Shown here piece by piece: positions 1 through 64,000 of a stretch of DNA of 64,000 nt. Numbering within the stretch: position 1 is the first letter of the stretch; each line of letters starts with the position of its first letter. The translations under genes were made by a program, and so were the position numbers. This stretch comes from an archaeon (GTDB taxonomy: Archaea; Iainarchaeota; Iainarchaeia; Iainarchaeales; Iainarchaeaceae): the NCBI GenBank assembly GCA_035289485.1, contig DATDXA010000031.1, positions 27,807 through 91,806 of the forward strand. The letters run 5' to 3'. The notes below the pieces were generated by a model. That model saw only the letters and a program-made list of their open reading frames with translations, was not told the DNA's origin and ran no database searches.

Positions 1-234
1 GAAAAAGCCGAATGCATAATAGCAGAGCTTGAAAACTCCACAACGCACGCTTTCGTGATGACAGAATTTGCAGGGAGCACGCTGCTCCTTGACCCTGTGC
101 AGAAAGTCGATTTCCGGGAATATTACGCAAACAAAAAAGAAATTCTGGAAAAATATTCATTCGGCGGCTCTAAAATAAAGCGCTTTGCATACCGCTTCAA
201 CCGCGAGAACTACGAGCAATTCCAAAATCAGTGA
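1..234 (+). CDS. 3' end of a hypothetical protein (partial, runs off the window start)
   Basis: Open frame 1 from window edge to TGA at 232-234. No recognisable domain in the 77-aa fragment. Confidence 0.35.
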   Translation, partial: EKAECIIAELENSTTHAFVMTEFAGSTLLLDPVQKVDFREYYANKKEILEKYSFGGSKIKRFAYRFNRENYEQFQNQ

Positions 235-237
235 TTT

Positions 238-1221
238 TTAGAATTCCTCTCTCTCAACCCTGTTGTCCTTGCTGCCATATTTATGGGCAAATTTCTTGAT
301 TCCGTTTTCCGAAAGGAGCGTGTTCTTTGTCCCGAGGTGCATCACTTCAGAGCTCGCATTCGCGGTTCCCCACTTTATTCCCTCTTCCGCTCCCCGCCCC
401 TTCATTATTGCCGCAACAAACCCAGCGCCGAATGAATCCCCCGCCCCTGTCACATCAACTACCGGCACATCATAAGGCCTCATGAAATATGTGCTCTTGC
501 CGTCTGTTGCATGGGCGCCGTGCTTTCCTTGCGTGATTGCTACAAAATCCGCAAACTCGCAGAGCTTCCGCAGGTTGCGGTGCACATCGGCAGAGCCCGT
601 GAGCTTTAGCGCCTCCTCCGAATTCAAAAGCAGCACATCCACGCTTGCGAAAATTTTTTTCAATCCATCGAGCCCGAGCGCGAGCTCTTTTTGTCCCGGG
701 TTAAATGCGATTTTGGCGCCAATTTTTTTCGCGTGCCTTGCAACCTTTGAGAGGAGCTCGGAGTCTGAGTGCATCGAGCTTAGGTAGAACCATTTCGCGG
801 AAAGCTTTTCCGTGTTTATTTTCGCGTGTGAAAGCATAGCCGTGGTGCCGCCATAGTGAAGAATAATCCTGTCCTTTCCCATCCCTGTGAGAATCACGGA
901 GTACGCCGTGTGCGCTCCCTTCATCTTGAGAATATTTTTCACATCAACTTTTTCTTTTTTGAGCACATTCAGGATTTCAGAAGCGCTCTCATCTTCCCCA
1001 ACCGCGCAGAGAATCCCTGCCTTCAATCCAAGATGGGCGAATGCAACAGAAGTGTTCACCGCCCCTCCCCCTGTGAAATAATCAAGCTCATCGATTTCCA
1101 CTTTCGAGCCGGGAGTTAACACGCACTTCTCCCCTGCCATTGAGCCCTTTGGCATGTAAACGAAAACATCCTCAGTAGCTGAGCCGATTGAGATTACATC
1201 AAGTTTTTTGTTTGTTGCCAA
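238..1221 (-). CDS. PfkB/ribokinase-family carbohydrate or nucleoside kinase; candidate ATP-dependent PFK-B given glycolytic neighbours
   Basis: N-terminal Gly-rich substrate motif GGGAVNTSVAF and C-terminal PfkB signature DVTGAGDSFGAGFV. 327 aa. Confidence 0.85.
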   Translation of the reverse strand: MATNKKLDVISIGSATEDVFVYMPKGSMAGEKCVLTPGSKVEIDELDYFTGGGAVNTSVAFAHLGLKAGILCAVGEDESASEILNVLKKEKVDVKNILKMKGAHTAYSVILTGMGKDRIILHYGGTTAMLSHAKINTEKLSAKWFYLSSMHSDSELLSKVARHAKKIGAKIAFNPGQKELALGLDGLKKIFASVDVLLLNSEEALKLTGSADVHRNLRKLCEFADFVAITQGKHGAHATDGKSTYFMRPYDVPVVDVTGAGDSFGAGFVAAIMKGRGAEEGIKWGTANASSEVMHLGTKNTLLSENGIKKFAHKYGSKDNRVEREEF

Positions 1222-1347
1222 AATTGAAAACCGTTTTAATATGCGGTTTTCAGGTTAATTAAACCCTTTGCCGCATTTGCCCGCCTGCCGACCCCTCGCT
1301 TACCTTTAAATTCCTTAAACCCCTAATTCTTTACAATTGCTTTTGAG

Positions 1348-2349
1348 GTGATGCGCTTGGTGAAGGTTGCAATAAACGGTTTTGGCAGGATTGGAAAGCT
1401 GGTTCTGCGCAACGGCATAAAGGAAAAAGGCCTTGAATGGGTCATCAACCACCCAAAAGGCATTGAGAGCGCAATGCAGGCTTTCAAGTACGATTCTGTT
1501 TATGGAAAATACCAAGGTGAAATTTCAATCAGCGGCACGAGCCTAATTATCGATGGGAAAAAAGTCGCCGTGATATCAACAAAGGACGCCCCCGAGAAAC
1601 TTCCATGGAAGCAGATGAAAGTTGATGTTATAGTTGAGAGCACCGGGGTGTTTCGCGGCAAGGATGATGCCGGAGGGCACATAAAGGCCGGCGCAAAAAA
1701 AGTGATCATTTCAGCCCCCGCAAAGGGCGATATTGAAAGCTTTGTAATCGGCGTGAACACGGGAAAACTAAACACTTCAGCAGCGGTAATTGACAATGCC
1801 TCGTGCACAACAAATTGCCTGATGCCCGTTCTAAAAGTTCTCAATGATAAATTCAAAATAAAGCGCGGCTTTATGACAACGATTCATGCATACACAGCAG
1901 ACCAAAACCTTGTCGATGGCGCGCATGATGATCCGCGGCGCGCACGTGCGGCAGGGCTTAATATAATTCCAACCAAAACCGGCGCATCCGAAGCGGCGGC
2001 AAAAGTAATTCCCGCGCTGAAAGGAAAAATTGACGGGAAAGCAATACGCGTTCCTGTGCCTGTGGGTTCGCTTATAGATGTCACATGCGAACTTGAAAAG
2101 AGCACAACCGCGGAGGAAATAAATGCCGAGATGAAAAAGGCTTCAGAGGGTCCGCTCAAGGGGATTTTGGGCTACACAGAAGAGCCAATAGTTTCAAGTG
2201 ACATTATTGGCGATAAGCGCTCTAGCATATTTGATTCCAAGCTCACAAAAGTGATTGGCGGAAACCTAGTGCAGGTAGTTTCGTGGTACGATAACGAAAT
2301 GGGCTACTCGCAGCGCGTTGTTGATTTGGTAAAGCAGCTGAAGATTTGA
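1348..2349 (+). CDS. gap: Glyceraldehyde-3-phosphate dehydrogenase, type I (bacterial/eukaryotic type)
   Basis: NGFGRIGK Rossmann motif, catalytic ASCTTNCL, and WYDNEMGYS near the C-terminus. GTG-ATG tandem start. TATA-like cctttaaat about 45 nt upstream. Confidence 0.9.
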   Translation: MMRLVKVAINGFGRIGKLVLRNGIKEKGLEWVINHPKGIESAMQAFKYDSVYGKYQGEISISGTSLIIDGKKVAVISTKDAPEKLPWKQMKVDVIVESTGVFRGKDDAGGHIKAGAKKVIISAPAKGDIESFVIGVNTGKLNTSAAVIDNASCTTNCLMPVLKVLNDKFKIKRGFMTTIHAYTADQNLVDGAHDDPRRARAAGLNIIPTKTGASEAAAKVIPALKGKIDGKAIRVPVPVGSLIDVTCELEKSTTAEEINAEMKKASEGPLKGILGYTEEPIVSSDIIGDKRSSIFDSKLTKVIGGNLVQVVSWYDNEMGYSQRVVDLVKQLKI

Positions 2350-2371
2350 TTCAAATCAGACTTTAATGTGC

Positions 2372-2734
2372 TCATACTCCCTGCAAGGCATCCAGCCCGC
2401 GATTTTTTCTGGGCGCAGAAATCTTACCGTCAAATCTTTCAGCGGACTTCCACACACGCGGCCAATCAATAAATTTACTGCCCCGCATAACGTTTCCAAC
2501 CAAAAGAGCCGCGTTGCCTTCTCCGATTTTTCCTGCAAGCCTTTCGAACTCTTTATTGTCTGCTCCAGATAACTTTGCCCTTACTTCAGAAACAGAAAAA
2601 GCGCGATCGGGGCGCAGAATTCCTGCTTCCTCTTCATGCAGCTTCATTGCCTGCCTTTTCAACCGCCTATCTTCTCCAAGCAGCCTGTCCCTTTTGTTTT
2701 TTGTAAGTGGCGGCTTTACTCTTACCGGCTTCAT
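2372..2734 (-). CDS. Small basic hypothetical protein (about 121 aa from internal Met). The tracked ORF extends to 2800 and overlaps the PGI 3' end.
   Basis: Lys/Arg-rich N-terminus with no recognisable domain. Sits 5 nt downstream of the PGI stop on the same strand, so possibly co-transcribed. Confidence 0.3.
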   Translation of the reverse strand: MKPVRVKPPLTKNKRDRLLGEDRRLKRQAMKLHEEEAGILRPDRAFSVSEVRAKLSGADNKEFERLAGKIGEGNAALLVGNVMRGSKFIDWPRVWKSAERFDGKISAPRKNRGLDALQGV

Positions 2735-2738
2735 CTGC

Positions 2739-3548
2739 TCACATTTCCCTGTACCTGTCAAACAGACTGGAAAATTCCTGCGGCCTTGCAAGCCATGCAA
2801 ATTTCTTCGGATTCTTCATCGCTTCAGAATAAATAGGCTTTTTAGTGAGTCCGAATTCAGGGAACGCCCGCGGGGCAATTAGTTTCACATGCGGAATTCC
2901 ATGCCCGTATTCTTTGTTTGGCACAAACCCGTGGTGAGTTTCATAATACATTGCGCCGCGCATCTTCTCAATCGGCACGTAATCGGATTCAAACCCCGGG
3001 TACACCCAGTTCGCCATCACAAGGGTTTCGCCCTCGGAGGGGTTCACAGTGATGTGCGCAAATCCGGGAATCATTAGGCATTTGTCCCCCGCCCGTGCAT
3101 CAAAAACCAAGAACTCATCATCCTTTTGCAGAAGGTAGTGCGCGTGCCCGTGCAGCACCTCATACACTTCAGGGTACCACGTATCAGTTCCCGCAACCTT
3201 TGGGTGGTAGTGGCCGAAGGTTTTGTTGAATTCCCCCCCGACACTAAATGGCGGCAAAATTGTAACATCATACCTGAGGTTGTTTTCCATTATTTTTTTC
3301 GCGTCCTTTCGAAGGTGCACATTGCGGTACATATAATAGAATTCAGGCGGCGATTCAACTGCCGGGTTTTTGAGCACGGATTTCATCCTCTCGCGCGTTC
3401 TCACATCCGCCTCGATTTTTCCCATTCCTGCCCCAAAAATGAGCTTTGCACCATCAAGTTTGAGAGGCAGCCCGCTTGCTTTTTTGAGCTCTATAATCGC
3501 CATGAAAGTAACTGGGATGATTAGGAATAAATAGCTTCTCCTCCACAA
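2739..3548 (-). CDS. pgiA: Cupin-type glucose-6-phosphate isomerase (cPGI)
   Basis: Cupin PGI signatures TFGHYH...EVYEVL and IPGFAHITVNPSEGE, matching the TxGHxHx(n)EVY and PPxxAHxxxN motifs of Pyrococcus-type cPGI. True start probably the Met of MAIIELKK around 3503. Confidence 0.75.
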   Translation of the reverse strand: MWRRSYLFLIIPVTFMAIIELKKASGLPLKLDGAKLIFGAGMGKIEADVRTRERMKSVLKNPAVESPPEFYYMYRNVHLRKDAKKIMENNLRYDVTILPPFSVGGEFNKTFGHYHPKVAGTDTWYPEVYEVLHGHAHYLLQKDDEFLVFDARAGDKCLMIPGFAHITVNPSEGETLVMANWVYPGFESDYVPIEKMRGAMYYETHHGFVPNKEYGHGIPHVKLIAPRAFPEFGLTKKPIYSEAMKNPKKFAWLARPQEFSSLFDRYREM

Positions 3549-3560
3549 TCCAATAAATAA

Positions 3561-4814
3561 TTGGCTTGGTGTGATTGGGGGTTTTTGGTTTTGCAGTACA
3601 AAACGGTTTTTGATTACAAATTAAAGGGAAAAACTGTATTCGTGCGCGCCGATTTGAACAGCTCCGTTGTTGAAGGCCGCGTTGTGATTTCCTCGCGCCT
3701 TCGCGAGCATTCAAAAACCATTTACGCGCTAAGTGAAGAAGGCGCAAAAGTCGTTTTGCTTTCACATCAGGGCCGCCCTGGAGAGGACGAATTTATCGAG
3801 CTCAAAAGGCACGCTGACCATATAAGAAAATTCACAGGGAAGCCGCTCAAATTCGTTCGCTGGAGCGAGGATTATGTGGGCGCCATTAAAGCAATGAAAG
3901 AAGGGGATGTGATTTTGCTCGACAACACCCGCTTCCAAAAAGAGGAGCAGGAAGACAAAACCCCGCAAGAGCACGGCAAGGACCCGTTCATCAAAAATTT
4001 GGGGCCTTTGGGGCAGCTTTTTGTTCAGGATTCCCTGAGCGTTTGCCACAGGCCGCACGCAAGCGTTGTGGGTTTCAAAAAGTACATGCCATGCGTTGCA
4101 GGCCCTGTGCTTTCGCATGAATTAGAGGCGCTCTCAAAGCTTGACAAATCCAAAAGAAGCGGAAAGCTCGTGGTTCTCGGAGGATCCAAGCTCTCTGATT
4201 CTGTTGCAATTCTAAAAGGCATGCTTGATAGCGGCATGTGCAATGAGGCATGCATAGGCGGGCTATTTGGCGAGCTGTTTTTGAAAGCGAAAGGAACTGA
4301 TTTTGGGGCAAAAGAAAAGTTCTTCTCGGAAAAAGGCTTTGAAAAGATGCTTCCTGCCGCCAAGGCGCTTTTGCAAAAGCACGGCAAGAAAATAATCCTT
4401 CCAACCGACCTTGCAATCGAGGTTCCTAATGGCGCGGGAAAGAACGGCGCAAGCTCAAAGCGCAAGGAGATAAAAATCTCAGATTTACCAAGCGAATACA
4501 GCCCGCTTGATATCGGCAGCGAAACCACGGAGATTTTCAAAAAGAAAATCAGGCAATCCGAAGTCGTGGTATTCAACGGCCCGATGGGCGTTTACGAGAA
4601 AACCAAGTTCTCTGTTGGCACAAAAAAAGTACTCGAAGCAATCGCATTCCACCGCTGCTTCTCAATTATTGGGGGAGGTGATACCGAGCGAGCGCTCACT
4701 TCATTCGGGCTTGTGCCGCAGGATTTTTCGCATGTCTCGCTTGCCGGAAAAGCACTTTTGCAATATTTGAGCGCGGAGCCGCTTCCCGGCCTTGAGATTT
4801 TGGAAAAAAAATAA
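3561..4814 (+). CDS. pgk: Phosphoglycerate kinase
   Basis: Archaeal PGK-like N-terminus (VFVRADLNSS...LSHQGRPG) and a C-terminal GGGDT-type hinge region. 417 aa. Confidence 0.9.
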   Translation: MAWCDWGFLVLQYKTVFDYKLKGKTVFVRADLNSSVVEGRVVISSRLREHSKTIYALSEEGAKVVLLSHQGRPGEDEFIELKRHADHIRKFTGKPLKFVRWSEDYVGAIKAMKEGDVILLDNTRFQKEEQEDKTPQEHGKDPFIKNLGPLGQLFVQDSLSVCHRPHASVVGFKKYMPCVAGPVLSHELEALSKLDKSKRSGKLVVLGGSKLSDSVAILKGMLDSGMCNEACIGGLFGELFLKAKGTDFGAKEKFFSEKGFEKMLPAAKALLQKHGKKIILPTDLAIEVPNGAGKNGASSKRKEIKISDLPSEYSPLDIGSETTEIFKKKIRQSEVVVFNGPMGVYEKTKFSVGTKKVLEAIAFHRCFSIIGGGDTERALTSFGLVPQDFSHVSLAGKALLQYLSAEPLPGLEILEKK

Positions 4815-4833
4815 TCAGGGCTAGTCACAAAAT

Positions 4834-5976
4834 CTAAACAAGTTCAATTATCTGCTTTGCAATTTCCGCTTTCGTTCCCCCGAGCCACTTTGATTTTTTT
4901 GCGGAGCAAAAATACATCTCCCTCTTTTCAGCTTCGCGTGCATGCGCCCTGAGATCCGTTGCAGCAAGCGCGTGCAGCCCTTTCTTTTTTAAAAATTCCT
5001 TTGCCTCTTTCTCAATTTGCGCTCTGCTCTTGCCCCAAAGCGCCTTGAATGCGACAATTTTTATGTGCGGGAATTTTTTGCGCACGGTTTCTATGAGTTT
5101 TGCGCGTGGCTTCAAATCCAAAGTTACTGTTTTAATTGAATCCATTTTTCCAGGGGTTTTTTTCAATTCAAAATCCGGAATTGCCGCAGGGCAGAAAAAA
5201 TATTCTGCGCCGCGCGCAAGTTCACTTAGAACCTTTTCTTCCAATTCATCCGCAAAATCCGCCCTTTCAAAATCCAGAAATTCAGACCCTACTTTATTTC
5301 CAATTATTTTCACGTTCCCCTTCTGCCTTTTGAGCTCAAGTGCGAGTTCGGTTCCGAGTTCACCCGTGCTGTGGTTTGTAATAACGCGCACATCATCAAT
5401 TTTTTCCTGTATTGCTCCGGAAGCAACAACAATTTTCTTTCCTGCAAATTTATTTCTGGAAAGCGCCCTCTCCACTTCAAAAACAATTTTGCCAATGGAT
5501 GCAAGCTTTGCCTTTCCATCTTCTTCTAGCGGCGCAATCATTCTCACCCCGCGCGTTTCAAGCTTTTTGAGGTTCTCCAAAACAATAGGGTGCTCATACA
5601 TGGGCTTGTGCATTGCAGGCGCCAGCAGAACCGGCTTTCCCGCCCCGATTGCAACAGTTGCCATTGTTGTCACGGGCGTATCATCGATTCCCATTGCTAT
5701 TTTGCTTATCGTGTTTGCTGTTGCGGGCGCAATAAGAAGCAGGCTCGCTTTTCCCTTTTTTCCAAAAAGCTTCACATGCTCAATGTTTCCGGTAAGCTTT
5801 GAAATTACCGATTTTCCGGAAGCAAATTCCATCGATTCTTCGCTTACAAGCTGCCTGCCCCATCCGCTCATAACAACTTGGACTTCAAACCCTTTCCTTC
5901 GCAGTTCGCGGCATAGTTCAAATGAGCGCACCGCAGCAATGCTACCTGTAACGCCAAGAACTATCAGATGTTTCAT
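4834..5976 (-). CDS. coaBC: Bifunctional phosphopantothenoylcysteine decarboxylase / phosphopantothenate-cysteine ligase (CoaBC, Dfp)
   Basis: Flavoprotein N-domain (LGVTGSIAA...APAMHKPMY) followed by a DFP/CoaB domain (ASGAIQEKIDDVRVITNHSTGELG). 380 aa. Confidence 0.85.
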   Translation of the reverse strand: MKHLIVLGVTGSIAAVRSFELCRELRRKGFEVQVVMSGWGRQLVSEESMEFASGKSVISKLTGNIEHVKLFGKKGKASLLLIAPATANTISKIAMGIDDTPVTTMATVAIGAGKPVLLAPAMHKPMYEHPIVLENLKKLETRGVRMIAPLEEDGKAKLASIGKIVFEVERALSRNKFAGKKIVVASGAIQEKIDDVRVITNHSTGELGTELALELKRQKGNVKIIGNKVGSEFLDFERADFADELEEKVLSELARGAEYFFCPAAIPDFELKKTPGKMDSIKTVTLDLKPRAKLIETVRKKFPHIKIVAFKALWGKSRAQIEKEAKEFLKKKGLHALAATDLRAHAREAEKREMYFCSAKKSKWLGGTKAEIAKQIIELV

Positions 5977-6018
5977 AGGTTATTTGCGCGTGGAAAGCGG
6001 TAAAAAAGGGTGTATGCT

Positions 6019-6953
6019 TTAAGTATCGTCCGTTAGTGAACTGCCATCAGTGAAGAAAAACGTAATGCGGAACGTACCCGGTGTTAGTATAGATTTGTTG
6101 CTATAAAGGTCAAAGGTCTGCGCGCCCGAGTTTGCAGGAATCTGCTGCCCATAATCTGAATTCTGCTGGCTGCCATTCTTGCGCACAACAACTGGCCAAG
6201 CCCCATTATTGACTGTTGACCAATAATCGCCTGTGCCATTCAGCCTCACATCAATATGGTCTATCGTCTTGGGGTTTGTCAATGTCAGATTTGCAGTCCA
6301 ATGCCAGTCTGGACCGTCACCGGGCAAAAAATCATTGGCGCTGTTGCCATAATCTTTTGCGAAATCAGCAGAGGCCGAGTCAAGCAAAACACTGAGCGAA
6401 TTGCTTCCGCCACCGGGCGGCGGAGACGAAGGGCAGTTGCTATTTTTCACTTCCACCGCGCCCTTTTCAGTGTAGGTCTTTACAATCTTGGTAGTTGTGC
6501 AGGGGAAACCGGCGCATGAATATGCCTTGACATCATAAATGTCGCAAACCTCGCTTCCGGATAAAGTGCAAGGGATGTCCTTGTGCGTTGTATTGACTGT
6601 CACGTTTTCTGACCACTGGCAATAAATCTGCCCGTACTTCTGGCCCACTATCTCCACTTTGTATTTTGCAACTGCCGCCCCAATATCAACCCCTATTGTA
6701 AAAGTATCTCCAGAGCCGCTCCCCGAACCGCCTCCGGTTGATGTTGCCGTGAACTTCTTGCACGCGGTAGGAGTGGTTATTTTTATCCCATCAGGCGAGG
6801 GTGGAATATTGCTTTTCACCCCATCAAAGTTGCATCCGGTCGTGCTCTGCCCTGTTCCAATCGCATTGAGCGCAATGACCGTTATGATTGCGAGCACCGC
6901 AAGCCCGCCGCCGAGAAGAAGGTATTCGGTTGCGGTCTGGGCGCGTTACATCA
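6019..6953 (-). pseudogene. Pilin-like protein with class III signal peptide, paralog A. The reading frame has TAA at codon 3 (ATG ATG TAA then RAQTATEY...). The tracked ORF restarts at GTG 6897.
   Basis: The reverse complement of 6945-6953 reads ATGATGTAA in frame with RAQTATEYLLLGGGLAVLAIITVIALNAIGTGQ, which is homologous to the N-termini of paralogs B and C. TATA motif about 27 nt upstream. Confidence 0.6.
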
Positions 6954-6976
6954 TAGTGAATAGAATGCCTTCAAGT

Positions 6977-6990
6977 ATATTTTAAGCTTT
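6977..6990 (-). promoter_or_regulatory. BRE/TATA promoter motif (AAAGCTTAAAATAT on gene strand) for pilin-like paralog A
   Basis: Near-identical 13-14 nt motif upstream of all three paralogs. About 25 nt upstream of ATGATG, so consistent with a leaderless transcript. Confidence 0.5.
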
Positions 6991-7009
6991 GCAAACGATT
7001 ATAGTCTGA

Positions 7010-7939
7010 TTACGGATAATGGCATCCCCATATCGCGGTTCCTGCACCCGAGCATGCCCACCACTGTACCCCCGCAGAGGTATACGAATCAAATACATAC
7101 CCTCCATTCGTGCATGTATTAGGGGAACTGCCGCATGCAGGAATCGGCATGCAAGTGCCGCCATAATAATTGTAACCGAATCCGCAACCGCAGCTATTTG
7201 GCGGAACCCAAAATGATGGCGAGGTGCAAGTAACCTTTGCTACACAAGTGCCCGATAAAAATACGAAATTCGGGTTGTCGCATTCGCAAGTGGTGCCGTA
7301 AGAATCAACATGCGCTCCTGCAGGGCATGTAAACGGCGTAACAGGAACCACTGGTGCGGATGTACCGGGGCAGTCGCTGTTTTTCACTTCCACTGCGCCC
7401 TTTTCCATTGAGATTTCCATTGTTTTGTTCTGGGAATCGAATGCATACGCCGCCACATCATATGCGCCGCATGGGGCATCGCCCGGCACATTGCACACAT
7501 ACGAGACCGTGCTGCCATTGGGTTGCGCCACATTAGCAGGGTAGCTGTACCCCCCTGGGTTTTGGTCAGCGCAGAAACTATAGCCTGCGGACTTTTGCGA
7601 ACTCACAATCACGCCGTATCTTTTCACCTTCGAGCCCACATCGAATTTCACCACAAATGAACTACTATACCCAGAGCCGCTTCCGGAGCCTCCTACTCCT
7701 GTCATAATGGCCTTTTTGCATAATGTCGGGCTCGTTATCCTAATCCCATCCGGCGGCACCACAAGGCTGCTTTTTCCGGCATCAAAGTTGCAGTTGGTCA
7801 GGTCCTCTCCAGTTCCTATGGTATTGAGTGCCAGAATAGTAATAATCACAAGGACAGCCACGGCTCCTCCAATTAGCAGCAGGTATTCGGTCGCTGTCTG
7901 AGCACGTTTTTTGGCAAAAAAACCCTTCAATTCTGGCAT
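7010..7939 (-). CDS. Pilin-like protein with class III signal peptide, paralog B, carrying a Cys-rich C-terminal module
   Basis: KKRAQTATEYLLLIGGAVAVLVI (Q at +1, E at +5, hydrophobic helix). Conserved core CNFD...PPDGIRIT...CKK, a GGSGSGSG linker, and EKGAVEVKNSDCP. More than 15 Cys in the last 120 aa. Confidence 0.7.
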   Translation of the reverse strand: MPELKGFFAKKRAQTATEYLLLIGGAVAVLVIITILALNTIGTGEDLTNCNFDAGKSSLVVPPDGIRITSPTLCKKAIMTGVGGSGSGSGYSSSFVVKFDVGSKVKRYGVIVSSQKSAGYSFCADQNPGGYSYPANVAQPNGSTVSYVCNVPGDAPCGAYDVAAYAFDSQNKTMEISMEKGAVEVKNSDCPGTSAPVVPVTPFTCPAGAHVDSYGTTCECDNPNFVFLSGTCVAKVTCTSPSFWVPPNSCGCGFGYNYYGGTCMPIPACGSSPNTCTNGGYVFDSYTSAGVQWWACSGAGTAIWGCHYP

Positions 7940-7960
7940 GCCAATAATAACCGATTCATG

Positions 7961-7973
7961 ATATTTAAGCTTT
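7961..7973 (-). promoter_or_regulatory. BRE/TATA promoter motif (AAAGCTTAAATAT) for paralog B
   Basis: Same motif as upstream of paralogs A and C. 22-34 nt upstream of the start codon. Confidence 0.5.
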
Positions 7974-7991
7974 CTTGGCGCGGATTTATTG

Positions 7992-8528
7992 CTAGCAAAC
8001 GCCGCTGAATTTCACAACGACAGCGCCCTTTTCCGTTGCGGATTCTGACAATTTGTTCGATAAATCATAGGCACTCACAACCACATCATAAGTGCCGCAT
8101 TGTTCGGAGCCATCCGGATAGCAATAATGAGTCACCGAAGTCGCATTCGGTGGCACTGGCTGATTTGACAAATCACAGAAATATGCGCCCGATATCTGCG
8201 ATTTTATTGTCACGCTGTATTTTGAAACTTTCGGCCCGACATCGAATTTTACCGCAAACCAGTCATCTCCTGAACCGCTCCCTGATCCGCTTCCGGATCC
8301 GCCGCTAAATGAGGTCATAATCGCCTTTTTGCACGCTGTAGGGGACGTTATTTTCACCCCATCCGGCGCGACAGGTATGTTGCTTTTCACAGAATCAAAG
8401 TTGCAGCCGGTCTGGGTTTGCCCAGTTCCAATGGTGTTAAGCGCGAGAACGGTTATTATCGCAAGAACTGCCAATGCTCCGCCGAGCAGAAGAAGATATT
8501 CGGTTGCTGTCTGTGCGCGGCTTTCCAT
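7992..8528 (-). CDS. Pilin-like protein with class III signal peptide, paralog C (short form, core domain only)
   Basis: MESRAQTATEYLLLLGGALAVLAIITVLALN, the same conserved core, a (GS)6 linker, and EKGAVVVKFSGVC at the C-terminus. Confidence 0.7.
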   Translation of the reverse strand: MESRAQTATEYLLLLGGALAVLAIITVLALNTIGTGQTQTGCNFDSVKSNIPVAPDGVKITSPTACKKAIMTSFSGGSGSGSGSGSGDDWFAVKFDVGPKVSKYSVTIKSQISGAYFCDLSNQPVPPNATSVTHYCYPDGSEQCGTYDVVVSAYDLSNKLSESATEKGAVVVKFSGVC

Positions 8529-8574
8529 TCAAAAATCCCCTGATGCCAATAGTGTAACCAAATAGCTTATTCCT

Positions 8575-8588
8575 GTTATTTAAGCTTT
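8575..8588 (-). promoter_or_regulatory. BRE/TATA promoter motif (AAAGCTTAAATAAC) for paralog C
   Basis: Same motif, about 50 nt upstream of the start. Confidence 0.45.
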
Positions 8589-8674
8589 CTTCAGGCCCAT
8601 TTCCCCATCCAAAACTCCTGGGATTTTAGGAATGTTCTTAATCACTTTCAGCCCCCCATTTTTAGGTATTTCCA

Positions 8675-9793
8675 ATGCAGCTAGACAACCTCTCACTTGC
8701 ATACCTTATAGAAGAGCTAAGGCCAACACTTGACGGGGCGTATGTGAACAAGGTTTCGCAAACAGATAATGGCTGGCTAAAAATAAAGCTCCACTCAAAA
8801 AAAGGCTCGAAGGATTTGATAATTGCAAAGAACAATTTCTTCATTTCAAATTATTCAATTCAGGCAAAGCACGGCAAGAACAATTTCGCGGTTTCGCTCA
8901 AAAAAAGCCTCTACAACAAAAAGCTGGTTTCCGCGCAAACACACGATTTCGACCGCGTGGTTGAATTCAAATTTCTAGAGCACACGCTTGTTCTTGAGCT
9001 CCTTGGCGAGGGCAATCAAATCCTCATGGGAAAGGACGGGAAAATAATTTCTTGCGCGCGCAACGAGGACTGGGCTGACCGCAAAACCCGCAGGGGCGAG
9101 ACATATATTTTCCCAAAGCACCAGCGCAATCCCGCGCAGCTTGAGGGCGATGATCTAAAAAAGATTTTCGGCTTTTCGGAAAAGGACGCAATCCGCGCCC
9201 TGCTCTCTTCTGTAAACATTCCGCCCCTGATTGCAGAAGAAACTTTTTTCCTTCTAAAAATCGACAAGGCAAAGCCCGCTGCAAAAGTTTCCGAAGCGGA
9301 AGCCGAAAGGGTGGCAGCCAAAATAAGGGAATTCTACTCGCTCAAAGAGGAATACGTGCCGGTCTCTTACAAGGGTTTCGTTTTTCCTTTTCCACTTCAG
9401 CACCTAAAGGAACAGCCCGCGCCCATAAAATCACTAAACGATTTTCTAAATGAATTGCTAGTGCCCACGATTTCCACTCCAAAAGAGGAGGAGAAAAAGA
9501 CGGTTTCCAAGAGCCGCGTCTCGGGACTTGAATTCATGCAAAAGCAGCAGGTGGAGGCGAAAAAGAAATTCGAGCTTGCGGCAGAGGAAAACAACCGCAA
9601 AGCAGAGCTCATATACGAGCATTACAATGAAATCGAGGAGCTGCGAAAGGCCGTGCTCGCAGGTGTGCAAAAGAACCTTAACGAAAAAAAGATTTCAGAA
9701 GCCCTATTTGCCGCCGCTTCAAAAGGAAATGCGGCGGCTAGGCTGCTAAAAAAACTTGACATCAAGAAAAAGAAAATGGAACTTGAACTTTGA
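8675..9793 (+). CDS. NFACT-N (FbpA/Rqc2/Tae2-like) domain protein, short form with a Lys/Glu-rich coiled-coil tail
   Basis: The N-terminus LSLAYLIEEL...GAYVNKVSQ...WLKIKL...LIIAKNNFFISNY resembles the NFACT-N / fibronectin-binding protein A N-domain. At 372 aa it is shorter than typical archaeal NEMF homologs (about 600-670 aa). Confidence 0.55.
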   Translation: MQLDNLSLAYLIEELRPTLDGAYVNKVSQTDNGWLKIKLHSKKGSKDLIIAKNNFFISNYSIQAKHGKNNFAVSLKKSLYNKKLVSAQTHDFDRVVEFKFLEHTLVLELLGEGNQILMGKDGKIISCARNEDWADRKTRRGETYIFPKHQRNPAQLEGDDLKKIFGFSEKDAIRALLSSVNIPPLIAEETFFLLKIDKAKPAAKVSEAEAERVAAKIREFYSLKEEYVPVSYKGFVFPFPLQHLKEQPAPIKSLNDFLNELLVPTISTPKEEEKKTVSKSRVSGLEFMQKQQVEAKKKFELAAEENNRKAELIYEHYNEIEELRKAVLAGVQKNLNEKKISEALFAAASKGNAAARLLKKLDIKKKKMELEL

Positions 9794-9798
9794 TAAAA

Positions 9799-10065
9799 TT
9801 ATCTCTGTTCAGAGCCTATTTCCCTTTCATCAACTATGAAGACATCGCTAACCGCTGTTACTGCGGAGTACGGCACTTCAATTATCCTGTCCTTGGCGTC
9901 AATTTTCTTTGCCACTTTAGATTCCCTGTCGACTTCGACAAGAAGGTGCTCTATTGTGCCTGTCTGCTCATCAACGAGAAGGTCAACTAGCTTTCCAACT
10001 TCGTCTCCTCTGTTGGTAATGACCCTTTTTGTTGCAAGCTGCCTTGCTATTGTGTATTTGTACAT
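9799..10065 (-). CDS. PRC-barrel domain protein
   Basis: 88 aa, with GDEVGKLVDLLVDEQTGTIEHLLV typical of PRC-barrel proteins. Confidence 0.65.
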   Translation of the reverse strand: MYKYTIARQLATKRVITNRGDEVGKLVDLLVDEQTGTIEHLLVEVDRESKVAKKIDAKDRIIEVPYSAVTAVSDVFIVDEREIGSEQR

Positions 10066-10269
10066 AGTAGTCTCCCCTTTTTCTTCATCAAAAAGAAAAT
10101 TTCTATATTAGGAAAGTCTAACTTATTTAAATATTTATGGGGGAAGAGGCCCGAATACATAACTCTTTTCGCGGATTTGAGACGGTTTACGATTGTTTAA
10201 TGGGGTTAGATGGCTAATGCCTGGCTCCTTCATGCCTGCTTGAAAAGGAGACAAAAACGTGTTATGTAG

Positions 10270-11505
10270 ATGATATTTTTGAGGGTTAATACCTTCCCAA
10301 TCCTTTATAAAAATCGTCGAAGCCCAATGTGCTCTATGCCAATTATACTTGAAGCGGTTGAGCACAAGGAAGAGGGCTGCGGCTGCCACAGCCACGAAGC
10401 TGCCGAGACCATCGAGGCTCCTGTTGCTGTTGAAGAATTCGACGGCGCGGAGATGAACTATGAGCACTCGGAAAAAGACGAGACAAAGTTCCTCTCAAAA
10501 AAGCAGGTAGAAAAACTAAAGAATTCAAGGTACGCAATGGTCGGCTCTCACTCTGCGGTCCAGATATGCTCATGGAACAAGAAAGCAATAAAGCAGGAAG
10601 GCGTTTGCTACAAGCAAAAATTCTACGGGATAGAATGCGCAAACTGCGCCCAGATGTCGCCTTCCGTTCTCTGGTGCAATGAAAATTGCGTTTTCTGCTG
10701 GCGCCCGATGGAGTGGATGCGCAACGTAAACCTTGAAGATGTTGAAGTTGATGCCCCTGCAAAGATAATTTCAGGGACAATTGTGCAGCGCCAAAAGCTG
10801 CTCTCAGGTTTTGGCGGCCTCACTTCCATAAACAAAGAGAGGTATGAGAAAAGCAAAATGCCGACGCACTGGGCGGTTTCGCTCTCTGGCGAACCAACGC
10901 TCTACCCTAAAATCTGCGAACTCATTGCAGAAATCAAAAGCCTGCCCGAAACAAAAAGCGTGTTCCTTGTAACAAACGCGCAGAAGACCGATGTGTTTGA
11001 GAAAATGGCCACAAACAAAAAATACCTTCCAACGCAGCTTTACGTTTCACTAGATGCTCCAAATGAGGAGATGTTCAAAAAAATCAACCGCTCCGTTCTG
11101 CAGGATGGCTGGCAGAGGCTTGCGAATTCAATGCGCGTAATTTCAAATTTAGAAACACGAAAGGTCGTGCGCGTGACTCTTATGAAAAGCATCAACGATG
11201 ATGAGGCAAACCTGCAGGCATGGTCTGATTTGGTCTGGACAATGAAGCCGGAATTTTTGGAAATAAAATCCTACATGCACATCGGCGATTCACGCTCGCG
11301 CCTCTCACGTGACAACATGCCAACTTTTGATGAGATTAAAGCATGGTCAGAAAAATTCGCCGCAATTTCAGGATATGTTTGCAAGGATTTCTCGCGCCCG
11401 AGCAGGATAATGCTCCTTGTGCGCCCTGATTTGAAGGAAAAGAACACCAAGCTCGAATTCGCAAGAAAGGAAATGGGGCTTAACGGCGATGGAATTGACT
11501 TTTAG
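10270..11505 (+). CDS. taw1: tRNA 4-demethylwyosine synthase (TYW1/Taw1), radical SAM
   Basis: CYKQKFYGIECANCAQMSPSVLWCNENCVFCWRP radical-SAM and second cluster, and SLSGEPTLYP. True start probably at an internal Met (MCSMP or MNYEH). Has an N-terminal extension containing CGCH. Confidence 0.8.
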   Translation: MIFLRVNTFPILYKNRRSPMCSMPIILEAVEHKEEGCGCHSHEAAETIEAPVAVEEFDGAEMNYEHSEKDETKFLSKKQVEKLKNSRYAMVGSHSAVQICSWNKKAIKQEGVCYKQKFYGIECANCAQMSPSVLWCNENCVFCWRPMEWMRNVNLEDVEVDAPAKIISGTIVQRQKLLSGFGGLTSINKERYEKSKMPTHWAVSLSGEPTLYPKICELIAEIKSLPETKSVFLVTNAQKTDVFEKMATNKKYLPTQLYVSLDAPNEEMFKKINRSVLQDGWQRLANSMRVISNLETRKVVRVTLMKSINDDEANLQAWSDLVWTMKPEFLEIKSYMHIGDSRSRLSRDNMPTFDEIKAWSEKFAAISGYVCKDFSRPSRIMLLVRPDLKEKNTKLEFARKEMGLNGDGIDF

Positions 11506-11529
11506 AGTGCAGAAAAAACCCCGCGCGCC

Positions 11530-12126
11530 TCATTTCGTAAAACTTTTCCCAGTCACCCGGTTCCTGAAAATTCTCCAGCCATAAACCGTGTATGCCTTTG
11601 CCCTGTTTTTTTTCCACATTACGTGAAATTTCCTGATTTCATCACTCAATTGTTCATGCGTCGGGGGGAACGGAGAGCAGGCATACTGCAATCCCGCAAG
11701 GGACGGGCCCATCTCCTTGTACATTTTTCTGACGTCCTCTGGCATTTTCCAATAATCCTGCTTTACGAGTGGCCTAACTCCCACCAAAGTGAGCTTTCCG
11801 GAAAGCCAGTCTATGATTTGCGGGACCTCGTCAATGTGATATTTTCTCAGGAATTTGCCGACCGGCGTTACCCGGTTATCCTCTTTTTTCAGTTTTTCGA
11901 TTGCGTGGTCACCTGCCATGACATGCATGTAATCAGTGTGCGCACCGCGCTTCATTGTCCGAAGTTTCCTGATTATAATAGGTTTCCCTCCTTTTCCGAC
12001 ACGCACCTGTGCGTGAATCGGGCCCAAATCGGAAAAAGTCTTCAGCTTCATACGAAAAAAATGCCTTAAGTTAAGAAAAACCATCCGGTTCCCGGCATCC
12101 CTTACCAAAATTCTTAAATAAACCAA
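11530..12126 (-). CDS. Bacterial-type sugar phosphotransferase (PglC/WbaP C-terminal catalytic domain family), apparently lacking the N-terminal membrane helix
   Basis: IRKLRTM...GKFLRKYHIDEVPQIIDWLSGKLTLVGVRP matches the KFRTM...DELPQ...SLVGPRP motifs of pfam02397-type sugar transferases. No hydrophobic N-terminus. Confidence 0.7.
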   Translation of the reverse strand: MVYLRILVRDAGNRMVFLNLRHFFRMKLKTFSDLGPIHAQVRVGKGGKPIIIRKLRTMKRGAHTDYMHVMAGDHAIEKLKKEDNRVTPVGKFLRKYHIDEVPQIIDWLSGKLTLVGVRPLVKQDYWKMPEDVRKMYKEMGPSLAGLQYACSPFPPTHEQLSDEIRKFHVMWKKNRAKAYTVYGWRIFRNRVTGKSFTK

Positions 12127-12143
12127 CCGCCTTTATTCCAAAC

Positions 12144-12404
12144 ATGGCTCGCCACGATGACGAAGAGACAACGCTTGAGGGCAGCAGGTTCTGGGACGCC
12201 GGAAAGATAATGCTCGTGGTTGTTTTCGTGGTAGGATTTATCGCAGGCGCATTCGTCACAAACAAATTCATTGACAATAATGCCCTCACAACAACGCAGG
12301 CCGATTCAAATTCACTTTTAGAGCAGAACCGCTTCCTTGATGAGCGCAACGATTCCCTGTATAGCTGCCTTACAAATTATGGCATAGACCCGAATTCGTG
12401 CTAG
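12144..12404 (+). CDS. Small hypothetical membrane protein
   Basis: Single predicted TM helix (IMLVVVFVVGFIAGAFV). 86 aa. Confidence 0.35.
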   Translation: MARHDDEETTLEGSRFWDAGKIMLVVVFVVGFIAGAFVTNKFIDNNALTTTQADSNSLLEQNRFLDERNDSLYSCLTNYGIDPNSC

Positions 12405-12407
12405 GCC

Positions 12408-13037
12408 TTAAGAAACACGCCCGCGCTTTTTCTTGCGGTAGTGCTTTGAGTTGAAGTGCTCCCGCAGCTCCTCAATCTGGCTTTTTGGCATCTTAATTTC
12501 ATTATCCTTCACCGCTTTTTCTATCCGCGCCGCAATATTCTCCCCGGCCCCTTCAAGCCTTTTTTGTGTTTCAACCATTATCTGCTGCGCCTTCTCAGAG
12601 CGCGCCTCGTGCAGTGCCTTCTCAACCTCGTGCAATAAATCAATCATCTCAGAGCTTGCCGCGTGCAAATCCTTCTGCAGATGGCCCGCCCTTTTTAGGT
12701 TATTTGAAAAATGTGATTTCTCCTTGCGCGCTTTCCTTGCAATATCAAGCGCGTCATCAAGGAGCGCATGTATTTTTTTCCCCGCATTTCCCGCAAGGCT
12801 TCCGTGCGCGCGCACAGCCTCTTCCATTTCGTGCAGCGACTCTTCCACGGATTTTTCGAGATTTACAAGCGTAAGCTTTGTATGGATCGCAGACCTTATC
12901 TCATTGTACTCTTTTCTTTCAATGAGCCTGCGCGCCATTTTTGTTTCCAGGGCGTACGCCTTTTTGAGAAGCGCCTCGCGCTCCTTTTCAAGCGAGGGTA
13001 TCTTGTCCGCGCCAAACATCAATTCAAACGGGTTCAT
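12408..13037 (-). CDS. Hypothetical coiled-coil protein
   Basis: 209 aa, Glu/Lys/Ala-rich and helical, ending in the basic tail KKKRGRVS. Confidence 0.4.
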   Translation of the reverse strand: MNPFELMFGADKIPSLEKEREALLKKAYALETKMARRLIERKEYNEIRSAIHTKLTLVNLEKSVEESLHEMEEAVRAHGSLAGNAGKKIHALLDDALDIARKARKEKSHFSNNLKRAGHLQKDLHAASSEMIDLLHEVEKALHEARSEKAQQIMVETQKRLEGAGENIAARIEKAVKDNEIKMPKSQIEELREHFNSKHYRKKKRGRVS

Positions 13038-13086
13038 GCCTTTAGGTTCAGGCTTTCTGCAAATAAAATGGTTGCGGTTGCCCAGG

Positions 13087-13449
13087 TTATTTCACAAATT
13101 CCGTATTTCCCATTCCCCTAAAATCATTGTCGCCTGTGAGGAATTTCATTCCGCGCTTTTCTGCAAGTGTATAGCCCACGCAATCCGAATATGAGAGTGC
13201 CTTCTTTTTGTGCGCGTGCCGCAGTTTTGCAGCCTCAAATAGCTCGTTCTTTTCAATTTCCACAATGTTCAGGTTAAGCTCTGCATATTTTTCCTCGACT
13301 TTTGCGCTCTCGTGGTATTTTAGCATATAATAAAGCAGTTCCACGGCGTTAAATGCCGACGTATTTATCGTTTCGTTTAGGTATTTTCTATAATTCGGGT
13401 TGCCCTGCAACATTTCAATTATGGCGTATGTATCGAAAAAATACATCAC
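13087..13449 (-). CDS. vapC: PIN-domain toxin (VapC family)
   Basis: MMYFFDTYAIIE N-terminal acidic motif and a GDNDF-type C-terminal motif. Overlaps the upstream antitoxin by 4 nt. Confidence 0.75.
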   Translation of the reverse strand: MMYFFDTYAIIEMLQGNPNYRKYLNETINTSAFNAVELLYYMLKYHESAKVEEKYAELNLNIVEIEKNELFEAAKLRHAHKKKALSYSDCVGYTLAEKRGMKFLTGDNDFRGMGNTEFVK

Positions 13450-13667
13450 CAGTCACTTTCCTTTCTTATTTCATCCTTAATTTTCTGCGCGTCAAGCTTC
13501 CATCCTTTAAGCGAACCAAACACCTTTGGATTGGGCGTCTTCTTTTTTCTCAATTCCACAATGATTTCCTCATCAGGCCCGATTTTTTCGAGTGCGACAA
13601 TTTCCTTAGGTATCCTAAATCCTATGCTGTTCCCCCAGCTCCTTGTTTTTGCGACAATTTCAACCAT
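13446..13667 (-). CDS. vapB: AbrB/SpoVT/MazE-type antitoxin (VapB)
   Basis: SWGNSIGFRIPKEIV swapped-hairpin motif. 73 aa. Confidence 0.7.
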   Translation of the reverse strand: MVEIVAKTRSWGNSIGFRIPKEIVALEKIGPDEEIIVELRKKKTPNPKVFGSLKGWKLDAQKIKDEIRKESDW

Positions 13668-13788
13668 GTTTTTTGCTCCAGATTCTAACTAATTATACAA
13701 TAATTATACTTTAAACCTTTCTTTACGAATATTCAATATTACGTCAATCAACGAAATACTTAAATGTGTTTTGCTGTAAAGTTTTTGC

Positions 13789-16700
13789 ATGGGAAAAAAA
13801 CTCCTGCCTTTGCTGCTGCTCTTTTCGCTTGTTTTTGCAGGCTGCCTTGCCAACCCGACAACCGAAGACCGCCTCTCCTGCCTCGAACTCACATCATATG
13901 CTTTCACATCAATCCCCCAATGCAAAACGCAGGATGAGTGCTTTTCGCGCGCACAGGCTGCTCTTGGTTTTGATGAATCCTCCCTTAACTCCATTACCCG
14001 TGAAGAGCTCCTAGGCGCAAAAAACCATCTCGCGCGCTCATGGCTCTTTCTCAATAACGCAAGGGCGAATCTCAAAAACATCCATGCCTTATGCTACTCC
14101 GAGAGCTATTTGGGAATTCCAATGGAAGTGAATGAGCTCAATTCAAATCTCACAACCGTTGGAAAAGAAATAGATTTCTTCAACAAATCCGCGGCGCGCG
14201 CAATCAACACAGAGCTCACTTCAATGGAACTAGATGACATCAATGTGATTGCGCAAGAGCCGCTCTTTGATGATTACTCAGTTCTAAACCAGAATGTGGT
14301 GGATTTTTCGGCGCACAATTCCTCCGGTAAAACCTACGCCTCACGGTTCATCCGCGAGGCCGAAAAATTCAACACAATCGCGCAAACACTAAGCCTTCAG
14401 GGCACACTGCAGCAAACAAGCCTTTTTGGAATAGTTTCAGAAAACAAATCCGCGGCAAAAGAACTGCTAGCCGAATCATCAAAAAAGAGGGATTTTCCGC
14501 TGCAAATAATCGCGCCGGTTTTTTATGGCATTTCAGATTTCCTGCGTGATTTTTTTGCGCTCGGAGGCTCTCTGCAGTCCCTAAAAGCCCTGCCCTCATT
14601 TGATGTGCTATCCTCAATCAACAGCCTCGTGGGAAGCGACAACTCCGCCGCATCTGAATTCTTCTCAGTATTCAAGTCAGATGCGGAGCACAGGAATTTA
14701 CTGAACCTGAAAAACTCCGGCAAGATGCAGCGGGCAAGTTCAGAACTGCCATTGCTTGAATCCGGGCTTGAAATGATTTCCGCTTCCCTCAAATCAATTT
14801 ACACGCAGGATTACCTTGATGCCGGCCTTGCATCCTCGGGTTTTGAGGAATTTCCCGTATCCGAACCGGATCCGCGCAATTTCTATTCTGCTTATTCTGC
14901 AAGGATAAATTTCGTAAAATCGAGGCTGCGCTCCCTTGAGCAGGCGGAGTTTCTTGGCACAATAACCCTTGGCGCAAAAACAACAGAACTTATCGAAATA
15001 CTAGAAGAGAATTCGCGCATTGCAAATGAAATGGATTATTTCACGAGGCTCTCATCCGGCGCCCTGTCCGCATGCGCAGAAAGCCTCTTGCTCGCAGAAT
15101 CAAAAATTTCCTCAAAAGAATTTGAATCGGGAGATGCCGCCGTACTCTCACTCAAGGCAAAGCTGGCTTCCGAGATTTCGGATTTCAAAGCGCAAAACCG
15201 ACTCTCAGGGTGCATTGCAGCGCTTGCGGATTTTCGCAGGCTCGAAGAATACATTAAAAGCGAAAACCCAAGTGCAAAAGCAGCCGAACTGATTGCAGCG
15301 TGCATAATTGATGCGCAGCAGCTCGGCCCTTTTGCGCAATCAGCGGAACTTTCCGCGCAGCTAAATGCCCTAAACAAAATAGTGCCGCCATATGCTAACC
15401 CCGAACTTGTCCTATCTTCCTGCACAAGCTTAAAACAGAGGCTTCTAACCTCCGCGCAATCCTCAGCCGAATCCGCTTCCGCAACACAAAAATTTTCCAC
15501 ACTCTCAAATTACGTCTCAATTCTTGCGCAATTTGCAGCGAAATTTCCCTCTCTTCCATCGGAGCCCGCGGCAAAAAAACTCCAGAATTCTTTCACGGAA
15601 ATTTCCTCAAATTTTACTGATTCCGGCATCAAGAGCGAATCAATTGCGCAAGCGTCCGAACTTGGCGCAAAGCTCGAAAGCCTCAATGCGGATGCAGAGC
15701 AAACACTCAAATCACTTGCCTCAGAGGCGGTGGAAAAATATTCCAAAATAGATTACCCGCAAAACCCGAACCCTCTTCTAATCCCTTCTGGTGTGCTTTC
15801 TGCTTCACAATCCTTTGCGAGAATTTCGTTTGAAAATATCCCCCGCGAAATTCCCCTGTCCGTTATTTCCGCAATAAGCCTGAATTCGCGGGATGCCGCC
15901 GCTGTTTTCTCCACAGGAAATATCGGCTTTGCAGCCCAGGGCGAGAAAACATCCCTGCGTTTTACCGGCCTTCTGCCCGGCATAAATTCAATAGTGCTTG
16001 ATCTCAATGCATTCGCCCAAAGCGCGGGAGCAAAAAATCCCGAAATTCCGCTAAGTGCCGGCGCGGAAAAAATAATCTCTGAAAAAGACTCCATCCTGAA
16101 AAACGCCGCACAATTTTCAGGCGACAAAAAACCCGAGATTGATTTTTTCTCCCAAAAAATAGATTTCCTTGCAAAGCAGGGGCTTTTGGATGATGCGGCA
16201 AAGGCGCTTGCGCTGCTTAAGGAAACTTATTCGGGCGCGGAAGTGCAGGCACAGGAGGCGCTAAAAAAGAAAGCCGATTCATACGCCGAGAAATTCGGGC
16301 AGCTTGCAGCCCTGCGCACCTCCCTTGCAAAGAATTCGAAAGATTTGCTTGATAATTTTTCCTCGCTTGGCGCAGCAATTCCCGCAGAAATTGCCGCATA
16401 TATCCCGATTACAGGGCAGCGCGCAAAAGAACTCTCTGTGCTTGCAGCAAAACAAATTCCGCAGGAAAAGGAATTTGCAGCCCTTATGCAAAAAGGCGAT
16501 TTTGCAGGCGCCATATCGCTTGCCGAAAAAACAGGGCTTGATGAACAAATAACGCTGCTTGATTCTGCTAACAGCGAATCGGAAAATGCCATTGAAAAAA
16601 TCAGGCAGAACGCAATCTCCTCATACGAACTCGCTTCAGAAAAAAGCAAATCTTCTCCTGCGAGTGCCGCTGCCGAGCAGCTTCTCTTAAAATCCAGGGA

Positions 16701-16953
16701 TTCTTTGGGGAAAAAATCCTACCTAAGCTCCCTGCTAAATTCCTCAAATGCGCTTGCTGTTCTCCCTTCGGGCAACCAAAACCTTTTCGGGGGTTTTGAA
16801 ATTCCGCTTCCGGTTTACCCGCTCGCTCTTGTGGTTGTCGCTGCAGGAATTTATGCGTGGAAAAAGAAATCCGTTCAAAAGCCCGCAGAGCCTTCAAGAG
16901 TAAAAAAAGCAAATGAAGAAAATCAGGAAGATGCAGAGCCGCTTCTTTTCTAA
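13789..16953 (+). CDS. Large (1054 aa) exported Ala/Ser/Leu-rich protein with N-terminal signal peptide plus lipobox-like Cys and a C-terminal transmembrane anchor
   Basis: MGKKLLPLLLLFSLVFAGC signal/lipobox, low-complexity predicted-helical body, and C-terminal LALVVVAAGIYAWKKK followed by an acidic tail. Confidence 0.7.
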   Translation: MGKKLLPLLLLFSLVFAGCLANPTTEDRLSCLELTSYAFTSIPQCKTQDECFSRAQAALGFDESSLNSITREELLGAKNHLARSWLFLNNARANLKNIHALCYSESYLGIPMEVNELNSNLTTVGKEIDFFNKSAARAINTELTSMELDDINVIAQEPLFDDYSVLNQNVVDFSAHNSSGKTYASRFIREAEKFNTIAQTLSLQGTLQQTSLFGIVSENKSAAKELLAESSKKRDFPLQIIAPVFYGISDFLRDFFALGGSLQSLKALPSFDVLSSINSLVGSDNSAASEFFSVFKSDAEHRNLLNLKNSGKMQRASSELPLLESGLEMISASLKSIYTQDYLDAGLASSGFEEFPVSEPDPRNFYSAYSARINFVKSRLRSLEQAEFLGTITLGAKTTELIEILEENSRIANEMDYFTRLSSGALSACAESLLLAESKISSKEFESGDAAVLSLKAKLASEISDFKAQNRLSGCIAALADFRRLEEYIKSENPSAKAAELIAACIIDAQQLGPFAQSAELSAQLNALNKIVPPYANPELVLSSCTSLKQRLLTSAQSSAESASATQKFSTLSNYVSILAQFAAKFPSLPSEPAAKKLQNSFTEISSNFTDSGIKSESIAQASELGAKLESLNADAEQTLKSLASEAVEKYSKIDYPQNPNPLLIPSGVLSASQSFARISFENIPREIPLSVISAISLNSRDAAAVFSTGNIGFAAQGEKTSLRFTGLLPGINSIVLDLNAFAQSAGAKNPEIPLSAGAEKIISEKDSILKNAAQFSGDKKPEIDFFSQKIDFLAKQGLLDDAAKALALLKETYSGAEVQAQEALKKKADSYAEKFGQLAALRTSLAKNSKDLLDNFSSLGAAIPAEIAAYIPITGQRAKELSVLAAKQIPQEKEFAALMQKGDFAGAISLAEKTGLDEQITLLDSANSESENAIEKIRQNAISSYELASEKSKSSPASAAAEQLLLKSRDSLGKKSYLSSLLNSSNALAVLPSGNQNLFGGFEIPLPVYPLALVVVAAGIYAWKKKSVQKPAEPSRVKKANEENQEDAEPLLF

Positions 16954-16954
16954 A

Positions 16955-18172
16955 TCATTTCTTCAAATAAAAGTAGGCGAAAACACCAAGCGAAATCAGC
17001 GCAAGTATTGCAGAGCCGATTATTTCAATCCCTATTCCCTTCTGCAATGTCACAGTTGTGGTTTCGCACTCAAGCAGGCGCGATTCATACTCTGCCGCGC
17101 ACCCAAGTTCGTAATTGCCAGCGCTCAGGCCTTTCACGCTGAAAACAACATCCTGCGAAGCATTTGGTTCAAGCGTGCCAATTGATTTGGATTTTTCCCC
17201 GGTAACTTCAAGGCCCGTAAGAGGCGTTATTGCTACGCTAGAAACATTTTCCTTGCTTATATTTTGCACCGTGATTTTGAGCGGAATGCTCCCCCCAGTG
17301 TAGAGCTTGTCATTATCCAGCGCGACTTTTACCGAAATCTTGTGCGGCGGCTCAACCGCCCCAAGATCTGGCCTGTTTGTGAGCATCCTCTCTTCCTCAC
17401 CAAAAACATTTGTAAATGCCATGACCGAGGGGAGCAGCGTGAAGGGCACTGCCTTGTGCGCTACAATAAAATATGAAATGCTCAGTTCCCCAGGCTTTGC
17501 GCAGTTTCCAAGCGCATCCCGCTCAGAGCACTTTGGCACTGTTCCGCTCTTTGAAGTGATTCCGTCAAGCACGCTAACTTCAGGAGCCGCCCTTTCAAGC
17601 TCGGCTTTTCTATAGCTTAGTGAAACCGTTGCATCTTCAGTTCCAAAATTTCTTGCAACTGAAGTGATTTTGAACGGCACTCCCACATATGGCGCGTAAG
17701 TGTCAAGGTCCATTTTGAAGCCTTTCTCCTGCGGGAAATAAGCTCCCGTATAAACCCCGAATTTCGAATCCGCAAAAACCGTTATCGCATTCACGGTGTA
17801 AGAAGTCTGGCCGCAAACCGTGACGCTGTTATTTTCCTTCAAAAGCCCCTGGGGCACCGGGATTCTCACAACCCCGTTCTGGAAATCGGCGTATGTAAGC
17901 TCTGCAATCTTTTGCGTGTTGAATAAAACATTGATTTTCGCGTTGCTCTTTGGCACGGGCGCGAGATTTGCATTGAGTGAAATTATCTGAAACATCTCTG
18001 CGTTGATGTCGCCTGAGTAAATAAAATCAAAATTTGTGCACTTGTGCACATTAACCCCGCTTATGTAGAAATCCTGGTAGCCTTGGTCGTGGAAAGTGAA
18101 TTCCTGCACAACCGCTGCTGAGGTTATGTAGCTGAAAAATACTAGTGCAAATAAAATAAGGAATTTTTTCAT
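16955..18172 (-). CDS. Exported hypothetical protein with signal peptide and C-terminal TM anchor (Thr/Val/Ser/Gly-rich)
   Basis: MKKFLILFALVFFSYITSAAV signal and C-terminal IIGSAILALISLGVFAYFYLKK. Its stop codon is 1 nt from the stop of the convergent 1054-aa gene. Confidence 0.65.
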   Translation of the reverse strand: MKKFLILFALVFFSYITSAAVVQEFTFHDQGYQDFYISGVNVHKCTNFDFIYSGDINAEMFQIISLNANLAPVPKSNAKINVLFNTQKIAELTYADFQNGVVRIPVPQGLLKENNSVTVCGQTSYTVNAITVFADSKFGVYTGAYFPQEKGFKMDLDTYAPYVGVPFKITSVARNFGTEDATVSLSYRKAELERAAPEVSVLDGITSKSGTVPKCSERDALGNCAKPGELSISYFIVAHKAVPFTLLPSVMAFTNVFGEEERMLTNRPDLGAVEPPHKISVKVALDNDKLYTGGSIPLKITVQNISKENVSSVAITPLTGLEVTGEKSKSIGTLEPNASQDVVFSVKGLSAGNYELGCAAEYESRLLECETTTVTLQKGIGIEIIGSAILALISLGVFAYFYLKK

Positions 18173-18176
18173 TCGG

Positions 18177-18704
18177 TCACTTCTTTCTTTTAGTTTTCCT
18201 GGAAAGTTCCTTCAAAGGCTTTGCGCGCAGGAACAGTTCAGTAATTATTGAATCCGTTGTTTCTTTAATAGTTTTCCTGTTCTCAAGCTCGATGATTTTT
18301 GCCTTTGCATAGTTGCGAGCGGCATGCTTTTTGCAGTAATCTATCCCTTCGCAGAACACATTGTCCTGCACCTTTTCATCCCTGTATCCGCGCAGTTCAA
18401 GCCTTGCCCCTAATCTCTCAGGGTTCAGGCGCAGCAGCACGCAAAAATCAAACTTGCCCTTTATTTCGCAGAGCATATGCCCCTCAACAATGATGTTTTT
18501 TTCCTTTGCAAGGAGTTTATTTAGCCTCGATTCTAGTTTTTCAATCGGCACCACGAGTTCATTTTCCGCGGCGTCAAACTCCCCGATTCCTTCGCGCAGC
18601 GAGAATTCTTTCTCATTGAGGACCTTATGCCCGAGCTCCTGCCCAAGCTTTTTTGCAATGGTGGTTTTGCCAACCCCCGGGGTTCCTGTTATGCAGATTC
18701 GCAT
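18177..18704 (-). CDS. Fap7/hCINAP-like putative adenylate kinase (P-loop NTPase)
   Basis: MRICITGTPGVGKTT Walker A at the extreme N-terminus and about 175 aa, as in archaeal Fap7-type kinases. Confidence 0.7.
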   Translation of the reverse strand: MRICITGTPGVGKTTIAKKLGQELGHKVLNEKEFSLREGIGEFDAAENELVVPIEKLESRLNKLLAKEKNIIVEGHMLCEIKGKFDFCVLLRLNPERLGARLELRGYRDEKVQDNVFCEGIDYCKKHAARNYAKAKIIELENRKTIKETTDSIITELFLRAKPLKELSRKTKRKK

Positions 18705-19124
18705 CTGGAAATTGGGTCAGGATGGTAATAAAGCATTTCCGAATCGGCCATTAAATCAGAAAGCTGAAAATAGAAAAAGCGGCGGAAAGAGGAGAAGGGG
18801 TGAACAATGAGATTAGCTTACAGAGGCTTAATAGCATAAGTCTTCCTTAGGCCAATAGCTTGGTCAGTTAACCTCTCCCCGCCTTGTTCTAGGCACAGAA
18901 GCAATTTGGCGGCATTGGACTGCTGTTCGGTCTTTAGCCCACTACCACTTACAGATGACATTAAATGTTCCATGCCCAAAACATCATCTCTAATGATTTA
19001 AGTAGTATAAATACCTTTCTGTACAACGGAGCAAGTATAAGGCTCCGTTTACCTAAAGGAGTCATTTTGTTCAGTTATTTGGAAAAATAAGCTTTATAGT
19101 GCCTTTTTTCTTATGTATATTCAC

Positions 19125-19295
19125 TTTTTTTTCGCGCTAAAAAAATTTTTGAAAAAACGCGAAAATTCGGTTTATGTATATGGGTGTTTCTGTGAAAAAT
19201 TTCGCGCTTAATCGCCAAAATGGTTTTTACGGCTTTTCGCGTTTTTCCGTGTCCAAATTTTCGCGCGAATGATGTTTTCATAACGCAAAAAATGG
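19125..19295. repeat. AT-rich intergenic repeat block: palindrome TTTTCGCG-N21-CGCGAAAA plus direct copies of AAATTT(T)CGCGC...CAAAA(A)TGGTTT
   Basis: Read directly: ttttcgcgctaaaaaaatttttgaaaaaacgcgaaaa at 19129-19165. aaatttcgcgc at about 19196 and aaattttcgcgcg at about 19254. ccaaaatggttttt and caaaaaatggttt about 60 nt apart. Confidence 0.6.
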
Positions 19296-19406
19296 TTTAG
19301 AAAAAGAGTTTTAGCAAAACAAATACTTTCTTAGTATATTTTGGGCTGTTCCGGAAGCCTGCTTCCCATTATGGCAAGTAAATGATAGTGGAACTGAATT
19401 ATCCAT

Positions 19407-19733
19407 TCAAATATTTTTCATCAATTCCTTTTTCACTTTCTCAAAGAACTGCGGGGTTACTTTGCCAATCTCCTTGAGGAAAAGTTCCTTTTCCATCGAG
19501 GCAATGGTATCCGTTCTTACAAAGCTTTTTGCCCTGAGTTCCCCTGAAAAATCCTTTTCCGTCATTTCAAGCTCAAATTCTTTCATGGTTGCCTTGGTTG
19601 TCAGGGGGCAAGTCCAATAGAATGCGTGCGCGTTGTTGAAATGTTCATTTGAGATTATCAGTGCCGGCCTTATTTTGTAATCAATTTGGTTTGTGAAGGG
19701 AAACCTTGCCAAAGCCACGGTTAATTGGTTCAT
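19407..19733 (-). CDS. PemK/MazF-family toxin (mRNA interferase)
   Basis: DYKIRPALIISNEHFNNAHAFYWTCPLTTK matches the MazF/PemK core (RP.l..s......v.P.T). Confidence 0.7.
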   Translation of the reverse strand: MNQLTVALARFPFTNQIDYKIRPALIISNEHFNNAHAFYWTCPLTTKATMKEFELEMTEKDFSGELRAKSFVRTDTIASMEKELFLKEIGKVTPQFFEKVKKELMKNI

Positions 19734-19739
19734 TGAAAA

Positions 19740-19955
19740 TCACAGGTATGTTTTCCAGATTTCGTCCTCATCGTTGCCCCATATTTTTTCAAGCGCCCTT
19801 TGCGAAAGTGCCGCTTTGGCATACTTGTTCGGGCCCATTTTTTCCCGCAGTATTTCCCTTATGACCTCACTTCTGCTCTTGTAGAGGCCTGATTTTACCC
19901 TGCCGTCTATCCATTTTTCCATTTCATCCGTGACATCCGCGCTTAGTGTTGTCAT
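19740..19955 (-). CDS. Ribbon-helix-helix (CopG/ParD-like) antitoxin paired with the PemK toxin
   Basis: VKSGLYKSRSEVIREILRE RHH signature. 71 aa, immediately upstream of the toxin. Confidence 0.65.
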   Translation of the reverse strand: MTTLSADVTDEMEKWIDGRVKSGLYKSRSEVIREILREKMGPNKYAKAALSQRALEKIWGNDEDEIWKTYL

Positions 19956-20156
19956 ACATCACATATAGCGGGCTATATTTTTAAAGGTTATGAAATTGGC
20001 AAAGCAGGGCAATCTTGCACAAAACTATTTACTAAAAAATCTTAGTAAAACAAAGAATCTTTTGGTATAATTTAAGCGCCATTATGGCACACATTATGCC
20101 TTGGCAACAACTGCGTTGTTGATTCAATTTCCCGCCGATTTTGGGCTGTCTTTTAT

Positions 20157-20441
20157 TTGTTTTGCAGCCAGTTCCTTCAAATGCTTCTAGAATTTTTCGC
20201 ATACCTAACGGGCCTATTTGGAATACTCATGGCTTTTGGCCATTTCTTCCAGGCAAACAGGATTTACAAAAACAAAAGCTCAAAGGATGTGAGCCTTGTC
20301 AATTACATAATTCTAATGGTCGGCTGCTGGGTGTGGCTCATTTATGGGATATTGAAGCAGGACTACCCGATAATGATAAGCTTTGGGATTTCAGTTGTAG
20401 GGACAACTGCGGTTGTTGCGCTCAAGTTTGTTTACAAGTAG
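20157..20441 (+). CDS. SemiSWEET (MtN3/PQ-loop) sugar transporter, 3-TM half unit
   Basis: 94 aa with three TM helices. FQANRIYKNKSSKDVSL matches the PQ-loop motif (PQxxKxxKxKSxxGVS). Confidence 0.7.
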   Translation: MFCSQFLQMLLEFFAYLTGLFGILMAFGHFFQANRIYKNKSSKDVSLVNYIILMVGCWVWLIYGILKQDYPIMISFGISVVGTTAVVALKFVYK

Positions 20442-20567
20442 TTGGGAACTTAGTTGCCATTGTATTGGTACTTTGAATAAATACTTAACTCTGTTGGGGG
20501 TACTTATAATTGTTTAGGGGTTGAGGGGCCTAGATACTATTAGTTGTTTTTGAAAAATATGTGGCTT

Positions 20568-21098
20568 TTATTCTTTGAAAAAATGCACTAACCAAAGCGC
20601 AAACGAACCTATCAAATAGAAGTTTAGAAGATCAAACAAGAGCCTAATCACTGTAAGAGAATAAGGGTATGATACCTCAATTCCTGATGGAATTGGTGGC
20701 AATAAAACATCCGTTATTGGAAGGTATACAAGCGTAGAAAAAGCATACCATATCCCATAACCGGATAAGGTAAGTATTATGTTGATTTTATTTGGGTACA
20801 AACACTCCGTGAAAGACTTTGCCATAGATATATCATCACTCCAATTCTTTTTATCTCTTACTTTATCTAAAAACCAAAAGGAAAAGCAAGATATTAGATA
20901 AAATGTGGCAATCTCAGTCACAAGTCTCATAATCCAATAAATATGTGACCCTAAATGCACCCTAGCTACAAGATTTTGGGCAAAAATGTTTTCTGACGGA
21001 GTTAGCAGGATAGTATCTAATAAATAAAATAGCCCGTAGGCAAAAATAACAAAAAGAATTTTTTTCTCATTTGGTTTCAAAAAATAAAATGGCTTCAT
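20568..21098 (-). CDS. Hypothetical polytopic membrane protein (AT-rich gene)
   Basis: 176 aa, at least four hydrophobic segments, no recognised family. Local GC is clearly lower than the flanks. Confidence 0.45.
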   Translation of the reverse strand: MKPFYFLKPNEKKILFVIFAYGLFYLLDTILLTPSENIFAQNLVARVHLGSHIYWIMRLVTEIATFYLISCFSFWFLDKVRDKKNWSDDISMAKSFTECLYPNKINIILTLSGYGIWYAFSTLVYLPITDVLLPPIPSGIEVSYPYSLTVIRLLFDLLNFYLIGSFALWLVHFFKE

Positions 21099-21251
21099 CT
21101 ATAGTTCTATCTTTTCCAGAGTTAATATTATTTAGCAATTCTCTCTTAGTTCTCTCTTCCCCCCGGCTGTGAGGGAAAAGTTGCCACACCCGAGCCATTT
21201 TCTAAAGTGCACCTATATTTCTTGAAGGGCATAATATAATTTCCGTAAAAC

Positions 21252-21279
21252 GTTTCAATTCAGCCAATTCAATTGAAAC
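21252..21279. promoter_or_regulatory. Perfect 9-bp inverted repeat GTTTCAATT-N10-AATTGAAAC; candidate terminator or operator hairpin
   Basis: Read directly. Lies about 75 nt downstream of the aCPSF1 stop and about 155 nt upstream of the membrane-protein gene start. Confidence 0.4.
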
Positions 21280-21353
21280 ATCGCGACTTCACTCACCGGT
21301 TCCGCCCATGCGAATATATTGCGCCCCGACAGGGCTCAAATGAATAAATAGTA

Positions 21354-24300
21354 TTACTTCAACCTTACCGAATCCAAATTCCTTATCGCCTGCGAGCTTA
21401 TCCCGAACTTTTGCGAAAAGTGCTTTGCAAGCTCAACACATTTCTCGGCTTCGCCGTGATCTGTAAGTATTCTCTTCGGCTTGGGCTTTAGGTTTCTCAC
21501 ATACGCAGAGAGCTGCATGCGATCAGAGTGCCCTGAAAACCCATCAAGCCTTTCAATCCTAAGATTCACATTCAGTTTTCTTGTCCTTCCGGCATTATCC
21601 GTAATCGGCAGGCTCTTTACTCCGCTTAGAACCTTTCTTCCAAGCGAGCCTTCACCCTGGTAACCTACAAAAGCAAGTGTATTGACCGGGTTCTCCGCGA
21701 GGCGGTAGAAGTACTGAACGCTTGCTCCGCCAGTTAGCATTCCGCTAGAAGCCAGAATTATTGCTTTCCCGTTCTGTGCAATTGCGTCCCTGTCCTCCGG
21801 CTTTGCAACCTGGAAAATATCTGAAGTGAAGGGCGAATCGTTTTGCAAAACCCTCTTCTGAACTCCCGTGCGCAAATACTCAGGATATGCCGTGTGTATT
21901 GCCGAGCTCTCCTTGGTCATTCCATCAATATACACTTTGACTTCAGGGTCAATTAGGCCTTTTCTGTAATAATTCTCAATTACAAGCTGAATCTCCTGCG
22001 CCCTTCCGACAGCAAACACGGGCACCAAAATAGAGCCGCCCTGATTCACAGTTTCTTGTATGATTTTCAAAAACCTCGCTTCCGTGTCCTCACGCGCGGT
22101 TTGAATGTCATCCTTTCCGCCGTATGTGCTCTCAACAATAAGGGTTTCAAGCCTTGGATAATTTATGTCAACATTATTGAAGAGCCTGCTAAAGCCGTAC
22201 TTGATGTCTGCGCTGTAAACCAAGTTGTGCGCCCCCTCTCCAATATGAAGGTGCACTGATGCGCTTCCGAGCACATGTGCCGCATTATGGAATGTAAGCC
22301 TCATATCCGGCGCAATATCAGTAACTTCGCGGTAATCGCGTGTGATGCAGTACTTGAGCATTTCCTTAACATCGCGCTCAGAATAAGGCGCTTCCTTATT
22401 CTCCTTTGCCATGATGTCAAGATAGTCAAAGAGAAGCAGCGCGCCAAGATCACGTGTCGGCTCGGTGTTGTGAAGGCAAATTGGCGCTTCCCCGCCAACA
22501 AAATTCTGGTCATCTTCAACCGAAAAGTCGTAGACAAACCCATTAGTTGGCTCTACCATATTAATCTCTGTAATCGGGAGGAATGCCAGGTCGGTTTCTG
22601 AAAACTCCATTAACTTTTCCCTGGTTTCCTGCGCCACCAAAGAAGTGCCATTGGCACTTTTTACCCAATTCTTATTTAGAAGTTCTGCAAGCCTTTGCTT
22701 GGTGACATGCTTTCTATTTTTCAGCCTGTGGTAAAACCACTCTTGCCCAAAACCCACTTCTTTTAAGGGCAAAATATCGCACCCTTTCTTATCTAATCTT
22801 CTTTTTCCAAAGAACTCGGATAAATTTATTGTGATGCTGTAAACCGTATTTTTTGTTTTTGCTTTCGGCATCGCAATAGTAAATTTGCTGTATGTAAAGC
22901 CGAGTTGCGAGCATAAATATGACAAATCCGAGGCCAAATCCTTGCTGACAGTTGTTGCGGTAGCTGTCTTGTTCAGTTGGTTTATTGTGCCATCACCTTC
23001 AAAATAGGCTTCCAGAAAAGCTAACTTTAGTTCGTCCCCGACGTTGAATACTATTTCTGGTATTCTTTTACTTGTTGCTTTTTTATAGCCTGGGAAAAAT
23101 TCTTTCTTGAATACGTCCAACAAATTTTTAGAATTTATTGCCACCCTAAGCCTTGTTTCCTGGCTTATGCTATCTTTTGCCTCAATGTCGAACACTTTTC
23201 TAACCGCATTTTTAAGTTCCTCTACAATTCCCCTGTCTTTGAGCCCGAAGGTGAGCCTTATCCCCCTTTTCTCAAAATGACCTTCTGCAGTAAAATATCC
23301 TAAAATTTTCATGAGGTCTGTGTTCACGCTGATTTTGCCCGGGAGCTTGATTTTGGATCCTTTGCCATTGTATTGCTCCAAGCCAATCGTTTCAATTTTT
23401 TCATTTCCTGACGGGAGTTTGTGCGGGGCAATAAGATAGTCCCCAATCTTTAATTCGCTGACTTTGGCATCAGAGATTTTTCCATTTTTGAGGACAAATA
23501 CGCTGTGGGATCCCGTTACCTTTACCTTTCTTTTGTTCCTTGTCACAATTTCAAATATTTTGCCTTCAACTTTGTGCCTTATTACTTTTTTGACTTTCTT
23601 AAAATTAATTTTCTTGTCTTTTGAGAAAGCAGGCACGTATAACTCCTGATTTGGCTGTGCCGCCATGTATTCGTTTTCAGGATAAAAATCCACATTCTTC
23701 GAGTTGCCGATGATTTTATCTATCACTGCGCCAATTTTTTCTATTTTTATGCGGCCATTTTCCTTTATCATAACCGGTTCTGCATAGTCCACACTCATGT
23801 ACACCGGGCCGCGGTAACCCAGTTTGAACAGGTAAGGCAAAAATCCTATGTGGTCCATGTGCGTGTGGCTAATCACAACCGCATCAAGCTCATTTATCGG
23901 GAAGCGAATCGCGTCAAGATAGGGAAATGCGTCCTCAGAGTTTTGCGCCGCAACATTGATTCCACAGTCCATTAATATTTTTGTCCTGCGGGTTTCAAGC
24001 ATTATGCAGCTTCTTCCAACCTGCCTAAATCCTCCAAGAGGAGTTAGCCTAATCCAGCTCGGGCCCGGCTTTTCAGAATAAATTTTCTTTGCAGTTTCCT
24101 GCAAAATCTTTTTGCGCTCGGAAGCATATTTCACAAGGTGGTGCCTAATCCCGCGCAATATTTCACTTGGCGAAGTCGGGCTTCTCAAAATTTTAGGGGT
24201 CCATCCGGTTTGCAGTATAATTTCTTTTGTTGTCATTCCGCCCTTGCCAATTACAAGGCCGGGCTTAAGCGCTTCAATTACAACTTCACTAAAAGCTTCC

Positions 24301-24581
24301 ATGAACTGAATGTCCGCGATTTTGGCGTCCTCAGGGACAATTTTCATTATCTTTTCGCGCGCCTCTTTTTCCTCAAGCAGCAGAGATTTGTCCGCGCGGA
24401 TATTCACTTTCTTCTTTAGCTGGTGCGCAATCGCGCGCACATAATCCTCGTTCTCGTGGAAAGCGCGGGGATTTTTTGTATAAATCGCAATCTCAGGCCC
24501 TTCAAGGTCGACTGATGAGACTTCGGCTTCCTTTGGCACGATTGCCGCAACAGTTTCCTTTACTTCCTTTAGATATTCCAT
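21354..24581 (-). CDS. aCPSF1 / FttA (KH-KH, metallo-beta-lactamase, beta-CASP, RMMBL ribonuclease; archaeal transcription termination factor) interrupted by an intein
   Basis: N-terminal KH domains (VIGKGGMTTKEI), HTHMDH zinc motif, and GPVYM then intein then TEPTRDL, which aligns with ...GPVYCTRPTRDL... of intein-free aCPSF1. C-terminal beta-CASP/RMMBL region. 1075 aa = 259 + 446 + 370. Confidence 0.9.
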   Translation of the reverse strand: MEYLKEVKETVAAIVPKEAEVSSVDLEGPEIAIYTKNPRAFHENEDYVRAIAHQLKKKVNIRADKSLLLEEKEAREKIMKIVPEDAKIADIQFMEAFSEVVIEALKPGLVIGKGGMTTKEIILQTGWTPKILRSPTSPSEILRGIRHHLVKYASERKKILQETAKKIYSEKPGPSWIRLTPLGGFRQVGRSCIMLETRRTKILMDCGINVAAQNSEDAFPYLDAIRFPINELDAVVISHTHMDHIGFLPYLFKLGYRGPVYMSVDYAEPVMIKENGRIKIEKIGAVIDKIIGNSKNVDFYPENEYMAAQPNQELYVPAFSKDKKINFKKVKKVIRHKVEGKIFEIVTRNKRKVKVTGSHSVFVLKNGKISDAKVSELKIGDYLIAPHKLPSGNEKIETIGLEQYNGKGSKIKLPGKISVNTDLMKILGYFTAEGHFEKRGIRLTFGLKDRGIVEELKNAVRKVFDIEAKDSISQETRLRVAINSKNLLDVFKKEFFPGYKKATSKRIPEIVFNVGDELKLAFLEAYFEGDGTINQLNKTATATTVSKDLASDLSYLCSQLGFTYSKFTIAMPKAKTKNTVYSITINLSEFFGKRRLDKKGCDILPLKEVGFGQEWFYHRLKNRKHVTKQRLAELLNKNWVKSANGTSLVAQETREKLMEFSETDLAFLPITEINMVEPTNGFVYDFSVEDDQNFVGGEAPICLHNTEPTRDLGALLLFDYLDIMAKENKEAPYSERDVKEMLKYCITRDYREVTDIAPDMRLTFHNAAHVLGSASVHLHIGEGAHNLVYSADIKYGFSRLFNNVDINYPRLETLIVESTYGGKDDIQTAREDTEARFLKIIQETVNQGGSILVPVFAVGRAQEIQLVIENYYRKGLIDPEVKVYIDGMTKESSAIHTAYPEYLRTGVQKRVLQNDSPFTSDIFQVAKPEDRDAIAQNGKAIILASSGMLTGGASVQYFYRLAENPVNTLAFVGYQGEGSLGRKVLSGVKSLPITDNAGRTRKLNVNLRIERLDGFSGHSDRMQLSAYVRNLKPKPKRILTDHGEAEKCVELAKHFSQKFGISSQAIRNLDSVRLK
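22467..23804 (-). mobile_element. Intein (446 aa, Ser1...His-Asn, +1 Thr) with LAGLIDADG homing-endonuclease domain, inserted in aCPSF1
   Basis: Begins SVDYAEPVMI and ends ICLHN followed by T. LAGLIDADG motifs ILGYFTAEGHF and LKLAFLEAYFEGDGTI. AT-richer than the exteins. Confidence 0.8.
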
Positions 24582-24706
24582 AAGCTCAACTTCAGTCCGT
24601 TCAGATTTTTCACAATAATTTTTAGTATGCGGGCGATTTTTGCAAATTTTTTAATAAGGAAAATTCGTTAAATGTAAAATATCGGATTCATCCAAGTGCG
24701 CCGCAT

Positions 24707-25345
24707 TCACGCCATTGCGGTTTCCTTTACTATCTTCTCAATCTTGTCCTTTGCGATTTCGCGAACGCCCTTCTCATCTATAACAAAAACAGTTGCCCCG
24801 ACTCCGCCCGAATAAATGTCCCTTTTCTTTGCGGCCTCAATTGCCCTGACCGCAAGTGTTATTGCGTCTTTTTCGTTCATTCCCTTTTTGTAAGAATTAT
24901 CAAGCGTTACAAGCGCGGGCTCAGTTCCCGAGCCGCTTACCGCATATTTGTCCCGCTCAAGGATTGCGCCCATAGGGGTCAGATCAAAGAGCTCTGCCTT
25001 TCCGTTATAGCCGCCGATTATCAGCTGCACAATGTATGGGTAATACCTGTTAGCATTCATTACATTGGAAAGGAAATTCGCCGCAGCGCGCGCTGTCATG
25101 CGCTCATTGCGTTCAAGCTCATACACTTTCGCGTGGCTTTTTAGGAACCTTATAATCATGAGGCTGTCGCCAACGTCTCCAGCGTTTGTTACCGCAAGAG
25201 AGCCATTAATCTTGTAAATTTTCTCGGACTCGTCCTCGTATGCTATGTGCCCCATTGAGGCGCGCTTATCCGCGGCGAGAACTAGCCCAGAGTCGTAAAT
25301 TAATCCTACCGTAGTTGTTCCGGTTTTAAGGTCTTTACTTTCCAT
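24707..25345 (-). CDS. psmB: Proteasome beta subunit
   Basis: Short propeptide followed by TTTVGLIYDSGLVLAADKRAS (N-terminal Thr nucleophile). Confidence 0.9.
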   Translation of the reverse strand: MESKDLKTGTTTVGLIYDSGLVLAADKRASMGHIAYEDESEKIYKINGSLAVTNAGDVGDSLMIIRFLKSHAKVYELERNERMTARAAANFLSNVMNANRYYPYIVQLIIGGYNGKAELFDLTPMGAILERDKYAVSGSGTEPALVTLDNSYKKGMNEKDAITLAVRAIEAAKKRDIYSGGVGATVFVIDEKGVREIAKDKIEKIVKETAMA

Positions 25346-25410
25346 AAATTCACCAAAATCAGAGGTTATTATCTGAAAGATTGTCCCCCTGAAACCTTTA
25401 TAAAGCTTAG

Positions 25411-25740
25411 TCAGGCGTAAGCCGCTGCCTTTTGCGCCCCTATTTTCTCCATGGATTTGCGCACAAGCCTCTTATCAAGCTCTGAGAGCTGCTTTACAAC
25501 TGCGCTTCCCGAATTTATCCTATACATCTCCGCCTTTCCGACCCTGCGCGTGCCCTCCACAATTCCGGCCTCTTCGAGATTTTTCCAGAATGTTTCAAGT
25601 GTGTTCCACGAAACACCCGAATTCCTGCAAATGTCCCTTTTTGAATAATCAAAGACGTCGTTTTCAAGCAGGAAATCAATCACCCTTATGGCGGGGTAGT
25701 CGCCGAAGAATTTCACAAACAGGGATTTTTCAGATTTCAT
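25411..25740 (-). CDS. Winged-helix DNA-binding protein (putative transcriptional regulator)
   Basis: DICRNSGVSWNTLETFWKNLEEAGIVEGTRRVGKAEMYRIN helix-turn-helix plus wing pattern. Confidence 0.55.
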   Translation of the reverse strand: MKSEKSLFVKFFGDYPAIRVIDFLLENDVFDYSKRDICRNSGVSWNTLETFWKNLEEAGIVEGTRRVGKAEMYRINSGSAVVKQLSELDKRLVRKSMEKIGAQKAAAYA

Positions 25741-25757
25741 AATAAAATAATTTCTGC

Positions 25758-26054
25758 ATGGGCATATTTAAATCTTTATCGTTATCATTTCAATTTATGA
25801 AACTTTCTCCCATTGACGTAAAAAGGCGGATTCTTTACAAAATGGCGAGAAAGAACCTCTGGGGCGGGAAGCATACTGCCTATGATGAGATGTGGAAACG
25901 CGGGCTTCCACAAGAACACTGGGCTGATTTCAGGCACGAACTCGACAACCTCATAAAAGAAGGTTTTGTGGCAAAGAAGCCTACCGGTTATGGCATGCAC
26001 ATTTCCCTGAACGTGCGCATGAAGGCCGAAATAGAAAAGATTATTTTTGAGTGA
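25758..26054 (+). CDS. Hypothetical protein
   Basis: 98 aa, no confident domain. Confidence 0.3.
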   Translation: MGIFKSLSLSFQFMKLSPIDVKRRILYKMARKNLWGGKHTAYDEMWKRGLPQEHWADFRHELDNLIKEGFVAKKPTGYGMHISLNVRMKAEIEKIIFE

Positions 26055-26754
26055 CCGGCGCCTTCTTGGATGCGGCATCTTTCACCGGCTTCACTTCAAA
26101 GCTTTCCACAATCTCAACTTTCTTAATTTCAGGAATCACATCCTTAATCGTTTTCGAAAAAGGCCCGACAAACGGAGCAATGTTTTTTGCAAGCTCTTTT
26201 GGAAGCTTCACTTTGAGCGCATCGCCATCAAGCATGGTTTGCGCCTTCTCTTTTAGCGGGAAAAACTTTTCAGTTAGAAGCTGCGCCTTTTCTTTCGAAT
26301 CCTTAACTTCGCGCACGATTTTGAGTTCGTACTCGACTTCCTTTCCCGCAAGATCGCTGTTCAAATCAACGCGCACCCTTCCGCCGGAAACCGTCTGCAC
26401 TTTCCCATAGCTCCCATTAAGGTCAACCACCAAGCCGGGGAGCGGCTGGATATTTCTTTTGCGGAACTGCTGCAAAGGGACAATTACAACAAGCTCTTTT
26501 CTTCTTTCGCCAAAAGCTTTCGCGGCTGCAAGCTTAACCGTTCGCGATTCGCCCTCTTTCATTTCGCGCACTGCATCCTCAAGGCCCGCGAGTATGTCTC
26601 CCCTGCCAACAATCGTTGGCACCGGGCCAAAAACCGCATTCTCGCGCCAAAAACCATTATCCTTGGCTACCTGCTCTGAAGTTGAGTCAAAAATCCTGCC
26701 GCTCTCAAGTTCACGCCCTGTGAACTCCAAAAGCACAATGCTGTTTTGTTTCAT
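26041..26754 (-). CDS. FKBP-type peptidyl-prolyl cis-trans isomerase (long archaeal form with insert-in-flap domain)
   Basis: VLLEFTGRELESGRIFDST...GRGDILAGLEDAVREMKEGE FKBP core plus a C-terminal helical extension. 237 aa. Confidence 0.8.
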   Translation of the reverse strand: MKQNSIVLLEFTGRELESGRIFDSTSEQVAKDNGFWRENAVFGPVPTIVGRGDILAGLEDAVREMKEGESRTVKLAAAKAFGERRKELVVIVPLQQFRKRNIQPLPGLVVDLNGSYGKVQTVSGGRVRVDLNSDLAGKEVEYELKIVREVKDSKEKAQLLTEKFFPLKEKAQTMLDGDALKVKLPKELAKNIAPFVGPFSKTIKDVIPEIKKVEIVESFEVKPVKDAASKKAPVTQK

Positions 26755-26836
26755 AACATCCCTTCCAAAAAAATGCGCTTTAAAAGGCTTTTTAATCGCA
26801 ATCTACTTTGTATTCAGATAATTTTTAGCCCTGAAT

Positions 26837-28210
26837 GTGTTTTTAAAATCAGCGTGTTTTGAAGGTTTAAAGATGAAACTCACAGGCGGACAGGTATTTG
26901 CTATTTTCATAGTAGTCATAATGCTAGGCTCAATTGTGAGCGTTTTTACTTTTGGCACAGCGCAGCAGCCAGCCCAGCAAGGCCCGAATGTCCCTGCGCC
27001 AATTGAAAACACAACCATTCTCTCATATGATGCAACAGGCGTTAGCGCCAAAGTAATACAGGTTTTCCCAACGGCTCTTCTCATTGCAAACACAACCTCT
27101 CTTGAAACACTTGAAATTGATACCGCGCTTCGCAAAGTTCCAGGCATTACGCTTGTCAGCGGCTCGCAGTTTGTCGACTCAGAAGGCGCGGGCGTGAATT
27201 TCAGGACCTCTCTTCGTTTTGAATCCGCGGAAAAAATCCCCGCAGCGCTTGCCGCAATAAATGAAATTCCAATCCTTTCCTCAGTTGAAGTTTTCCCGCA
27301 GGCGCTTGTAACGGTGCCAGATTCCATAGAGTTCAAGAACGCAGGCCTTGAACTTACGCTAGGATATTCATTCCCAAGTAAGCAGCTTCAGGCATACGTT
27401 TCTGATTCTACCAAGAGCGGCGATGAAATCAAAATCACAATCCAGGCCGATTTCAAGGGGCAGAGCTTTGCCGGTTCAGTTGCATATGAAGAACAGGAGC
27501 CTCAGCAGGCATATTTCGTTGACGGAGAATTCACAATATCCTCGCTCGAATCCGATTATTTCCTGCGAACTACCGCGCCTCTTTCGCAGATGAATTTGCT
27601 TGAAAGCGCGAAGGCGGAAATAATTGCGGCTTCACAAGACCCTGCGGCAACAATAGAGATTGCGCCGGCGTCAAATTCCACGCTCATTTATTTTTCAAGC
27701 CCTGAAAATATTTTTGAGCAGGATTTGAATACTTTCCTCTCAAATTTTACAGGCGTTTCATCCTTCTCTTTGCAGCTTGACCAGAATTTTGCATCTGTAA
27801 ATTTCGATGGCAACGCAGGCGAGTACACTGAATTTCGCGATTCGCTGCGCGCGCAGCTAGATTCGCTTGGCTTTAAGGTTGCAACAATTACCGAGCCAGT
27901 AGTTTCGCTGCAGGGCAACACTTCCGCTTCGCAAGGCAAGCAGGAGTTCCTTGATTTGGTTGAGGCAAGCGCAAAGAAGAATTCGCTGCAAATTGAGGTG
28001 CTGCAAAAAGCGGTGATTGATGCCAACACAATTTTCGTCCCTGATGTGAATGCAGATTTCGCGGTTGCGCAAGGGAAATTCCAAGCTTATGTAAATACCG
28101 CGCACAAATCCGGCGATTCTGTAAACCTCTCGCTTCTGATTTTCGGAAGCAAGAAAGACGGTGCCGTGCAGATTCAGGCGCAGGAAGCTGACACTGCTGC
28201 GCAGCCGTAG
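26837..28210 (+). CDS. Hypothetical exported/membrane-anchored protein with internal duplication
   Basis: N-terminal TM/signal (VFAIFIVVIMLGSIVSVFTF). Two similar segments, QAYVSDSTKSGDEIKITIQADFKGQ and QAYVNTAHKSGDSVNLSLLIFGSKKDG. Confidence 0.5.
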   Translation: MFLKSACFEGLKMKLTGGQVFAIFIVVIMLGSIVSVFTFGTAQQPAQQGPNVPAPIENTTILSYDATGVSAKVIQVFPTALLIANTTSLETLEIDTALRKVPGITLVSGSQFVDSEGAGVNFRTSLRFESAEKIPAALAAINEIPILSSVEVFPQALVTVPDSIEFKNAGLELTLGYSFPSKQLQAYVSDSTKSGDEIKITIQADFKGQSFAGSVAYEEQEPQQAYFVDGEFTISSLESDYFLRTTAPLSQMNLLESAKAEIIAASQDPAATIEIAPASNSTLIYFSSPENIFEQDLNTFLSNFTGVSSFSLQLDQNFASVNFDGNAGEYTEFRDSLRAQLDSLGFKVATITEPVVSLQGNTSASQGKQEFLDLVEASAKKNSLQIEVLQKAVIDANTIFVPDVNADFAVAQGKFQAYVNTAHKSGDSVNLSLLIFGSKKDGAVQIQAQEADTAAQP

Positions 28211-28299
28211 ACATTTCAGCAAATGATCGAAAATTACTTATTGAAGCATTGATTGACGCTGAAAATTCGAAATCAAATTGGTGACTTTTGGTCTTCCAA

Positions 28300-28644
28300 T
28301 CACTTCCCAAATTTCTCAATAGCTTCCGCAATATCCCCTTTCGTTTCTTCAAGCGCCTTGCGCGCCTTTTCTTTTGAAACCTTTGCCTGCTCTGAAACCA
28401 TTTCAATGTCCGATTCAGGAATTTGCGCTTCCCCTTTTTCCTCTTTTGCAGGGCCGATTACCGTGTAGGTTTTCTGCCCGCCAAGATCCACTGCGCTAAC
28501 CTGCGGCTTTTCAAAAACAAGCCTTGAGCCGTCCTCAAGTTCAAATATCACGCGCTTAGTATCAAGGTCTTCGCTTTTGATTCCAAGCTGGCGCATCATC
28601 TGCTTCATTTTGCGAGGGTCCATTCCTCCAAGCCCTGGGAACAT
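28300..28644 (-). CDS. nac: Nascent polypeptide-associated complex alpha subunit (archaeal NAC)
   Basis: NAC domain (MMRQLGIKSEDLDTKRVIFELEDGSRLVFEKPQV) plus C-terminal UBA-like tail (EETKGDIAEAIEKF). Confidence 0.85.
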   Translation of the reverse strand: MFPGLGGMDPRKMKQMMRQLGIKSEDLDTKRVIFELEDGSRLVFEKPQVSAVDLGGQKTYTVIGPAKEEKGEAQIPESDIEMVSEQAKVSKEKARKALEETKGDIAEAIEKFGK

Positions 28645-28760
28645 AAATCAAAACACCAATCATAAATGGGTGTGAGAGGTTTTTATTGGTTTTGAGGCGC
28701 GAAAGCGCAAGGCCCGCAGTTGTAAACCTTTATTAATCGCCTTGCAGTTCCCTCTTTACA

Positions 28761-29402
28761 ATGCCAAAAAATATCCTAAGTTCATTCCGTGCCTTCTCAG
28801 AGAGCTTCGAAGTCCCGGAAGCAGACCCGCGCGCGGACGCCCTCAAGATTTATTTCAACCGCGGCGGAGTGATTTCTGCCGTGAAAACCTCAAAGCCCTG
28901 GCCAAAATTAATTTACCCAACTCCCCTTCGCATGGACGCGCAGATAAAAGAGCTTGAGGCCTTGCGCTCGCATTATGGCAAAAAGGAGAAGGAGTGGAAG
29001 GAGAAATTGCACGGCGCAAAAACATATCACCAGCGCCACCAGGTAATGAAATTTTCCGAGCCGCTCTACTGGCAGCACACCGCAAAATCCCTGACCGATA
29101 AGGAGTACAAATCAGACGCCCAAAAGGTCGGCCTTCCTGTGCACCTCTCAGCAGACCCCAAGTGGAAACCGATGATTAATATGTTTGTAAATGATGTCGA
29201 GTACCGCAAGAATTTGGTAGAAACCGTGCAGACAAGCATCGTTTACAAAAAGGACAAGAAGGTTGCAAAGTACGCCGATGTTTTGCAGGCGCTGCGCTCT
29301 GAAATTTCCGAATCAAAGCTAGCGGACCTAAAAAAGAAAATCACACAGCTCGATGGCGAAATAAACGCCCTAAAATCAATAAAAAAATGGGCGCAGGAAT
29401 AG
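28761..29402 (+). CDS. Hypothetical protein
   Basis: 213 aa, Lys-rich, no recognised domain. Confidence 0.4.
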   Translation: MPKNILSSFRAFSESFEVPEADPRADALKIYFNRGGVISAVKTSKPWPKLIYPTPLRMDAQIKELEALRSHYGKKEKEWKEKLHGAKTYHQRHQVMKFSEPLYWQHTAKSLTDKEYKSDAQKVGLPVHLSADPKWKPMINMFVNDVEYRKNLVETVQTSIVYKKDKKVAKYADVLQALRSEISESKLADLKKKITQLDGEINALKSIKKWAQE

Positions 29403-29425
29403 CCGTATACTTTTTCCATACTTGA

Positions 29426-29439
29426 CACCGGCACCGAAC
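29426..29439. repeat. Direct repeat copy 1 (CACCGGCACCGAAC) bracketing the VapBC-2 cassette
   Basis: Exact 14-nt match with 30439-30452. 1013 bp apart, same orientation. Confidence 0.5.
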
Positions 29440-29494
29440 CCTAGTTTTGTTTTTATTCTTCCGCGCGCGCATTCTTTTCTGAGGTGGTTGCTTT

Positions 29495-29785
29495 ATGCAG
29501 CAAGTTCAGATGACAAGAAAAGAAAAAGAATCTCAGGAAACAGAATCCAAGCCAAATTCAAAGGCCCCGATAGCAAAATTCTCCGCAGGAGGAATTCAGG
29601 TCGCGGTATGGGAAAATGAGGGCAAGGAAGGCTCCTCTTATAGCACCGTCACAATGGACAAGCGATACAAGAGCGGCGAGGAGTGGAAGTCCACAAAATC
29701 GCTGCGCGCAAACGACCTTCCAAAGGCAATTCTAGTGCTTGAGAAGGCGTATGAGTTCATGGTCCTCAAGGACCTGGATTCCTAG
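29495..29785 (+). CDS. Small hypothetical protein, possibly a PC4/YdbC-like ssDNA-binding fold
   Basis: IQVAVWENEG...YSTVTMDKRYKSGEEWKSTKSLRANDLPKAI loosely resembles the PC4 C-terminal domain pattern. Weak. Confidence 0.3.
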   Translation: MQQVQMTRKEKESQETESKPNSKAPIAKFSAGGIQVAVWENEGKEGSSYSTVTMDKRYKSGEEWKSTKSLRANDLPKAILVLEKAYEFMVLKDLDS

Positions 29786-29834
29786 TTGCTACGGGGGCGA
29801 TATTATTAATTACTATAGCGCTATAGACTTAGGT

Positions 29835-30050
29835 ATGCCAGCCGACACAACAACCCTTCAGGTTCAAAAAAAAACAAAAGCACTCCTTGATTTGCTCAAG
29901 GGCACATACGGGAGCAGGACATATGATGACGTTATCCAAAAGCTGGTGATGAAAAAGACCGGCTCCATGGCAGGGAAGTTCAAAATGAAGGGGAAGAGCA
30001 CAATGCAGCAGATTATGCGCGGCATGAGGGATGAAAATGACCGTTTCTAG
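29835..30050 (+). CDS. Putative VapB-type antitoxin (start at internal ATG 29835 of the tracked ORF 29739-30050)
   Basis: 72 aa. Overlaps the downstream PIN gene by 20 nt, the typical antitoxin-toxin arrangement. Confidence 0.5.
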   Translation: MPADTTTLQVQKKTKALLDLLKGTYGSRTYDDVIQKLVMKKTGSMAGKFKMKGKSTMQQIMRGMRDENDRF

Positions 30051-30423
30051 GCTGCTGCTTGATTCAAGTGCATGGCTAAATTACCTATCAATCGAGGGTG
30101 GGAAAATGAAACCGATTGTTGAAAGTGAGGCAACCGCAATTTTCACTTCCGTAATTTCACTCCATGAAGTGCACAAGGTCCTCTCAAAGGCCGGAAAAAC
30201 CCGTGAAGAGCTCGAAAATGCCATTGGTTTTATTGAGGAGAACAGTGCCGTGCTCCCGATATACCGAAACACCGCTTTGGATGCGTCTTCAATTTCGCTA
30301 ACGCATGGGCTTCATACAGTTGACAGCATCATCTACGCCGCCGCGCAAGAATCAGGGTGCGAACTGGTCACATTTGACAAGCATTTTAGGGGAATGCCAA
30401 GTGTCCGGCTCATAAAGGCCTAA
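30031..30423 (+). CDS. vapC: PIN-domain toxin (VapC family), second copy
   Basis: LLLDSSAWLNYL...VTFDKHF PIN acidic motifs. 130 aa. Confidence 0.7.
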   Translation: MKMTVSRLLLDSSAWLNYLSIEGGKMKPIVESEATAIFTSVISLHEVHKVLSKAGKTREELENAIGFIEENSAVLPIYRNTALDASSISLTHGLHTVDSIIYAAAQESGCELVTFDKHFRGMPSVRLIKA

Positions 30424-30438
30424 ACACTGCTGTGCCCG

Positions 30439-30452
30439 CACCGGCACCGAAC
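30439..30452. repeat. Direct repeat copy 2 (CACCGGCACCGAAC), 15 nt after the VapC-2 stop
   Basis: Exact match to 29426-29439. Confidence 0.5.
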
Positions 30453-30598
30453 TCCCTGAATTTCTTTATAAACCTCCAAAGTGTTCTTTGCTTTGGTGAT
30501 TTTGAATGTATGAATTTGCAATAGTGAAGTTTTCGGATGAAGAAACAGAAAGCGGTGAACCATGGGTCGCAAATTAGCGGCGGCAGAAAAATAGTTTT

Positions 30599-30624
30599 AT
30601 ATGGTTAACCCTATATAACCATAT
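30599..30624. promoter_or_regulatory. Palindromic operator ATATGGTTA-N8-TAACCATAT enclosing a TATA-like ctatataa, immediately upstream of the RHH gene
   Basis: Read directly: 9-bp perfect arms with the spacer containing TATA. Confidence 0.5.
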
Positions 30625-30625
30625 T

Positions 30626-30970
30626 ATGGCTTCAAAATCAATCCAGATACGAAAACCCTCAAGAATGGCAGGCACAAAAATGACGGCGGCAGAATACGAT
30701 AAGGTCCAGGCTTTGGTCGATTCCGGACTTTACCTTAATGTTTCCGACTTCATGAGGGTTGCTGTTCGGGAAAAACTTGACTCAATAGAAATCATCAAGC
30801 TGCGCGATGTAGATTACAAAACCGCAAAGAAGGAAGTTCTTGCATATTACGAAAAGTTCAGAGAGGCTTACCCTGACGAGGCCGCAAACGACCTTGGAAT
30901 TCCGCTCGAAACTGCTGCAAAAATAACTTCTGAGCTGATTAAAGAAAAAAGGCTGGAGGTAATACAATGA
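30626..30970 (+). CDS. Ribbon-helix-helix DNA-binding protein (CopG/ParD-like), paralog of the 19740-19955 antitoxin
   Basis: DSGLYLNVSDFMRVAVREKL compared with SGLYKSRSEVIREILREKM in the other RHH gene. True start may be the internal Met MAGTK or MTAAE. Confidence 0.55.
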   Translation: MASKSIQIRKPSRMAGTKMTAAEYDKVQALVDSGLYLNVSDFMRVAVREKLDSIEIIKLRDVDYKTAKKEVLAYYEKFREAYPDEAANDLGIPLETAAKITSELIKEKRLEVIQ

Positions 30971-31149
30971 ATATTCATTATGAGGAAGGGGATGCGCTCA
31001 AAGGAGATTTGATTGTTGCAGAAGCGAGGAAAACCAGCAAGCCAAAATTAGTCATAGGCTCGTCAAGGCACAGGGCGCAGCAGATAATCCTTGAAGAGAA
31101 CGCCTTCACCCTGATTAGGAAAAAACTTCGGTTCCTTCCCAAAACCTAA
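30967..31149 (+). CDS. Small hypothetical protein (possible toxin partner of the RHH gene)
   Basis: 60 aa, overlaps the RHH gene by 4 nt. No recognisable motif. Confidence 0.3.
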   Translation: MNIHYEEGDALKGDLIVAEARKTSKPKLVIGSSRHRAQQIILEENAFTLIRKKLRFLPKT

Positions 31150-31173
31150 AAATCATTCGCGCAAATTATTCTT

Positions 31174-33273
31174 ATGGACATTTTGGAGTTAGTAAAGAAG
31201 CACAACGGCTTCGAATCCTTCAACCCCATGCAGGAAAAGGCAATAGCTGCAGGGCTAGTTGAAAAGAGCATGGTTGTTAGCGCCCCTACCGCTTCTGGAA
31301 AAACCGTTGTTGCGGAAATCGCGGCTCTTAATACCATTCTTAATTTGCGCAAAAAAGTTGTCTACACTTGCCCTTTGCGCGCGCTTGCAACGGAGCACTC
31401 AAATGATTTCAAGCGCAAATACTCAGAAACCCTTTCAATCAAAACCGTGCTGAGCACGGGGGATCTGGACTCAAGTGGCGCCTTTCTCGGCTCGAAGGAT
31501 GTAATCTTTAGCACTTATGAAAAACTGGATTCTCTTCTCGTGCACCGCGCTGACTGGCTTTCTAATGTCGGCCTTCTTGTAATTGATGAGATTCACACAA
31601 TAGGTTCTGACCGCGGGCCCACACTTGAGATGCTAATCACCAAGCTTCGATTTGTAAACCCGAAAATGCAGGTGCTCGGGCTCTCCGCAACCATTCCAAA
31701 TGCAAAAGAGCTTGCAAAATGGCTCAGTGCGCAGCTAGTTGAGAGCGATTACCGGCCGGTGAAATTGCGCGAAGGCGTTTTCCTTGAAAGTTCAATAACC
31801 TTCAAGGATTCAGTTGAGGAAATTGTTCCGGACCGTGAGGATGTTCTTGCAATCGCCGCTGACACTCTCAAAAAAGGAAAACAGGCGCTCGTTTTCGTAA
31901 ACACGCGCCGCACAAGTGAATCCATGGCAAAAAAGCTCGCAGCGCTCACGGAAAAAAACCTCAAGCCGAGCGAGAAAATTGTACTTGAGAAGGCCGCAAA
32001 AAGGGCACTCAATGTCCTTGAAACCCCCACAATTCAGTGCGAAACAATAGCTTCTCTAATAAAGAAGGGCGCGTGCTTTCATAACGCGGGACTGATGCAA
32101 AAGCAGCGCGAAATAATCGAGGAGCTCTTCAAGAGCGGTCATTTAAAATTTATTTCAAGCACGCCAACTTTGGCTCAGGGAATTAACATGCCCGCCTATA
32201 GAGTAATAATGCATTCTCCATATCGCTACACGGGATCCGGAATGCAAAGAATTCCGGTAAGTGAATGGAAACAAATTGCCGGGCGTGCGGGCCGGCCAAA
32301 GTATGATACCACTGGAGAGGCAATTTTGCTCTCCAAAACCGAATTCGAAAGGGACGATTACACTGAGTATTTCATCAATGGAGAAGTGGAACCCGCGGAT
32401 TCGCGAATGGGCTCAGAAGCAATGCTCCGTTTCCATTTGCTCTCTGCAATAGCAACAGGTTTCATTTTCGATTTGGAATCTGCGGATAAATTCTTTTCCG
32501 CAACGTTTTATTCACACCAGCTCGGCGGCGTTTCGCAGCTTTTTTCTAAAATAATCTCGATGATTCAATCCCTAAAGGAGATGGGCTTTGTTGAAACCAG
32601 CGAAAAGCGCATCAGCGCAACCCCTCTTGGGCGAAGGGTTGCAGAGCTCTATTTAGATCCGCTTTCCGCGCACGAAATCGTTAACGCGCTAAAAAGAGCA
32701 AAGTTTTCAGACCTCTCATACCTCTACACGATTTCGAATGCTGGCGAATTCCGCCCTCTTCTCAATGCGCCGCGCGCAAAAGAGGGGGAACTCTGGGAAC
32801 AATTGCAGGATGACAAGAAATACATCCCCGCAAACATCGATGTTGACATGTTCTCTGACAATGATATGCTCTCAAAGTACTGGACAAGCCTTATGCTAAA
32901 GGACTGGGTTTCTGAAGTTCGCGAGCAGGAACTAGTTGATTCTTATAAAATCCAGCCGGGAATTTTGCGCGCAAAGCTTCAGAACGCCGACTGGCTCACT
33001 TACTCCTCACTTGAGCTTGCAAAAATGCTCTCACTAGAGGCGCATTTCTCGCCGCTCAATAAAATGCGCAAGAGGCTCCAGTCAGGAATCAAGGAAGAAC
33101 TAATCCCGCTTTGCGAACTTCGCGGCATCGGGCGCGTGAGGGCCAGAAGGCTCTGGGGCGTTGGGGTAAAAGGAATTTCAGATGTGAAGCGCACTGATGT
33201 TAAAGATTTGGGCAAAATTCTCGGAGAAAAGGTTGCGGTAAAGGTAAAGCAGCAGCTTGGGGCAACTAAATAA
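31174..33273 (+). CDS. Ski2-like DNA helicase Hel308 (Hjm)
   Basis: SAPTASGKT Walker A and DEIH box, followed by helicase C, winged-helix, ratchet and HhH C-terminal domains. 699 aa. Confidence 0.85.
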   Translation: MDILELVKKHNGFESFNPMQEKAIAAGLVEKSMVVSAPTASGKTVVAEIAALNTILNLRKKVVYTCPLRALATEHSNDFKRKYSETLSIKTVLSTGDLDSSGAFLGSKDVIFSTYEKLDSLLVHRADWLSNVGLLVIDEIHTIGSDRGPTLEMLITKLRFVNPKMQVLGLSATIPNAKELAKWLSAQLVESDYRPVKLREGVFLESSITFKDSVEEIVPDREDVLAIAADTLKKGKQALVFVNTRRTSESMAKKLAALTEKNLKPSEKIVLEKAAKRALNVLETPTIQCETIASLIKKGACFHNAGLMQKQREIIEELFKSGHLKFISSTPTLAQGINMPAYRVIMHSPYRYTGSGMQRIPVSEWKQIAGRAGRPKYDTTGEAILLSKTEFERDDYTEYFINGEVEPADSRMGSEAMLRFHLLSAIATGFIFDLESADKFFSATFYSHQLGGVSQLFSKIISMIQSLKEMGFVETSEKRISATPLGRRVAELYLDPLSAHEIVNALKRAKFSDLSYLYTISNAGEFRPLLNAPRAKEGELWEQLQDDKKYIPANIDVDMFSDNDMLSKYWTSLMLKDWVSEVREQELVDSYKIQPGILRAKLQNADWLTYSSLELAKMLSLEAHFSPLNKMRKRLQSGIKEELIPLCELRGIGRVRARRLWGVGVKGISDVKRTDVKDLGKILGEKVAVKVKQQLGATK

Positions 33274-33281
33274 ACTCTGGA

Positions 33282-35618
33282 TTACGCCGCCTTCTCAGCA
33301 ATTTCCTTCTCAATAAGCGACCTTATCTTCTCCGCATCGAACCCGAGCTTAATGAGCCTTGTCTGGCCCTTGATTCCTTTCCCGGAATTTGTCGAGTGTA
33401 TGAGCCCGTACATTTCAAGTTCGGAGATGTATTCGCGGTACCAGCGCGCGCTCACCGTGGTTTCCTTGAATTTTTTTGAAATGCGGCAGTACTCATCGTA
33501 AATTTCCCCAGAGAACAAAACCCCTTCCTCGCTCTCGCCGGTTATTTTTTGCATCGGTTTTTTGTTCAGCGCAAGCGCCGCAATCGCATACAAAACAAGC
33601 TGCTGCTGCTCAGGAAGAGTAGAAACCATATTGAAAATTATCTCCTCTTCTACGGTTTTCTTCGCCTTTTTAACTTCGGCATCCGTAACTTTGCCAAGCG
33701 ATTTCTTATCGGCAATCTCACCTGCTCGCAGCATGAGCATTACCGCAGTGCGCGCATCCCCAGATTCCTGCGCTGCCACTGCTGCCGCGAGATGTATTGC
33801 GGATTCTTCAATGGTATTTGGCCGAAAAGCCGATTGCACGCGTTGCTTTATGATTTCCGTGAGCTCCTGCGCATTATATGGCGGGAACACAAGCTCGTGC
33901 TCGCAGAGGCTGCTTTTGGTGCGCGGGTCAAGCCTGTCTTTAAACATCACATTGTTTGAAATGCCAATTATTGATATGCCGCCATCCTTTATTTCATCGT
34001 TCGCGCGCGTGAGGCCATAAATTAATTCATCCAGGTCCTTTACTTTATCAACTTCATCCAGTACGAGTATCAGTTGCTTTCCCCTGCGCGCGTAATCAAC
34101 CAGCTTTTCGTAAATGAAAGCCGCGGAAAAGCCCAAAAAATTCTCCTCAGGGTACAATTCCTTTACAATCTTTATGAGGATGCGGTATTTGCTGTTGTGA
34201 TTTCTGCAGTTGACGTAATTTCCCTCAATTGGCATGTTCTTTGAGATTGCAAAATCAAGAAGCTGCTGCATCACATGCTTTGTAACCGAAGTTTTCCCGG
34301 TATTATGGGAAATAATTCCATTTGCGATAAAATTATGGTTTTTTGGAACCGTCAAATCATACACAAAATCTTCAAATGCCTCTTCAATCTTTGCAATTTT
34401 TGAGGCGGAAAAGCCCGTTTCATTAATTGGCATTGTTTTGACATACTTTGTAATCATTATCCGCAGCCTTTCTTGTTTTACAGTGCTATAAAACCCTATT
34501 TTATTGTAAAATTTGAATATGTTTTCCTGTCCCTGTATATATAGTCGGTAGGCGTCAAATATTTTTCCGTTTAATTTGGCTGGCTTGCTTCTGACTTTGC
34601 ATCTGATTCCTTCCTGGTATAAAATATATGCGACCTGCTGCAGGAATTTTTTTGAATTCGAGTAGTACTCTATCTGAAATGTTTGCTGGCTTACAGTGCC
34701 ATCGCCGGAAAACAAAGCCTTCAAAAACTCCCTTTGGATTGTGGGTGAGGCTTGTAAAATCGATTCGGGAACTTCAATAATCCGGCTTTTCTCTCCAAAA
34801 GGGACTCCAAGTGAGTTCAGAGTTTGGCACGCGTTTTGTGAAATCATGTTGACGTGTGCACACCTGTCCTTTGGATAAATTATTGACGGGGTTCCGCCAA
34901 AGACTTTTGCCAAATCCTCCTGCACTTTTTTAAGCAAATTAGCATCAATGCTGAAATATCTATATCTTTGCCTGTCCGCATTATAGTAATAACCTCTGCC
35001 ATCCTTTGCTTTTTTCTGTTTTCTATTAAGACTTCCGTCGCTTAAAGTAAAACCCAGCAATCTGGCCAGTGCAAGTGGCATTTCATGGTCATTTAAGGAT
35101 GGCAAATCATATCCAAGTGCAAGTTCATCAGCTATCTTCAATTGATTGGACTTTTTCCACTCCATATCCGAAGTTAAAAGAGGATGGTCCCGTGTAACAG
35201 TCAACTCATAGCCGTTTTCAAGTGTTATTTTAAGCAATTTGTCATTATTCTTGTATTTCAGGAAGACAAAATCAGACCACTCATATTTTTTTATTTTCTT
35301 GTTGAATGTGGCCACTAAATCAGTTAGCATATCAACGTCTCTGATTTTTTTCCACCCATTACTCGTGTAAACAAGGCTGTCGCCTGCAATGCAACCCGTT
35401 TTTCCGTAAATGAAAACATTGTCGGATTTCTTGCCGCGGATTGATTCTGAGAGGATTGAGGAGATTTGTTCTATATACTTGTCGCGGAAAGGGAGTATTT
35501 TAGGAGTATAATGCGTGGTTATGATGTTTCTGTCCAAAAAAATGGTTTCGCGCGCGAACTCGCGCTCAAAAATGTTCACACGTTCAGAACTAACCGTAGA
35601 TACAGAAGTATTTTGCAA
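33282..35618 (-). CDS. Orc1/Cdc6 replication initiator interrupted by an intein in the Walker A P-loop. TTG start as tracked.
   Basis: Extein reads ...NVFIYGKTG then intein then TGKTSVTKHV (P-loop GKTGTGKTS once spliced). LVLDEVD Walker B and a C-terminal winged helix. 778 aa = 75 + 364 + 339. Confidence 0.9.
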   Translation of the reverse strand: MQNTSVSTVSSERVNIFEREFARETIFLDRNIITTHYTPKILPFRDKYIEQISSILSESIRGKKSDNVFIYGKTGCIAGDSLVYTSNGWKKIRDVDMLTDLVATFNKKIKKYEWSDFVFLKYKNNDKLLKITLENGYELTVTRDHPLLTSDMEWKKSNQLKIADELALGYDLPSLNDHEMPLALARLLGFTLSDGSLNRKQKKAKDGRGYYYNADRQRYRYFSIDANLLKKVQEDLAKVFGGTPSIIYPKDRCAHVNMISQNACQTLNSLGVPFGEKSRIIEVPESILQASPTIQREFLKALFSGDGTVSQQTFQIEYYSNSKKFLQQVAYILYQEGIRCKVRSKPAKLNGKIFDAYRLYIQGQENIFKFYNKIGFYSTVKQERLRIMITKYVKTMPINETGFSASKIAKIEEAFEDFVYDLTVPKNHNFIANGIISHNTGKTSVTKHVMQQLLDFAISKNMPIEGNYVNCRNHNSKYRILIKIVKELYPEENFLGFSAAFIYEKLVDYARRGKQLILVLDEVDKVKDLDELIYGLTRANDEIKDGGISIIGISNNVMFKDRLDPRTKSSLCEHELVFPPYNAQELTEIIKQRVQSAFRPNTIEESAIHLAAAVAAQESGDARTAVMLMLRAGEIADKKSLGKVTDAEVKKAKKTVEEEIIFNMVSTLPEQQQLVLYAIAALALNKKPMQKITGESEEGVLFSGEIYDEYCRISKKFKETTVSARWYREYISELEMYGLIHSTNSGKGIKGQTRLIKLGFDAEKIRSLIEKEIAEKAA
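34302..35393 (-). mobile_element. Intein (364 aa, Cys1...His-Asn, +1 Thr) with LAGLIDADG homing-endonuclease domain, inserted in Orc1/Cdc6
   Basis: Starts CIAGDSLVYTSNG and ends NGIISHN followed by T. LAGLIDADG motifs LARLLGFTLSDGSL and FLKALFSGDGTV. AT-rich relative to exteins. Confidence 0.8.
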
Positions 35619-35674
35619 AATTTTAATCCCCCGAACTCACTTGGACTGAACTGGATTTAAGGGAATTGAGTTGT

Positions 35675-35691
35675 GGAAGTGAACCACTTCC
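35675..35691. promoter_or_regulatory. Palindrome GGAAGTG-AAC-CACTTCC, 57 nt upstream of orc1/cdc6; ORB-like candidate Orc1 binding site
   Basis: Read directly. Contains the 11-mer GTGGAAGTGAA, which is also present upstream of the polD operon at 43348-43358. Confidence 0.4.
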
Positions 35692-35735
35692 GATACTGCG
35701 TGTTTGCTTTCCTAATTTTGCCTTGTAATTTTTCC

Positions 35736-36017
35736 TTACGCAGGGCTTTCCGGTTTTTGCATTTGCATTTTTTTATTCCTATTATTGGCTGCAATCAATC
35801 TCTGGTGCGCATCAACTGCGGCCGCATAATTCTTTCTGAGCGGCTCCAATTCGGCTTCCGGACGCTCGTCAGCTGCACGTAGCGCCCTTAGCGCCCGATT
35901 CTTGGCTTCTTTTAGCGCCGCAAGGTCGGCAGGCGGCTTTGCAGGCTCAATATGCGGATGCACAACTGTCTCAGCCGGGCTTAGAGGCCCTTTTCTTGGG
36001 AATAATCGCATTCTCAT
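35736..36017 (-). CDS. Hypothetical small protein (uncertain)
   Basis: 93 aa, Ala/Arg-rich, GC-rich frame, no motif. Confidence 0.25.
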   Translation of the reverse strand: MRMRLFPRKGPLSPAETVVHPHIEPAKPPADLAALKEAKNRALRALRAADERPEAELEPLRKNYAAAVDAHQRLIAANNRNKKMQMQKPESPA

Positions 36018-36139
36018 GTCATCAATTGCCGTTTATCTGATTTAAATCCTTTTTGTGTTATGTATTTTCTGAGAACTTGCCTCATGTCAGAAATCAAATT
36101 CAAGGTTTTTGGCGCGGGGAAAGCCTTAAAATATAGTTA

Positions 36140-36544
36140 ATGTGTATTAGTATCAATAAGTTCTCATTTCTAGAAGGGGTGATTGTATTGGCTTTCATGG
36201 AAAAGCTTATTGGAAAGAGAGACGAACTTGATATTGAGGATTTCCTCAACAATCTAGATACCGAGGAAGAAAATCCGTACGAGGATGCGGAGGCTTTTGT
36301 AAAGCCCATAACCTTGCAAACAGAACACGACAAGGATGTGGTGCTAGAAGAGGCAAAGAAGGGCAACATATTGCTCATAAACATAGCCGACCTCTCAAAA
36401 CGGAACGCTATGAAGCTAAAGGAACTCGTAACCGCCATAAGGGCAGGAATAGAGGACATTGACGGGGATGTTGCAAGAATTTCACAGGATAGAATCATAG
36501 TAACTCCCGCAAAGGTCAAGATAATTAAGAGAAAGGAAGAGTAA
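36140..36544 (+). CDS. sepF: SepF-like cell-division protein (DUF552), likely start at MEKLIG about 36197
   Basis: The C-terminal domain ...KKGNILLINIADLSKRNAMKLKELVTAIRAGIEDIDGDVARISQDRIIVTPAKVKII matches the SepF fold pattern. Confidence 0.6.
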   Translation: MCISINKFSFLEGVIVLAFMEKLIGKRDELDIEDFLNNLDTEEENPYEDAEAFVKPITLQTEHDKDVVLEEAKKGNILLINIADLSKRNAMKLKELVTAIRAGIEDIDGDVARISQDRIIVTPAKVKIIKRKEE

Positions 36545-36556
36545 ACAGTGAAGTGA

Positions 36557-37372
36557 ATGCTTCTGGAGAAACCAGCCTTTTCGCCTGCGCTGAACGCAGC
36601 GGATGCCGAACGGGCGGTTTCCTCATTGCTTAAAAAAAATCACTGGAATAAATACGACTTCTCGGGGAAGGAAATATTCTACATCCCCTATTGGTTTTTT
36701 TCATACGACATTTACGAACAGGTAGAGAAGAAAACAAATCATCTCTCAAGCGGCTTCAATTCTTTAAACGCATTCTCAAACGAGTTTGATAAGAGCATTG
36801 CAGCGCTCACGCACGATTCGGACGCCAAGAAAAAAAACGAGCTTGACGATGCGGCAAACGTTCATGTTGTGAGCCCGCGCCTAAGTGAGGATGAGGCAAG
36901 GGGAATAATTTCTGTTCGCCTCGCATCAAATGAGGGGACTTCAAAAGAGCACGTGATAATTTCGGGCCTTGCGATGTTTTTCGTTCCAATCTGGCTTATT
37001 GGCGTGAGCATTAGCAAGAAAAAAATTTCCCTGCGCGTGAACGCCGTGAATGGCGACATTGAAAACGCAAAAGCTGTTCCAAGGCGCGAGAAAGGCTTCT
37101 CAGAACTTACAGCTGAAGTTCTTGAAGAGCTCAAAACTCCCGCGGGCTGGATTGAATACTCAACTGGCGCTGTGGGGATGATTTCAGATGCAATTGCGGG
37201 TATTGCCAAGAGCTCTGTGCAATCAAAGAAAAAAAATAAATTTTCCGTATCCGGAAAAATCAGCTTTTCAGCCGGCGAAGAGGCGCCAAGCATTTCCAAC
37301 AATGACATTCAGGTAATAATTCTCGCGATGGTTGCGATAATTATTATTTTGTGGGCGATTTACAGGTTCTGA
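36557..37372 (+). CDS. Hypothetical protein with central and C-terminal TM helices, immediately downstream of sepF
   Basis: 271 aa, no recognised family. C-terminal helix IQVIILAMVAIIIILWAIY. Confidence 0.45.
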   Translation: MLLEKPAFSPALNAADAERAVSSLLKKNHWNKYDFSGKEIFYIPYWFFSYDIYEQVEKKTNHLSSGFNSLNAFSNEFDKSIAALTHDSDAKKKNELDDAANVHVVSPRLSEDEARGIISVRLASNEGTSKEHVIISGLAMFFVPIWLIGVSISKKKISLRVNAVNGDIENAKAVPRREKGFSELTAEVLEELKTPAGWIEYSTGAVGMISDAIAGIAKSSVQSKKKNKFSVSGKISFSAGEEAPSISNNDIQVIILAMVAIIIILWAIYRF

Positions 37373-37387
37373 AAAAACAGTTCGGCA

Positions 37388-38026
37388 TTATTTTCGCATT
37401 TTTATTCCAGTTCCCGAGAGCTTAGCGGGAATGCCTAATGAAGATGCAACTTCTAATAAATATTCAAAGTTCCAAGTTTGTGTTATATATGCCTCTCCAC
37501 CCGGTTTTAAAATTTCGTAAATGTTTGACAGTGAACTTCTCGAATCTCCGCCCCAATCAACTCCACCTCTAGTCGAAACAACCAAATGAAAGCGATTCTT
37601 CCCAAAACGGCGTGCCAAATCATGCACGGATACTTTGTGAAAATTCGGCTGGCTATGCCTGTCAACCAAATCAGAATTCGTGATTCTTATTCCTTTCTCA
37701 CTTGCAAGTTCAGCGGCAAAAGAGCTTTCTCCGCATCCTTCATTGAGTATTTCGATTCTTTGTTTTGGAAAACGCGCTTTTAATGTGCCAACTTTTTTCC
37801 TGAAATTTACCCCGTGGTCTCTCTGAATTTTTTCCAAGTTACGCCTATACTCTCCAATATTTCCATTTGGTCCATACCGCATAACAAAATCTTTTGCCGC
37901 GTCTATTTCCCCTTCACGCCTTCCAGCTTTGCTTCTAACATAAGCCCTTCTGCGGGCGTATTGGTCCGGCTTTCTTCTAGGGCTTGGCATGAACACACAA
38001 CCATTTTGCGATATTAAAATTATCAC
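37388..38026 (-). CDS. Class I SAM-dependent methyltransferase (substrate unknown)
   Basis: Motif I EILNEGCGESSFAAELA and motif post-I IRITNSDLVD. 212 aa. Confidence 0.6.
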   Translation of the reverse strand: MIILISQNGCVFMPSPRRKPDQYARRRAYVRSKAGRREGEIDAAKDFVMRYGPNGNIGEYRRNLEKIQRDHGVNFRKKVGTLKARFPKQRIEILNEGCGESSFAAELASEKGIRITNSDLVDRHSQPNFHKVSVHDLARRFGKNRFHLVVSTRGGVDWGGDSRSSLSNIYEILKPGGEAYITQTWNFEYLLEVASSLGIPAKLSGTGIKMRK

Positions 38027-41000
38027 ACATACTCAAACAAACTCTTCTGCCGCACCTTGTCATTTGTGAACACGGAATTAATTTCCTTTTCCACAAGCTC
38101 AATTCTCTGCTTGAGATAGGCGCTCAAAGAATATTCGCGTATGAGGCTCTTTGCAATTGTCAAATATTTCTTAACAGATCCTTGCGCTATTGTAAGTATC
38201 AGCGTTTCCTCTCCGCACTTTGTGCATTTCCCAATGAGCGGTATGCGCCTGAATTTTTCATTGCACTTGCTGCACCTAATCACCTGGCGCGAAAACGAGC
38301 GCGCATTCCCAATAATATCCGGAAGGAAATGGCTCATTAGCACCCTCTCAAGCGCGTCCTTTTTTTCAACCGCGCGGATTTTTCCCTGCACCGCCGCCTG
38401 CGCGTGGATTTTTTCCTCCATTGATTTGAATGTGATGTAGCTGGATTCTTTTGGCCCCTCATCAAAGAGCGCGGTTTCATGCGTGTAAAAAAATCCCCTG
38501 TACTGCCCGTCCTTTCCTATTTTTGCCTTTATTATCGGAACAGATGAAAGTTCCGGGTCGCTTAGAAGCATGCTCTTTTCATATAGTTCAAGCGGGTACT
38601 CACGGCACGTTTCAACCTCATACACCTCATCATCAATTTCCTGCGGATTTATTGCAACCGAGAACACAAGAGGCGCATCCATTCTTCCGCCCCTGGTTGA
38701 TGGGAGATAGAGCCTTGAGAAATTCAAAAGCGCATCCATTAGAAGCATTATCGAATCCTGGTCGCCGTCCGCATTCCTTCTTTTCGCGAGATGGAAATAC
38801 GGATGAGCGAAATTAACTTTCGCCTTTGTGTATCCAATTATCCTGCAAACAACTCCTGCCGATGTGTGCGGCGCAAGCCCCAAAAACAAATCTCCGACAA
38901 GCTCCTCTTTTGTCGTAATATTATAGTAAGGCGCCATCCCGTAAAATCTTTCAAGCTCCTCATCAACAAATTTTGAAACGCGCACGAAAAAATCCCCCGC
39001 GTCCTCATTTACAACCATATCCTGTACAAAAATCTCACACATCTGCGTATCGCTAACAAGCTCTTTTCCCTCAAAATCAAGCGTGTACCCAAGCTCGTGC
39101 GCCTTCTCAACGCTCAGCCCTATTTCTTTTGGCTTGAAGTGCGTTAGCGGAGCATTCAATAGCTCAAATCTAATTGTTGCATCCCTGAAAATGTGCAGAT
39201 TCTGGCGCGCGCGAAGTATCCCTTTCTCAATGGGTTCTGGCATCTTATCCGCATTTATGAGCCCTTTCACTCCCTTCACAAGTGCTGGCGGGCTAAGCCC
39301 GAGATTTTTTGCGGCTTCAGTGAAAATTTTGCGCACATCCACTTTTCTGCTGCTAAAACCCGATGTTTCCGAGCCGCATTTTGTGCAGATTTCCGCTTTT
39401 CCAAACTTCCCGCATTTTTTGCACTTTCTTGCGGATTCATTCCTGCTAGAAGTCGCATGCGAATACGGTTGCTCCTCCACATTTTCAGTTTTCGTGTTGA
39501 TAAAGTAGGCAACTTCCGCTTCCACGCTCCCATAATTTTCCGCGGCCTTGTTAATTGAGCGTATGCTCCCTCCAGCTGTTCCTATCGGAAAGAGAGTCAT
39601 CGGGTCCCCGACCATTTTTCGCGGCTTTGCAGCCTCTGGGCGGCCCATTCTGCATCCAACAAAGGTTCCCGCTTTATCCATTATTTTCATGCCCGAAAGC
39701 GCGGAGAGCATTTCAAGGACCGTTGAATCTTTTTTGGGCTCCTCTTCATTTGTGCCGCCAAAAGTTTTGAAAAACGAATAAGCATATTCATGCCCAATCA
39801 CAATCGCCCCTTCACGCAGCTTGTGCGGCAGCCCGATTTTTTCAAGGAGCGCCTTGTTCTCCGCACTGCCGGAGAGCAAGAGCTCATCGATTTCGGTTCC
39901 TGAAAAAACTTTCTCGCAAGAGCGCACCTGCCCGATTAGAAACGCCGCTTCTTCCGAAGTTAGCGCAGTATAATAGTGCAGGTACTTGGGGTGCAGCGCA
40001 ATTCCCGTCTGCAATGAGAGTTCTACTGCGGTGTTCTGGTCAACCGAATTCGGGTTTGCAAGCATCGGCCCGAAATCAAACGCATTTTCCTTCCCTGTCT
40101 GTTCGGACGCGATATTTCGCAGCTCAAGCATCCACCACTCCTCACAATATCCCGCTGGCATCAGAGGGTGCGCTGTCTTTCTAAAATCCCCAAGCGCTAT
40201 TAGCATGTCCCCTAAAAATATTATTTCCTTCACAGCAGCCCTCATCTTAATTGCTTCCGCAGCAGATGAAATTTTTCGCACTTCCCCGTCCACAAGCTTT
40301 ACTATGGGGCCTTCGATGCTATCAACCGGAAACATCTCGGCGCTCTTTCCCGGCCGCTCCATTTTCGTTTGCGTCCCAACCGCCAAAAAATCATCAAGAA
40401 GATGCATAGAAGCCGGGTGGATTCCCTTTGCCATTATGCATGTGTTTCTTGCCCTTCCATACCGCAGCCGAAAGCCTCCATATTTTGAGGGGTATGAAAA
40501 AATCGGCCTTCCCGCCGCAATCCTTGAAAGATAATTGAAATTCGGCTTCACTTCCTTTTCCTTGCCGCTTGAGCCCTTGCCGATTTTTATTATCTCCTCA
40601 AGCCAGTTCCAGTTCAATCCAAGCATTTTTGCAAATGTCATTATTTTCATGGCCTTTAGCCCGACACCTTCCGAAATCACAAGGCACATTCCGCCGCGCA
40701 CCCTGTTTGAGGGAATCCTCTCAAGGTCTTTGTGGTTATTCACTTCGCGCTCCTCAGTTGGCTCTCCGTTAACGCACACCGGGCAGCCGCGCACAATCTT
40801 TCGCACCTCATCATCTTTGAGCTTGTACTGCCTTGTGATGATTTCATCGTAGATATTTATTTCCTCAACATATCTCTCCACTTCGTCCTCTGTTGGCTTG
40901 TAGCGGTCAAGCCCCATAAGCGACCTTGCATAATCGCCCAAAATCAGCGGGAACACTGTTGCGGTTCCACCAGCCGCCCTAATCGGCCCTGCAAAATAAA

Positions 41001-41442
41001 TGTCGACGTATTTGCTGCCATCAGGGTTTTTGCTTATTTTAATTTTGGGCACCCCGTCAAGCGGCGCTACAACAACCCCCTCCGTTACAAGCACAAGGCA
41101 TGTTTTCACCGCCTGCTCAAGCCTTTTTTCCGCATCCGGAATCTTCACAAGCTTTTCTTCAATGATTTCGCGAAAGAGCTGGAAAATTGCCCTGTTGCGG
41201 TCTCCCTTGAACTCTTCCCAGAGTTCCCTGTAGCGCTTTGCAACTCCTTTTGGGCCTATGATGTTCTCTGTCCTGTCCGCAAGGTCAAGTGTAGGGGGGC
41301 ACTCGACTTCAAGAGCCACATCCTTTCCAATGGCGCGCGCCTGCGATGCGATTGAGTACTGCCTATCCACGCGCTTTTTTATGGATTCGAAATAATTTTT
41401 TGTGGCAGAATCCGCCTTCACTTCAAGCTTCACTTCAGTCAT
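38023..41442 (-). CDS. DNA polymerase D (family D) large catalytic subunit DP2
   Basis: 1139 aa. N-terminal region conserved with PolD DP2 proteins, Zn-finger cysteine clusters (CKKCGKFGKAEICTKCG; CSKCNEKFRRIPLIGKCTKCG). Overlaps the DP1 gene by 4 nt. No intein. Confidence 0.9.
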   Translation of the reverse strand: MTEVKLEVKADSATKNYFESIKKRVDRQYSIASQARAIGKDVALEVECPPTLDLADRTENIIGPKGVAKRYRELWEEFKGDRNRAIFQLFREIIEEKLVKIPDAEKRLEQAVKTCLVLVTEGVVVAPLDGVPKIKISKNPDGSKYVDIYFAGPIRAAGGTATVFPLILGDYARSLMGLDRYKPTEDEVERYVEEINIYDEIITRQYKLKDDEVRKIVRGCPVCVNGEPTEEREVNNHKDLERIPSNRVRGGMCLVISEGVGLKAMKIMTFAKMLGLNWNWLEEIIKIGKGSSGKEKEVKPNFNYLSRIAAGRPIFSYPSKYGGFRLRYGRARNTCIMAKGIHPASMHLLDDFLAVGTQTKMERPGKSAEMFPVDSIEGPIVKLVDGEVRKISSAAEAIKMRAAVKEIIFLGDMLIALGDFRKTAHPLMPAGYCEEWWMLELRNIASEQTGKENAFDFGPMLANPNSVDQNTAVELSLQTGIALHPKYLHYYTALTSEEAAFLIGQVRSCEKVFSGTEIDELLLSGSAENKALLEKIGLPHKLREGAIVIGHEYAYSFFKTFGGTNEEEPKKDSTVLEMLSALSGMKIMDKAGTFVGCRMGRPEAAKPRKMVGDPMTLFPIGTAGGSIRSINKAAENYGSVEAEVAYFINTKTENVEEQPYSHATSSRNESARKCKKCGKFGKAEICTKCGSETSGFSSRKVDVRKIFTEAAKNLGLSPPALVKGVKGLINADKMPEPIEKGILRARQNLHIFRDATIRFELLNAPLTHFKPKEIGLSVEKAHELGYTLDFEGKELVSDTQMCEIFVQDMVVNEDAGDFFVRVSKFVDEELERFYGMAPYYNITTKEELVGDLFLGLAPHTSAGVVCRIIGYTKAKVNFAHPYFHLAKRRNADGDQDSIMLLMDALLNFSRLYLPSTRGGRMDAPLVFSVAINPQEIDDEVYEVETCREYPLELYEKSMLLSDPELSSVPIIKAKIGKDGQYRGFFYTHETALFDEGPKESSYITFKSMEEKIHAQAAVQGKIRAVEKKDALERVLMSHFLPDIIGNARSFSRQVIRCSKCNEKFRRIPLIGKCTKCGEETLILTIAQGSVKKYLTIAKSLIREYSLSAYLKQRIELVEKEINSVFTNDKVRQKSLFEYV

Positions 41443-42980
41443 TGCCCGTCCCCTGATTCATTAGCCGCGCCAAAATTATTCTCAGTAAGCCGCCTGGTTT
41501 TGAGGTTGATATCAATTGCAATACCCGGAGTTGGCACAAGCCCCTCTCTTATCTGGTACTCCGTTCTTCCCTGCCAGCAGCCCGCATTTGCAACCATGCA
41601 CCCGCGGTACTGCGCGTACCCTTTGATGTGCATATCCCCGCCAAAATAATAATCCGGCTCCTCTCGAATCACCATGTAATCCCTCTTCTCAGGAACATAC
41701 GGCTGCGTTAGCCCAAAACCAGTTGATAAATCCCGCTTGCGCAAAAGCTCAACCATTGCCTGCGCGGGTTCCCTATAGCTTAGATGCTTAGTGGCAGCAA
41801 TCATGTCATGAAAAGAAGCGCCGTGATAAATCATGCATTTCATTCCCTCAAGTTCAACCCAGCTTGGCGAACCCACAAAATGCATATTCTTCATCGCATG
41901 CATCTCCTTTGCAAATTCCTCTGGTATTGCAGGCTGCGGATCAGCCCTTCTCACGGCGTCGTGCTGGCCTGGGCACATAAAAATTTCAATGTACTCGGGG
42001 ATTTGCGAAATCACTTCAGTTAACTTTTCATACTGCTCGTAAATATCCTTGATTTCAAGCTCATCATACTGCTCCGGATAAATTCCCACGCCATCCACAT
42101 TGTCCCCTGCAATCACAAGGTATTTTATTTTTCCAACGCGCGCGATTTCCTTCTCGCCGCTCACATTTCCATTTAGCCATGAGATAAATTTTGAAAATTC
42201 CTTTTCCATAAACAGCCGGCTTCCCATGTGTATGTCTGAAATTAGGCACACACTCAAATCGCGCTCTGAACTGCGCGGCGAGCGCTGCATGATTTCGGGC
42301 CACAAAAAAGATTTCGCAATAATCATCTCATCTGAGAACGCCTTTCCCTTAACCCCGATAACATCATCTAGCAGAATTTTTGCGCTGTCGCGGCTTGTTT
42401 CAAGATGCTCTTTGGAAACAACCACAAGGCATCTTCCCTCGGGGCTATCCAGTTCGATTATAGTGTTGCCGTTTTTGCTCACCCACTTTTCAACAACCAT
42501 TCCTATGAGATCAATTTCGGCATATTTTGCAAGGCCCTTTAGCCTGTCAAAAGTTTTCGGAGAAAACCCGGGGCGGTGCGCAAGAAGCGAGTGCAGGAAT
42601 GTGTACTTGTCGCGAAAATAGCCAAGAAAGTCCTTAATTTTCCCTTCGCTTGCGCTCTTATTCGTCACTTCATATTCTTCCATTACCCGAAAATCCGCTT
42701 CAACATCTTTGGCAAGCGCGTTGAAGCGTGATTTTTTAACAATCACCTCTTCTTTTACGCTCCCAAGTTTCGAGTCATGCTTTACAAGATTTTGCTTTAC
42801 CTTTTCAGCGGAGATTATGGGCTCTTCAATGCCCTCAATTATTTCCTTCCAGTGCTCCTCTGCTTCAAGAAGCCCAATGGATTCGCGGTCTATTAGCTGC
42901 CCATTGCCTGTGCAGAATTCGACAATTTCTTTTTTACGGTTTTCAGTCAAGGTCGCGGAAGCCACACTTATCCCTTGCAT
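41439..42980 (-). CDS. DNA polymerase D small subunit DP1 (Mre11-like calcineurin phosphoesterase, 3'-5' exonuclease)
   Basis: Phosphoesterase motifs (ISDIHMGS, AGDNVDG, MCPGQHD, GDMHIKGY) and an N-terminal OB region. 513 aa. Confidence 0.9.
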   Translation of the reverse strand: MQGISVASATLTENRKKEIVEFCTGNGQLIDRESIGLLEAEEHWKEIIEGIEEPIISAEKVKQNLVKHDSKLGSVKEEVIVKKSRFNALAKDVEADFRVMEEYEVTNKSASEGKIKDFLGYFRDKYTFLHSLLAHRPGFSPKTFDRLKGLAKYAEIDLIGMVVEKWVSKNGNTIIELDSPEGRCLVVVSKEHLETSRDSAKILLDDVIGVKGKAFSDEMIIAKSFLWPEIMQRSPRSSERDLSVCLISDIHMGSRLFMEKEFSKFISWLNGNVSGEKEIARVGKIKYLVIAGDNVDGVGIYPEQYDELEIKDIYEQYEKLTEVISQIPEYIEIFMCPGQHDAVRRADPQPAIPEEFAKEMHAMKNMHFVGSPSWVELEGMKCMIYHGASFHDMIAATKHLSYREPAQAMVELLRKRDLSTGFGLTQPYVPEKRDYMVIREEPDYYFGGDMHIKGYAQYRGCMVANAGCWQGRTEYQIREGLVPTPGIAIDINLKTRRLTENNFGAANESGDGQ

Positions 42981-43246
42981 TTCTCCCTAACGGATTCGAG
43001 TTCGGAAATTATGGTCCATATTTCAGTGCGCGTGTGCGCGGGCATATTGATGTCGTTACTGATGTCTTCCATGAGATAAATCGCATTTGAAATATTCACA
43101 TCAAGCTGCGCCTCACTTGAGGTTATTTTCGCCCTTGCATCTTCACAAGCCTTGCGTATGTTTCGCGGCACTGTGGTGTCATCCATAATGGCATCCATTA
43201 GCTCGGCAATATAATCAACCCTTTCCTCAATGCTTGCTTCCTTCAT
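42968..43246 (-). CDS. UPF0147-family conserved archaeal protein
   Basis: 92 aa, helical, VPRNIRKACEDA motif resembling UPF0147. Overlaps the DP1 start by 13 nt (same operon). Confidence 0.5.
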   Translation of the reverse strand: MKEASIEERVDYIAELMDAIMDDTTVPRNIRKACEDARAKITSSEAQLDVNISNAIYLMEDISNDINMPAHTRTEIWTIISELESVREKCKG

Positions 43247-43347
43247 CTAAAACACCTCAAGTTTGGAAAGATTTGCAAATGAAAAATAAGTGCCTGCCCC
43301 AAAAAAGGCGCCGCTTGCCACTTTGTTAAAATCAGCCAACATATGCA

Positions 43348-43420
43348 TTCACTTCCACGGATAGTTCAATCCGCTTGAAATAGATTTTGCGCAAACCCAA
43401 TATAAATGCTACTGGAAGTT
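43348..43420. promoter_or_regulatory. Inverted pair of ORB-like elements (CACTTCCAC at 43350-58; CTGGAAGTT at 43412-20) flanking a 53-nt AT-rich spacer, upstream of the UPF0147-DP1-DP2 operon
   Basis: Read directly. The first element is the reverse complement of GTGGAAGTGAA found upstream of orc1. Confidence 0.35.
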
Positions 43421-43432
43421 CTAAGTTGCGGA

Positions 43433-43918
43433 TTAGTCAGTTATACTTTCCGCGTTACGCCGCAGTGTTTCAAAAACTTGCGACCTCTCCCCCTCAGATA
43501 ATACGCTTGGATTTTCTACTAAAAATCCACGTATCCTAGTAACAAACTCCCTTAAGCTACCACACTCTCTAGCCAATCTAGCTAATTTTTCATTTAGATA
43601 GGGGAGTTGGCTTTTAGATGTATGGTGAATTACTTCATTAAGGTTATAACTAAGCGGATCGTTCATAGCTTTTGCAAAGTGACCTGGCCGAATCTTTGTA
43701 ATTCGATTAAAAGCCCTTTCAAAAATTATTCCTCTTTGCTCCGGAGTTGTTGGCCAAGGAACATCTGGAAAAATTTTAAATCGCCTATCCAATGGAGTAT
43801 TACCACTAGTGCGTTTATGTTCAGGGGTCTCCCCGAACCAGCGTTTTTGGATTTTTAATTGACTCTTTAAAAAATTAATTTCGGCTGCGGTTGGATGCAG
43901 TCTGGATTTTGGCGCCAT
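43433..43918 (-). CDS. Hypothetical protein (AT-rich gene)
   Basis: 161 aa, no recognisable domain. Lower GC than the flanks. Confidence 0.4.
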   Translation of the reverse strand: MAPKSRLHPTAAEINFLKSQLKIQKRWFGETPEHKRTSGNTPLDRRFKIFPDVPWPTTPEQRGIIFERAFNRITKIRPGHFAKAMNDPLSYNLNEVIHHTSKSQLPYLNEKLARLARECGSLREFVTRIRGFLVENPSVLSEGERSQVFETLRRNAESITD

Positions 43919-43935
43919 ATTACAGTCAAATACTT

Positions 43936-44997
43936 TTACCTATTTAATAGTTCGCGATCCGAAAATCCAGTTTCCGCCCCAAAAAGCGCCTTTGCAATCG
44001 CAGCCCTTACCTCTTCTGCGCTTTGCGGGAGATTCTCCCCATCAATTAGCACTTCAAAATCAGTGAGTTCTTTGAATGCCGCCTCCATTTCCTCATTTGT
44101 TGCAATATCGGCCTTGTTTACAATCACCATTGTTTTTTTGTCGGGGAATGTCTCGTGCGTGTGCGCAAGAAGCGAAACCTGCTGCTCTAAAGGGTAGCCG
44201 CATGCAAGTGTCGGGTCGATTATGAAAACAACCGCCTTTGCAACATGCTTGATTGCAGCAAGCGCCTTCTGCTCAATAGGGTTCAAATCAGGCCTGTCCA
44301 AAAGCCCCGGAGTATCAAGCACCTGGACTTTGCGGTACTTCAAATCAAAATAACCCGTGTTTATGTGCTTTGTTGTGAAGGGAAATGGCGCGATTTTTGC
44401 TTTCGAACCTGTGAGCCGCTTTAGAAGCGTGGTCTTTCCGACATTGGGGCACCCAGCAAGCACCATTGTGGGGAGCTCAAAATCGATTGTTGGCAGTTCG
44501 CGAAGCCGCTTCGAATCTTCCTTAAGCTGGTTCATTGGCACCCGAAGTTTTTTCATAACCGAGCTGGCCCTTCCCTGAAATGATTTGAACGCAGCATTAG
44601 ATTCTCCAATCGAATTTGCAGCATACGATCTCTTGCCGTACTCATACCGCAGCCTTTTGATTATGCGTGCAGATGCGCTAAGGCGCGCGAGGTTTTGCTT
44701 AAGCCTTGTGATGTCTGAGAGAATGCTTATTAGGTCAAGATAGAAAGGGTCAAGCGCATCGATTTTGGGGAACTGCTTTGAGAGGTTAGTTAGCTTTTCA
44801 TAGAGAAATTCACCAAATGAGGCAATCTTGAGGCCGTTGAGGTTTTTTATGACCTTAAGGGGAGTTATGCCCTTGCGGCTAACGCTCAGTTTCGAGGTCA
44901 TGTGGAATGCCTGTTCTAACAATTCCTCGGCTTTTGGGAACTGATTTTCCTTTGGGCGTTCCCGTGCCTTATTTAAATGTTTTTTATCCCTTTTCAT
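43936..44997 (-). CDS. NOG1-type GTP-binding protein (Obg/HflX-like superfamily)
   Basis: NOG1 N-terminal helical domain followed by a G-domain (G1 AGCPNVGKTT, G3 DTPG, G4 NKAD). Confidence 0.8.
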   Translation of the reverse strand: MKRDKKHLNKARERPKENQFPKAEELLEQAFHMTSKLSVSRKGITPLKVIKNLNGLKIASFGEFLYEKLTNLSKQFPKIDALDPFYLDLISILSDITRLKQNLARLSASARIIKRLRYEYGKRSYAANSIGESNAAFKSFQGRASSVMKKLRVPMNQLKEDSKRLRELPTIDFELPTMVLAGCPNVGKTTLLKRLTGSKAKIAPFPFTTKHINTGYFDLKYRKVQVLDTPGLLDRPDLNPIEQKALAAIKHVAKAVVFIIDPTLACGYPLEQQVSLLAHTHETFPDKKTMVIVNKADIATNEEMEAAFKELTDFEVLIDGENLPQSAEEVRAAIAKALFGAETGFSDRELLNR

Positions 44998-46089
44998 TGG
45001 TTTACCCGCTTTAAATTGGTTTTTATGGATATAAAGAACTTCTACTCAGGCAATTATAAAAGGTATATTGTGGTGCCTGCTGCGCTACTTGTGGTTTTCC
45101 TTTTCCTCATATTTATCAATCCCGGGGTTACCCAAGGAATTGACCTAAAAGGCGGCACAAACATCATAGTGCGCTCAGATGCCCCGCTTGATGCGCAGTC
45201 TTTGCAAACAAAACTAAATTCAGAATTTAGCCTAACTGATTTGCAGATAACCCCAATTTCTTCCCCCGTAGGAAATGGCCTTTATATCCAGTATTCTGAC
45301 AACACCGAGCTTTCGGATTCCAGAACGCTTCTTGCACAGGCAAAAGAAAACCTGGAATCAAATCCGCAGGCTGCAAAATCCCTTGCAATAGAGTCGATTC
45401 AGGCTTCGGGCACGAGCGCGAACCTATTCGAACTTGAGGCCCTAAGCGCGCAAGAAGCAGTAAGCGCCGCAATCGAAACGCTTGCAGAGGCAGAAAGCGC
45501 ATTTGATGTGGAACTGCAAAAAGCAATCTCGGAAAATTACGCGCTCGGAGAGGACATAAAGTTCCAGAAAACCGTGATAGGGCCTTCACTTGGAAGCTCG
45601 TTTTTCGCACTTGCAATACAGGTGATGCTGATGGGAATGGTTCTTCTCTCCATTGTAATATTCCTCTATTTTCGGGAAATAATCACCTCGCTTACAGTCA
45701 TAGCCGCTGCAGTGTTCAACATCATTGGCTCTCTTGCTTTAATGTCAGTTTTCTCAATTCCAGTTTCCCTTACAACAATTCCCGCGCTTCTCATGATGGT
45801 CGGTTACAGTGTTGACACTGAAATTGTCATGAGTTCGAGGGTGCTCAAAAGAAAAGAGCAGACCGCAAAGGAGAGGATGAATGAGTCCCTGATAACTATT
45901 CTCACAATGAGCCTTACTGCAATCGTTGCCGTGGGCGTTATGGCTGTACTTTCCTATTTCGCCCAAGTAAATGTGATATTCCAGATTTCAATTGTGCTTT
46001 TCTTCGGGCTTGTTTCAGATTTGGTCTCAAGCACCATGCTAAATGCCCCCCTAATACTTGCACACGCTGAAAAGGAGGAGAAAAAATGA
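44977..46089 (+). CDS. secF: Protein-export membrane protein SecF
   Basis: GIDLKGGT motif after the first TM and C-terminal polytopic helices. Start likely MDIKNF (internal Met). Confidence 0.8.
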   Translation: MFFIPFHWFTRFKLVFMDIKNFYSGNYKRYIVVPAALLVVFLFLIFINPGVTQGIDLKGGTNIIVRSDAPLDAQSLQTKLNSEFSLTDLQITPISSPVGNGLYIQYSDNTELSDSRTLLAQAKENLESNPQAAKSLAIESIQASGTSANLFELEALSAQEAVSAAIETLAEAESAFDVELQKAISENYALGEDIKFQKTVIGPSLGSSFFALAIQVMLMGMVLLSIVIFLYFREIITSLTVIAAAVFNIIGSLALMSVFSIPVSLTTIPALLMMVGYSVDTEIVMSSRVLKRKEQTAKERMNESLITILTMSLTAIVAVGVMAVLSYFAQVNVIFQISIVLFFGLVSDLVSSTMLNAPLILAHAEKEEKK

Positions 46090-47723
46090 TAAGAGAGCTC
46101 CTCTCAAATTGGCGAATAATAGTTTTTATCGTGGCGCTGCTTGGCGCTCTTGCAATCCTCACATTCCAGGGGCCGGATTACGGGCTTGAATTCACTGGCG
46201 GAACTTATTTCCAGATAAAACTTGAAGACAGCCTCTCAACAAGCGATCTTGAACGGGTTGTCCAGCTGATTTCGCGCAGAATTGATGCATTCGGCCTGAA
46301 GGATTCAAGGGTAAATTCCCTTGGCCCTGATTTGGTGGGAGCGCAGATTGCAGAAACCGATCCCGAAAAAATAGCCGAAATAGAGGCGCTCATTAAAACC
46401 CAGGCAAAGTTTGAATCAATGCTTGATGGCAATGTGCTTTTCACGGGCGCGGATTTCAAGAACGTTTCTAAAGATCCGGCTTCCGGTTATGGAACTTTCG
46501 ATGCGGGCAATGGCACTGTGGAATGGAGGCTTCCGTTCGTTCTCAGCCAGGTTGCCGCAGAAAAATTCTCAAAAGGCATTTTTCACAAATGCACCGCTGT
46601 CGGATATGAAAATTCCGTTGTCCAATATGACTGCGCAAAAACATATTTCTTCATAGACCGGCCACAAGATGGCGTGATATTGCTTCCGCAAAGCGTCTAT
46701 GCCCAAGATTTGGCACTGCTCGCAATTGGGAATGTGGATGAGAGCATCCCTGCGGGCCTTAGCGTTGAAGAGCTGATGCAAAACTCTGGGGTGCCATATT
46801 TTGTAATTTCTGATACAAACGGAGCTAGCGAATCCCAGTTGCTTGCACTTGAATCAATTGCCGCACAAAAAAAGAAGGCGATAGTCCATTCAGGCATTTC
46901 AGGGCAGACAAAGTCATCCCTTCAGGCAATGGGCTTCAAAGTCATCGAAGTGGGCGCTTCGAGGCAAAACATTCCATGGATTTGGCTCTCAGTGGGCGCA
47001 AGGCAGGCAATTGGAATTGATCCGGAAATTGCGGGAATGAATCCATATATTGAGGATGTGAAGAATGCAAAAATATATTCAAGCCTCTACATCCGCGGTT
47101 TTTCACAGGATGCAGTGCAGGCAAGCGCTGAACTTAAAAACCTTCAAATCCTGCTTGAAACGGGTTCATTGCCAACGGCAATAGAAAGCGTCTCAAAAGA
47201 GACAATCTCCCCCTCACTTGGAGCGGATTTCCTCACCACCACATTGATAATCGGTATTTCCGCAATCCTTTCGGTTTCACTTCTAATATTCATACGCTAC
47301 AGAAAGCTTCGCCTTGCACTTCCTGTGATATTTGTGGGAATTAGCGAAGTGCTGATAACCGCGGGGTTTGCGGTGTTTGGCCACATAAGATTTGATCTTG
47401 CAAGCATGACCGGAATAATTGCCGCAGTTGGAACCGGCCTAAACGACCAGATAGTCATTCTTGATGAACTCCTAAAGGGCGGTGGCGGGGAGGGCGAGTC
47501 GAGTTATGCCAGCAGGATAAAAAAAGCATTTTTCATAGTCATAGTCGCCGCGGCAACGACAAGCGCCGCACTTGCGCCGCTCATTTTATTCTCATCATAC
47601 GGATTTGGAAAGCTTGCGGGCTTTGCAATCACAGAAATACTAGGAATAATGGTAGGAGTACTAATCAGCAGGCCAGCGTTCTCAATAATCGCTGAGCAAA
47701 TACTCAAGGCATCAAAGCGATAA
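46086..47723 (+). CDS. secD: Protein-export membrane protein SecD
   Basis: GLEFTGGTYFQIKL motif, large extracytoplasmic domain, six C-terminal TM helices. 4-nt overlap with secF. Confidence 0.8.
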   Translation: MIRELLSNWRIIVFIVALLGALAILTFQGPDYGLEFTGGTYFQIKLEDSLSTSDLERVVQLISRRIDAFGLKDSRVNSLGPDLVGAQIAETDPEKIAEIEALIKTQAKFESMLDGNVLFTGADFKNVSKDPASGYGTFDAGNGTVEWRLPFVLSQVAAEKFSKGIFHKCTAVGYENSVVQYDCAKTYFFIDRPQDGVILLPQSVYAQDLALLAIGNVDESIPAGLSVEELMQNSGVPYFVISDTNGASESQLLALESIAAQKKKAIVHSGISGQTKSSLQAMGFKVIEVGASRQNIPWIWLSVGARQAIGIDPEIAGMNPYIEDVKNAKIYSSLYIRGFSQDAVQASAELKNLQILLETGSLPTAIESVSKETISPSLGADFLTTTLIIGISAILSVSLLIFIRYRKLRLALPVIFVGISEVLITAGFAVFGHIRFDLASMTGIIAAVGTGLNDQIVILDELLKGGGGEGESSYASRIKKAFFIVIVAAATTSAALAPLILFSSYGFGKLAGFAITEILGIMVGVLISRPAFSIIAEQILKASKR

Positions 47724-47772
47724 GTTGAGCCATGTTTTTTTCGTGTTCTAAATTCACGCAAACTGGCCAGCT

Positions 47773-48261
47773 TTAAAGAAATCCTGAAAAGTCCTTAACT
47801 CCAGTGATTTTTTTCGTGAAATAATACCACAGGCCAATCACGAATGCGGCTGTTGTGAACCACGAGACGATATGCACTACTTCTCCTGCAAAAATTCCAT
47901 ACTCCTTTCCGGCAAATATCACAAGAAACACCCTCAAATAATTCAGGGCGAGCAGAAGAGCAGCTCCGGCAATGAAAATCCCGGCTTTCTGCCTTAAGGG
48001 GGGTTTCTTTAGCGAAAATATTATCGATGCCAGAATGCTTATGCTCACAATTCCTGTGCACGAAGATACGATTTCAAATGCCCCTCCCTGCACAAATATC
48101 GTGTTCCCAAAGTATTCAAGCCCGAAAAACCCCGCCACTTCTGAGGCAATCCTGTTCTGAAGGACAGAAAAATCAAGCAGAAAAATCAGCAGTTCGGCTA
48201 TTCCAAAAACCGCGAAGAACTTCACAAGAAAGGATATTTCGTTTTCCCGTATTTTCACCAA
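47773..48261 (-). CDS. Exosortase/archaeosortase-family transpeptidase (small form)
   Basis: FEIVSSCTGIVSISIL (conserved Cys in a CxG context) and LALNYLRVFLV (conserved Asn/Arg) within a polytopic membrane protein. 162 aa. Confidence 0.55.
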   Translation of the reverse strand: MVKIRENEISFLVKFFAVFGIAELLIFLLDFSVLQNRIASEVAGFFGLEYFGNTIFVQGGAFEIVSSCTGIVSISILASIIFSLKKPPLRQKAGIFIAGAALLLALNYLRVFLVIFAGKEYGIFAGEVVHIVSWFTTAAFVIGLWYYFTKKITGVKDFSGFL

Positions 48262-48779
48262 GGCACCTTTTTTAGGTTTATCTTGTATGCAAAGTAATTA
48301 GAAAGCCTGTGCACGACAAGTGTCACAGCCGCCATCACGGCAATCTGTGCAATGCCCGGCACATAAACAGGCAGCCCGAGCAGGATTCCGCCGGCTACAA
48401 AATCAAGCTGGTCAAGAAAAAAAGCCGGCTTTCCCGGAGCCATGCCGATTCTTCTCTTAAGAAAGCTCCCTGCCATATCGCCAAGTATTGCTCCAAGCGA
48501 GAGCAGAAAGCCAAGCAGCATGTAATCTGGCAGCAGCGATGCGACCTGCGCTTCAAATAGCAAATTTATCACAAACGCGGCAAGCGTTCCTATCAAAGTC
48601 CCAAAAAAGAACCCCTTGAAAGTTTTCCCCTTGCCAAATATCGGCCTTCCATCAGGAAACTTTTTCCCAAGGTCAAGAGGAGTTTTGCCGCCAAGCAGCA
48701 TTGCAGAACTGTTCGCAAAATACATTGGCGCGAGATAGAGAATAACCCCGGCCAAAAAATCCATTACCATTTTGCCCAC
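48255..48779 (-). CDS. carS: CDP-archaeol synthase (CarS, DUF46)
   Basis: FANSSAMLLGGKTPLDLGKKFPDGRPIFGKGKTFKGFFFGTLIG matches the CarS signature (AN..A...GG.PID.G..F.DG.R..G.GKT.RG). Overlaps the archaeosortase gene by 7 nt. Confidence 0.75.
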   Translation of the reverse strand: MGKMVMDFLAGVILYLAPMYFANSSAMLLGGKTPLDLGKKFPDGRPIFGKGKTFKGFFFGTLIGTLAAFVINLLFEAQVASLLPDYMLLGFLLSLGAILGDMAGSFLKRRIGMAPGKPAFFLDQLDFVAGGILLGLPVYVPGIAQIAVMAAVTLVVHRLSNYFAYKINLKKVPW

Positions 48780-48837
48780 CGCAGTAGAACCTATTTAATG
48801 ATTTATTGTTGAATACCTTTATTAGCGTGATGATGAT

Positions 48838-49806
48838 ATGCCAAAAGACTCTTTTAAAGGGCAAAAGCCCATGCAACTCGCTCCTTCCCAAGCGCTTGAT
48901 TGGCGCATTATAGCAATTATAGGGGTTGTTGCGCTCATTTTCCTCTCACTTGTTTTCATAATCATTGCAATGCCCTCAGCTGAAGGGTCAAATGCTCTCA
49001 CACTCACGGGAAATGGCATTGCAATAATCACCCTGAAAGGGGAAATCACCAACGAATCTTCAGGCGGGTTTGGTTCAACCGCCCAGACCGCCAATGGGAT
49101 AGTTGATTTAATTGATCAGGCTGAAAAGGACTCATCAATCGGCGCTATCTTGCTTGATATTGACAGCCCCGGAGGGGAAGTTGTTGCCTCCAAGCAGATT
49201 GTTTACAAAATCCGCGCCTCGAAAAAGCCAATTTACTCCTACATCAACTCCGTTGGCGCTTCAGGAGCGTACTATGTTGCAGCCGCCACAAAATATGTCA
49301 TGGCTGATGAGGACTCCATTACAGGGAGCATCGGGGTAATTTCAATAGGTTATAACCTTGAAGGCCTTCTCAAAAAAATCGGGGTCGAAGCCGAAGTGCT
49401 AAAGGTTGGCAAGTACAAGGACATGGGAAGCCCTTATAGGGAAATGACACAGGATGAGAACGCCATTCTTCAGGAAATACTTGAGCAGGCTTACCGCAAT
49501 TTCCGCGCAAATGTCCTGGAATTTCGAAAAGAAAAGCTAACTTACTCGCAGCTTGACAGCGTTGCGGATGGGCGAATTCTGACAGGGCGGCAGGCATACA
49601 ACAAAGGGCTTGTTGATGAGCTGCTAACAAGGCAGGCGGCAATTGACAAGGCAGCAGAGCTTGCGGGGATAAAAAATCCAAATAACGTGCAGTACGGCCA
49701 AACAGAATTCAGCGTATATGATTTATTTTTCTCATCTGGAAAATCATTTGGCAGCGGCTTTGTTAGCTCACTACAAGTTGAAAATGCTCCGCCAAAGATT
49801 AGCTAA
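48838..49806 (+). CDS. sppA: Signal peptide peptidase SppA (S49 family, 36K type)
   Basis: N-terminal TM, ILLDIDSPGGEV, catalytic-Ser context VGASGAYYVAAA, and ITGSIGVIS. Confidence 0.8.
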   Translation: MPKDSFKGQKPMQLAPSQALDWRIIAIIGVVALIFLSLVFIIIAMPSAEGSNALTLTGNGIAIITLKGEITNESSGGFGSTAQTANGIVDLIDQAEKDSSIGAILLDIDSPGGEVVASKQIVYKIRASKKPIYSYINSVGASGAYYVAAATKYVMADEDSITGSIGVISIGYNLEGLLKKIGVEAEVLKVGKYKDMGSPYREMTQDENAILQEILEQAYRNFRANVLEFRKEKLTYSQLDSVADGRILTGRQAYNKGLVDELLTRQAAIDKAAELAGIKNPNNVQYGQTEFSVYDLFFSSGKSFGSGFVSSLQVENAPPKIS

Positions 49807-49809
49807 TCT

Positions 49810-50505
49810 TTAAAACAAATTCACAATTGCCACTGCAACAAGTGCGCCGAAGATGCTTGCAAAGAAATTCACCTGCGTGTTTGTGAGCATCCCTCTGCGC
49901 TGAAATGTGGCGCCAAGGAAGCTGTCAAATGCGCCTCCCAAAAAGCCGGATACAACAAACGCTGCAAATGCCTTTAGCGATGCGCTCACGAAAAAATAAT
50001 ATATTGCGCCAATTATTGCCGCTGCAACAAGTGAAGCTGCAAATCCGAGCGCAGTTACTCCGCCATCAGTTCCCTTCTCAACTTTTTTAAGATTTGTTAT
50101 GAGCACTGGTTTTGCTTTTGAAATAAGCCCGATTTCAGATGAAACAGTGTCCGCAAAAGCCGCAGACACCGCGCCGAAGAATGCAATGTACTGCCCGAAA
50201 AAAAGTGCGGCTATTGCCGCTGCGCAGTTCCCAAAAATATTTGAGGATGTTCTCTGAGCGTGCTTTTCCTCGCCCTTTCTTCCAACCCAAGTTGCAAGCT
50301 CTGCTAACACATAGAACACAAGCAAAGCGAAGAATGCAACAGTGCCTCCGAATGCGAATGCCGCAATTCCTATTGCGTTAGCAATGAGTATTCCTCCGTT
50401 GCTGAGAATTTTCAAAAAAAAGGTCGCAATGCTAAAGAGAAATAGAACAACCACGACAATAGCCCACGGAGGGATGCTTTCAATCATCAATGGCCCACGC
50501 CTCAA
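49810..50505 (-). CDS. DUF92/TMEM19-family integral membrane protein
   Basis: Polytopic, Ala/Gly-rich helices. Pattern ...GGVTALGFAASLVAAAIIG...GGAFDSFLGA is typical of DUF92. Confidence 0.5.
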   Translation of the reverse strand: MRRGPLMIESIPPWAIVVVVLFLFSIATFFLKILSNGGILIANAIGIAAFAFGGTVAFFALLVFYVLAELATWVGRKGEEKHAQRTSSNIFGNCAAAIAALFFGQYIAFFGAVSAAFADTVSSEIGLISKAKPVLITNLKKVEKGTDGGVTALGFAASLVAAAIIGAIYYFFVSASLKAFAAFVVSGFLGGAFDSFLGATFQRRGMLTNTQVNFFASIFGALVAVAIVNLF

Positions 50506-51134
50506 ACAAAGGATGAATTTGCGAATTCTATCCTCTTTATTGGCACGATTTTCTTGAGCTCGGGGTAGAGCTTGTTTGGCAGGTTTCCAAAAACAAGCTC
50601 GTCGATAATCTTTTTAGAGTCAATCTCTGCGACGAATTTTTTGCAAAGCTCCTCGGTTTTCTTGTGAACGCTCGCCCTCTTTTTCCCAGATGCCTTTCTG
50701 TCCGTAACCACAATAACCTTCATATTTATGGGCTTGCCATCCTTTGTGCTGAAAGTCTTCACAACCATCACTTTGCTAGACCTTCTGCGCACAAGCCTTC
50801 TTATGAAATCATCCTTTATGAAATGCCCAGTGGCTTCCGTTTGCGCCTTGTTGCCGTTTATTGTTTTTACCTTGAACATTATCTTTATGTGCTGCTTTTT
50901 TGGCTGGTTTGCAAGGTCGCGCCCGCTGATATTTATTATCCTTCCAATAATCATTTCAGGCTTTTCCGCGACTGTTTCGCCAATCTCGCGGCGCTCAAAC
51001 TCCTCTGGCGCAACAACCGTGTACCACGATTTCTTCTTCCACTTATCAGCTGTCTTTTTCTTGGTCTTTGGCTGGGCTGCCTTTTCCTTTCCGCCCGCCT
51101 TCTCAGTTTTCTTATCTTCAACAATTGCCGGCAT
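50502..51134 (-). CDS. rps3ae: 30S ribosomal protein S3Ae (eS1)
   Basis: KKKSWYTVVAPEEF...IIGRIINISGRDL. 210 aa. Confidence 0.9.
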   Translation of the reverse strand: MPAIVEDKKTEKAGGKEKAAQPKTKKKTADKWKKKSWYTVVAPEEFERREIGETVAEKPEMIIGRIINISGRDLANQPKKQHIKIMFKVKTINGNKAQTEATGHFIKDDFIRRLVRRRSSKVMVVKTFSTKDGKPINMKVIVVTDRKASGKKRASVHKKTEELCKKFVAEIDSKKIIDELVFGNLPNKLYPELKKIVPIKRIEFANSSFV

Positions 51135-51253
51135 AAAACATCATCATCCTAATCATTTCACCAAACACGACCTGCTCGTCGGGAGGGAGCGCCCTGTCTT
51201 TGCCTTGTGGCTCGACAGGCCTTGGTTCGAAATCATTGCTCCAATCATAATAA

Positions 51254-51730
51254 TCACTTCACCAAAAGGGCCGCGGATTCAGCAGTATATCTCCATGCCT
51301 TGTCCAGTTTGCCCTTGCTTTGGTAATAATCCGTGAGCCTTCTGATTTTGCTCACTGTAAGCATGTATCCTCTCTTTGCTGTCTGGTCCTTCTTGTTTGT
51401 TGCCATGTGCTTTTGCAAAACAACCGACCTTTTTATCAGGTTCAAAAGCTCTCTTGGAATATCCGAGAGCAGCCCGTGCTTTGCAAGAACCTTCTCAACT
51501 GTAAGCCCCGTGGTTTCCTTAACATTTGGAACGCCGTACTGGTCGCGCAGAGTCATTCCGATTTCAGCAGGGGTCATTCCTGCGTTTGCGGAATCAACAA
51601 TAATTTGCTCGATTTCGCCAGAGTCGTACTCAACCCACTCGCGCTTCTTTCCCGACCTGCTCGCCTGGAGGGAGCGTTCTGCCTTCGGCAGAACTGGCTT
51701 CGCAACGTTTTCAGAATGACCTTTTGCCAT
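51254..51730 (-). CDS. rps15: 30S ribosomal protein S15 (uS15; S13e type)
   Basis: N-terminal S13e extension plus C-terminal uS15 domain (DQTAKRGYMLTVSKIRRLTDYY). Confidence 0.9.
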   Translation of the reverse strand: MAKGHSENVAKPVLPKAERSLQASRSGKKREWVEYDSGEIEQIIVDSANAGMTPAEIGMTLRDQYGVPNVKETTGLTVEKVLAKHGLLSDIPRELLNLIKRSVVLQKHMATNKKDQTAKRGYMLTVSKIRRLTDYYQSKGKLDKAWRYTAESAALLVK

Positions 51731-51908
51731 TTTTTCACTTCAACAATTTTTAGCCTTAAATCTAAAACCAATTAACTTTCCTAAAACCAAATTTACTTAT
51801 GGTGCCTTCCTGCCCTATCGGAACAGGAGAGCTAAACTTCAAAAACTGCTAACTAATCTCCCTAGAGAAACCTATAAAAACCGAAGTGTGTTATGTAGAA
51901 TATATCTC

Positions 51909-52556
51909 CTAGTAATACCGCGCCCTCGCCTCAACCTGCGCCATCTGCTCTAGCACATCCTTCGCGCCCTCAAACCCCGCGCAGTAAGCCCTCTCAACCG
52001 CTTCCCATTTTTCCATTATCTTAAAGTGCGTCGCTGCAAAGGTCTTGCGTAGCACAAGCAAATCAACCGCCTTGGATTCAACTTTAGAAGAGACTTCGCC
52101 CATCCCAAAATCAATGAACACTAGTTTTCCATTGTGCAGGATGATATTGCTTGTAGTCAAATCCCCGTGAACCAAATCGGCGCAGTGCAGCTTTGCAATC
52201 ATTTTCCCCATCTGAGTGCAGAGTTTTTCCACTTCAGAATCTGAAATGGTTTTTCCTTTGCCGCTTTTGAGCAATTCTTCCTTAAGTGTTTTCCCTTCAA
52301 TGAATTCGGTAATTATAGTCCGCTCCTTAAGGTCAATTTTCAATATCGCGGGCGTTCGAACCCCAGCTTTTTTTGCGCGCGAGAGCATGCCGCACTCCGT
52401 GCGCATCCTCTCTTTTATTATCTTTTCATCAAGCGCTTTTTCGCGATAGATCTTGGGCTCACGAATCTTCACAATGCATTTTCTGCCAAGGTATGTGCCA
52501 AGAAATATCCGCGCCTCTGCGCCCTGCTTTACAAGCCTCATAATCACTTTCCGCAT
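51909..52556 (-). CDS. bud32: Bud32/PRPK-type atypical kinase (KEOPS subunit)
   Basis: RIO-like kinase fold: GAEARIFLG P-loop, VKIREPK Lys, HCADLVHGDLTTSNIIL catalytic loop, and IDFG. Confidence 0.8.
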   Translation of the reverse strand: MRKVIMRLVKQGAEARIFLGTYLGRKCIVKIREPKIYREKALDEKIIKERMRTECGMLSRAKKAGVRTPAILKIDLKERTIITEFIEGKTLKEELLKSGKGKTISDSEVEKLCTQMGKMIAKLHCADLVHGDLTTSNIILHNGKLVFIDFGMGEVSSKVESKAVDLLVLRKTFAATHFKIMEKWEAVERAYCAGFEGAKDVLEQMAQVEARARYY

Positions 52557-53074
52557 GTTGTATCAATGTTATTTTTTAGCTGTTCAACTGCTTTAGTGGA
52601 AAAATTGAGCGCATTGGATGTTTCTTTCGAAGTAATATATTCAAGTCCCTGTACAGGCTTCACTTCTGCCTGCAGCCCAAGCGCCTTCCTTGCATATGCG
52701 AGCGCATTCGCGGCCGCCGCATCCGATGAGCCAAGGGGCCCCGCAACACTGCATTCTGAATAAGTGAAATCTATTTTGGGGTAATTTTCAGAAAGCACAA
52801 GAAGGGCCTTCTGCATATCTGAAAGGTTCATTTTCATCTGTATGATGTTTTCCTCATTTGTGCTGGAGGGATCAAGTTTTTTCAGCTCGTATTGGTATTT
52901 CGCTATTTCTTCAGGGTTTGTCGGGGATAGCCTTTCTTTTCCGATGCCAAACTTTGCATCTATTTCCCTCAGTTTTGCGGCATTATCCGGCAGGGAGATG
53001 CCAAGCTGCTGCGTGCCAAAATATAAAATGGCAACTACTGCCACAATCAAGATTATTGTCTTAAGCGCGCCCAT
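52544..53074 (-). CDS. Hypothetical N-terminally anchored extracytoplasmic protein
   Basis: Single N-terminal TM (IILIVAVVAILYF). 176 aa, no known domain. Confidence 0.4.
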   Translation of the reverse strand: MGALKTIILIVAVVAILYFGTQQLGISLPDNAAKLREIDAKFGIGKERLSPTNPEEIAKYQYELKKLDPSSTNEENIIQMKMNLSDMQKALLVLSENYPKIDFTYSECSVAGPLGSSDAAAANALAYARKALGLQAEVKPVQGLEYITSKETSNALNFSTKAVEQLKNNIDTTCGK

Positions 53075-53114
53075 GGTAACCCTGGCATAAAAAGGCTTTT
53101 CCCGTTTATTAAGG

Positions 53115-55550
53115 TTACTTTATTTCAAGCGAAACGCCAGTGCCAGGCCTTATAGGGCCGTTCCCTTTTCCCATGGAAATAACCTTAACGTTCATGGTTT
53201 TTTTGATGTCTTCTTCCACTTTTGCAAACATTCCCTCATCTTTTTCGAAAAATACCTTAACTTCCGAAATCTCAGCGTTCATTGCCATGTTTTTCTCGCT
53301 TTTGTGCTTGCGAAGTACCGCAATAATTGTTTTTGCAAGTTCTCCTGCCTTTTCCGCGCTTTCATCAAGGAGTTTTTCATCCTCCTCTGGCCATTTCTCC
53401 AAATGAACCGATGTTTCGTTCATGTATGCTTTGAAATTGGACTGGAATATTTCCTCGGTTGTGTGGGGGACAAAGGGCGAGAGCATCTTGAGAATTTCCG
53501 TAAAAATCTTCACAAGCACAGCCTTTGCAGCGCCCGAGCTTTTGTCCGATTCGCTGTAAACGCGGTGCTTTACCTGCTCTATGTAATAATCCGCGAACTC
53601 AAGCCAGAAAAAATTGCGCAGGGCCGAGAGTGCCTTGGAGTATTCGTACGATTCAAGCGCCTCTGTTGCCTCTTTTTTTGTGCGGCTAAAAATACTGAGT
53701 ATCCATCTGTCAAGTTCGTGCATGTTCTTCTTTTCTTTTTCGAAATCAGAAAGCTTTACCCCTTGCGTTTTCATTGCAACGAATTTTGCGGCATTCGAGA
53801 GCTTTGTGAGAAACTTCTTAGCGCTCAAAAACTCCTTTTCCTGGAACGGCAAATCCTCGCCAAGTGAGCCGTTTGCGGCCCAGTACCTTAGCATATCCGC
53901 CGAGTACTTCTCAACCATTTCAACGGGGTTTACCACATTTCCAAGGCTCTTTGACATCTTGCGCCCCTTTGGGTCAAGTGCGTGCCCGGAAATCATTATT
54001 TCTTTCCACGGGAGTTTCTTCTCATGGAAATAAGCCTTCACAACCGTGTTGAACGCCCAGAGCGTTATGATGTCGTGCGCCTGCGGCCGCAGGCTCATCG
54101 GGAAAATCTTTGCGTGCAATTTTTTGTCCTCTGCCCATTTTGAATTTATCTGAGGGGTAAGAGATGATGTCGCCCATGTGTCAAGCACATCCTTTTCAGG
54201 GACAAATTCAGTGCCGCCGCACTTTGGGCACTTCTTTACCAAGGGCTTATCCTGCAGCGGATCCACAGGAAGCTGCTTTTCATCGGCTGTAATTGTTTCT
54301 TCGCATTTCTTGCAATACCATAGGGGAAATGGAACTCCAAAAAATCTCTGCCTTGAAACGCTCCAGTCCCACTGCAAGCCCTTAATCCAGTTCTCAAAGC
54401 GAATCTTCATGTGCTCTGGGTGCCACTTGAGTTCATTTCCTTTTTTCAGGAACTCATCTTTCAAGTCAAGGTATTTGAAAAACCACTGCTTTGTGTTCAT
54501 TATCTCCATTTCGCTTTTGCATCTCTCATGAACTTTCACAGCGTGCCTTATCGCTTTTTGCGATTTCAAAAGGCCGGCTTCTTTCAAATCCAAAATAATT
54601 TCCTTTCTTGCTTCCCTTATTTTTTTCCCGGCGTACTTTCCTGCAAGTGCGCTCATCCTGCCATCCGGAGTAAATCCAACGCGCAAGGGAAGGCTGTGCG
54701 CAAAATACCACTCCATATCCGTCTGGTCTCCGAATGTGCAGCACATCACAATTCCGGTACCCTTCTCCGGGTCAACGCGCGCGTCCTCAAGCACAGTCAC
54801 TTCGTGCCCGGAAATCGGCACAATCACTTTTTTTTCGAGCAGTTCCTTCTTTCTTTTATCCGATGGATGGATAAAAACCGCAACGCAGCTTGAGAGCATC
54901 TCAGGCCTAGTTGTTGCGATTATTATTTCCCCGCCGCCCTTTATTTTGAAAATGAGGTCATTGAATGTAGAATCCATTTCCACATCCTCAAGCTCTGCCT
55001 GTGCAATCGCGGTTTCGCATGTGGGGCACCACATGGATGGCGCTTCCTTTCTGTACGCGCGCTTCTCTTTGTAAATTTCAAGAAAACTTTTCTGGCTTGT
55101 TTTGCGCGCAAGCGGCTCAATTGTTCTGTAAAGCAAATTCCAATCAAGGCTTAGCCCAAGCGCTTTGAAATCCGAAATCATCACATCCTCATGCTTGCGG
55201 GTTTCTTCAAGGCAGATTTTTATGAACTGCTCGCGCGTGAAATCCTTTGCCCTTATGCTTCTGCTCTTTTCAACAAGCCTCTCTGTTGCAAGGCCGTTAT
55301 CATCAAGGCCGAATGGGTAGAAAACATTGAAACCATTCATTCGCTTGTAGCGCGCAATGAAATCCGCCTGAGCGTAGGAAAAAGCGTGCCCTAGGTGCAT
55401 TCTTCCAGAAACTGTCGGGGGCGGGGTGTCAATACTGAAAATCGGCTTTTTGCTTGCGCTGTCAAAATCATATATTTTGCCCTTTTCCCAGCTTGCCTGC
55501 CACTTTCTTTCGCTTTCCAAAAACGCGTTTTTCTGTGTATTTTCCTGCAT
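53115..55550 (-). CDS. valS: Valyl-tRNA synthetase (class I aaRS with CP1 editing domain), compact 811-aa form
   Basis: PPTVSGRMHLGHAFSY (ValRS-type HIGH region), WCPTCETAIAQAELE CP1 zinc motif, DTWATSSLTP, KMSKSLGNVV. Confidence 0.8.
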   Translation of the reverse strand: MQENTQKNAFLESERKWQASWEKGKIYDFDSASKKPIFSIDTPPPTVSGRMHLGHAFSYAQADFIARYKRMNGFNVFYPFGLDDNGLATERLVEKSRSIRAKDFTREQFIKICLEETRKHEDVMISDFKALGLSLDWNLLYRTIEPLARKTSQKSFLEIYKEKRAYRKEAPSMWCPTCETAIAQAELEDVEMDSTFNDLIFKIKGGGEIIIATTRPEMLSSCVAVFIHPSDKRKKELLEKKVIVPISGHEVTVLEDARVDPEKGTGIVMCCTFGDQTDMEWYFAHSLPLRVGFTPDGRMSALAGKYAGKKIREARKEIILDLKEAGLLKSQKAIRHAVKVHERCKSEMEIMNTKQWFFKYLDLKDEFLKKGNELKWHPEHMKIRFENWIKGLQWDWSVSRQRFFGVPFPLWYCKKCEETITADEKQLPVDPLQDKPLVKKCPKCGGTEFVPEKDVLDTWATSSLTPQINSKWAEDKKLHAKIFPMSLRPQAHDIITLWAFNTVVKAYFHEKKLPWKEIMISGHALDPKGRKMSKSLGNVVNPVEMVEKYSADMLRYWAANGSLGEDLPFQEKEFLSAKKFLTKLSNAAKFVAMKTQGVKLSDFEKEKKNMHELDRWILSIFSRTKKEATEALESYEYSKALSALRNFFWLEFADYYIEQVKHRVYSESDKSSGAAKAVLVKIFTEILKMLSPFVPHTTEEIFQSNFKAYMNETSVHLEKWPEEDEKLLDESAEKAGELAKTIIAVLRKHKSEKNMAMNAEISEVKVFFEKDEGMFAKVEEDIKKTMNVKVISMGKGNGPIRPGTGVSLEIK

Positions 55551-55643
55551 ATCAATCCCTTAGGCTCTAATGCAGATATTCAATAGAATAAGGATTAAAA
55601 GGGTTGATTTAGGGCACTTTAAAAAACAGTGAATTCGCAAGGC

Positions 55644-56792
55644 TTACCCAAACAGCCCCTTGAACTTTCCAAAGAAATCCTTTCTCTCTTTTGCGATTCC
55701 CTCTTCTTTTGCAAGCTTTTCAAGCAGCTCTTTCTCGCGCTTTGAGAGCTTTTCCGGAGTTTTTACAATGACTTTCACATACTGGTCGCCGTACTCGTTT
55801 CTCTCAAGGAACTTGATTCCCTTATCAGCCATGCGAAAAATGGTTCCCGATTGCGTCCCCGCAGGAATCTTTAGCTTCGCTTTCCCCTTAAGCGTTGGGA
55901 CTTCAATTGTCGCTCCCAGAGCCGCCTCGCCAAATGAGAGCGGAGCTTCCATGTAAATATCCTCCTCATCTCGCCTAAAAATCGTGTGAGGTTCGACAAA
56001 AATAACCGCAATTATATCGCCGCGCGCAGCCCCGTGCTCTCCTGAATGCCCCTGCCCCGCAAGGCGCAGGTGCTGGCCCGTATCAATTCCTTCCGGAATA
56101 GTAATCGTGATTTTTTTCTTCCTGTGAACTTTCCCTGAGCCGCCGCATTCCTTGCACGGGTCAGTTATAATTTCTCCAGCGCCTCTGCATTTCCTGCACG
56201 TGCCCTGAGTCTGTATAACCCCCAAAAATGTCCTGCGTGTCTGCCTCTCAACTCCAGACCCGCCGCACTGCTCGCATGTTTTTTTCCCGGAAGATGATTT
56301 TGCCCCGCTTCCCTTGCATACCTCGCACTCAACAATAACATCAATCTCAATTTCCTTTTTCGCGCCGAATGCCGCCTCTTCAAATTCAAGATTGAGCCTT
56401 ACTGCAATGTCCTCTCCGCGCGAAGGGCCCCGTCTCCCGCCGCCGAACTGGTTGCCAAAAATGTCAGAGAAACCTCTCCCGAAGCCAAACGATTCGAAAA
56501 TATCCGAAAAATCGCCAAAGTCCGCGCCTTCTCCGCCAAAACCTGAAGCGCCCTGAAATCTTTCAGATTGCTCTCCGAACTGGTCGTAGTTGCGGCGCTT
56601 TTGCTCATCGCCAAGAATGGAATAAGCGTGCTGAACTTCTTTGAACTTGTCTTCCGCGCCCTTGTCCTTGTTCAAATCAGGGTGGTATTTCTTTGCAAGG
56701 TCCTTGTACGCCTTCTTGATGTCCTCTTGCGTGGCGCCGCGTGAGACACCAAGAGTTGCATAGTAGTCCTTTGCCATTTCAAACAACTTCAC
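55644..56792 (-). CDS. dnaJ: Chaperone DnaJ (Hsp40)
   Basis: J-domain with HPD (KKYHPDLNKDKGAE), Gly/Phe-rich linker, four CxxCxGxG zinc-finger repeats, C-terminal domain. Confidence 0.9.
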   Translation of the reverse strand: MKLFEMAKDYYATLGVSRGATQEDIKKAYKDLAKKYHPDLNKDKGAEDKFKEVQHAYSILGDEQKRRNYDQFGEQSERFQGASGFGGEGADFGDFSDIFESFGFGRGFSDIFGNQFGGGRRGPSRGEDIAVRLNLEFEEAAFGAKKEIEIDVIVECEVCKGSGAKSSSGKKTCEQCGGSGVERQTRRTFLGVIQTQGTCRKCRGAGEIITDPCKECGGSGKVHRKKKITITIPEGIDTGQHLRLAGQGHSGEHGAARGDIIAVIFVEPHTIFRRDEEDIYMEAPLSFGEAALGATIEVPTLKGKAKLKIPAGTQSGTIFRMADKGIKFLERNEYGDQYVKVIVKTPEKLSKREKELLEKLAKEEGIAKERKDFFGKFKGLFG

Positions 56793-56860
56793 GCGTTCTC
56801 TTGAAAAATGTTTTCAGGCGGCCTTTTGCCGCCTTGCGCATTTTCAAAAAAGCCTTTTAG

Positions 56861-58723
56861 TTACTTTTTCTCTTCGGTAAAATCCGCGTCAACGACATTG
56901 TCATCTCCGCCCTTTCCCTGCCCTTTGCTTCCTTTTGCAGAACCTGTGCCATTGGGATTCGCGCCCTGCGATGCGTTCTTGTACATCTCAGTTGATGCCG
57001 CCTGCACTTCGCTATTGAGCGCTTCAAATGAGGATTTTATCTTCTCCAAATCCTTTGGCTCGGTTCCGAGCAGCTTTTTGAGCTCCTCGTTTTTGGCCTT
57101 GATTGAATTTACCTTATCTTCCGGGAATTTGCCCTTCATTTCCGTGAGCATCTTCTCGGTGCTGTAGACAAAGGCATCTGCATTGTTCACGGTTTCCACT
57201 TCCTCGCGCCTCTTTTTATCCTCGCTCTCGTGCGCCTCCGCATCTTTCTTCATTTTTTCTATTTCCTGCTCCGAAAGCTTTTGTGACGCCGTAATCTTGA
57301 CGCTCTGCTCTTTTCCCGTGCCAAGGTCCTTTGCGGCAACGTGCACAATTCCATTTGCATCTATGTCAAATGTTACCTCAACTTGCGGCACTCCGCGGGG
57401 CGCTGGAGGAATTCCAGCGAGTTGGAATCTTCCAAGTGTTTTGTTTCCAGAAACCATTTGACGCTCTCCCTGCAGCACATGTATATCGACTGCCGGCTGA
57501 TTATCCGAAGCGGTTGAAAACACCTGGCTCTTCTTTGTTGGGATTGTCGTGTTTCTTTCGATGAGTTTTGTGAAAACTCCGCCCAAGGTTTCGATTCCAA
57601 GGCTTAGCGGAGTGACATCAAGAAGCAAAACATCTTTCACTTCCCCTGCAAGTACGCCCGCTTGTATCGCAGCGCCCATTGCAACACATTCCATTGGGTC
57701 CAGGCCTCTTTCAACTTTTGAGCCAATTTCCTTCTCAACAAATTGCTGAACAATTGGCATTCTTGTTGGACCTCCCACAAGAACAATTTTGCTAATGTCG
57801 GCAGGAGTCATCTTTGCGTCCGCAAGTGCCTGCTGCACAGGTTTTGCGCACCTTTTTACTATTGGTCCAATGAGCTCTTCGAGTTTAGCCCTGTTTATTT
57901 TCATCTGAAGGTGCTTTGGCCCCTCATTTGTCGCCGTGATATATGGAAGATTTATTTCAGTCTCGACAACAGTTGAGAGCTCGATTTTTGCCTTCTCCGC
58001 GGCCTCATTGACCCTCTGCATCGCTGTGGTATCCTTCTTAAGATCAAATCCTTCTTTTGATTTGAATTCGCCTATGATATAATTTACAAGCGCCTCATCC
58101 ATATCGCGCCCGCCAAGCTGTGTGTCTCCTGAAGTTGAACGAACCTCAAACACTCCGTTCTCATATTCCATTATGGTAACATCAAGCGTTCCGCCGCCCA
58201 AATCGAATACCAATATTTTGAAATTCTGGCTCTTCTTGTCAAGGCCGTATGCCATCGAAGCGGCTGTTGGCTCATTTACAATCCTTACAACCTCAAGCCC
58301 TGCAATAGAACCAGCGTCCTTTGTTGCCTGCCTTTGGTTGTCATCAAAATACGCAGGCACAGTTATCACTGCCTTGCTTATTTTTTCGCCCAAAAACTCC
58401 TCTGCATCCTTTTTTATTTTTTGCAGCACGAATGCCGAAAGCTGCTGTGGCGTGTAGTCCTTGTCTCCGGCTTTATACTTGAAATCGGTTCCCATTTTCC
58501 TCTTGAACCCAAAAAATGTCCTGTCCGCATTGGAAACAGCCTGCCTGCGTGCGGGCTCTCCTACCAGAAGCTGCCCGTCTTTTGTGAATGCAACAACGCT
58601 TGGGAATGCCTTCCCATAAACCGTGTTCCCCTCTGCCGAAGGGATTATTTTTGGCTTTCCGCCCTCAAGAAATGCCGCCGCACTGTTGCTTGTTCCGAGG
58701 TCCACGCCTATAGTCTTTGCCAT
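56861..58723 (-). CDS. dnaK: Chaperone DnaK (Hsp70)
   Basis: [23 protein letters not shown], and [14 protein letters not shown]. 620 aa. Confidence 0.95.
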
Positions 58724-59685
58724 TATACCATCTCCTTTTTTTCAATTTCTAAAACCACAGTCGATTTTTTGCTGTGTTTTAAATGCAACCCGATTAATTC
58801 TGCCCATTTACCTATGTGGCTTTTTGGAACACCCAAACGATATATTTGTTTTCGAGCAATAACCGGTCGGCCCCCTAAACAGTATGGCTCCACGCGCTTT
58901 TTAATTTCGATAATAGAATTTTTTATTCCCTTAAAATTTAAATATTCAGAAATTCTGTCAAGCAATCTTTTGTCCGCATTATACAAATAAACGTGAATGT
59001 AATTTCCCTGCCTTAATACGCTTCCTTCGGCGTCCCATAATCCGGCTAAAAATCTTGGCGCAAGCCCCTCCTCTGAAAAAATATAATCCAGTGTGTCTTC
59101 TGAAATTGTTCCGTTCTTTTTAATGAGCGCCGCAATTTTGACGCTTGAAAGCCTTAGTTTCCATAACCCGTCATCCCTGTAAACTTCCTGCACAGTCCCG
59201 TATTTTTCCATCGTTGCCTTCAAATATTCTTTCATCCCCTTATCCTTGTTGAATGCCTCAACCATGAATTTTTGTACTGCTCCGTCTCCTATACAAAACC
59301 CAATCATATATGCCAAGTCTTCGCCAATTTTTATTGCCGAAAGATTTTTTGCAGAATTACCAAATGCAATTACCGTTGACCCATCGAAATTTGCCGGGAA
59401 CATTTCTGTGCTCACATGCCTTCTTACCAATGGAATGCCCAAGTTCCTAAACCAGCAGCCCAAAATCGAATCCGGGACATTGAGTATTTTTTCAATCGTT
59501 GTGATATCGTTTTTTGGGTAAAGCTTTGCCAGCAACGCGGCAATATTCTCTTTTCCAATAATTTTTTTGATTGCCCTGAAATCATGGTTCACCCGTAAAT
59601 CATTTATTTTCTTTATTGTTTCACTCTCGTGCTCCGTAAGCACAGGATTCAAAATCGCAGTTTTATAATTAACCATGAATTTCAC
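58723..59685 (-). CDS. Free-standing double-motif LAGLIDADG homing endonuclease inserted between grpE and dnaK
   Basis: [14 protein letters not shown] and [21 protein letters not shown] motifs. 320 aa. AT-rich relative to neighbours. Overlaps the grpE 3' end by 17 nt and abuts the dnaK start. Confidence 0.75.
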
Positions 59686-60241
59686 CAGATTTCTTGTTAA
59701 CCTTCACCTTTGCAGGCCGCAGAACTTTCCCGTTCAGTGTATATCCTTTTCCAAGCTCCTCAAGTATTTCCTCATCCTGTTTTGATTCATCCTTTCCTGT
59801 CATAAGAACTTCATGCAGCGTGTGGTCGAATTTTTTCCCGACTGTTTCAATGCGCCTCACCCCGTTCCGCTCAAGCGTCTTGATGAACTGCGCCCTTAAA
59901 ACCTCAAATCCCTTTTTCATCTCCTCATTGCCGGATTTTGCCGCCTGCCGCAGCCCCTGCTCGACCGAATCTACAAGCGGGAGAAAATCCTCAATTGATT
60001 TCGCGCCCGCGAATTTTCTAAAATCCTCCTTCTCCCGCTCTATGCGCTTTGCAGCGTTCTCAAACTCCGCCTGCAGGCGCTGGAGTGTGTCCTTGTAATC
60101 ATCCGCAATTTTTTTTAGTTCTCCAATCTGCTTTTCGTACTGCTCCCTGATTTTCAATTCAGCCTCGCTGAGCGCATGCTCCTTGTTTTTTGCGCCCTCT
60201 ATGTGGCCTTTTTGCCTGTTCTTTTCTGCCTCATTTTCCAC
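59669..60241 (-). CDS. grpE: Nucleotide exchange factor GrpE
   Basis: Long N-terminal coiled-coil plus C-terminal beta domain (DHTLHEVLM...GYTLNGKVLRPAKV). Confidence 0.85.
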   Translation of the reverse strand: MENEAEKNRQKGHIEGAKNKEHALSEAELKIREQYEKQIGELKKIADDYKDTLQRLQAEFENAAKRIEREKEDFRKFAGAKSIEDFLPLVDSVEQGLRQAAKSGNEEMKKGFEVLRAQFIKTLERNGVRRIETVGKKFDHTLHEVLMTGKDESKQDEEILEELGKGYTLNGKVLRPAKVKVNKKSGEIHG

Positions 60242-60265
60242 TAAATCACCGCAAAAAGCCCATTT

Positions 60266-60805
60266 TTGACTAAATTGTTTAATCTTTTACAATCTTTTTT
60301 AATCAAAACGTTTTTAAACCTTTCAACGGCATTTTTTCTCATGAGCGAAACCGAGCAGCAAGCGCCTGGCCAGATGAGGCGGGCATCTTTTAAGATTGTA
60401 ATAAGAAAAGTCGAGCAGCCATTCTCCCAAAGCCCGCTTGATGAGCTGAACTGGATTTGCCAATCGCTCGGCTTTATGGAGCCAATTGACAGGGACAAAA
60501 CCGCTTCAAGCATCTTTAGAGAAATTATCAAGGCCACCGAAAGCGGGGAAGCGCTCTCTTCAAGTGCGATTGCAGATCGCGTGGGGATGAGCCGCGGAGC
60601 TATCATAAACCATCTAAACAATCTCATGCGCTCTGGGCTGATTACCCGCGATGGCAGATTCTACTCCGCCCGCTCGCGCTCAATTTACCGCACAATCGAG
60701 GAAATCGAAGAGGATATCGAGCGCATATTTACCAAAATGAAAAGGACTGCCATGGCCCTAGATGAGGAACTTGGCATAAAAGCGGAAAACTCCAAGCGCG
60801 AATAG
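60266..60805 (+). CDS. HTH/winged-helix transcriptional regulator divergent from grpE (candidate heat-shock operon regulator)
   Basis: SSSAIADRVGMSRGAIINHLNNLMRSGLITRDGRFY helix-turn-helix plus wing. Probable start MSETEQQ near 60340. Confidence 0.5.
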   Translation: MTKLFNLLQSFLIKTFLNLSTAFFLMSETEQQAPGQMRRASFKIVIRKVEQPFSQSPLDELNWICQSLGFMEPIDRDKTASSIFREIIKATESGEALSSSAIADRVGMSRGAIINHLNNLMRSGLITRDGRFYSARSRSIYRTIEEIEEDIERIFTKMKRTAMALDEELGIKAENSKRE

Positions 60806-60836
60806 GTTTATTTACCTGAAGCAACAACTTACTTTT

Positions 60837-61322
60837 ATGTTTCCACAAAAAAAGGGCAGAAGCTGGGGCTGGGCTGCAAGCCACGCCATAAAGGACAAGG
60901 CGTTTGAAAAGCTCTTTGCCCTCAAAGAACCTCGCTATGCCGCGCTTCTTCTAGTGGAATTTTTCCTGACAATGCTTATAGTTGCGGGCATTGTTCTCTA
61001 CATTGACGGCCGTTTCAACCAGCTGCAAACGCCGCTAAATATTTTCGCATTCGCCGGAATTTGCTTTGCCGCGATTCACTTCTACAATTACACTTCCGCA
61101 TTTCGAAAATCCCGCAAAAACGGCATACAAAGAACTTCATCAATCAAAACACTCGCGCTCGAATTCATACTATTCCTAATAATTGCAGTTTCCGCATTCG
61201 TCTACTACGATCCGAAAATAAACACGCTTCCCTATCCATACAATATAGTTTTCTTTCTCGCAATCCTTGCAGTGCCGCTCTATTTTTACATAAATGAGAA
61301 ATTCCTAAAGGCCGCGTACTAA
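60837..61322 (+). CDS. Hypothetical 4-TM membrane protein
   Basis: 161 aa with four hydrophobic helices and no known family. Confidence 0.4.
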   Translation: MFPQKKGRSWGWAASHAIKDKAFEKLFALKEPRYAALLLVEFFLTMLIVAGIVLYIDGRFNQLQTPLNIFAFAGICFAAIHFYNYTSAFRKSRKNGIQRTSSIKTLALEFILFLIIAVSAFVYYDPKINTLPYPYNIVFFLAILAVPLYFYINEKFLKAAY

Positions 61323-61331
61323 TTAAAATCA

Positions 61332-62318
61332 TCAAACCCAGTTCACATTTTCCATATCCGTTCTGAACTTCTGGCTTGTTTGCGCCTCTTCAACCGCAAC
61401 CGCCCTTCCAGCATTGTGCATAATCAGCCCAGTCCACGCAATCATCACTCCATTATCTGTTGCGTATTCTCGTGGGCAAACCTTGAGCTTTACTCCGCGC
61501 TCTTTGCACATTTTTGTGAGCATTTGTTGCAGCGCGCGCGAAGCAGCAACTCCTCCTGTGAGAAGCAGCTCCTTTTTCTCCGTGTGCGCAAGCGCGCGCT
61601 CGCAAACTTCGGTTATTGTTGCAAAAGCCGTGTGCATCATGCTATATGCTATGTCCTCATTTCTGTGCTTTCCTATATTTTTCTCCGTTGCAGTTAGAAG
61701 CCCGGAGAAATTCACATCCATTCCCTTCACTGAATAAGGCAGCTCAATGTATTCTTTCCCTTCAAAATACATCTTATCAAGCGCAGGCCCCGCGGGAAAC
61801 CCGATGCCAATTTCCCTTCCAAAAGAATCCAGCAAGTTTCCAACCCCGATATCAAGAGTCTCGCCATAAACCCTGTATTTTCCGCTCTCATAGCCGATTA
61901 CCTGCGTGTTCCCTCCAGAAACATAGAGCACAAGCGGGTCAGTGGATTTGCACATCTTTTTTGCAATTTCAACATGCGCAACGGAGTGGTTTACCGGAAT
62001 TATCGGTTTGCTATGAAGGGCGGCGAGCATGCGCGCCGCGGTTGCCCCGACACTTAGCGCAGTGCCAATCCCAGGGCCGCTACTGTATGCGATGCAGTCA
62101 ATCTCCTTCCAATCCAATTTGGATTTTTCAAGTGCTGCCTTAATCACTTTCGGGAACTGCTCTATGTGGTGCTCTGCGAGCTCTCGTGGAATCATGCCGC
62201 CGCTTTTTGTTGTAAACGAATGGCGCTCATCTGAGAGCACACTGCACGCAGAATCCACAATTCCAACAGCCGCTGTATGTGCCGTGGTTTCTATGCCCAA
62301 ACAGATTTTCTTCTTCAC
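61332..62318 (-). CDS. kae1: tRNA N6-adenosine threonylcarbamoyltransferase Kae1 (KEOPS catalytic subunit)
   Basis: LGIETTAHTAAVGIV N-terminus with His metal-binding pair (NHSVAHVEI) and TGGVAASRALQQM. Confidence 0.85.
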   Translation of the reverse strand: MKKKICLGIETTAHTAAVGIVDSACSVLSDERHSFTTKSGGMIPRELAEHHIEQFPKVIKAALEKSKLDWKEIDCIAYSSGPGIGTALSVGATAARMLAALHSKPIIPVNHSVAHVEIAKKMCKSTDPLVLYVSGGNTQVIGYESGKYRVYGETLDIGVGNLLDSFGREIGIGFPAGPALDKMYFEGKEYIELPYSVKGMDVNFSGLLTATEKNIGKHRNEDIAYSMMHTAFATITEVCERALAHTEKKELLLTGGVAASRALQQMLTKMCKERGVKLKVCPREYATDNGVMIAWTGLIMHNAGRAVAVEEAQTSQKFRTDMENVNWV

Positions 62319-62365
62319 AATCAGATTATTTGGCGTGGAATTTAAAGCAGAATCGCATTCCCCAT

Positions 62366-63421
62366 TCAGCGAGCATTTATTACCTTGCTTGCGGCTTTCT
62401 TGAGCCTATTTTCAACAGCAAGCCCAAGGCCTTTTGCGCCACCTGAAATTCCTTCAACAAGTATGATTTGCACACTAGGCAACATATCAAATTCCCTAAA
62501 TGTCCTAAAAAGGTTTTTTGCAATTGACGCGTAATCGCCCTTCAAATATTTCACGGCCGCGCCCATTTTCCCGTAATCATTTTTTTTCCTCGTTGTAATC
62601 ACCCCGATTTTTTTTCCCCTGCTTTCCGAGAGCATTTTCCGGATTGTTTTCCAAGAGTTTGCCCCTTCAATTACTATCACTTCAGCCCTTGGAGCATAGT
62701 GCCTGTATTTCATCCCAGGCGCTCTTGCAAGTGCTTTGCTGTGCGATTTTTTTGCGATTGATTTTACGAGAGGGTGCACTTTCACTTTTCCTATTATTGC
62801 CTCCAGTTCTTCAAGGCTAACTTTTCCAGGCCGCAGAAGCATTGGAATTTTCCCAGTAAGGTCCAGAACAGTTGATTCCACTCCTATATGCGCCCTTCCT
62901 CCGTCAATTATCGCGCCAATTCTTCCAAACAAATCCTCTTTCACATGCTGCGCCGATGTGGGCGATGGCTTTCCAAAAAGATTCGCCGATGGAGCCGCTA
63001 TTGGGCAACCCGATTCACTAATGAGCGCTAGCGCAATCCTGCTGCGCGGCATTCTCACCGCAACCGAATTGAGCCCCGCGGTTGTAACTGAAGGGACGTT
63101 CGCGGACTTTTCAAGCACGAGCGTAAGCGGCCCTGGCCAGAACTTTTCCATCAGGGCTTTTGCTTTCGCATCCACGCTTTTTACAAGTTCATAGATCTGA
63201 TGCTCACGCGAAATGTGCACAATAAGCGGGTCATCAAACGGCCTTCCCTTGGCGCGAAATATTCCCCTCACCGCTTTCGCATCCAGTGCATTCGCCCCAA
63301 GCCCATAAACAGTTTCAGTTGGGAACGCTACAGTTCCTCCGTGCCTAATTATTGCCGCCGCTTTTCGTATTTTCAAGCCCTGCGGCTTTTGCGCATTTAT
63401 TTTCACAAGAATGGTTTTCAT
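62366..63421 (-). CDS. sua5: Threonylcarbamoyl-AMP synthase Sua5/TsaC (YrdC domain plus Sua5 C-terminal domain)
   Basis: YrdC motifs (VAFPTETVYGLGANA; SANLFGKPSPTSAQHV) followed by a Sua5-type C-terminal domain. 351 aa. Confidence 0.8.
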   Translation of the reverse strand: MKTILVKINAQKPQGLKIRKAAAIIRHGGTVAFPTETVYGLGANALDAKAVRGIFRAKGRPFDDPLIVHISREHQIYELVKSVDAKAKALMEKFWPGPLTLVLEKSANVPSVTTAGLNSVAVRMPRSRIALALISESGCPIAAPSANLFGKPSPTSAQHVKEDLFGRIGAIIDGGRAHIGVESTVLDLTGKIPMLLRPGKVSLEELEAIIGKVKVHPLVKSIAKKSHSKALARAPGMKYRHYAPRAEVIVIEGANSWKTIRKMLSESRGKKIGVITTRKKNDYGKMGAAVKYLKGDYASIAKNLFRTFREFDMLPSVQIILVEGISGGAKGLGLAVENRLKKAASKVINAR

Positions 63422-63430
63422 AGCACGCCT

Positions 63431-63940
63431 TCAGATGTTTAGTAAGGAAATTACTGCCACAAAATTATAAAGCATGTGCGCAATGAAATTCGGCACAATG
63501 GATTTGTTCTGCTTGTATGCAATTCCAAGTATTATTCCAAGTGCAAATGCGCCAACAGCTTCCGCAACCGAACCATAACTTAGGTGCGCAATCCCAAAAA
63601 GCGCAGCAGAGAGCACAACGCCTATTCGCGGCACCAAAAATGCCCGAAACAAAAATTCCTCCGCAAAAACCCTTACAATGAAAAAATACGCCAGAACAAA
63701 TGGCGAGCCTGCGGCGAGCGATTTTGCAACCTGCTGCACGGGTTCAAGATCGTTTGTGCCGGCAAGGGTGAAAATAACCGAAAAAATAATAGAGAAAAAA
63801 ATCAGCGCGAGAAATATTTTTCCAGCTGCAAGGGCCTCATTAAACCACTTTCTATTTTTGGGAAAACCAAGTTCTGAGAGCAAAACTTTTTTGCGCTCAA
63901 CTGCTATTATGAAAAAAATCGGTATTGCAAGCATTGCCAA
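63431..63940 (-). CDS. CPBP-family (CAAX/Abi) intramembrane metalloprotease
   Basis: AEEFLFRAFLVPR (EExxxR motif 1), FGIAHLSYG (motif 2), and a C-terminal His (NFIAHMLYN). Confidence 0.7.
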   Translation of the reverse strand: MAMLAIPIFFIIAVERKKVLLSELGFPKNRKWFNEALAAGKIFLALIFFSIIFSVIFTLAGTNDLEPVQQVAKSLAAGSPFVLAYFFIVRVFAEEFLFRAFLVPRIGVVLSAALFGIAHLSYGSVAEAVGAFALGIILGIAYKQNKSIVPNFIAHMLYNFVAVISLLNI

Positions 63941-64000
63941 ATCAAGCAGAAATGCCGTGTAGGGGGGCGCTATTGCAAGCCCTCCTACTTGAATTCAGTA

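Follow-up and report, generated by a model that had tools for sequence, protein, structure and literature searches.

The promoters of euryarchaeal archaellum operons carry EarA sites, TACATA-type sequences present one to four times, with a fixed distance between them and the BRE downstream (PMC10665913, PMC5512572). At the other end of archaeal transcription units, uridine tracts constitute the terminator signal (10.1101/843821); such tracts are often consecutive and are associated with aCPSF1/FttA. In bacterial leader-peptide attenuators, a small ORF supplies the 5' arm of a hairpin, which is followed by a U-run and has a structural gene just downstream. Plasmid iterons are direct repeats set in AT-rich DNA in regular helical phase, with a typical period of roughly 22 bp.

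This work describes a 702-nt gap in a 64-kb stretch of archaeal DNA (the whole stretch that was analyzed, referred to here as the window). The gap, at 18705-19406, extends from the stop codon of a PemK gene to the start codon of a Fap7-type kinase gene. We conclude that it is probably a conserved control region, together with an overlooked small gene, belonging to a gene string (FttA, microprotein, Fap7 kinase) that is found throughout Iainarchaeia. In our best reading, the gap would combine a terminator or insulator with a promoter array of phased upstream boxes that drives the lineage-specific microprotein gene. What is known of DPANN archaea comes almost entirely from metagenomes, and hardly any work has been done on how they regulate their genes. 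The locus provides testable handles in a 9-bp operator-like motif with unusually rigid phasing across a whole class, a microprotein family, and an mRNA helix with clear covariation.

The described systems each share some properties with this locus. As in EarA sites, the gap boxes have a TACATA hexamer core (motif definition, PMC10665913), occur in the same range of copy numbers, and hold a fixed position upstream of BRE/TATA. However, EarA copies are adjacent, whereas the gap boxes lie 61 to 62 bp apart; the last box ends 28 nt before the BRE rather than 9 nt; the conserved motif, unlike that of EarA sites, is 9 nt long; and the boxes belong to a microprotein/Fap7 locus of DPANN archaea with no archaellum operon downstream. 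Several T-runs of at least 5 nt per strand recall uridine-tract terminators, and the FttA gene and the microprotein ORF are each directly followed by such runs. Described terminators lack the invariant boxes and exact phasing found here, and they have been reported without a long covarying helix such as that at the terminator-like end of the microprotein gene (10.1101/843821). That same end has the layout of a leader-peptide attenuator, but in an archaeon, with conservation of the peptide itself and, in most loci, a putative separate promoter for the downstream gene. Finally, the locus shares with iterons its helically phased direct repeats in AT-rich DNA and differs from them in being chromosomal and core, in having no rep gene, and in its repeat length (9-12 nt) and longer period.

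The gap and its neighborhood

A preliminary description of this DNA, made from the letters of the window, had presented the gap as its longest intergenic stretch and as AT-rich. Both statements were borne out: the gap is the longest stretch without ORFs of at least 60 aa (runner-up, 255 nt), its GC content is 0.379 (0.314 at 19061-19350) compared to 0.458 for the window, and it contains the second most AT-rich 300 nt. The term "non-coding," on the other hand, does not apply, as the 47-aa ORF listed in Table 1 is a conserved protein gene. The reported palindrome (dyad A; TTTTCGCG at 19129-19136 and CGCGAAAA at 19158-19165) is present but folds no better than shuffled sequence (z, -1.3 and -0.9). 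The reported direct repeats also exist. TTTCGCG occurs five times within 136 nt of the gap and 38 times in the entire 64 kb (chance of a like cluster at any place in the window, ~1e-5 by a Poisson estimate), a 17-nt repeat with 82% identity recurs at a spacing of 59, and AAAATGGTTT is present twice at a spacing of 72. These repeats are not the conserved feature, however: relatives retain one TTTCGCG copy, and both the TTTCGCG and the AAAATGGTTT repeats are species-specific. By alignment and nhmmer, the upstream extension that holds the extra copies is kept only in the near relatives L009, L012, L023, and L019, and nhmmer matches covering 19409-18714 come from close relatives only.

Table 1. 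Features in and around the gap (positions within the window)
Feature	Position	Strand	Remarks
Fap7/AK6-type P-loop kinase gene	18177-18704	-	Pfam AAA_18; conserved downstream partner of the element
TATA-like TTTATTA	18726-18732	-	~25-30 nt before kinase ATG; putative own promoter, probably leaderless mRNA
T-runs GCTTTTTCTATTTTC after helix	18766-18780	-	Predicted transcript end of microprotein gene
Long-range helix, 3' arm, CCTCTTTCCGCC	18781-18792	-	C/U-rich, after stop codon
Invariant TTCACCCCTTC	18794-18804	-	14 nt after stop codon
Microprotein gene, 47 aa, MSSVSGSGLKTEQQSNAAKLLLCLEQGGERLTDQAIGLRKTYAIKPL	18818-18961	-	Not annotated before
Long-range helix, 5' arm, GGCGGGGAGAGG	18872-18883	-	Gly-Gly-Glu-Arg codons
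BRE/TATA of microprotein gene, AGAAAGGTATTTATA	19006-19020	-	TATA at 19006-19011
Dyad C, 8-bp hairpin AACGGAGC-N9-GCTCCGTT	19025-19049		Directly upstream of BRE; z, -3.1 / -3.7
Ancestral third box position	19049-19057	-	Degenerate here (TTTAGGTAA)
Dyad B, AAGAAAAAAGGC..GCTTATTTTTCC	19078-19110		A-run, short G+C core, T-run
Box 2, TATACATAA	19111-19119	-	T.TACATA invariant (52/52 loci)
Dyad A, between box 1 and box 2	19126-19165		T-run, CGCG, A/T spacer, CGCG, A-run
Box 1, TATACATAA	19172-19180	-	Exact match; TACATAA invariant in 52/52 aligned loci
Upstream extension of element	19190-19409	-	Extra TTTCGCG/CGCGAAA copies and AAAATGGTTT repeats
Accessory insertion, FttA stop to element	19407-21353		Not part of the element
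PemK	19407-19733	-	In accessory insertion
RHH	19740-19955	-	In accessory insertion
SemiSWEET	20181-20441	+	In accessory insertion
176-aa ORF	20568-21098	-	In accessory insertion

The remainder of the element is widely conserved. Of 82 Iainarchaeia (Diapherotrites) loci searched with nhmmer, 64 contain it, and in every one of these it precedes the kinase gene and has the same orientation. They include that of the complete genome CP010424.1, with the element at about 852,479-852,920; in blastn, the next species showed 76% identity across 645 nt. The distance from the FttA stop codon to the start of the element is at most 280 nt in 40 of 54 related loci. Here the two are separated by the 19.4-21.35 kb segment, which is absent from most relatives and differs between relatives and which, judging by this distribution, is an accessory insertion. 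The RHH/PemK module announced for the far side of the gap is indeed present there, as RHH/ParD-like and PemK/MazF genes.

An integration scar had been offered as one explanation of the gap, and this idea holds for the neighboring segment only, the gap element itself being core. We see almost no likelihood that the gap marks the end, or the scar, of a mobile element whose integration delivered the toxin-antitoxin pair. In favor of this idea, the variable accessory segment lies right beside the gap, and same-species contigs break or diverge inside 18704-18953. Against this, the element is syntenic with or without the insertion, which contradicts a scar, it shows no similarity to viral contigs, and no integrase or tRNA gene is present. 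The contig breaks hint at unresolved strain variation and count against the preferred reading too. A viral or mobile origin of the element was also rejected, as 57 double-box matches in viral contigs were chance matches and none resembled the element.

The replication-origin reading

A replication origin was the main explanation offered in the preliminary description. In the form considered here, the boxes would be Orc1/Cdc6 recognition sites and the A/T tracts an unwinding element. Like an archaeal oriC, the gap is AT-rich and has short conserved elements, non-palindromic and regularly spaced, that recur lineage-wide; orc1/cdc6 and PolD genes lie within the same 64 kb, and no large non-coding region beside cdc6 presents a better candidate. 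Strain variation clusters at the gap, as has been reported near the origin of a Diapherotrite; yet the only origin of a Diapherotrite to be defined by skew lies directly against cdc6 (PMC5905446). In the window, orc1/cdc6 (Cdc6 domains at 33282-35618, minus strand) is 14 kb from the gap, which is flanked by the PemK and Fap7-type kinase genes.

Sequence organization points away from an origin as well. The boxes are all direct and none is inverted (146/146 in one orientation), they sit at a fixed distance from a promoter, and the same boxes are found at other promoters. ORB and mini-ORB elements, typically inverted around the unwinding element, follow a TCCA..GGAA-type pattern, and a regular-expression scan for this pattern returned no ORB-like motif in 18-20 kb or upstream of cdc6. 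The genes to either side share the minus strand, with no change of orientation across the gap. The GC skew does not switch, being negative on both sides in the window; among oriented loci of relatives, 21 of 29 have a positive skew on each flank, a weak test given flanks of only 7 kb. The 18.7-19.4 kb segment is thus conserved and syntenic in relatives without a skew inflection, a combination that the preliminary description itself regarded as incompatible with its reading. With the distance to orc1/cdc6, the ORB scan, and the skew all speaking against it, we consider an origin scarcely probable. Origin prediction in general calls for caution, as a gap that stands out on its contig as the richest in AT and bears repeats can turn out to be a promoter/terminator module rather than an origin.

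Phased boxes, promoter, and A/T-run dyads

The suggestion of a control region with regularly spaced direct repeats came close, but the repeats that matter are others than those first described. They are boxes with the minus-strand consensus [TC][AC]TACATAA, two copies of which are present in this gap; box 2 follows box 1 by 61 nt and precedes the BRE/TATA 15-mer by 99 nt. Inside the elements we counted 146 boxes, one to four per element and all on the same strand. Of 84 box-to-box spacings, 70 measure 61-62 nt, and the distance from the last box to the BRE takes one of two values, 36-37 nt in 20 loci and 97-99 nt in 27. The third-box position is degenerate here, but of the 62 elements with boxes, 29 have it intact (27 are three-box and 2 four-box elements); in three-box loci this box stands 36-37 nt before the BRE. 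Ancestrally, the boxes numbered three. The BRE/TATA has the class-wide consensus CGAAAAGTATTTATA and agrees with the TTTAWA-type promoters of other window genes. Neither the boxes nor the BRE/TATA had been noticed in the preliminary description.

On the preferred reading, the A/T-run units, with their short G+C dyad cores, place oligo-T tracts on both strands and would most likely stop transcription arriving from the FttA side (here, from the toxin-antitoxin genes) as well as from the opposite direction. The boxes are embedded in these units in one orientation, with the last box fixed relative to BRE/TATA. Their spacing of 61-62 bp amounts to about six helical turns, and they would be sites, placed on one face of the helix, for a sequence-specific DNA-binding protein that controls TBP/TFB recruitment in the manner described for EarA. 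The wide spacing, unlike that of the adjacent EarA sites, counts against this reading.

Outside the elements, boxes are ~4.7-fold enriched in intergenic DNA and lie at two preferred distances from TATA boxes. One is located upstream of the promoter of a PRC-barrel gene, and another ~25 nt downstream of the TYW1 TATA box, in the expected transcription-start region. Boxes elsewhere show no orientation bias relative to neighboring genes, which is a further point against the preferred reading and for which reason a role as terminator elements of those genes was rejected. Further arrays with 61-62-nt spacing occur in L061, L090, L091, and L045. This lack of bias and these additional arrays, along with the strictly kept period and the strongly enriched A- and T-tracts at fixed positions, would also suit an architectural DNA site. 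At such a site, the phased boxes and A/T tracts would serve no gene-specific regulator but would set the place of a protein of the chromatin or nucleoid, either histone multimers, which wrap ~60 bp, or a protein acting in segregation or bridging. We judge such a site to be quite unlikely: the array is locked to BRE/TATA, boxes elsewhere keep preferred distances to TATA boxes, and an invariant, asymmetric 9-bp motif is more typical of a specific regulator.

Two other assignments of the boxes were discarded. Were they TATA boxes of tandem promoters, transcription starts would fall inside T-runs, and the real TATA of this genome is of the TTTAWA type. The 61-62-nt period also suggested a CRISPR-like array, for which we took repeats of at least 23 nt and unrelated spacers differing between strains as the defining features; the repeat shared here has only 9-16 nt, and conservation extends to the "spacers," which keep their A/T-run layout across species.

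Each box is followed on the minus strand by A-run/T-run dyads. Runs of at least 5 nt number 3.3 (T) and 3.8 (A) per 190 nt, compared to 0.43 and 1.09 in shuffles. In dyad A, the layout of T-run and A-run is class-wide, whereas the CGCG cores are not. Dyad B folds at -6.2 kcal/mol (z, -1.7; family-wide mean z, -2.1) with weak locus-specific covariation. Dyad C is the hairpin of the preliminary description, which was correctly identified; in many loci its stems are altered but the hairpin is kept, and in others it is weak or absent. When the arms of the upstream dyads were paired with their own or with foreign partners, the difference was only 0.2-1.7 kcal/mol, like that of a control segment. 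Given so little locus-specific covariation, which counts against the preferred reading as well, the hairpin potential of these dyads may be a by-product of the A-run/T-run arrangement.

These hairpins could alternatively belong to a structured non-coding RNA at 19025-19200 (minus strand), H/ACA-like or a protein sponge, with single-stranded UAUACAUAA after each hairpin. There are three hairpin-capable segments with a mean z of about -2, the ~61-nt period is hairpin-sized, each box contains ACA, and some stem changes are compensatory (for example, ACGGAG/CTCCGT to ATGGAG/CTCCAT). Even so, we hold an RNA of this kind to be very unlikely. Sense and antisense fold equally well, no conserved promoter lies upstream of box 1, and neither a K-turn nor the features of a pseudouridylation pocket were seen. 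The exact spacing is kept even where loops and stems have moved by 1-2 nt, which fits a constraint on DNA distance better than an RNA fold. A search of Rfam 15, proposed in the preliminary description, gave no matches at the gathering score in the window or in seven related loci and only chance-level matches in 18600-19500 (E of at least 2.5, with none attributable even at E up to 10), so that no known ncRNA family explains the region; ARAGORN found no tRNA or tmRNA. A multi-hairpin H/ACA-like RNA was dropped as the main reading owing to the missing strand asymmetry, weak covariation, and exact DNA spacing.

The microprotein gene, its mRNA helix, and the Fap7 kinase

The ORF downstream of the BRE/TATA is a protein-coding gene, with the reading frame and the positions of start and stop codons kept among relatives and with conservation of amino acids rather than of nucleotides. 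An ORF of 42-55 aa occupies the same position in ~50 loci, and an HMM of the microprotein matches 75 of the 82 loci. Differences at the three codon positions are 0.344/0.304/0.473, third positions varying most, and individual columns switch between codon families (six-codon Leu; Ser AGY/TCN). A gene had already been called at this position in L001. This previously unrecognized family is a near-universal neighbor of the Fap7 kinase, and it illustrates that standard annotation misses small genes hidden in AT-rich gaps.

According to the preferred reading, the BRE/TATA drives a short mRNA for this 47-residue protein. The mRNA would end in a long helix that pairs the Gly-Gly codons with C/U-rich sequence beyond the stop codon; transcription would terminate at the T-runs that come next. 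Here the helix is a 12-bp duplex of -23.6 kcal/mol, and almost all loci are predicted to have it, with arms that differ in sequence. RNAalifold, applied to a MAFFT alignment of the 3' part of the mRNA, yielded nothing but a weak, invariant pairing, since the covarying 3' arm does not line up by position. Covariation was gauged instead by an own-versus-foreign duplex test, which gave -20.0 kcal/mol with the own partner and -14.7 kcal/mol with foreign partners. The arms of the helix covary, changing together in relatives.

The kinase gene begins 46-180 nt after the microprotein stop codon in 60 of 70 loci. Its product matches PDB entries 4cvn/4cw7 with an E value of 3e-22 and 3iij, 1rkb, and 5jzv (hCINAP/AK6) at ~3e-14, while the match to NCBIfam PRK03839 is below cutoff; by these similarities, it can be assigned to the Fap7/adenylate kinase 6 family. 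The kinase would be transcribed separately, from a TATA-like element that 49 of 70 loci have 15-45 nt ahead of the kinase start.

The short distance between the two genes also raises the question of translation-coupled attenuation or feedback. If the leader ORF were left untranslated, the helix and T-runs would form and the transcript would end; translation would melt the helix and permit read-through into Fap7. Fap7 acts in maturation of the 3' end of small-subunit rRNA, and UUCACCCCUU, which resembles the 16S rRNA 3' end, may in addition serve as a decoy for a small-subunit maturation factor. The 5' arm within the ORF, the 3' arm at or just after its stop codon, the covariation of the arms, the T-runs that come after them, the Fap7-type identity of the kinase, and a G-run that has two alternative pairing partners are all in keeping with such a device. 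We nevertheless regard it as unlikely. The peptide sequence itself is conserved, which argues for a function of the protein beyond its translation alone; most kinase genes have a TATA-like element to themselves; a 233-aa gene intervenes between microprotein and kinase in L009; and no regulatory codon run is evident. To our knowledge, attenuation of this kind is not established in archaea.

A wider reading, which we rate as improbable, would join both levels of control in a feedback device for small-subunit maturation. The helix and single-stranded UUCACCCCUU would mimic helix 45 and the 16S rRNA 3' tail and would be read by Dim2, Nob1, Fap7, or translating ribosomes, which would set the output of microprotein and Fap7 kinase; the strictly phased TATACATAA boxes would be the operators of a regulator shared across the lineage, with the PRC-barrel and TYW1 genes also under its control. 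The preferred reading, for its part, would allow a functional link between microprotein and Fap7 and leaves the invariant TTCACCCCTTC unexplained.

No relative of the microprotein was found in Pfam, NCBIfam-type models, or the PDB. Its structure model, one helix with an extended tail (pLDDT, 71), is too simple for a fold search. Among 1.84 billion representatives, the family is small and confined to proteins of 30-70 aa.

Composition and conservation of the gap

The window belongs to a DPANN archaeon in the group Iainarchaeia (Diapherotrites). Database proteins most similar to its products bear the names Diapherotrites or Iainarchaeum, and the surrounding genes, among them an intein-containing FttA/aCPSF1 gene and genes for a proteasome subunit, Orc1/Cdc6, and PolD, are archaeal. 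Between the PemK and kinase genes lie 702 nt (the gap) without an ORF of at least 60 aa, which is the longest such stretch in the window, as the preliminary description had noted (runner-up, 255 nt). Its AT-richness was likewise borne out (GC falls from 0.458 overall to 0.379 in the gap and 0.314 within 19061–19350), and the short direct repeats were found in its sequence. The hairpin reported there is 8 bp long (19025–19049) and exceeds chance (z of about −3). As for the palindrome, TTTTCGCG at 19129–19136 does stand opposite CGCGAAAA at 19158–19165, but the folding is no better than chance (z of −1.3 and −0.9). The TTTCGCG repeats are present at 5 copies in 136 nt versus 38 in the whole window; they are not the conserved part, a single copy being left in each relative. 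Specific to this species, the copies form the local G+C cores within A/T-rich dyads.

An identical kinase protein is encoded on several groundwater contigs from the same species. Kinase identity to the next species is 86%, and its gap can be aligned over 645 nt with 76.6% of nucleotides identical; the values for two further species are 75.9% and 68.6%. We retrieved the surroundings of the kinase gene from one genome per species (80 loci) and searched them with a profile of the gap. This profile matched 64 of 82 sequences, including the complete genome CP010424.1, and every match directly precedes the kinase gene and shares its orientation. The gap is a real, deeply conserved feature, not noncoding and very probably not an origin, in which known kinds of parts (upstream boxes, a promoter, a small gene, and putative terminators) are combined in a form not previously described.

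Coordinates of features in the gap and its surroundings
Feature	Position	Strand	Remarks
PemK toxin gene	19407–19733	minus	
P-loop kinase gene	18177–18704	minus	
Box	19172–19180	minus	
Box	19111–19119	minus	
Third box position	19049–19057		decayed in the window
BRE/TATA CGAAAAGTATTTATA	19006–19020	minus	AGAAAGGTATTTATA in the window; canonical promoter of the small ORF
Small ORF	18818–18961	minus	47 aa in the window; already predicted by a gene caller on one contig
Long-range helix, 5' arm GGCGGGGAGAGG	18872–18883	minus	Gly-Gly-Glu-Arg codons
Invariant TTCACCCCTTC	18794–18804	minus	between stop codon and helix 3' arm in the window's clade
Long-range helix, 3' arm CCTCTTTCCGCC	18781–18792	minus	
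T-runs after the long-range helix	18766–18780	minus	
Inserted DNA	19407–21353		RHH-PemK pair; SemiSWEET, 20181–20441 (plus); 176-aa ORF

Phased boxes upstream of a promoter

The conserved control region inside the gap (the element) reads on the minus strand and carries boxes with the class-wide core consensus [TC][AC]TACATAA, of which TACATAA is invariant in 52 of 52 aligned loci. Across loci, the elements hold 146 boxes, 1 to 4 each and on one strand throughout. The boxes are phased, 70 of 84 box-to-box distances being 61 or 62 nt; from the start of the last box to the promoter 15-mer, the distance is 36 to 37 nt in three-box loci and 97 to 99 nt in two-box loci such as the window. The BRE/TATA agrees with the TTTAWA elements located 25 to 35 nt upstream of most start codons in the genome. 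Because 61 to 62 bp corresponds to about six turns, the boxes would lie on one helical face, where a regulator may bind them at a fixed distance from TBP/TFB.

On the 3' side of each box, an A-run leads through a short G+C core into a T-run. Folding of these segments is more favorable than that of shuffled sequences (mean z of about −2, versus about 0 for control segments), equally on both strands and with little locus-specific covariation. Runs of at least 5 nt are enriched seven-fold for T and three-fold for A. Uridine tracts are the terminator signal of archaea, used with aCPSF1/FttA (10.1101/843821), and the units could serve as consecutive uridine-tract terminators in both directions, which would insulate the promoter of the small ORF (whose product we call the microprotein) from FttA or inserted genes.

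That all boxes are direct repeats locked to the promoter argues against a replication origin, one of the readings offered for the gap in the preliminary description. The same holds for the 14-kb distance to orc1/cdc6 (in the sole Diapherotrite with a skew-defined origin, that origin abuts cdc6; PMC5905446), the failure to find an ORB-like motif, and the skew, which does not switch within the window and, in 21 of 29 related loci, keeps its positive sign from one flank to the other. Although only one other region of the window is richer in AT and no large noncoding region beside cdc6 offers a better candidate, we consider an origin here very improbable.

The region upstream of orc1/cdc6 itself (35619–36139) consists of a short spacer, which contains the perfect palindrome GGAAGTGAACCACTTCC (35675–35691) and a C-run, and then a 93-aa ORF; no origin-typical repeat family was found in it. 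Beyond lie a divergent SepF gene (36140–36544, plus) and the PolD genes (38023–42980, minus).

The microprotein gene and its transcript

Contrary to its earlier designation as noncoding, the gap holds a small ORF with coding signatures. Class-wide, an ORF of 42 to 55 codons begins 45 to 60 nt after the start of the promoter 15-mer. A protein profile built from these ORFs gave exactly one match per locus in 75 of 82 loci, in all cases co-oriented with the kinase gene and 100 to 350 nt upstream of it. Pairwise differences amount to 0.344 at the first codon position, 0.304 at the second, and 0.473 at the third. Both Leu codon families, with six codons in all, are used in each of three conserved Leu columns, and Ser columns alternate between AGY and TCN codons. 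The small ORF is a genuine gene. The microprotein (consensus A-x-x-L-x-x-x-L-x-x-G-G-x-x-L-x-D-x-x-x-A/G-F/L-x-K) belongs to a family with no relative in Pfam or among solved structures and with 45 “hypothetical” members in a collection of 5.8 billion proteins. When 1.84 billion representatives were searched exhaustively with the profile, only 26 matched, almost all of 30 to 70 residues. AlphaFold predicts one helix (residues 9 to 25) and an extended tail (pLDDT of 71).

A long-range helix is predicted in the microprotein mRNA, and in the window the GGCGGGGAGAGG/CCTCTTTCCGCC duplex comprises 12 bp (−23.6 kcal/mol). Nearly all loci have such a predicted helix, with arms that differ and covary (e.g., GGCGGCAAGAG/CTCTTGCCGC, GGAGAGAAAC/GTTTCTCTCC, GGTGGGAA/TTCCCACC, and GGGGGAATAGTG/CACTATCCCC). 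Pairing of a 5' arm with the 3' region of its own locus averages −20.0 kcal/mol versus −14.7 kcal/mol with 3' regions from loci with different arms, and in 20 of 42 loci, <5% of foreign 3' partners match the pairing energy of the own partner. In another clade, TTCACCCCTTC lies directly 3' of the helix; in RNAalifold, its pairing with the Gly codons is weak and shows no covariation. The motif resembles the 3' end of 16S rRNA. The mRNA would end at the helix and T-runs, with the kinase gene probably transcribed mostly on its own. For the latter, a TATA-like element of its own is present at 49 of 70 loci (about 25 to 30 nt upstream of the ATG in the window), and 46 to 180 nt separate the microprotein stop from the kinase start in 60 of 70 loci.

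Locus organization and boxes at other promoters

The kinase is of the Fap7/AK6 type, its best solved relatives being Pyrococcus abyssi Fap7 (4cvn/4cw7; E value, 3e-22) and human AK6/hCINAP. Since the element starts ≤280 nt after the FttA stop codon, in the same orientation, in 40 of 54 loci, the ancestral order is FttA, element, microprotein, Fap7. In the window, about 1.9 kb is inserted between FttA and the element; the 176-aa ORF of this insertion has no family match and lies in DNA of very low GC (0.30). In another species, PIN/RHH modules totaling 3.3 kb occupy this position, and in another a 233-aa gene sits between microprotein and kinase. The segment singled out earlier for comparison with related genomes (18.7 to 21.1 kb) thus spans a core at 18.7 to 19.4 kb and most of an accessory stretch at 19.4 to 21.35 kb. 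The presence of different toxin-antitoxin modules in other species marks the FttA/element junction as an insertion hot spot.

Inside the element, within 18704–18953, same-species contigs from other samples end or diverge, L002 at 18789 and L008 at 18704, with L003 and L004 ending at 18825 and L007 at 18953. The divergent ends match none of the other fetched sequences and reflect either strain-level rearrangement or assembly chimeras. Inteins with a LAGLIDADG homing-endonuclease domain occur in both FttA/aCPSF1 (21354–24581, minus) and Orc1/Cdc6 (33282–35618, minus); FttA of related species is intein-less (632 aa). Two proteins encoded downstream of the kinase (13789–18172), one of 405 aa whose CARDB-like match is weak and a convergent one of 1,054 aa that matches no family, are syntenic in relatives.

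Outside the elements, 1.27 Mb of fetched loci contain 191 further boxes, half of them intergenic (17.7% of the sequence is intergenic), with no orientation bias relative to neighboring genes. They favor two distances to TATA boxes, 35 to 45 nt upstream and 20 to 29 nt downstream. One recurrent site is the promoter of a PRC-barrel gene, with two boxes upstream of GGGAAACGTTTATAAA; another is the TYW1 gene, with TTTATAAA, about 25 nt, and then TTCTACATAA. Such placement points to a DNA-binding regulator for which the boxes would be operator or activator sites. Among described systems, EarA comes nearest: its TACATA-type binding sites number 1 to 4 and hold a fixed position upstream of the archaellum-promoter BRE (PMC10665913, PMC5512572). 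The element boxes share these traits but differ in spacing, target genes, and lineage, so that the likeness is one of resemblance, not membership.

The PRC-barrel gene is conserved, and in many species two TATACATAA-type boxes precede its BRE/TATA, about 6 kb downstream of the kinase (L061, 16188–16270; L071, L082, L084, L085, L087, L088, L090, and L091). In the window (gene at 9799–10065, minus), TCTACATAA lies about 200 nt upstream (region 9799–10270). At TYW1 (wyosine radical-SAM), the box occupies the expected transcription-start region (L035, 14890; L037, 18081; L040, 18437; L077, 19648; L093, 8047; and others) and is followed by a T-run and, immediately before the ATG, a C/U-rich tract (CCCCTCACTTCTC) that resembles TTCACCCCTTC of the element. 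Finally, a double box (61 to 62 nt apart) precedes about 200 nt of conserved, ORF-free sequence in L061 (about 4560–4800) and L091 (about 4200–4430); this sequence has no match in Rfam and may be an unrecognized RNA gene or an rRNA leader.

Follow-up and report, generated by a model that had tools for sequence, protein, structure and literature searches.

A probable class 1 intein enclosing a LAGLIDADG endonuclease in the aCPSF1/FttA gene of a DPANN archaeon

Introduction

The nuclease aCPSF1/FttA is an essential transcription-termination factor of archaea. In the stretch of DNA analysed here (64,000 nucleotides, hereafter the window), the gene assigned to this protein carries a long in-frame insert, raising the question of whether this represents a self-splicing and mobile intein, a domain retained in the mature enzyme, or a product of faulty assembly.

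The host gene

The precursor was scored at 810 bits by TIGR03675 (cut-off 580), identifying the host as aCPSF1/FttA (arCOG00543), as a first-pass annotation of the sequence had proposed, and the Pfam domains KH_TffA (residues 2-68), Lactamase_B (metallo-β-lactamase, MBL), Beta-Casp and RMMBL follow one another in the order found in aCPSF1/FttA. The C-extein is matched by TIGR03675 over precursor residues 704-1074, by Beta-Casp over 861-983 and by RMMBL over 1003-1062 (Table 1). In the spliced product, MBL motifs 1-4 and β-CASP motifs A-C are all intact and align with the equivalent residues of 2YCB, namely MDCG (204), HTHMDH (239), FHNAAH (321), YSAD (346), VFAVGRAQE (412), GFSGHSD (571) and TDHGE (597; spliced numbering). 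Orthology suggests that the host protein has ribonuclease and transcription-termination activity. The order of the proteasome subunit and aCPSF1 genes is also found in two other loci (L081 and L082). The nearest orthologs bear the name Candidatus Diapherotrites, suggesting that the host organism is a DPANN archaeon of Diapherotrites/Iainarchaeota-like affiliation. As the sequence spans only 64 kb, the genome may also hold another aCPSF1 copy that lacks the intein.

Table 1. Features of the aCPSF1/FttA locus, in window coordinates.
Feature	Position	Strand	Remarks
aCPSF1/FttA precursor ORF (N-extein + intein + C-extein)	21354..24581	minus	1075 aa + stop, uninterrupted frame
N-extein, residues 1-262	23796..24581	minus	KH domains and MBL start; matches 2YCB residues 4-265
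MBL motif 2 HTHMDH, residues 239-244	23850..23867	minus	Aligned with HAHLDH in 2YCB
Intein, predicted HINT splicing domain + nested LAGLIDADG endonuclease	22467..23795	minus	Ser263-Asn705 of precursor, 443 aa
Block A, SVDYAEPVMIKENG, Ser1 nucleophile (predicted)	23754..23795	minus	S1, V2, D3 invariant in 10 family members
Block B, T-G-S-H (intein T94...H97)	23505..23516	minus	V93-T94-G95-S96-H97-S98 invariant
First LAGLIDADG helix (block C), LMKILGYFTAEG, acidic E171	23280..23315	minus	E171, G172 invariant; Pfam LAGLIDADG_3
Second LAGLIDADG helix (block E), LAFLEAYFEGDG, acidic D268	22989..23024	minus	G267, D268, G269 invariant
Blocks F + G, FVYDFSVEDDQNFVGGEAPICLHN (D423, H442, N443)	22467..22538	minus	V421-Y422-D423, C440-L441-H442-N443 invariant
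Thr+1 (Thr706), first C-extein residue and predicted second nucleophile	22464..22466	minus	Junction reading
C-extein, residues 706-1075 + stop	21354..22466	minus	Remaining MBL, β-CASP, RMMBL
Proteasome subunit gene, directly upstream of aCPSF1	24707..25345	minus	Pfam Proteasome, E 1e-44

Junctions and insertion site

The N-extein ends in ...GPVYM, with Met262 at the -1 position, and the two junctions (marked by arrows) read ...KLGYRGPVYM↓SVDYAEPVMIKENG... and ...GGEAPICLHN↓TEPTRDLGAL.... The junctions quoted in the first-pass annotation, GPVYM↓SVDYAEP and ICLHN↓TEPTRDL, are both present in the ORF, and the length of 446 aa that it gave for the insert is corrected to 443 aa between those same boundaries. 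Removal of the intein leaves a 632-aa protein with the junction ...GPVYM↓TEPTRDL... (M262↓T263), which aligns without a gap to the solved FttA/aCPSF1 structures 2YCB (full length, E 1e-208), 3AF5 and 9BCT. Alignment with orthologs confirms these boundaries and the uninterrupted reading originally proposed for intein-free proteins: all 94 intein-free orthologs fitting the junction pattern read GPVY[C/S/V/L/M]T.PTRDL with nothing inserted, two of them exactly GPVYMTEPTRDL, and all 94 have Thr at +1, a position at which the pattern permitted Ser, Thr or Cys. Furthermore, the ortholog P0007/L082, with the intein-less junction GGCCCTGTATACATG↓ACAGAGCCCACAAGGGAC, matches the spliced product at every one of 29 aa spanning the junction. 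A start at the Cys or Met before the Ser (CSVDY...) was also considered and rejected; the intein-free orthologs retain this residue, which is therefore the extein -1 residue. The intein profiles TIGR01445 and TIGR01443 together bracket precursor residues 264-706. The insertion point splits a β-strand/loop junction of the MBL domain 18 residues past the last His of motif 2, placing it in the catalytic core, as first described.

The insert is AT-richer than the host gene, in line with the initial description, with a GC content of 0.397, compared with 0.458 for the window overall and 0.468 and 0.477 for the two exteins. First, second and third codon positions all show the deficit (GC3 0.44 versus 0.51-0.52), which therefore partly reflects amino-acid composition. 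As positions 1 and 2 share in the reduction, GC is weak evidence of foreign origin and was set aside as a sign of recent import. A composition unlike that of its flanks, in a genome of uncultured type, might also be expected if a foreign intein had been mis-joined into the aCPSF1 gene during assembly or binning. The frame is, however, continuous through both junctions, and the same junctions recur in about 18 other public sequences, which come from separate protein, genome-contig and metagenome-contig records, leaving such an artefact with an almost negligible probability.

Splicing motifs and proposed mechanism

The pattern of the insert does not arise by chance: it is matched by Pfam Intein_splicing (E 7e-22), by TIGR01445 (intein_Nterm) over intein residues 2-101, beginning at model position 2 on precursor residue 264, and by TIGR01443 (intein_Cterm) over precursor residues 682-706, ending on Thr+1 (24 bits; cut-off 15.6). 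The block F context VYD423FSV and the block G end CLH442N443 are invariant in ten family members, and S1, T94, H97, E171, D268, D423, H442 and N443 are invariant in ten sequences sharing 51-57% identity with the window intein. Ser1, the C-terminal His-Asn, Thr+1 and two LAGLIDADG motifs, all claimed in the first-pass annotation, are thus present and conserved, with the strings quoted for the latter at intein residues 164-174 and 258-271. Very probably, the insert is a canonical intein of class 1 that encloses a LAGLIDADG homing endonuclease and interrupts, in-frame, the MBL domain of aCPSF1/FttA in a DPANN archaeon. Counted against this interpretation are the hydroxyl character of both splicing nucleophiles (Ser1 and Thr+1) and the Met at -1 in the window allele, where most alleles have Cys.

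It is highly improbable that the insert is instead a lineage-specific domain, or a decayed intein, that is retained in the mature protein without splicing, a reading for which nothing positive speaks. Blocks A, B, F and G are all present, intact and invariant, and the predicted fold matches that of self-splicing inteins; on these grounds a domain insertion was rejected. A retained insert would, moreover, split the β-strand/loop junction of an essential enzyme next to its zinc-binding motif, and orthologs up to 88% identical have no insertion at this site.

For a class 1 intein with these motifs, the 1,075-aa precursor would be translated whole, and Ser263 (Ser1) would effect an N-O acyl shift on the Met262-Ser263 bond with the assistance of Thr94 and His97 of block B. 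The N-extein would be transferred to Thr706 (+1) via transesterification, cyclisation of Asn705, aided by His704 and Asp423 of block F, would free the 443-aa intein, and an O-N shift would restore an ordinary peptide bond, yielding a 632-aa enzyme with ...GPVYM-TEPTRDL.... Before splicing the nuclease is probably inactive, since the MBL fold is broken 18 residues past the zinc-binding HxHxDH, and selection on the essential host would keep splicing intact. The freed intein would then act as a site-specific DNA endonuclease on the intein-less allele, with an expected cut around GGN CCN GTN TAY ATG↓ACN GAR CCN ACN, and would be copied in through repair (homing), from which a patchy distribution and movement between lineages would follow.

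Endonuclease motifs and predicted fold

The two helices, LMKILGYFTAE171G and LAFLEAYFEGD268G, each close with an Asp or Glu followed by Gly, and E171, G172, D268 and G269 are invariant. The Pfam LAGLIDADG_3 match (E 5e-16) spans precursor residues 518-586 at the second helix. The AlphaFold (AF2) model of the intein (pLDDT 84, pTM 0.84) has one low-confidence loop, at residues 331-338, and its secondary-structure order is consistent with a pseudo-dimeric αββαββα LAGLIDADG fold. In Foldseek comparisons the model matches more than 20 solved inteins at probability 1.00, suggesting a HINT fold, with the TliVMA intein (7QSS; E 2e-28, TM 0.79) as top match, followed by PI-PkoII, PI-PfuI and PI-SceI. 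The free-standing endonucleases I-DmoI, I-OnuI and I-Tsp061I also match (E about 1e-4 to 1e-5). TliVMA, PI-PkoII (2CW7) and PI-PfuI (1DQ3) share with the model a HINT domain, a two-motif LAGLIDADG endonuclease and an accessory region (TM 0.79-0.80; E 1e-23 to 1e-28), although sequence identity is 17-23% and their hosts are V-ATPase A, DNA polymerase and RNR rather than aCPSF1. As the crystal forms of TliVMA and PhoVMA are C1A mutants, their native start is Cys, in contrast to the Ser of the window intein.

Splicing may have been kept while the homing endonuclease died, leaving a fixed, vertically inherited and immobile passenger. Degenerate endonucleases are common among large archaeal inteins, for example in PhoVMA (PMC8966425), and the low-confidence model loop would be compatible with such decay. 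However, the window intein keeps both catalytic acidic residues, as does the active TliVMA endonuclease, whereas one has been lost in the degenerate PhoVMA (PMC8966425), and E171, D268 and their adjoining glycines are invariant across the family. Loss of the endonuclease is therefore a possible but rather doubtful reading, on which the distribution of the allele also bears.

Distribution and probable mobility of the same-site allele

Alleles at the insertion point occupied in the window (site a) were sought in genomes and metagenomes with two short peptide patterns, so the resulting counts, four of 185,579 GTDB species genomes and nine JGI metagenome contigs (DPANN in every named case), are lower bounds. 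Altogether, about 18 other public environmental DPANN sequences carry the allele, forming with the window a family of about 19 (bearers: P0003, P0004, P0028, P0030, P0032, P0035, P0002, P0016, P0034; L001-L004; L083-L090, L092). A profile built from the intein alignment, searched against 5.8 billion proteins, yielded one new aCPSF1 fragment only (P0124); the alignment's own members were not among the listed matches, and this search was not used for counting. The sole exact-identity match to the window protein in the protein database is P0001, from which the first 241 residues are absent.

The other site-a alleles are 430-455 aa in length and share with the window intein the insertion point, GPVY[C/M]↓SVDY...CLHN↓T.PTRD, and the catalytic residues, but differ from it in sequence (48-57% identity) and mostly have Cys at -1 rather than Met. 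In three of the bearers (P0002, P0016 and P0034), the aCPSF1 gene contains another intein downstream of the first. The closest known relative of the window intein is about 57% identical, and no match above 54% is present among the GTDB species representatives.

Relatedness of inteins and of their hosts disagree. The window intein shares 56-57% identity with inteins whose hosts are 44-47% identical in the extein, and 53-55% with those whose hosts are 59-65% identical there. Similarly, P0028 and P0030 share 61% identity in the extein and 83% in the intein, and P0030 and P0032 share 88% and 69%, respectively. Furthermore, P0005, which at 90% extein identity is the nearest of the intein-bearing relatives found, has an empty site a and an intein at another site, and the relatives listed at 82-88% identity are intein-free. 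This discordance, together with the empty site in close relatives, suggests that the site-a element moves between lineages. It also stands against a long-dead endonuclease, since the family must have been mobile in its recent past at least, although a very recent transfer is not on record, the intein's nearest known relative being only about 57% identical.

The element may, alternatively, have been co-opted as a conditional-splicing switch through which redox state, temperature or metal would govern the supply of active termination factor. Conditional splicing is described for other archaeal inteins (PMC5790916, PMC11409957), most alleles have Cys at -1 beside Ser1, Cys440 of the intein is conserved, and the site lies beside the zinc centre. 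The -1 residue of the window allele is, however, Met, and a scattered distribution with sites left empty in close relatives is more in keeping with a selfish element than with a regulator that has been maintained, making such a switch very unlikely.

Relatives outside aCPSF1

The best PDB sequence match of the site-a family profile (E 2e-49) is to the Methanocaldococcus TFIIB inteins (Mja/Mvu; 5O9J, 5O9I), the HINT domain of which shares 44% identity with that of the window intein. Both are Ser-initiated, the TFIIB chains continuing after Ser1 with VDYSEPIIIKE..., an opening shared with the window intein, and a related TFIIB allele (L010) has the Ser1/Thr+1 junctions ...PITY↓SVD...HN↓TIHDKGL. 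The nesting position of the endonuclease is shared as well, and the TFIIB host likewise belongs to the transcription machinery. They differ in host gene and site, the solved 5O9I and 5O9J are endonuclease-deleted mini-inteins, and the MjaTFIIB intein comprises 335 residues (PMC8966425) as opposed to 443 in the window. Over the full length, TFIIB-hosted relatives reach at most about 30% identity with the window intein.

A broader set of Ser1 'SV[D/E]' inteins, found in GyrB, Top6B, TFIIB and a fourth host in both archaea and bacteria, shares the S-V-D/E-x-x-E-P start and the ...[FL]xxGxGxxxLHN end. These align over the full length with 24-35% identity, in other host genes and at other sites. 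Identity falls sharply, from 48-57% among aCPSF1 site-a alleles to at most 35% outside them.

Further insertion sites in aCPSF1

DPANN aCPSF1 genes hold inteins at four further sites, three of which adjoin catalytic motifs: directly past motif 2 (HxHxDH), in motif 4 (Y↓S/T-G/A-D) and in β-CASP motif B (GF↓SGHSD). The remaining two sites are the conserved GPVYx↓TxPT strand, occupied in the window, and a conserved SGM↓TGG loop. Inteins at three of the other sites begin with Ser (SLD, SVD and SVPY), and four of the five sites hold Ser1 inteins of the broad 'SV[D/E]/SLD' clade also found in TFIIB, GyrB and Top6B. Ectopic movement within the gene was considered as an origin of the site-a intein and rejected: it shares 24-34% identity, in separate aligned segments, with the inteins at other aCPSF1 sites, the same as with those of GyrB, Top6B and TFIIB, indicating no special kinship.

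Annotation, novelty and implications

The public names of the site-a precursors are inconsistent at present, 'MBL fold metallo-hydrolase' and 'predicted metal-dependent RNase' both being in use, and the intein-containing models that a search of NCBIfam yielded were for GyrA and Tes, with none for aCPSF1. A homolog with an intein at another aCPSF1 site is annotated as 'LAGLIDADG family homing endonuclease'. The suggestion of the first-pass annotation that the site may be unrecorded stands for the literature and falls for sequence data, where the public DPANN alleles described above carry it. Among the papers covered by full-text literature searches, none links inteins with aCPSF1, FttA, CPSF or β-CASP, the co-occurrences found being unrelated (such as purification tags and reference lists). 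The text of the Novikova 2015 intein survey contains no aCPSF1-intein term, and the Phung 2012 aCPSF1 survey does not mention inteins. The element appears to be a real and ordinary class 1 intein, the host protein and site of which appear to be undescribed.

Practically, the intein offers a Ser1/Thr+1 pair in place of cysteine nucleophiles, together with an endonuclease that appears intact from its sequence, and the approximately 19 natural variants, including that of the window, could be used for studies of splicing and of the homing site. According to the 2015 intein survey (PMC4760082), catalogued inteins are concentrated in ATPases and in proteins of replication, recombination and repair. 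A nuclease of the CPSF-73 family acting in termination would constitute a new class of intein host. Inteins are generally found where their host sequence is most conserved and can least be dispensed with, a rule to which the location beside the zinc centre conforms. Whether aCPSF1/FttA represents an unrecognised intein hotspot of DPANN archaea, with at least five sites and with the supply of FttA, the sole general transcription-termination factor, hanging on one or two splicing events, is in our estimation evenly poised. If so, splicing would be a possible post-translational control point for termination in these reduced-genome archaea, raising the question of whether FttA supply in DPANN archaea depends on splicing efficiency.

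Intein-disrupted aCPSF1 gene and intein boundaries

The archaeal transcription-termination nuclease aCPSF1/FttA is encoded in the window as a single precursor, whose match to the aCPSF1 equivalog is divided into two parts, of which residues 704-1074 form the second (NCBIfam TIGR03675; Bitscore: 810; cut-off: 580). The proteasome subunit gene directly upstream is also found next to aCPSF1 at two orthologous loci. Both junction strings quoted in the first-pass annotation were located in the precursor ORF, while the insert between them comprises 443 amino acids rather than the 446 claimed there.

Features of the aCPSF1 locus and of the remainder of the window (residues are those of the precursor)
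Feature	Position	Strand	Basis
aCPSF1/FttA precursor ORF, 1075 aa, uninterrupted	21354..24581	minus	
KH_TffA	residues 2-68		Pfam
MBL (metallo-beta-lactamase) domain, beginning part	residues 189-271		Pfam
Intein, Ser263-Asn705, 443 residues	22467..23795	minus	junction strings and intein-free orthologs
Intein N-terminal model TIGR01445, from model position 2	residues 264-363		NCBIfam
Intein_splicing	residues 321-705		Pfam
LAGLIDADG_3	in precursor		Pfam
Intein C-terminal model TIGR01443	residues 682-706		NCBIfam
Beta-Casp	residues 861-983		Pfam
RMMBL	residues 1003-1062		Pfam
Proteasome subunit gene, same strand as aCPSF1	24707..25345	minus	
Orc1/Cdc6 ORF, 778 aa	33282..35618	minus	
Orc1/Cdc6 intein, 364 aa	34302..35393		
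DNA polymerase D large subunit DP2, 1139 aa	38023..41442	minus	
DNA polymerase D small subunit	41439..42980	minus	
ORF, 1054 aa	13789..16953	plus	
ORF, 457 aa	26837..28210	plus	

Among the intein-free orthologs recovered by homology search, 94/101 carry the uninterrupted junction pattern GPVY[C/S/V/L/M]T.PTRDL; exactly GPVYMTEPTRDL is found in two intein-free orthologs, and the intein-less junction of locus L082 reads ...GGCTACCGCGGCCCTGTATACATG/ACAGAGCCCACAAGGGACCTCGGT... (slash: insertion point). As these orthologs retain the residue preceding Ser263, this residue (Met262 in the window; variable and mostly Cys elsewhere) represents extein position -1, Ser263 is the first intein residue, and Thr706 is position +1. 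Deletion of residues 263-705 gives a 632 aa product that aligns end to end, with a gap-free junction, with Methanothermobacter thermautotrophicus aCPSF1 (2YCB; e-value: 1e-208), as it does with the Pyrococcus horikoshii protein (3AF5) and with FttA in structure 9BCT. The 29 residues across the junction are furthermore identical in the intein-free protein of L082 (P0007). The insertion point follows MBL motif 2 (HTHMDH; residues 239-244) at a distance of 18 residues from its final His, so that the insert, as first proposed, falls inside the MBL domain and splits its fold.

Only one entry of the searched protein database, P0001 (834 aa; window positions 21354..23858, minus strand), matches the ORF at 100% identity; it begins at Met242 inside motif 2 and lacks the N-terminal 241 residues, including the KH domains. 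The intein-containing architecture or a contig end may have cut this gene call short.

Intein features and predicted fold

An insert at the same point, hereafter site-a (GPVYx/TxPT), was found by homology search in nine other aCPSF1 proteins. All nine start with SVD[YF], end with CLHN and are followed by T.PTRD, and they share 51-57% amino acid identity with the window copy, the ten inteins being 430-455 aa long. Invariant across the ten are S1, block B (V93-T94-G95-S96-H97-S98), the acidic ends of the LAGLIDADG helices (E171-G172 and G267-D268-G269), block F (V421-Y422-D423) and block G (C440-L441-H442-N443). The Ser1, C-terminal His-Asn, Thr+1 and two LAGLIDADG motifs originally noted are thus all present, and the window element is built like a class 1 intein whose nucleophile at either end is a hydroxyl. 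Splicing would proceed through an N-O acyl shift at Ser263, transesterification onto Thr706 and cyclisation of Asn705, after which an O-N shift would yield the 632 aa enzyme.

An AlphaFold2 model built on the ten-intein alignment (mean pLDDT: 84; pTM: 0.84) finds its top solved-structure match in the TliVMA intein (7QSS; e-value: 2e-28; TM: 0.79), with the intein homing endonucleases PI-PkoII (2CW7), PI-PfuI (1DQ3) and PI-SceI also among the top matches, and mini-inteins and free-standing LAGLIDADG enzymes ranking lower. By sequence, the nearest solved relatives are the Methanocaldococcus TFIIB mini-inteins 5O9I and 5O9J (44% identity over the HINT domain), whose alignment begins at the residue following Ser1 (VDYSEPIIIKE). 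Among VMA inteins, the active TliVMA endonuclease keeps both acidic residues, whereas the degenerate PhoVMA does not (PMC8966425). Both are retained in the window intein, as in active TliVMA, and an endonuclease activity is predicted for it.

Distribution and mobility of the site-a intein

As the genome and metagenome scans depend on two peptide patterns, their counts are lower bounds: pattern scan and intein alignment placed the site-a allele at only four loci among 185,579 GTDB species genomes (L001-L004; 48-54% identity; position in aCPSF1 confirmed for 4/4), and nine such loci were recovered from 241 million JGI metagenome records (L083-L090 and L092; 48-56% identity), beyond which identity falls to 35% or less. 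The four GTDB records are titled Nanoarchaeia, Nanoarchaeota or 'uncultured archaeon'.

The closest intein-free orthologs (88% identity) carry the name 'Candidatus Diapherotrites archaeon', which places the host among the DPANN archaea, and the relatives listed at 82-88% identity are intein-free. In P0005 (90% extein identity), site-a is empty and an intein occupies another point in aCPSF1. Inteins from hosts with 44-47% extein identity are 56-57% identical to the window intein, and those from hosts with 59-65% extein identity are 53-55% identical. Similarly, P0028 and P0030 share 83% intein and 61% extein identity, while P0030 and P0032 share 69% and 88%, respectively. The empty sites and this discordance between intein and extein point to a mobile site-a intein. 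The intein is AT-richer than its host gene, as previously stated (GC: 0.397 versus 0.468 and 0.477 in the exteins; GC3: 0.44 versus 0.51-0.52), but codon positions 1 and 2 are also GC-poorer, and the composition is therefore weak evidence of a foreign origin.

Related inteins and other elements of the window

The next-nearest relatives are Ser1 inteins opening with the same SV[D/E]xxEP, found in archaea and bacteria alike. Their flanks identify GyrB (...IM/SVD...HN/TDADVDG) and Top6B (...AVDN/SVE...HN/SLDA) as hosts, alongside TFIIB and one further gene. Loci L006-L080 form a broad Ser1 clade (start SV[D/E]xxE[PH]) in different host genes, including GyrB (L006, L011, L019, L027, L032), Top6B (L009, L014, L043) and TFIIB (L010, L017), and span archaea and bacteria (Myxococcota, Gemmatimonadota and Gammaproteobacteria). 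The intein of L017, a Hadarchaeota TFIIB, has ...CLKD in place of a terminal HN, and this junction may be degenerate or non-canonical.

A second intein in the window, with Cys1 and a LAGLIDADG domain, is located in the Walker A P-loop of Orc1/Cdc6 (IYGKTG/CIAGDSL...NGIISHN/TGKTSV; GC3: 0.40 versus 0.54 in its exteins) and shares only 21% identity with the aCPSF1 intein. Both adjacent DNA polymerase D subunits are intein-free; DP2 often hosts inteins in archaea, and intein-containing DP2 models are among the hits of the NCBIfam scan. Neither the 1054 nor the 457 aa ORF matches a Pfam family at E <= 1e-5, and a 1059 aa gene without a Pfam match lies a few genes from aCPSF1 at the related locus L081. 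No tRNA genes were detected with ARAGORN in the 64-kb window (1..64000).

aCPSF1 as an intein host

In the literature searched, where subscription journals are thinly covered, inteins and aCPSF1, FttA, CPSF or beta-CASP are linked only by incidental co-mention. The relevant terms are absent from the main text of a 2015 cross-domain intein survey, and inteins are unmentioned in a 2012 phylogenomic study of aCPSF1. Host protein and insertion site appear to be unrecorded; the first-pass suggestion to this effect holds for the searchable literature but not for the sequence data, which are already public under inconsistent names: 'MBL fold metallo-hydrolase' or 'predicted metal-dependent RNase' for site-a precursors, and 'LAGLIDADG family homing endonuclease' for P0021, whose intein lies at the motif 2 site. 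The element itself is wholly conventional and its mechanism holds no surprise; the window intein is probably the first-described allele, in a notable host.

aCPSF1/FttA is essential. It reportedly acts as the general termination factor (Sanders 2020; You 2024). Since the intein splits the MBL fold of such a protein beside the zinc-binding motif, the unspliced precursor is presumably inactive and splicing presumably under strong selection.

Four further insertion sites occur among long aCPSF1 homologs from other DPANN archaea: directly after motif 2 (HAHMDH/CLPP...VHN/SGF; P0021), inside motif 4 (NLVY/SLD...FMHN/[ST][AG]D; P0005, P0037, P0038, P0002 and P0034), in the SGM/TGG loop (P0016) and inside beta-CASP motif B (EGF/SVPY...LHN/SGHSD; P0036, P0044, P0048 and P0056). 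The site-a intein is not especially close to the inteins at these sites (24-34% identity over separate aligned segments), being no closer to them than to the GyrB, Top6B and TFIIB inteins. Three aCPSF1 proteins (1588-1609 aa) carry two inteins each. The finding is a hint that DPANN aCPSF1 serves as an intein target at multiple sites.

Follow-up and report, generated by a model that had tools for sequence, protein, structure and literature searches.

How can a replication initiator whose gene is interrupted within its ATP-binding loop give rise to a working protein, and does the interrupting element serve as a switch for its host or persist for its own sake? The 64-kb stretch of archaeal DNA analyzed here (the window) raises this question, as the Walker A motif of its orc1/cdc6 gene is divided by 364 residues that the initial annotation had read, from the sequence alone, as a LAGLIDADG intein. 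Profile searches, sequence inspection, structure prediction and comparison with relatives agree on this reading and confirm that the Orc1/Cdc6 gene is disrupted in its ATP-binding loop by a genuine intein with a homing endonuclease domain (Table 1). The most likely interpretation, judged from sequence comparison, is that of a mobile, selfish and probably splicing-competent element; we assign a probability of roughly 85% to a bifunctional intein (HINT plus LAGLIDADG domains) that was gained horizontally in the P-loop of an Orc1-1-type initiator and is mainly selfish.

Table 1 Features of the intein-split orc1/cdc6 gene and its upstream region (positions within the window).
Feature	Position	Strand	Basis
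orc1/cdc6 precursor gene, 778 aa from TTG	33282..35618	(-)	ORF; TIGR02928, 3.7e-97
N-extein, aa 1-75 (...NVFIYGKTG)	35394..35618	(-)	aligns to Sso Orc1-1 from residue 3 onward
Walker A first half GKTG, end of N-extein	35394..35405	(-)	
Intein, aa 76-439, exactly 364 aa (CIAGDSLV...GIISHN)	34302..35393	(-)	Pfam and NCBIfam matches, AlphaFold2 model, Foldseek
N-terminal splicing (HINT) region, intein aa 1-104	35082..35393	(-)	C1, T67, H70 invariant, 32 Orc1 inteins
Block A CIAGDSLVYTSNG	35355..35393	(-)	
Block B TVTRDHPLL	35175..35201	(-)	
LAGLIDADG endonuclease domain, intein aa 105-318	34440..35081	(-)	PF14528, 2.2e-15
LAGLIDADG motif 1 LARLLGFTLSDGSL, aa 184-197	35028..35069	(-)	
LAGLIDADG motif 2 FLKALFSGDGTV, aa 298-309	34692..34727	(-)	
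C-terminal splicing region, intein aa 319-364	34302..34439	(-)	TIGR01443, 2.5e-11; D346, H363, N364 invariant
Block F FVYDLTVPKNHNFIANG	34317..34367	(-)	
Block G IISHN	34302..34316	(-)	
C-extein, aa 440-778 (TGKTSVTKHV...), with stop codon 33282..33284	33282..34301	(-)	profiles, Sso Orc1-1 alignment
Thr+1 and Walker A second half TGKTSV	34284..34301	(-)	
Walker B LVLDEVD	34047..34067	(-)	
Sensor-2 GDARTA	33744..33761	(-)	
Lid and winged-helix domains	within C-extein 33282..34301	(-)	Cdc6_lid, Cdc6_C profiles
Shine-Dalgarno-like GGGGGAT, 7 nt upstream of TTG	35626..35632	(-)	conserved with L001 (GGGGCTGAT ... TTG)
Conserved dyad CGGAAGTGGTTCACTTCCACAAC upstream of orc1	35670..35692	(-)	single copy in window, 0 expected by chance

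The host protein was identified from the precursor by NCBIfam TIGR02928 (orc1/cdc6, 325 bits against a cut-off of 181) and by the Pfam profiles Cdc6_lid (65.4 against 27) and Cdc6_C (62.8 against 25.1). The proposed order of IYGKTG, a 364-aa intein and TGKTSVT was recovered within the open reading frame, placing the insertion point between Gly75 and Thr440, i.e., at GxxG/[ST]GK[ST] in the Walker A P-loop of Orc1. Removal of residues 76-439 in silico produced IYGKTGTGKTSV, which pairs without a gap to IYGLTGTGKTAV in Orc1-1 of S. solfataricus (PDB 2qby_A, E 7e-73), and the spliced loop is therefore canonical, with GxxGxGKT restored as GKTGTGKT in the alignment to intein-free Orc1/Cdc6 proteins, as had been predicted. 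The spliced junction (IYGKTG/TGKTSV), which is spanned for example by the chymotryptic peptide GKTGTGKTSVTKHVMQQL, is identical to that of uninterrupted relatives such as P0028 (FIYGKTGTGKTSVTKHVMQQLLDFA) and L001 (DNLFIYGKTGTGKTSVTKHV). The spliced protein also aligned over its full length with A. pernix 2v1u (E 2e-62) and more weakly with Sso Orc1-3 (2e-28) and A. pernix ORC2 (7e-19), the latter being what we take as a representative of the Orc1-2 type. With Walker A and B, sensor 2, the Cdc6 lid, a C-terminal winged helix and Sso Orc1-1 as its best PDB match, the protein has the characteristics of the Orc1-1 group.

The TTG codon assigned as the start is the first possible one of the reading frame, and a public gene call on a near-identical contig (ENA ERZ4903072 k141_1504620) instead begins at a GTG at codon 14. 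In the closest intein-free relative, L001, a stop codon is followed by TTG at the equivalent position after the same GGGG..GAT element, and the alternative GTG is GTC, which supports the TTG start. Further upstream, the dyad CGGAAGTGGTTCACTTCCACAAC is also kept ahead of the intein-free orc1 of L001 and is, by this conservation, a candidate operator, ORB-like or promoter element. This dyad was the only conserved one, with no repeated ORB boxes found in the 35619..36139 spacer or anywhere in the window and no skew inflection at the orc1 locus; an origin adjoining orc1 was accordingly not established. Scans for bacterial-type promoters and terminators, a scan type not applicable to archaea, gave counts at chance level.

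The intein blocks were detected by splicing models of both databases above curated cut-offs (Pfam Intein_splicing PF14890, 73.8 bits against 35.8; NCBIfam intein_Nterm TIGR01445, 47.2 against 24.5; intein_Cterm TIGR01443, 43.4 against 15.6). Cys1 (CIAGDSLV), the terminal SHN and Thr+1, all named in the initial annotation, were located together with the TxxH of block B, so that the class-1 residues in precursor numbering are Cys76, T142-R-D-H145 (intein T67 and H70), His438-Asn439 and Thr440. Across 32 Orc1 inteins, C1, T67, H70, D346, H363 and N364 are invariant and the +1 residue is Thr or Ser in every case (32/32). Blocks A, B, F and G, the nucleophile and the restored host sequence constitute a canonical class-1 intein anatomy. 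From this anatomy, an 89-kDa precursor (calculated mass 88.9 kDa) would be translated with its ATP-binding loop split by 364 residues, and splicing would proceed through an N-S acyl shift at Cys1, trans-esterification onto Thr+1, cyclization of Asn364 helped by His363 and an O-N shift. Ligation of the exteins would yield a 47-kDa Orc1 (calculated 47.0 kDa) with the canonical loop GKTGTGKT, releasing an intein of 41.9 kDa.

With its Walker A loop divided by the intein, the precursor should be unable to form an ATP site, and Orc1 from this gene presumably requires splicing for ATP binding. The earlier claim that initiation depends on excision thus stands for the product of this gene; it does not extend to the organism as a whole, where a paralog elsewhere or origin-independent replication is possible. 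A search by tblastn found no second Orc1 within the 64-kb window. It is extremely unlikely that this orc1 copy is a non-functional, splicing-dead remnant with replication maintained by another Orc1 paralog or by recombination-dependent initiation. With 64 kb of the genome in view, there is room for such a paralog, and origin-independent replication does occur in some archaea (PMC11409957); however, the reading frame is intact through 778 codons, all catalytic residues are present and invariant across the family, and a near-identical strain retains the same gene. Furthermore, an uninterrupted orthologue still shares 80% identity with the exteins, in which Walker B, sensor 2 and the winged helix are intact.

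Both LAGLIDADG motifs that had been pointed out (LARLLGFTLSDGSL and FLKALFSGDGTV) were verified in position, and the domain that contains them scored above the Pfam cut-off for LAGLIDADG_3 (PF14528, 57.1 bits against 22.5). Of the 32 Orc1 inteins, 31 retain the acidic residue D119 and 31 retain D231. The AlphaFold2 model of the intein (pLDDT 95.2, pTM 0.93) was matched by Foldseek to TliVMA (7qsu, E 3e-23) and PI-PfuI (1dq3, 1.5e-22), as well as to PI-TkoII, PI-SceI and I-DmoI. Together, the two motifs, the acidic residues and the modeled pseudo-dimeric alpha-beta-beta-alpha-beta-beta-alpha fold characterize a predicted two-motif, intein-borne LAGLIDADG homing endonuclease. Within the family, the endonuclease domain is conserved equally to the splicing regions (60% identity against 59-64%), and all 32 inteins carry it at full length, mini-inteins being absent (0/32).

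This family comprises about 32 public Orc1 protein clusters from DPANN archaea, all with this intein at an identical insertion site (GKTG/C...SHN/[ST]GKT). A search of 1.84 billion cluster representatives returned just 13 at E <= 1e-30; the intein subfamily is therefore compact. In contrast to the window's Orc1, its nearest relatives have an empty site (L001, 80% identity, where the site reads GATAATCTTTTTATTTACGGAAAAACAGGAACAGGAAAAACAAGCGTTACAAAACATGTA; P0028, 79%; P0031, 75%), and the site was also empty in all 80 Orc1 genome loci inspected (the best 80 of at least 551 GTDB matches). Between two clades of Orc1, exteins are 30-40% identical (about 37%) whereas inteins reach a median of 60%, and intein divergence between the clades equals that within clade B. 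In a neighbor-joining tree (without support values), the window intein nests among inteins of clade B, a different Orc1 clade from that of its host. The greater conservation of intein (~60%) than of Orc1 (~37%), combined with this nesting, indicates that the Orc1 intein has probably spread horizontally, with stronger constraint as a factor that could account for part of the higher intein conservation.

The same comparison bears on strict vertical inheritance, in which the intein would have been present in the common ancestor of DPANN Orc1 genes and lost precisely many times with no horizontal transfer. Although such antiquity is compatible with the identical insertion site in both clades and with synonymous sites that are saturated when the window is compared with its nearest intein relative, we consider strict vertical inheritance very improbable, as it leaves the identities and equal divergences above at odds with the phylogeny of the host, reverses the usual pattern in which the extein is conserved more than the intein, as in RadA (PMC5790916), and places the intein in a gene whose nearest relatives lack it. 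With respect to the closest intein relative (P0002/L081), third-position identity is ~42% for both intein and extein; since synonymous sites are saturated, transfer was not recent, which rules out recent transfer from the P0002 lineage. Base composition also differs, with the intein at 38.1% GC (GC3 40%) against 46.3% (GC3 54%) for the exteins, although low GC may in part reflect the typical composition of LAGLIDADG domains, as the other two LAGLIDADG elements in the window are similarly low (38.5-39.7%). No co-conversion of flanking extein residues was visible, the flanks being native clade-A sequence, and a viral vector for the intein was not indicated by IMG/VR, where only distant matches (at most 29% identity over full length) were found.

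Cleavage of the intein-free allele and homing are indirectly suggested by the nearest relatives, whose sites are empty, and by the intein being conserved beyond its host. Under the favored reading, the freed intein would act as a site-specific endonuclease that cuts intein-free orc1 alleles at a conserved sequence and is copied in by homing; it would have been acquired from a pool of Orc1 inteins circulating in DPANN archaea, and would persist mainly selfishly in an insertion site that is intolerant of imprecise deletion. We infer that the intein splices and homes, and that its splicing is constitutive and does not depend on a cue.

The locus had also been proposed as a potential post-translational control point. 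A conditional protein-splicing switch would require that a cue (e.g., redox, metal ions, temperature, DNA or nucleotide binding, host contact) gates splicing of the Orc1 precursor, and would thereby place the availability of ATP-competent initiator, and with it the initiation of replication, under post-translational control. The split Walker A, which leaves the precursor with no ATP site, is in keeping with this, as are the conditional splicing documented for an archaeal RadA P-loop intein (PMC5790916), the shift in replication mode of T. kodakarensis with intein splicing efficiency (PMC11409957), and the listing of ORC1/Cdc6 among the single-copy core genes of Nanobdellota (bioRxiv 10.64898/2026.05.13.725050). 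That all 32 alleles carry a full-length, well-conserved intein is likewise compatible with a host-beneficial role. Nevertheless, such a switch appears unlikely, as no sensor-specific feature was identified, close relatives (75-80% identity) have empty sites, the patchy distribution and the discordance between intein and extein are hallmarks of homing, and the endonuclease residues, needless for a purely regulatory intein, have been kept. For DPANN with a single Orc1, it is equally unlikely that the P-loop intein has been co-opted so that an ATP-blind precursor is stored until a cue (redox, metal, DNA, host-cell contact) arrives. Overall, a selfish mobile element explains the comparative data no less well than a control point does. 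If splicing were conditional, it would form a direct post-translational gate on replication initiation, and in DPANN symbionts genome replication would be gated.

The neighbors of orc1 are chromosomal genes (Hel308-type helicase, SepF, PolD DP2/DP1, FttA), and the order sepF-orc1-PolD was found again at the P0002 locus. Apart from the Orc1 intein, tblastn identified two further elements in the window, an unrelated intein within FttA and a free-standing LAGLIDADG gene. A candidate frameshifted intein in dnaK (three abutting ORFs, 56.8-60.2 kb) was rejected, as a full dnaK begins at an ATG of its own and no splicing domain is present in the middle ORF. No tRNA or Rfam matches were found in the window.

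Replication ATPases are known for a concentration of inteins in their P-loops (PMC4760082), and the element is of this familiar kind; a description of an Orc1/Cdc6 intein was not found in the literature searched, outside which lie the majority of subscription titles and the supplement of Novikova et al. 2016, so Orc1/Cdc6 is a host for which we found no published description, although this does not prove novelty. A P-loop intein is now placed in the origin-recognition/initiator protein itself, beyond MCM, RFC, DnaB and RadA. There are also consequences for annotation: Orc1-intein proteins are named "LAGLIDADG family homing endonuclease" by NCBI, and the intein insertion pushes the scores of the NCBIfam Orc1 equivalog models below cut-off (NF001625, 317 against 501), as a result of which the initiator, often used for origin finding or genome rotation, can seem absent from DPANN MAGs.

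Compared with known Orc1-1 initiators (2qby_A and 2v1u), the exteins match over their full length and share Walker A/B, sensor 2, lid and winged helix, but the genes of both are uninterrupted, whereas the window Orc1 has a Walker A solely after protein splicing. The solved intein-endonucleases TliVMA (7qsu/7qss), PI-PfuI (1dq3), PI-TkoII (2cw7) and PI-SceI (1vde) have the same two-domain fold (E 3e-23 to 1e-12, TM up to 0.71), yet are just 12-21% identical to the window intein and reside in other hosts (V-ATPase, RNR, PolB). HerA-like, MCM, Lon and RadA ATPases carry related inteins at this very position of the P-loop, and one intein family at one position in these and in Orc1 provides a natural data set for spread across divergent hosts. 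The closest sequence relatives outside Orc1 (37-44% identity) are inteins of DPANN HerA-like proteins (PF01935/DUF87; P0041-P0083), which share length, Cys1...ISHN ends and Walker A position (GKRG/C...SHN/SGKS) with the Orc1 intein, but form a separate clade in the neighbor-joining tree and have a host unrelated to Orc1 beyond the P-loop fold. Metagenomic RadA proteins (P0106, P0109) carry a related intein positioned as in the window Orc1 (GEFG/C...SHN/SGKS), and the solved Pho RadA intein (4e2u) has weak sequence similarity to it (2.6e-07). Unlike the window intein, the characterized RadA inteins of P. horikoshii and T. sibericus are mini-inteins with no endonuclease (PMC5790916), and their host is a recombinase rather than an initiator; conditional splicing, for which the RadA P-loop intein is the established model, would apply here by analogy only. 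In some MCM (CDC21) proteins a related intein, 28-32% identical to that of the window, occupies exactly this position (GDPG/C.../[ST]GK[ST]), whereas the well-studied haloarchaeal MCM-a site comes after the lysine of Walker A (PMC10643990), which puts it three residues further downstream than the site occupied in the window Orc1. Like Orc1, MCM is a replication AAA+ ATPase, but it acts as the helicase, at another step than the initiator.

The initial annotation had described an Orc1/Cdc6 initiator gene split by a LAGLIDADG intein inside its Walker A P-loop, and this was right in every detail, coordinates included, as curated profiles confirmed each part above cut-off: Pfam Intein_splicing, LAGLIDADG_3, Cdc6_lid and Cdc6_C, and NCBIfam TIGR02928 (orc1/cdc6; 325 bits against a cut-off of 181), intein_Nterm and intein_Cterm. 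Both the feature itself and its interpretation held up. Removal of residues 76-439 in silico produced the spliced loop IYGKTGTGKTSV, and the product aligned without gaps across the junction to both Sulfolobus solfataricus Orc1-1 (2qby_A; E 7e-73), whose loop at this point is IYGLTGTGKTAV, and Aeropyrum pernix ORC1 (2v1u; E 2e-62). Close homologues without the intein (protein cluster P0028 and genome locus L001) carry exactly FIYGKTGTGKTSVTKHV at the junction site, so the regenerated P-loop is canonical, as had been predicted. Walker B (LVLDEVD), sensor 2 (GDAR), lid and winged helix were all found in the spliced protein. Because the match to A. pernix ORC2, which we take to be a member of the Orc1-2 group, was much weaker (E 7e-19) than that to Orc1-1, the initiator looks like an Orc1-1-type protein. 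No second orc1 was found within the 64-kb window.

Coordinates of orc1, its intein and other features of the window
Feature	Position	Strand	Remarks
FttA/aCPSF1 (transcription-termination nuclease)	21354..24581	minus	own intein at ~22467..23795
Hel308-type helicase	31174..33273
Orc1/Cdc6 precursor ORF	33282..35618	minus	778 aa
N-extein	aa 1-75	minus	ends ...NVFIYGKTG
Intein	34302..35393 (aa 76-439)	minus	364 residues, CIAGDSLV to GIISHN
LAGLIDADG-type motifs	aa 184-197 and aa 298-309		two, as in the initial annotation
C-extein	aa 440-778	minus	starts TGKTSVTKHV
Dyad CGGAAGTGGTTCACTTCCACAAC	35670..35692	minus	23 nt; ~138..160 in L001
Small ORF between sepF and orc1	35736..36017	minus	93 aa; ~60% GC locally
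SepF	36140..36544
PolD DP2 and DP1	38023..42980
dnaK (intact)	56861..58723
Free-standing LAGLIDADG gene	58723..59685	minus	320 aa; PF14528, 2.6e-14
GrpE-like ORF	59669..60241

Translation of orc1 probably starts at TTG. The public gene call for the near-identical protein P0001 uses GTG at codon 14, and the matching codon in L001 is GTC. In L001 no start other than TTG lies between an in-frame stop codon and the conserved VNIFE motif, and in both genes the TTG follows the same GGGG..GAT element, which makes TTG the better-supported choice.

Across 32 aligned Orc1 inteins, Cys1, Thr67 and His70 (block B), Asp346 (block F), His363 and Asn364 were invariant, the +1 residue was always Thr or Ser, and each endonuclease aspartate (D119 and D231) was present in 31 of the 32. 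Mean conservation of the endonuclease domain (60%) was on par with that of the splicing regions (59-64%). An AlphaFold2 model of the intein (42 sequences; pLDDT 95.2, pTM 0.93) best matched bifunctional inteins, namely TliVMA (E 3e-23, TM 0.70), PI-PfuI, PI-TkoII, PhoVMA and PI-SceI, and its central domain was matched by free LAGLIDADG enzymes such as I-DmoI. Neither residue conservation, model nor structural matches gave any sign of decay, and a dead remnant that no longer splices fits these data poorly and is barely credible. The best-supported reading is a mobile, essentially selfish element predicted to be splicing-competent: the precursor is unable to form its own ATP site, an autocatalytic reaction running from Cys1 to Thr+1, in which Asn364 cyclises, would splice it into the active initiator, and the released endonuclease would aim at empty orc1 alleles.

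A search of 5.8 billion proteins recovered ~32 clusters of 760-795-aa Orc1s whose intein sits at exactly this point (GKTG/C...SHN/[ST]GKT; slashes mark junctions); where a source is named, it is a MAG of Nanoarchaeota or Pacearchaeota, or an unclassified archaeon. The closest extein relatives of the window protein were Orc1s without an intein. Among one genome per GTDB species, the site was empty in all of the best 80 of at least 551 Orc1 loci, led by L001 (80% identical), then unclassified archaea and Micrarchaeota. The window exteins cluster with the mostly intein-free clade A and are 35-41% identical to the Nanoarchaeota-type Orc1s of clade B, whereas the inteins of the same pairs are 59-65% identical and the window intein nests among those of clade B. 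Across all cross-clade pairs, extein identity is 30-40% and median intein identity 60%, a divergence equal to that of inteins within clade B. Extein and intein histories thus conflict in these alignments, and the inteins outconserve the exteins, against the usual pattern as stated for RadA (PMC5790916); we therefore infer horizontal acquisition. Purely vertical inheritance with many losses fits the data poorly and is highly improbable. The acquisition does not appear recent, since synonymous positions are saturated in intein and exteins alike in comparison with P0002 (locus L081), the nearest relative of the intein. Only distant relatives of the intein were found in viral contigs. The low G+C of the intein (38.1% versus 46.3% for the host gene; GC3 40 versus 54%) points only weakly to a foreign origin, because the window's other LAGLIDADG elements, the FttA intein (39.7% versus 47.3% in its exteins) and the free-standing gene (38.5% versus ~47.7% in its neighbours), are equally G+C-poor.

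Splicing might instead be conditional and gate replication initiation. Precedents come from RadA, whose P-loop intein splices conditionally (PMC5790916), and from T. kodakarensis, in which the efficiency of intein splicing affects the mode of replication (PMC11409957); ORC1/Cdc6 is reported to be single-copy in Nanobdellota (bioRxiv 10.64898/2026.05.13.725050). However, close relatives do without the intein, the endonuclease has been kept and the intein is distributed as a homing element would be, making such a control point unlikely; only conditional splicing would sharply raise the significance of the finding.

The neighbourhood of orc1 is chromosomal and replication-related and also includes FttA; SepF-orc1-PolD synteny recurs at the intein-containing orc1 of P0002 and in a near-identical contig (ENA ERZ4903072 k141_1504620). 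An origin adjoining orc1 was not demonstrated within the window. The dyad lies ~50-70 nt upstream of orc1, occurs once in the window (0 expected by chance) and is kept upstream of the intein-free orc1 of L001, the closest relative. Its 7-mer core GTGGAAG/CTTCCAC precedes orc1 in 7 of 21 related loci (~1 by chance, a rough estimate), and it could be an Orc1 operator, ORB-like site or promoter element. The 93-aa ORF had no Pfam match, and the near-identical ENA contig likewise has it annotated as a gene; no gene is called within the 181-bp sepF-orc1 spacer of P0002.

The LAGLIDADG intein of FttA (443 aa; Intein_splicing 7e-22) lies ~20 residues past the HxHxDH motif, apparently with Ser1 and Thr+1 (GYRGPVYM/SVDYAEPVMI...APICLHN/TEPTRDL), and is only ~21% identical to the Orc1 intein; titles and abstracts of the literature searched described no intein in aCPSF1/FttA. 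The free-standing LAGLIDADG gene, in which no splicing domain was found, is wedged between dnaK and an ORF that reads as GrpE-like without a profile match. It overlaps both neighbours at its start and stop codons and could represent a homing-endonuclease gene that entered an operon spacer. Two further ORFs, of 1054 aa (13789..16953, plus) and 405 aa (16955..18172, minus), had no Pfam match at E <= 0.001.

Intein-bearing Orc1s are already in public databases under a wrong name: NCBI lists P0002, P0006, P0019 and P0026 as 'LAGLIDADG family homing endonuclease'. Because of this misnaming, and because NCBIfam Orc1 equivalog models fall below cut-off on the precursor (317 versus 501), the initiator can seem missing from MAGs with an intein-split orc1. 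Two of 208 complete Nanobdellota genomes have only sub-threshold Orc1 hits (bioRxiv 10.64898/2026.05.13.725050).

The kind of element and the kind of site it occupies are both well known; what is new is the host protein, Orc1. Intein clustering in replication-ATPase P-loops is already documented (PMC4760082); the paper makes no mention of Orc1/Cdc6 in its main text, and no description of an Orc1/Cdc6 intein was found in the full-text literature searched. The nearest relatives outside Orc1 (37-44% identity) are the inteins of ~45 clusters (P0041-P0083) of ~806-aa HerA-like (PF01935) ATPases, whose named carriers are Nanoarchaeota or Woesearchaeota MAGs. They form a sister family at the equivalent Walker A point (GKRG/C...ISHN/SGKS), which points to the spread of a single intein lineage across unrelated P-loop proteins. 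Lon, MCM and RadA inteins at the same point are more distant (28-32%). Inteins related to that of the window also occupy a second P-loop position, past the Walker A lysine (GxxGxGK/[ST]), in a divergent Orc1-like protein (P0052; GLSGTGK/C...ISHN/T) and a HerA-like ATPase (P0086; GKRGSGK/C...IVHN/S), matching the position of the haloarchaeal MCM-a and VMA-b inteins (PMC10643990).
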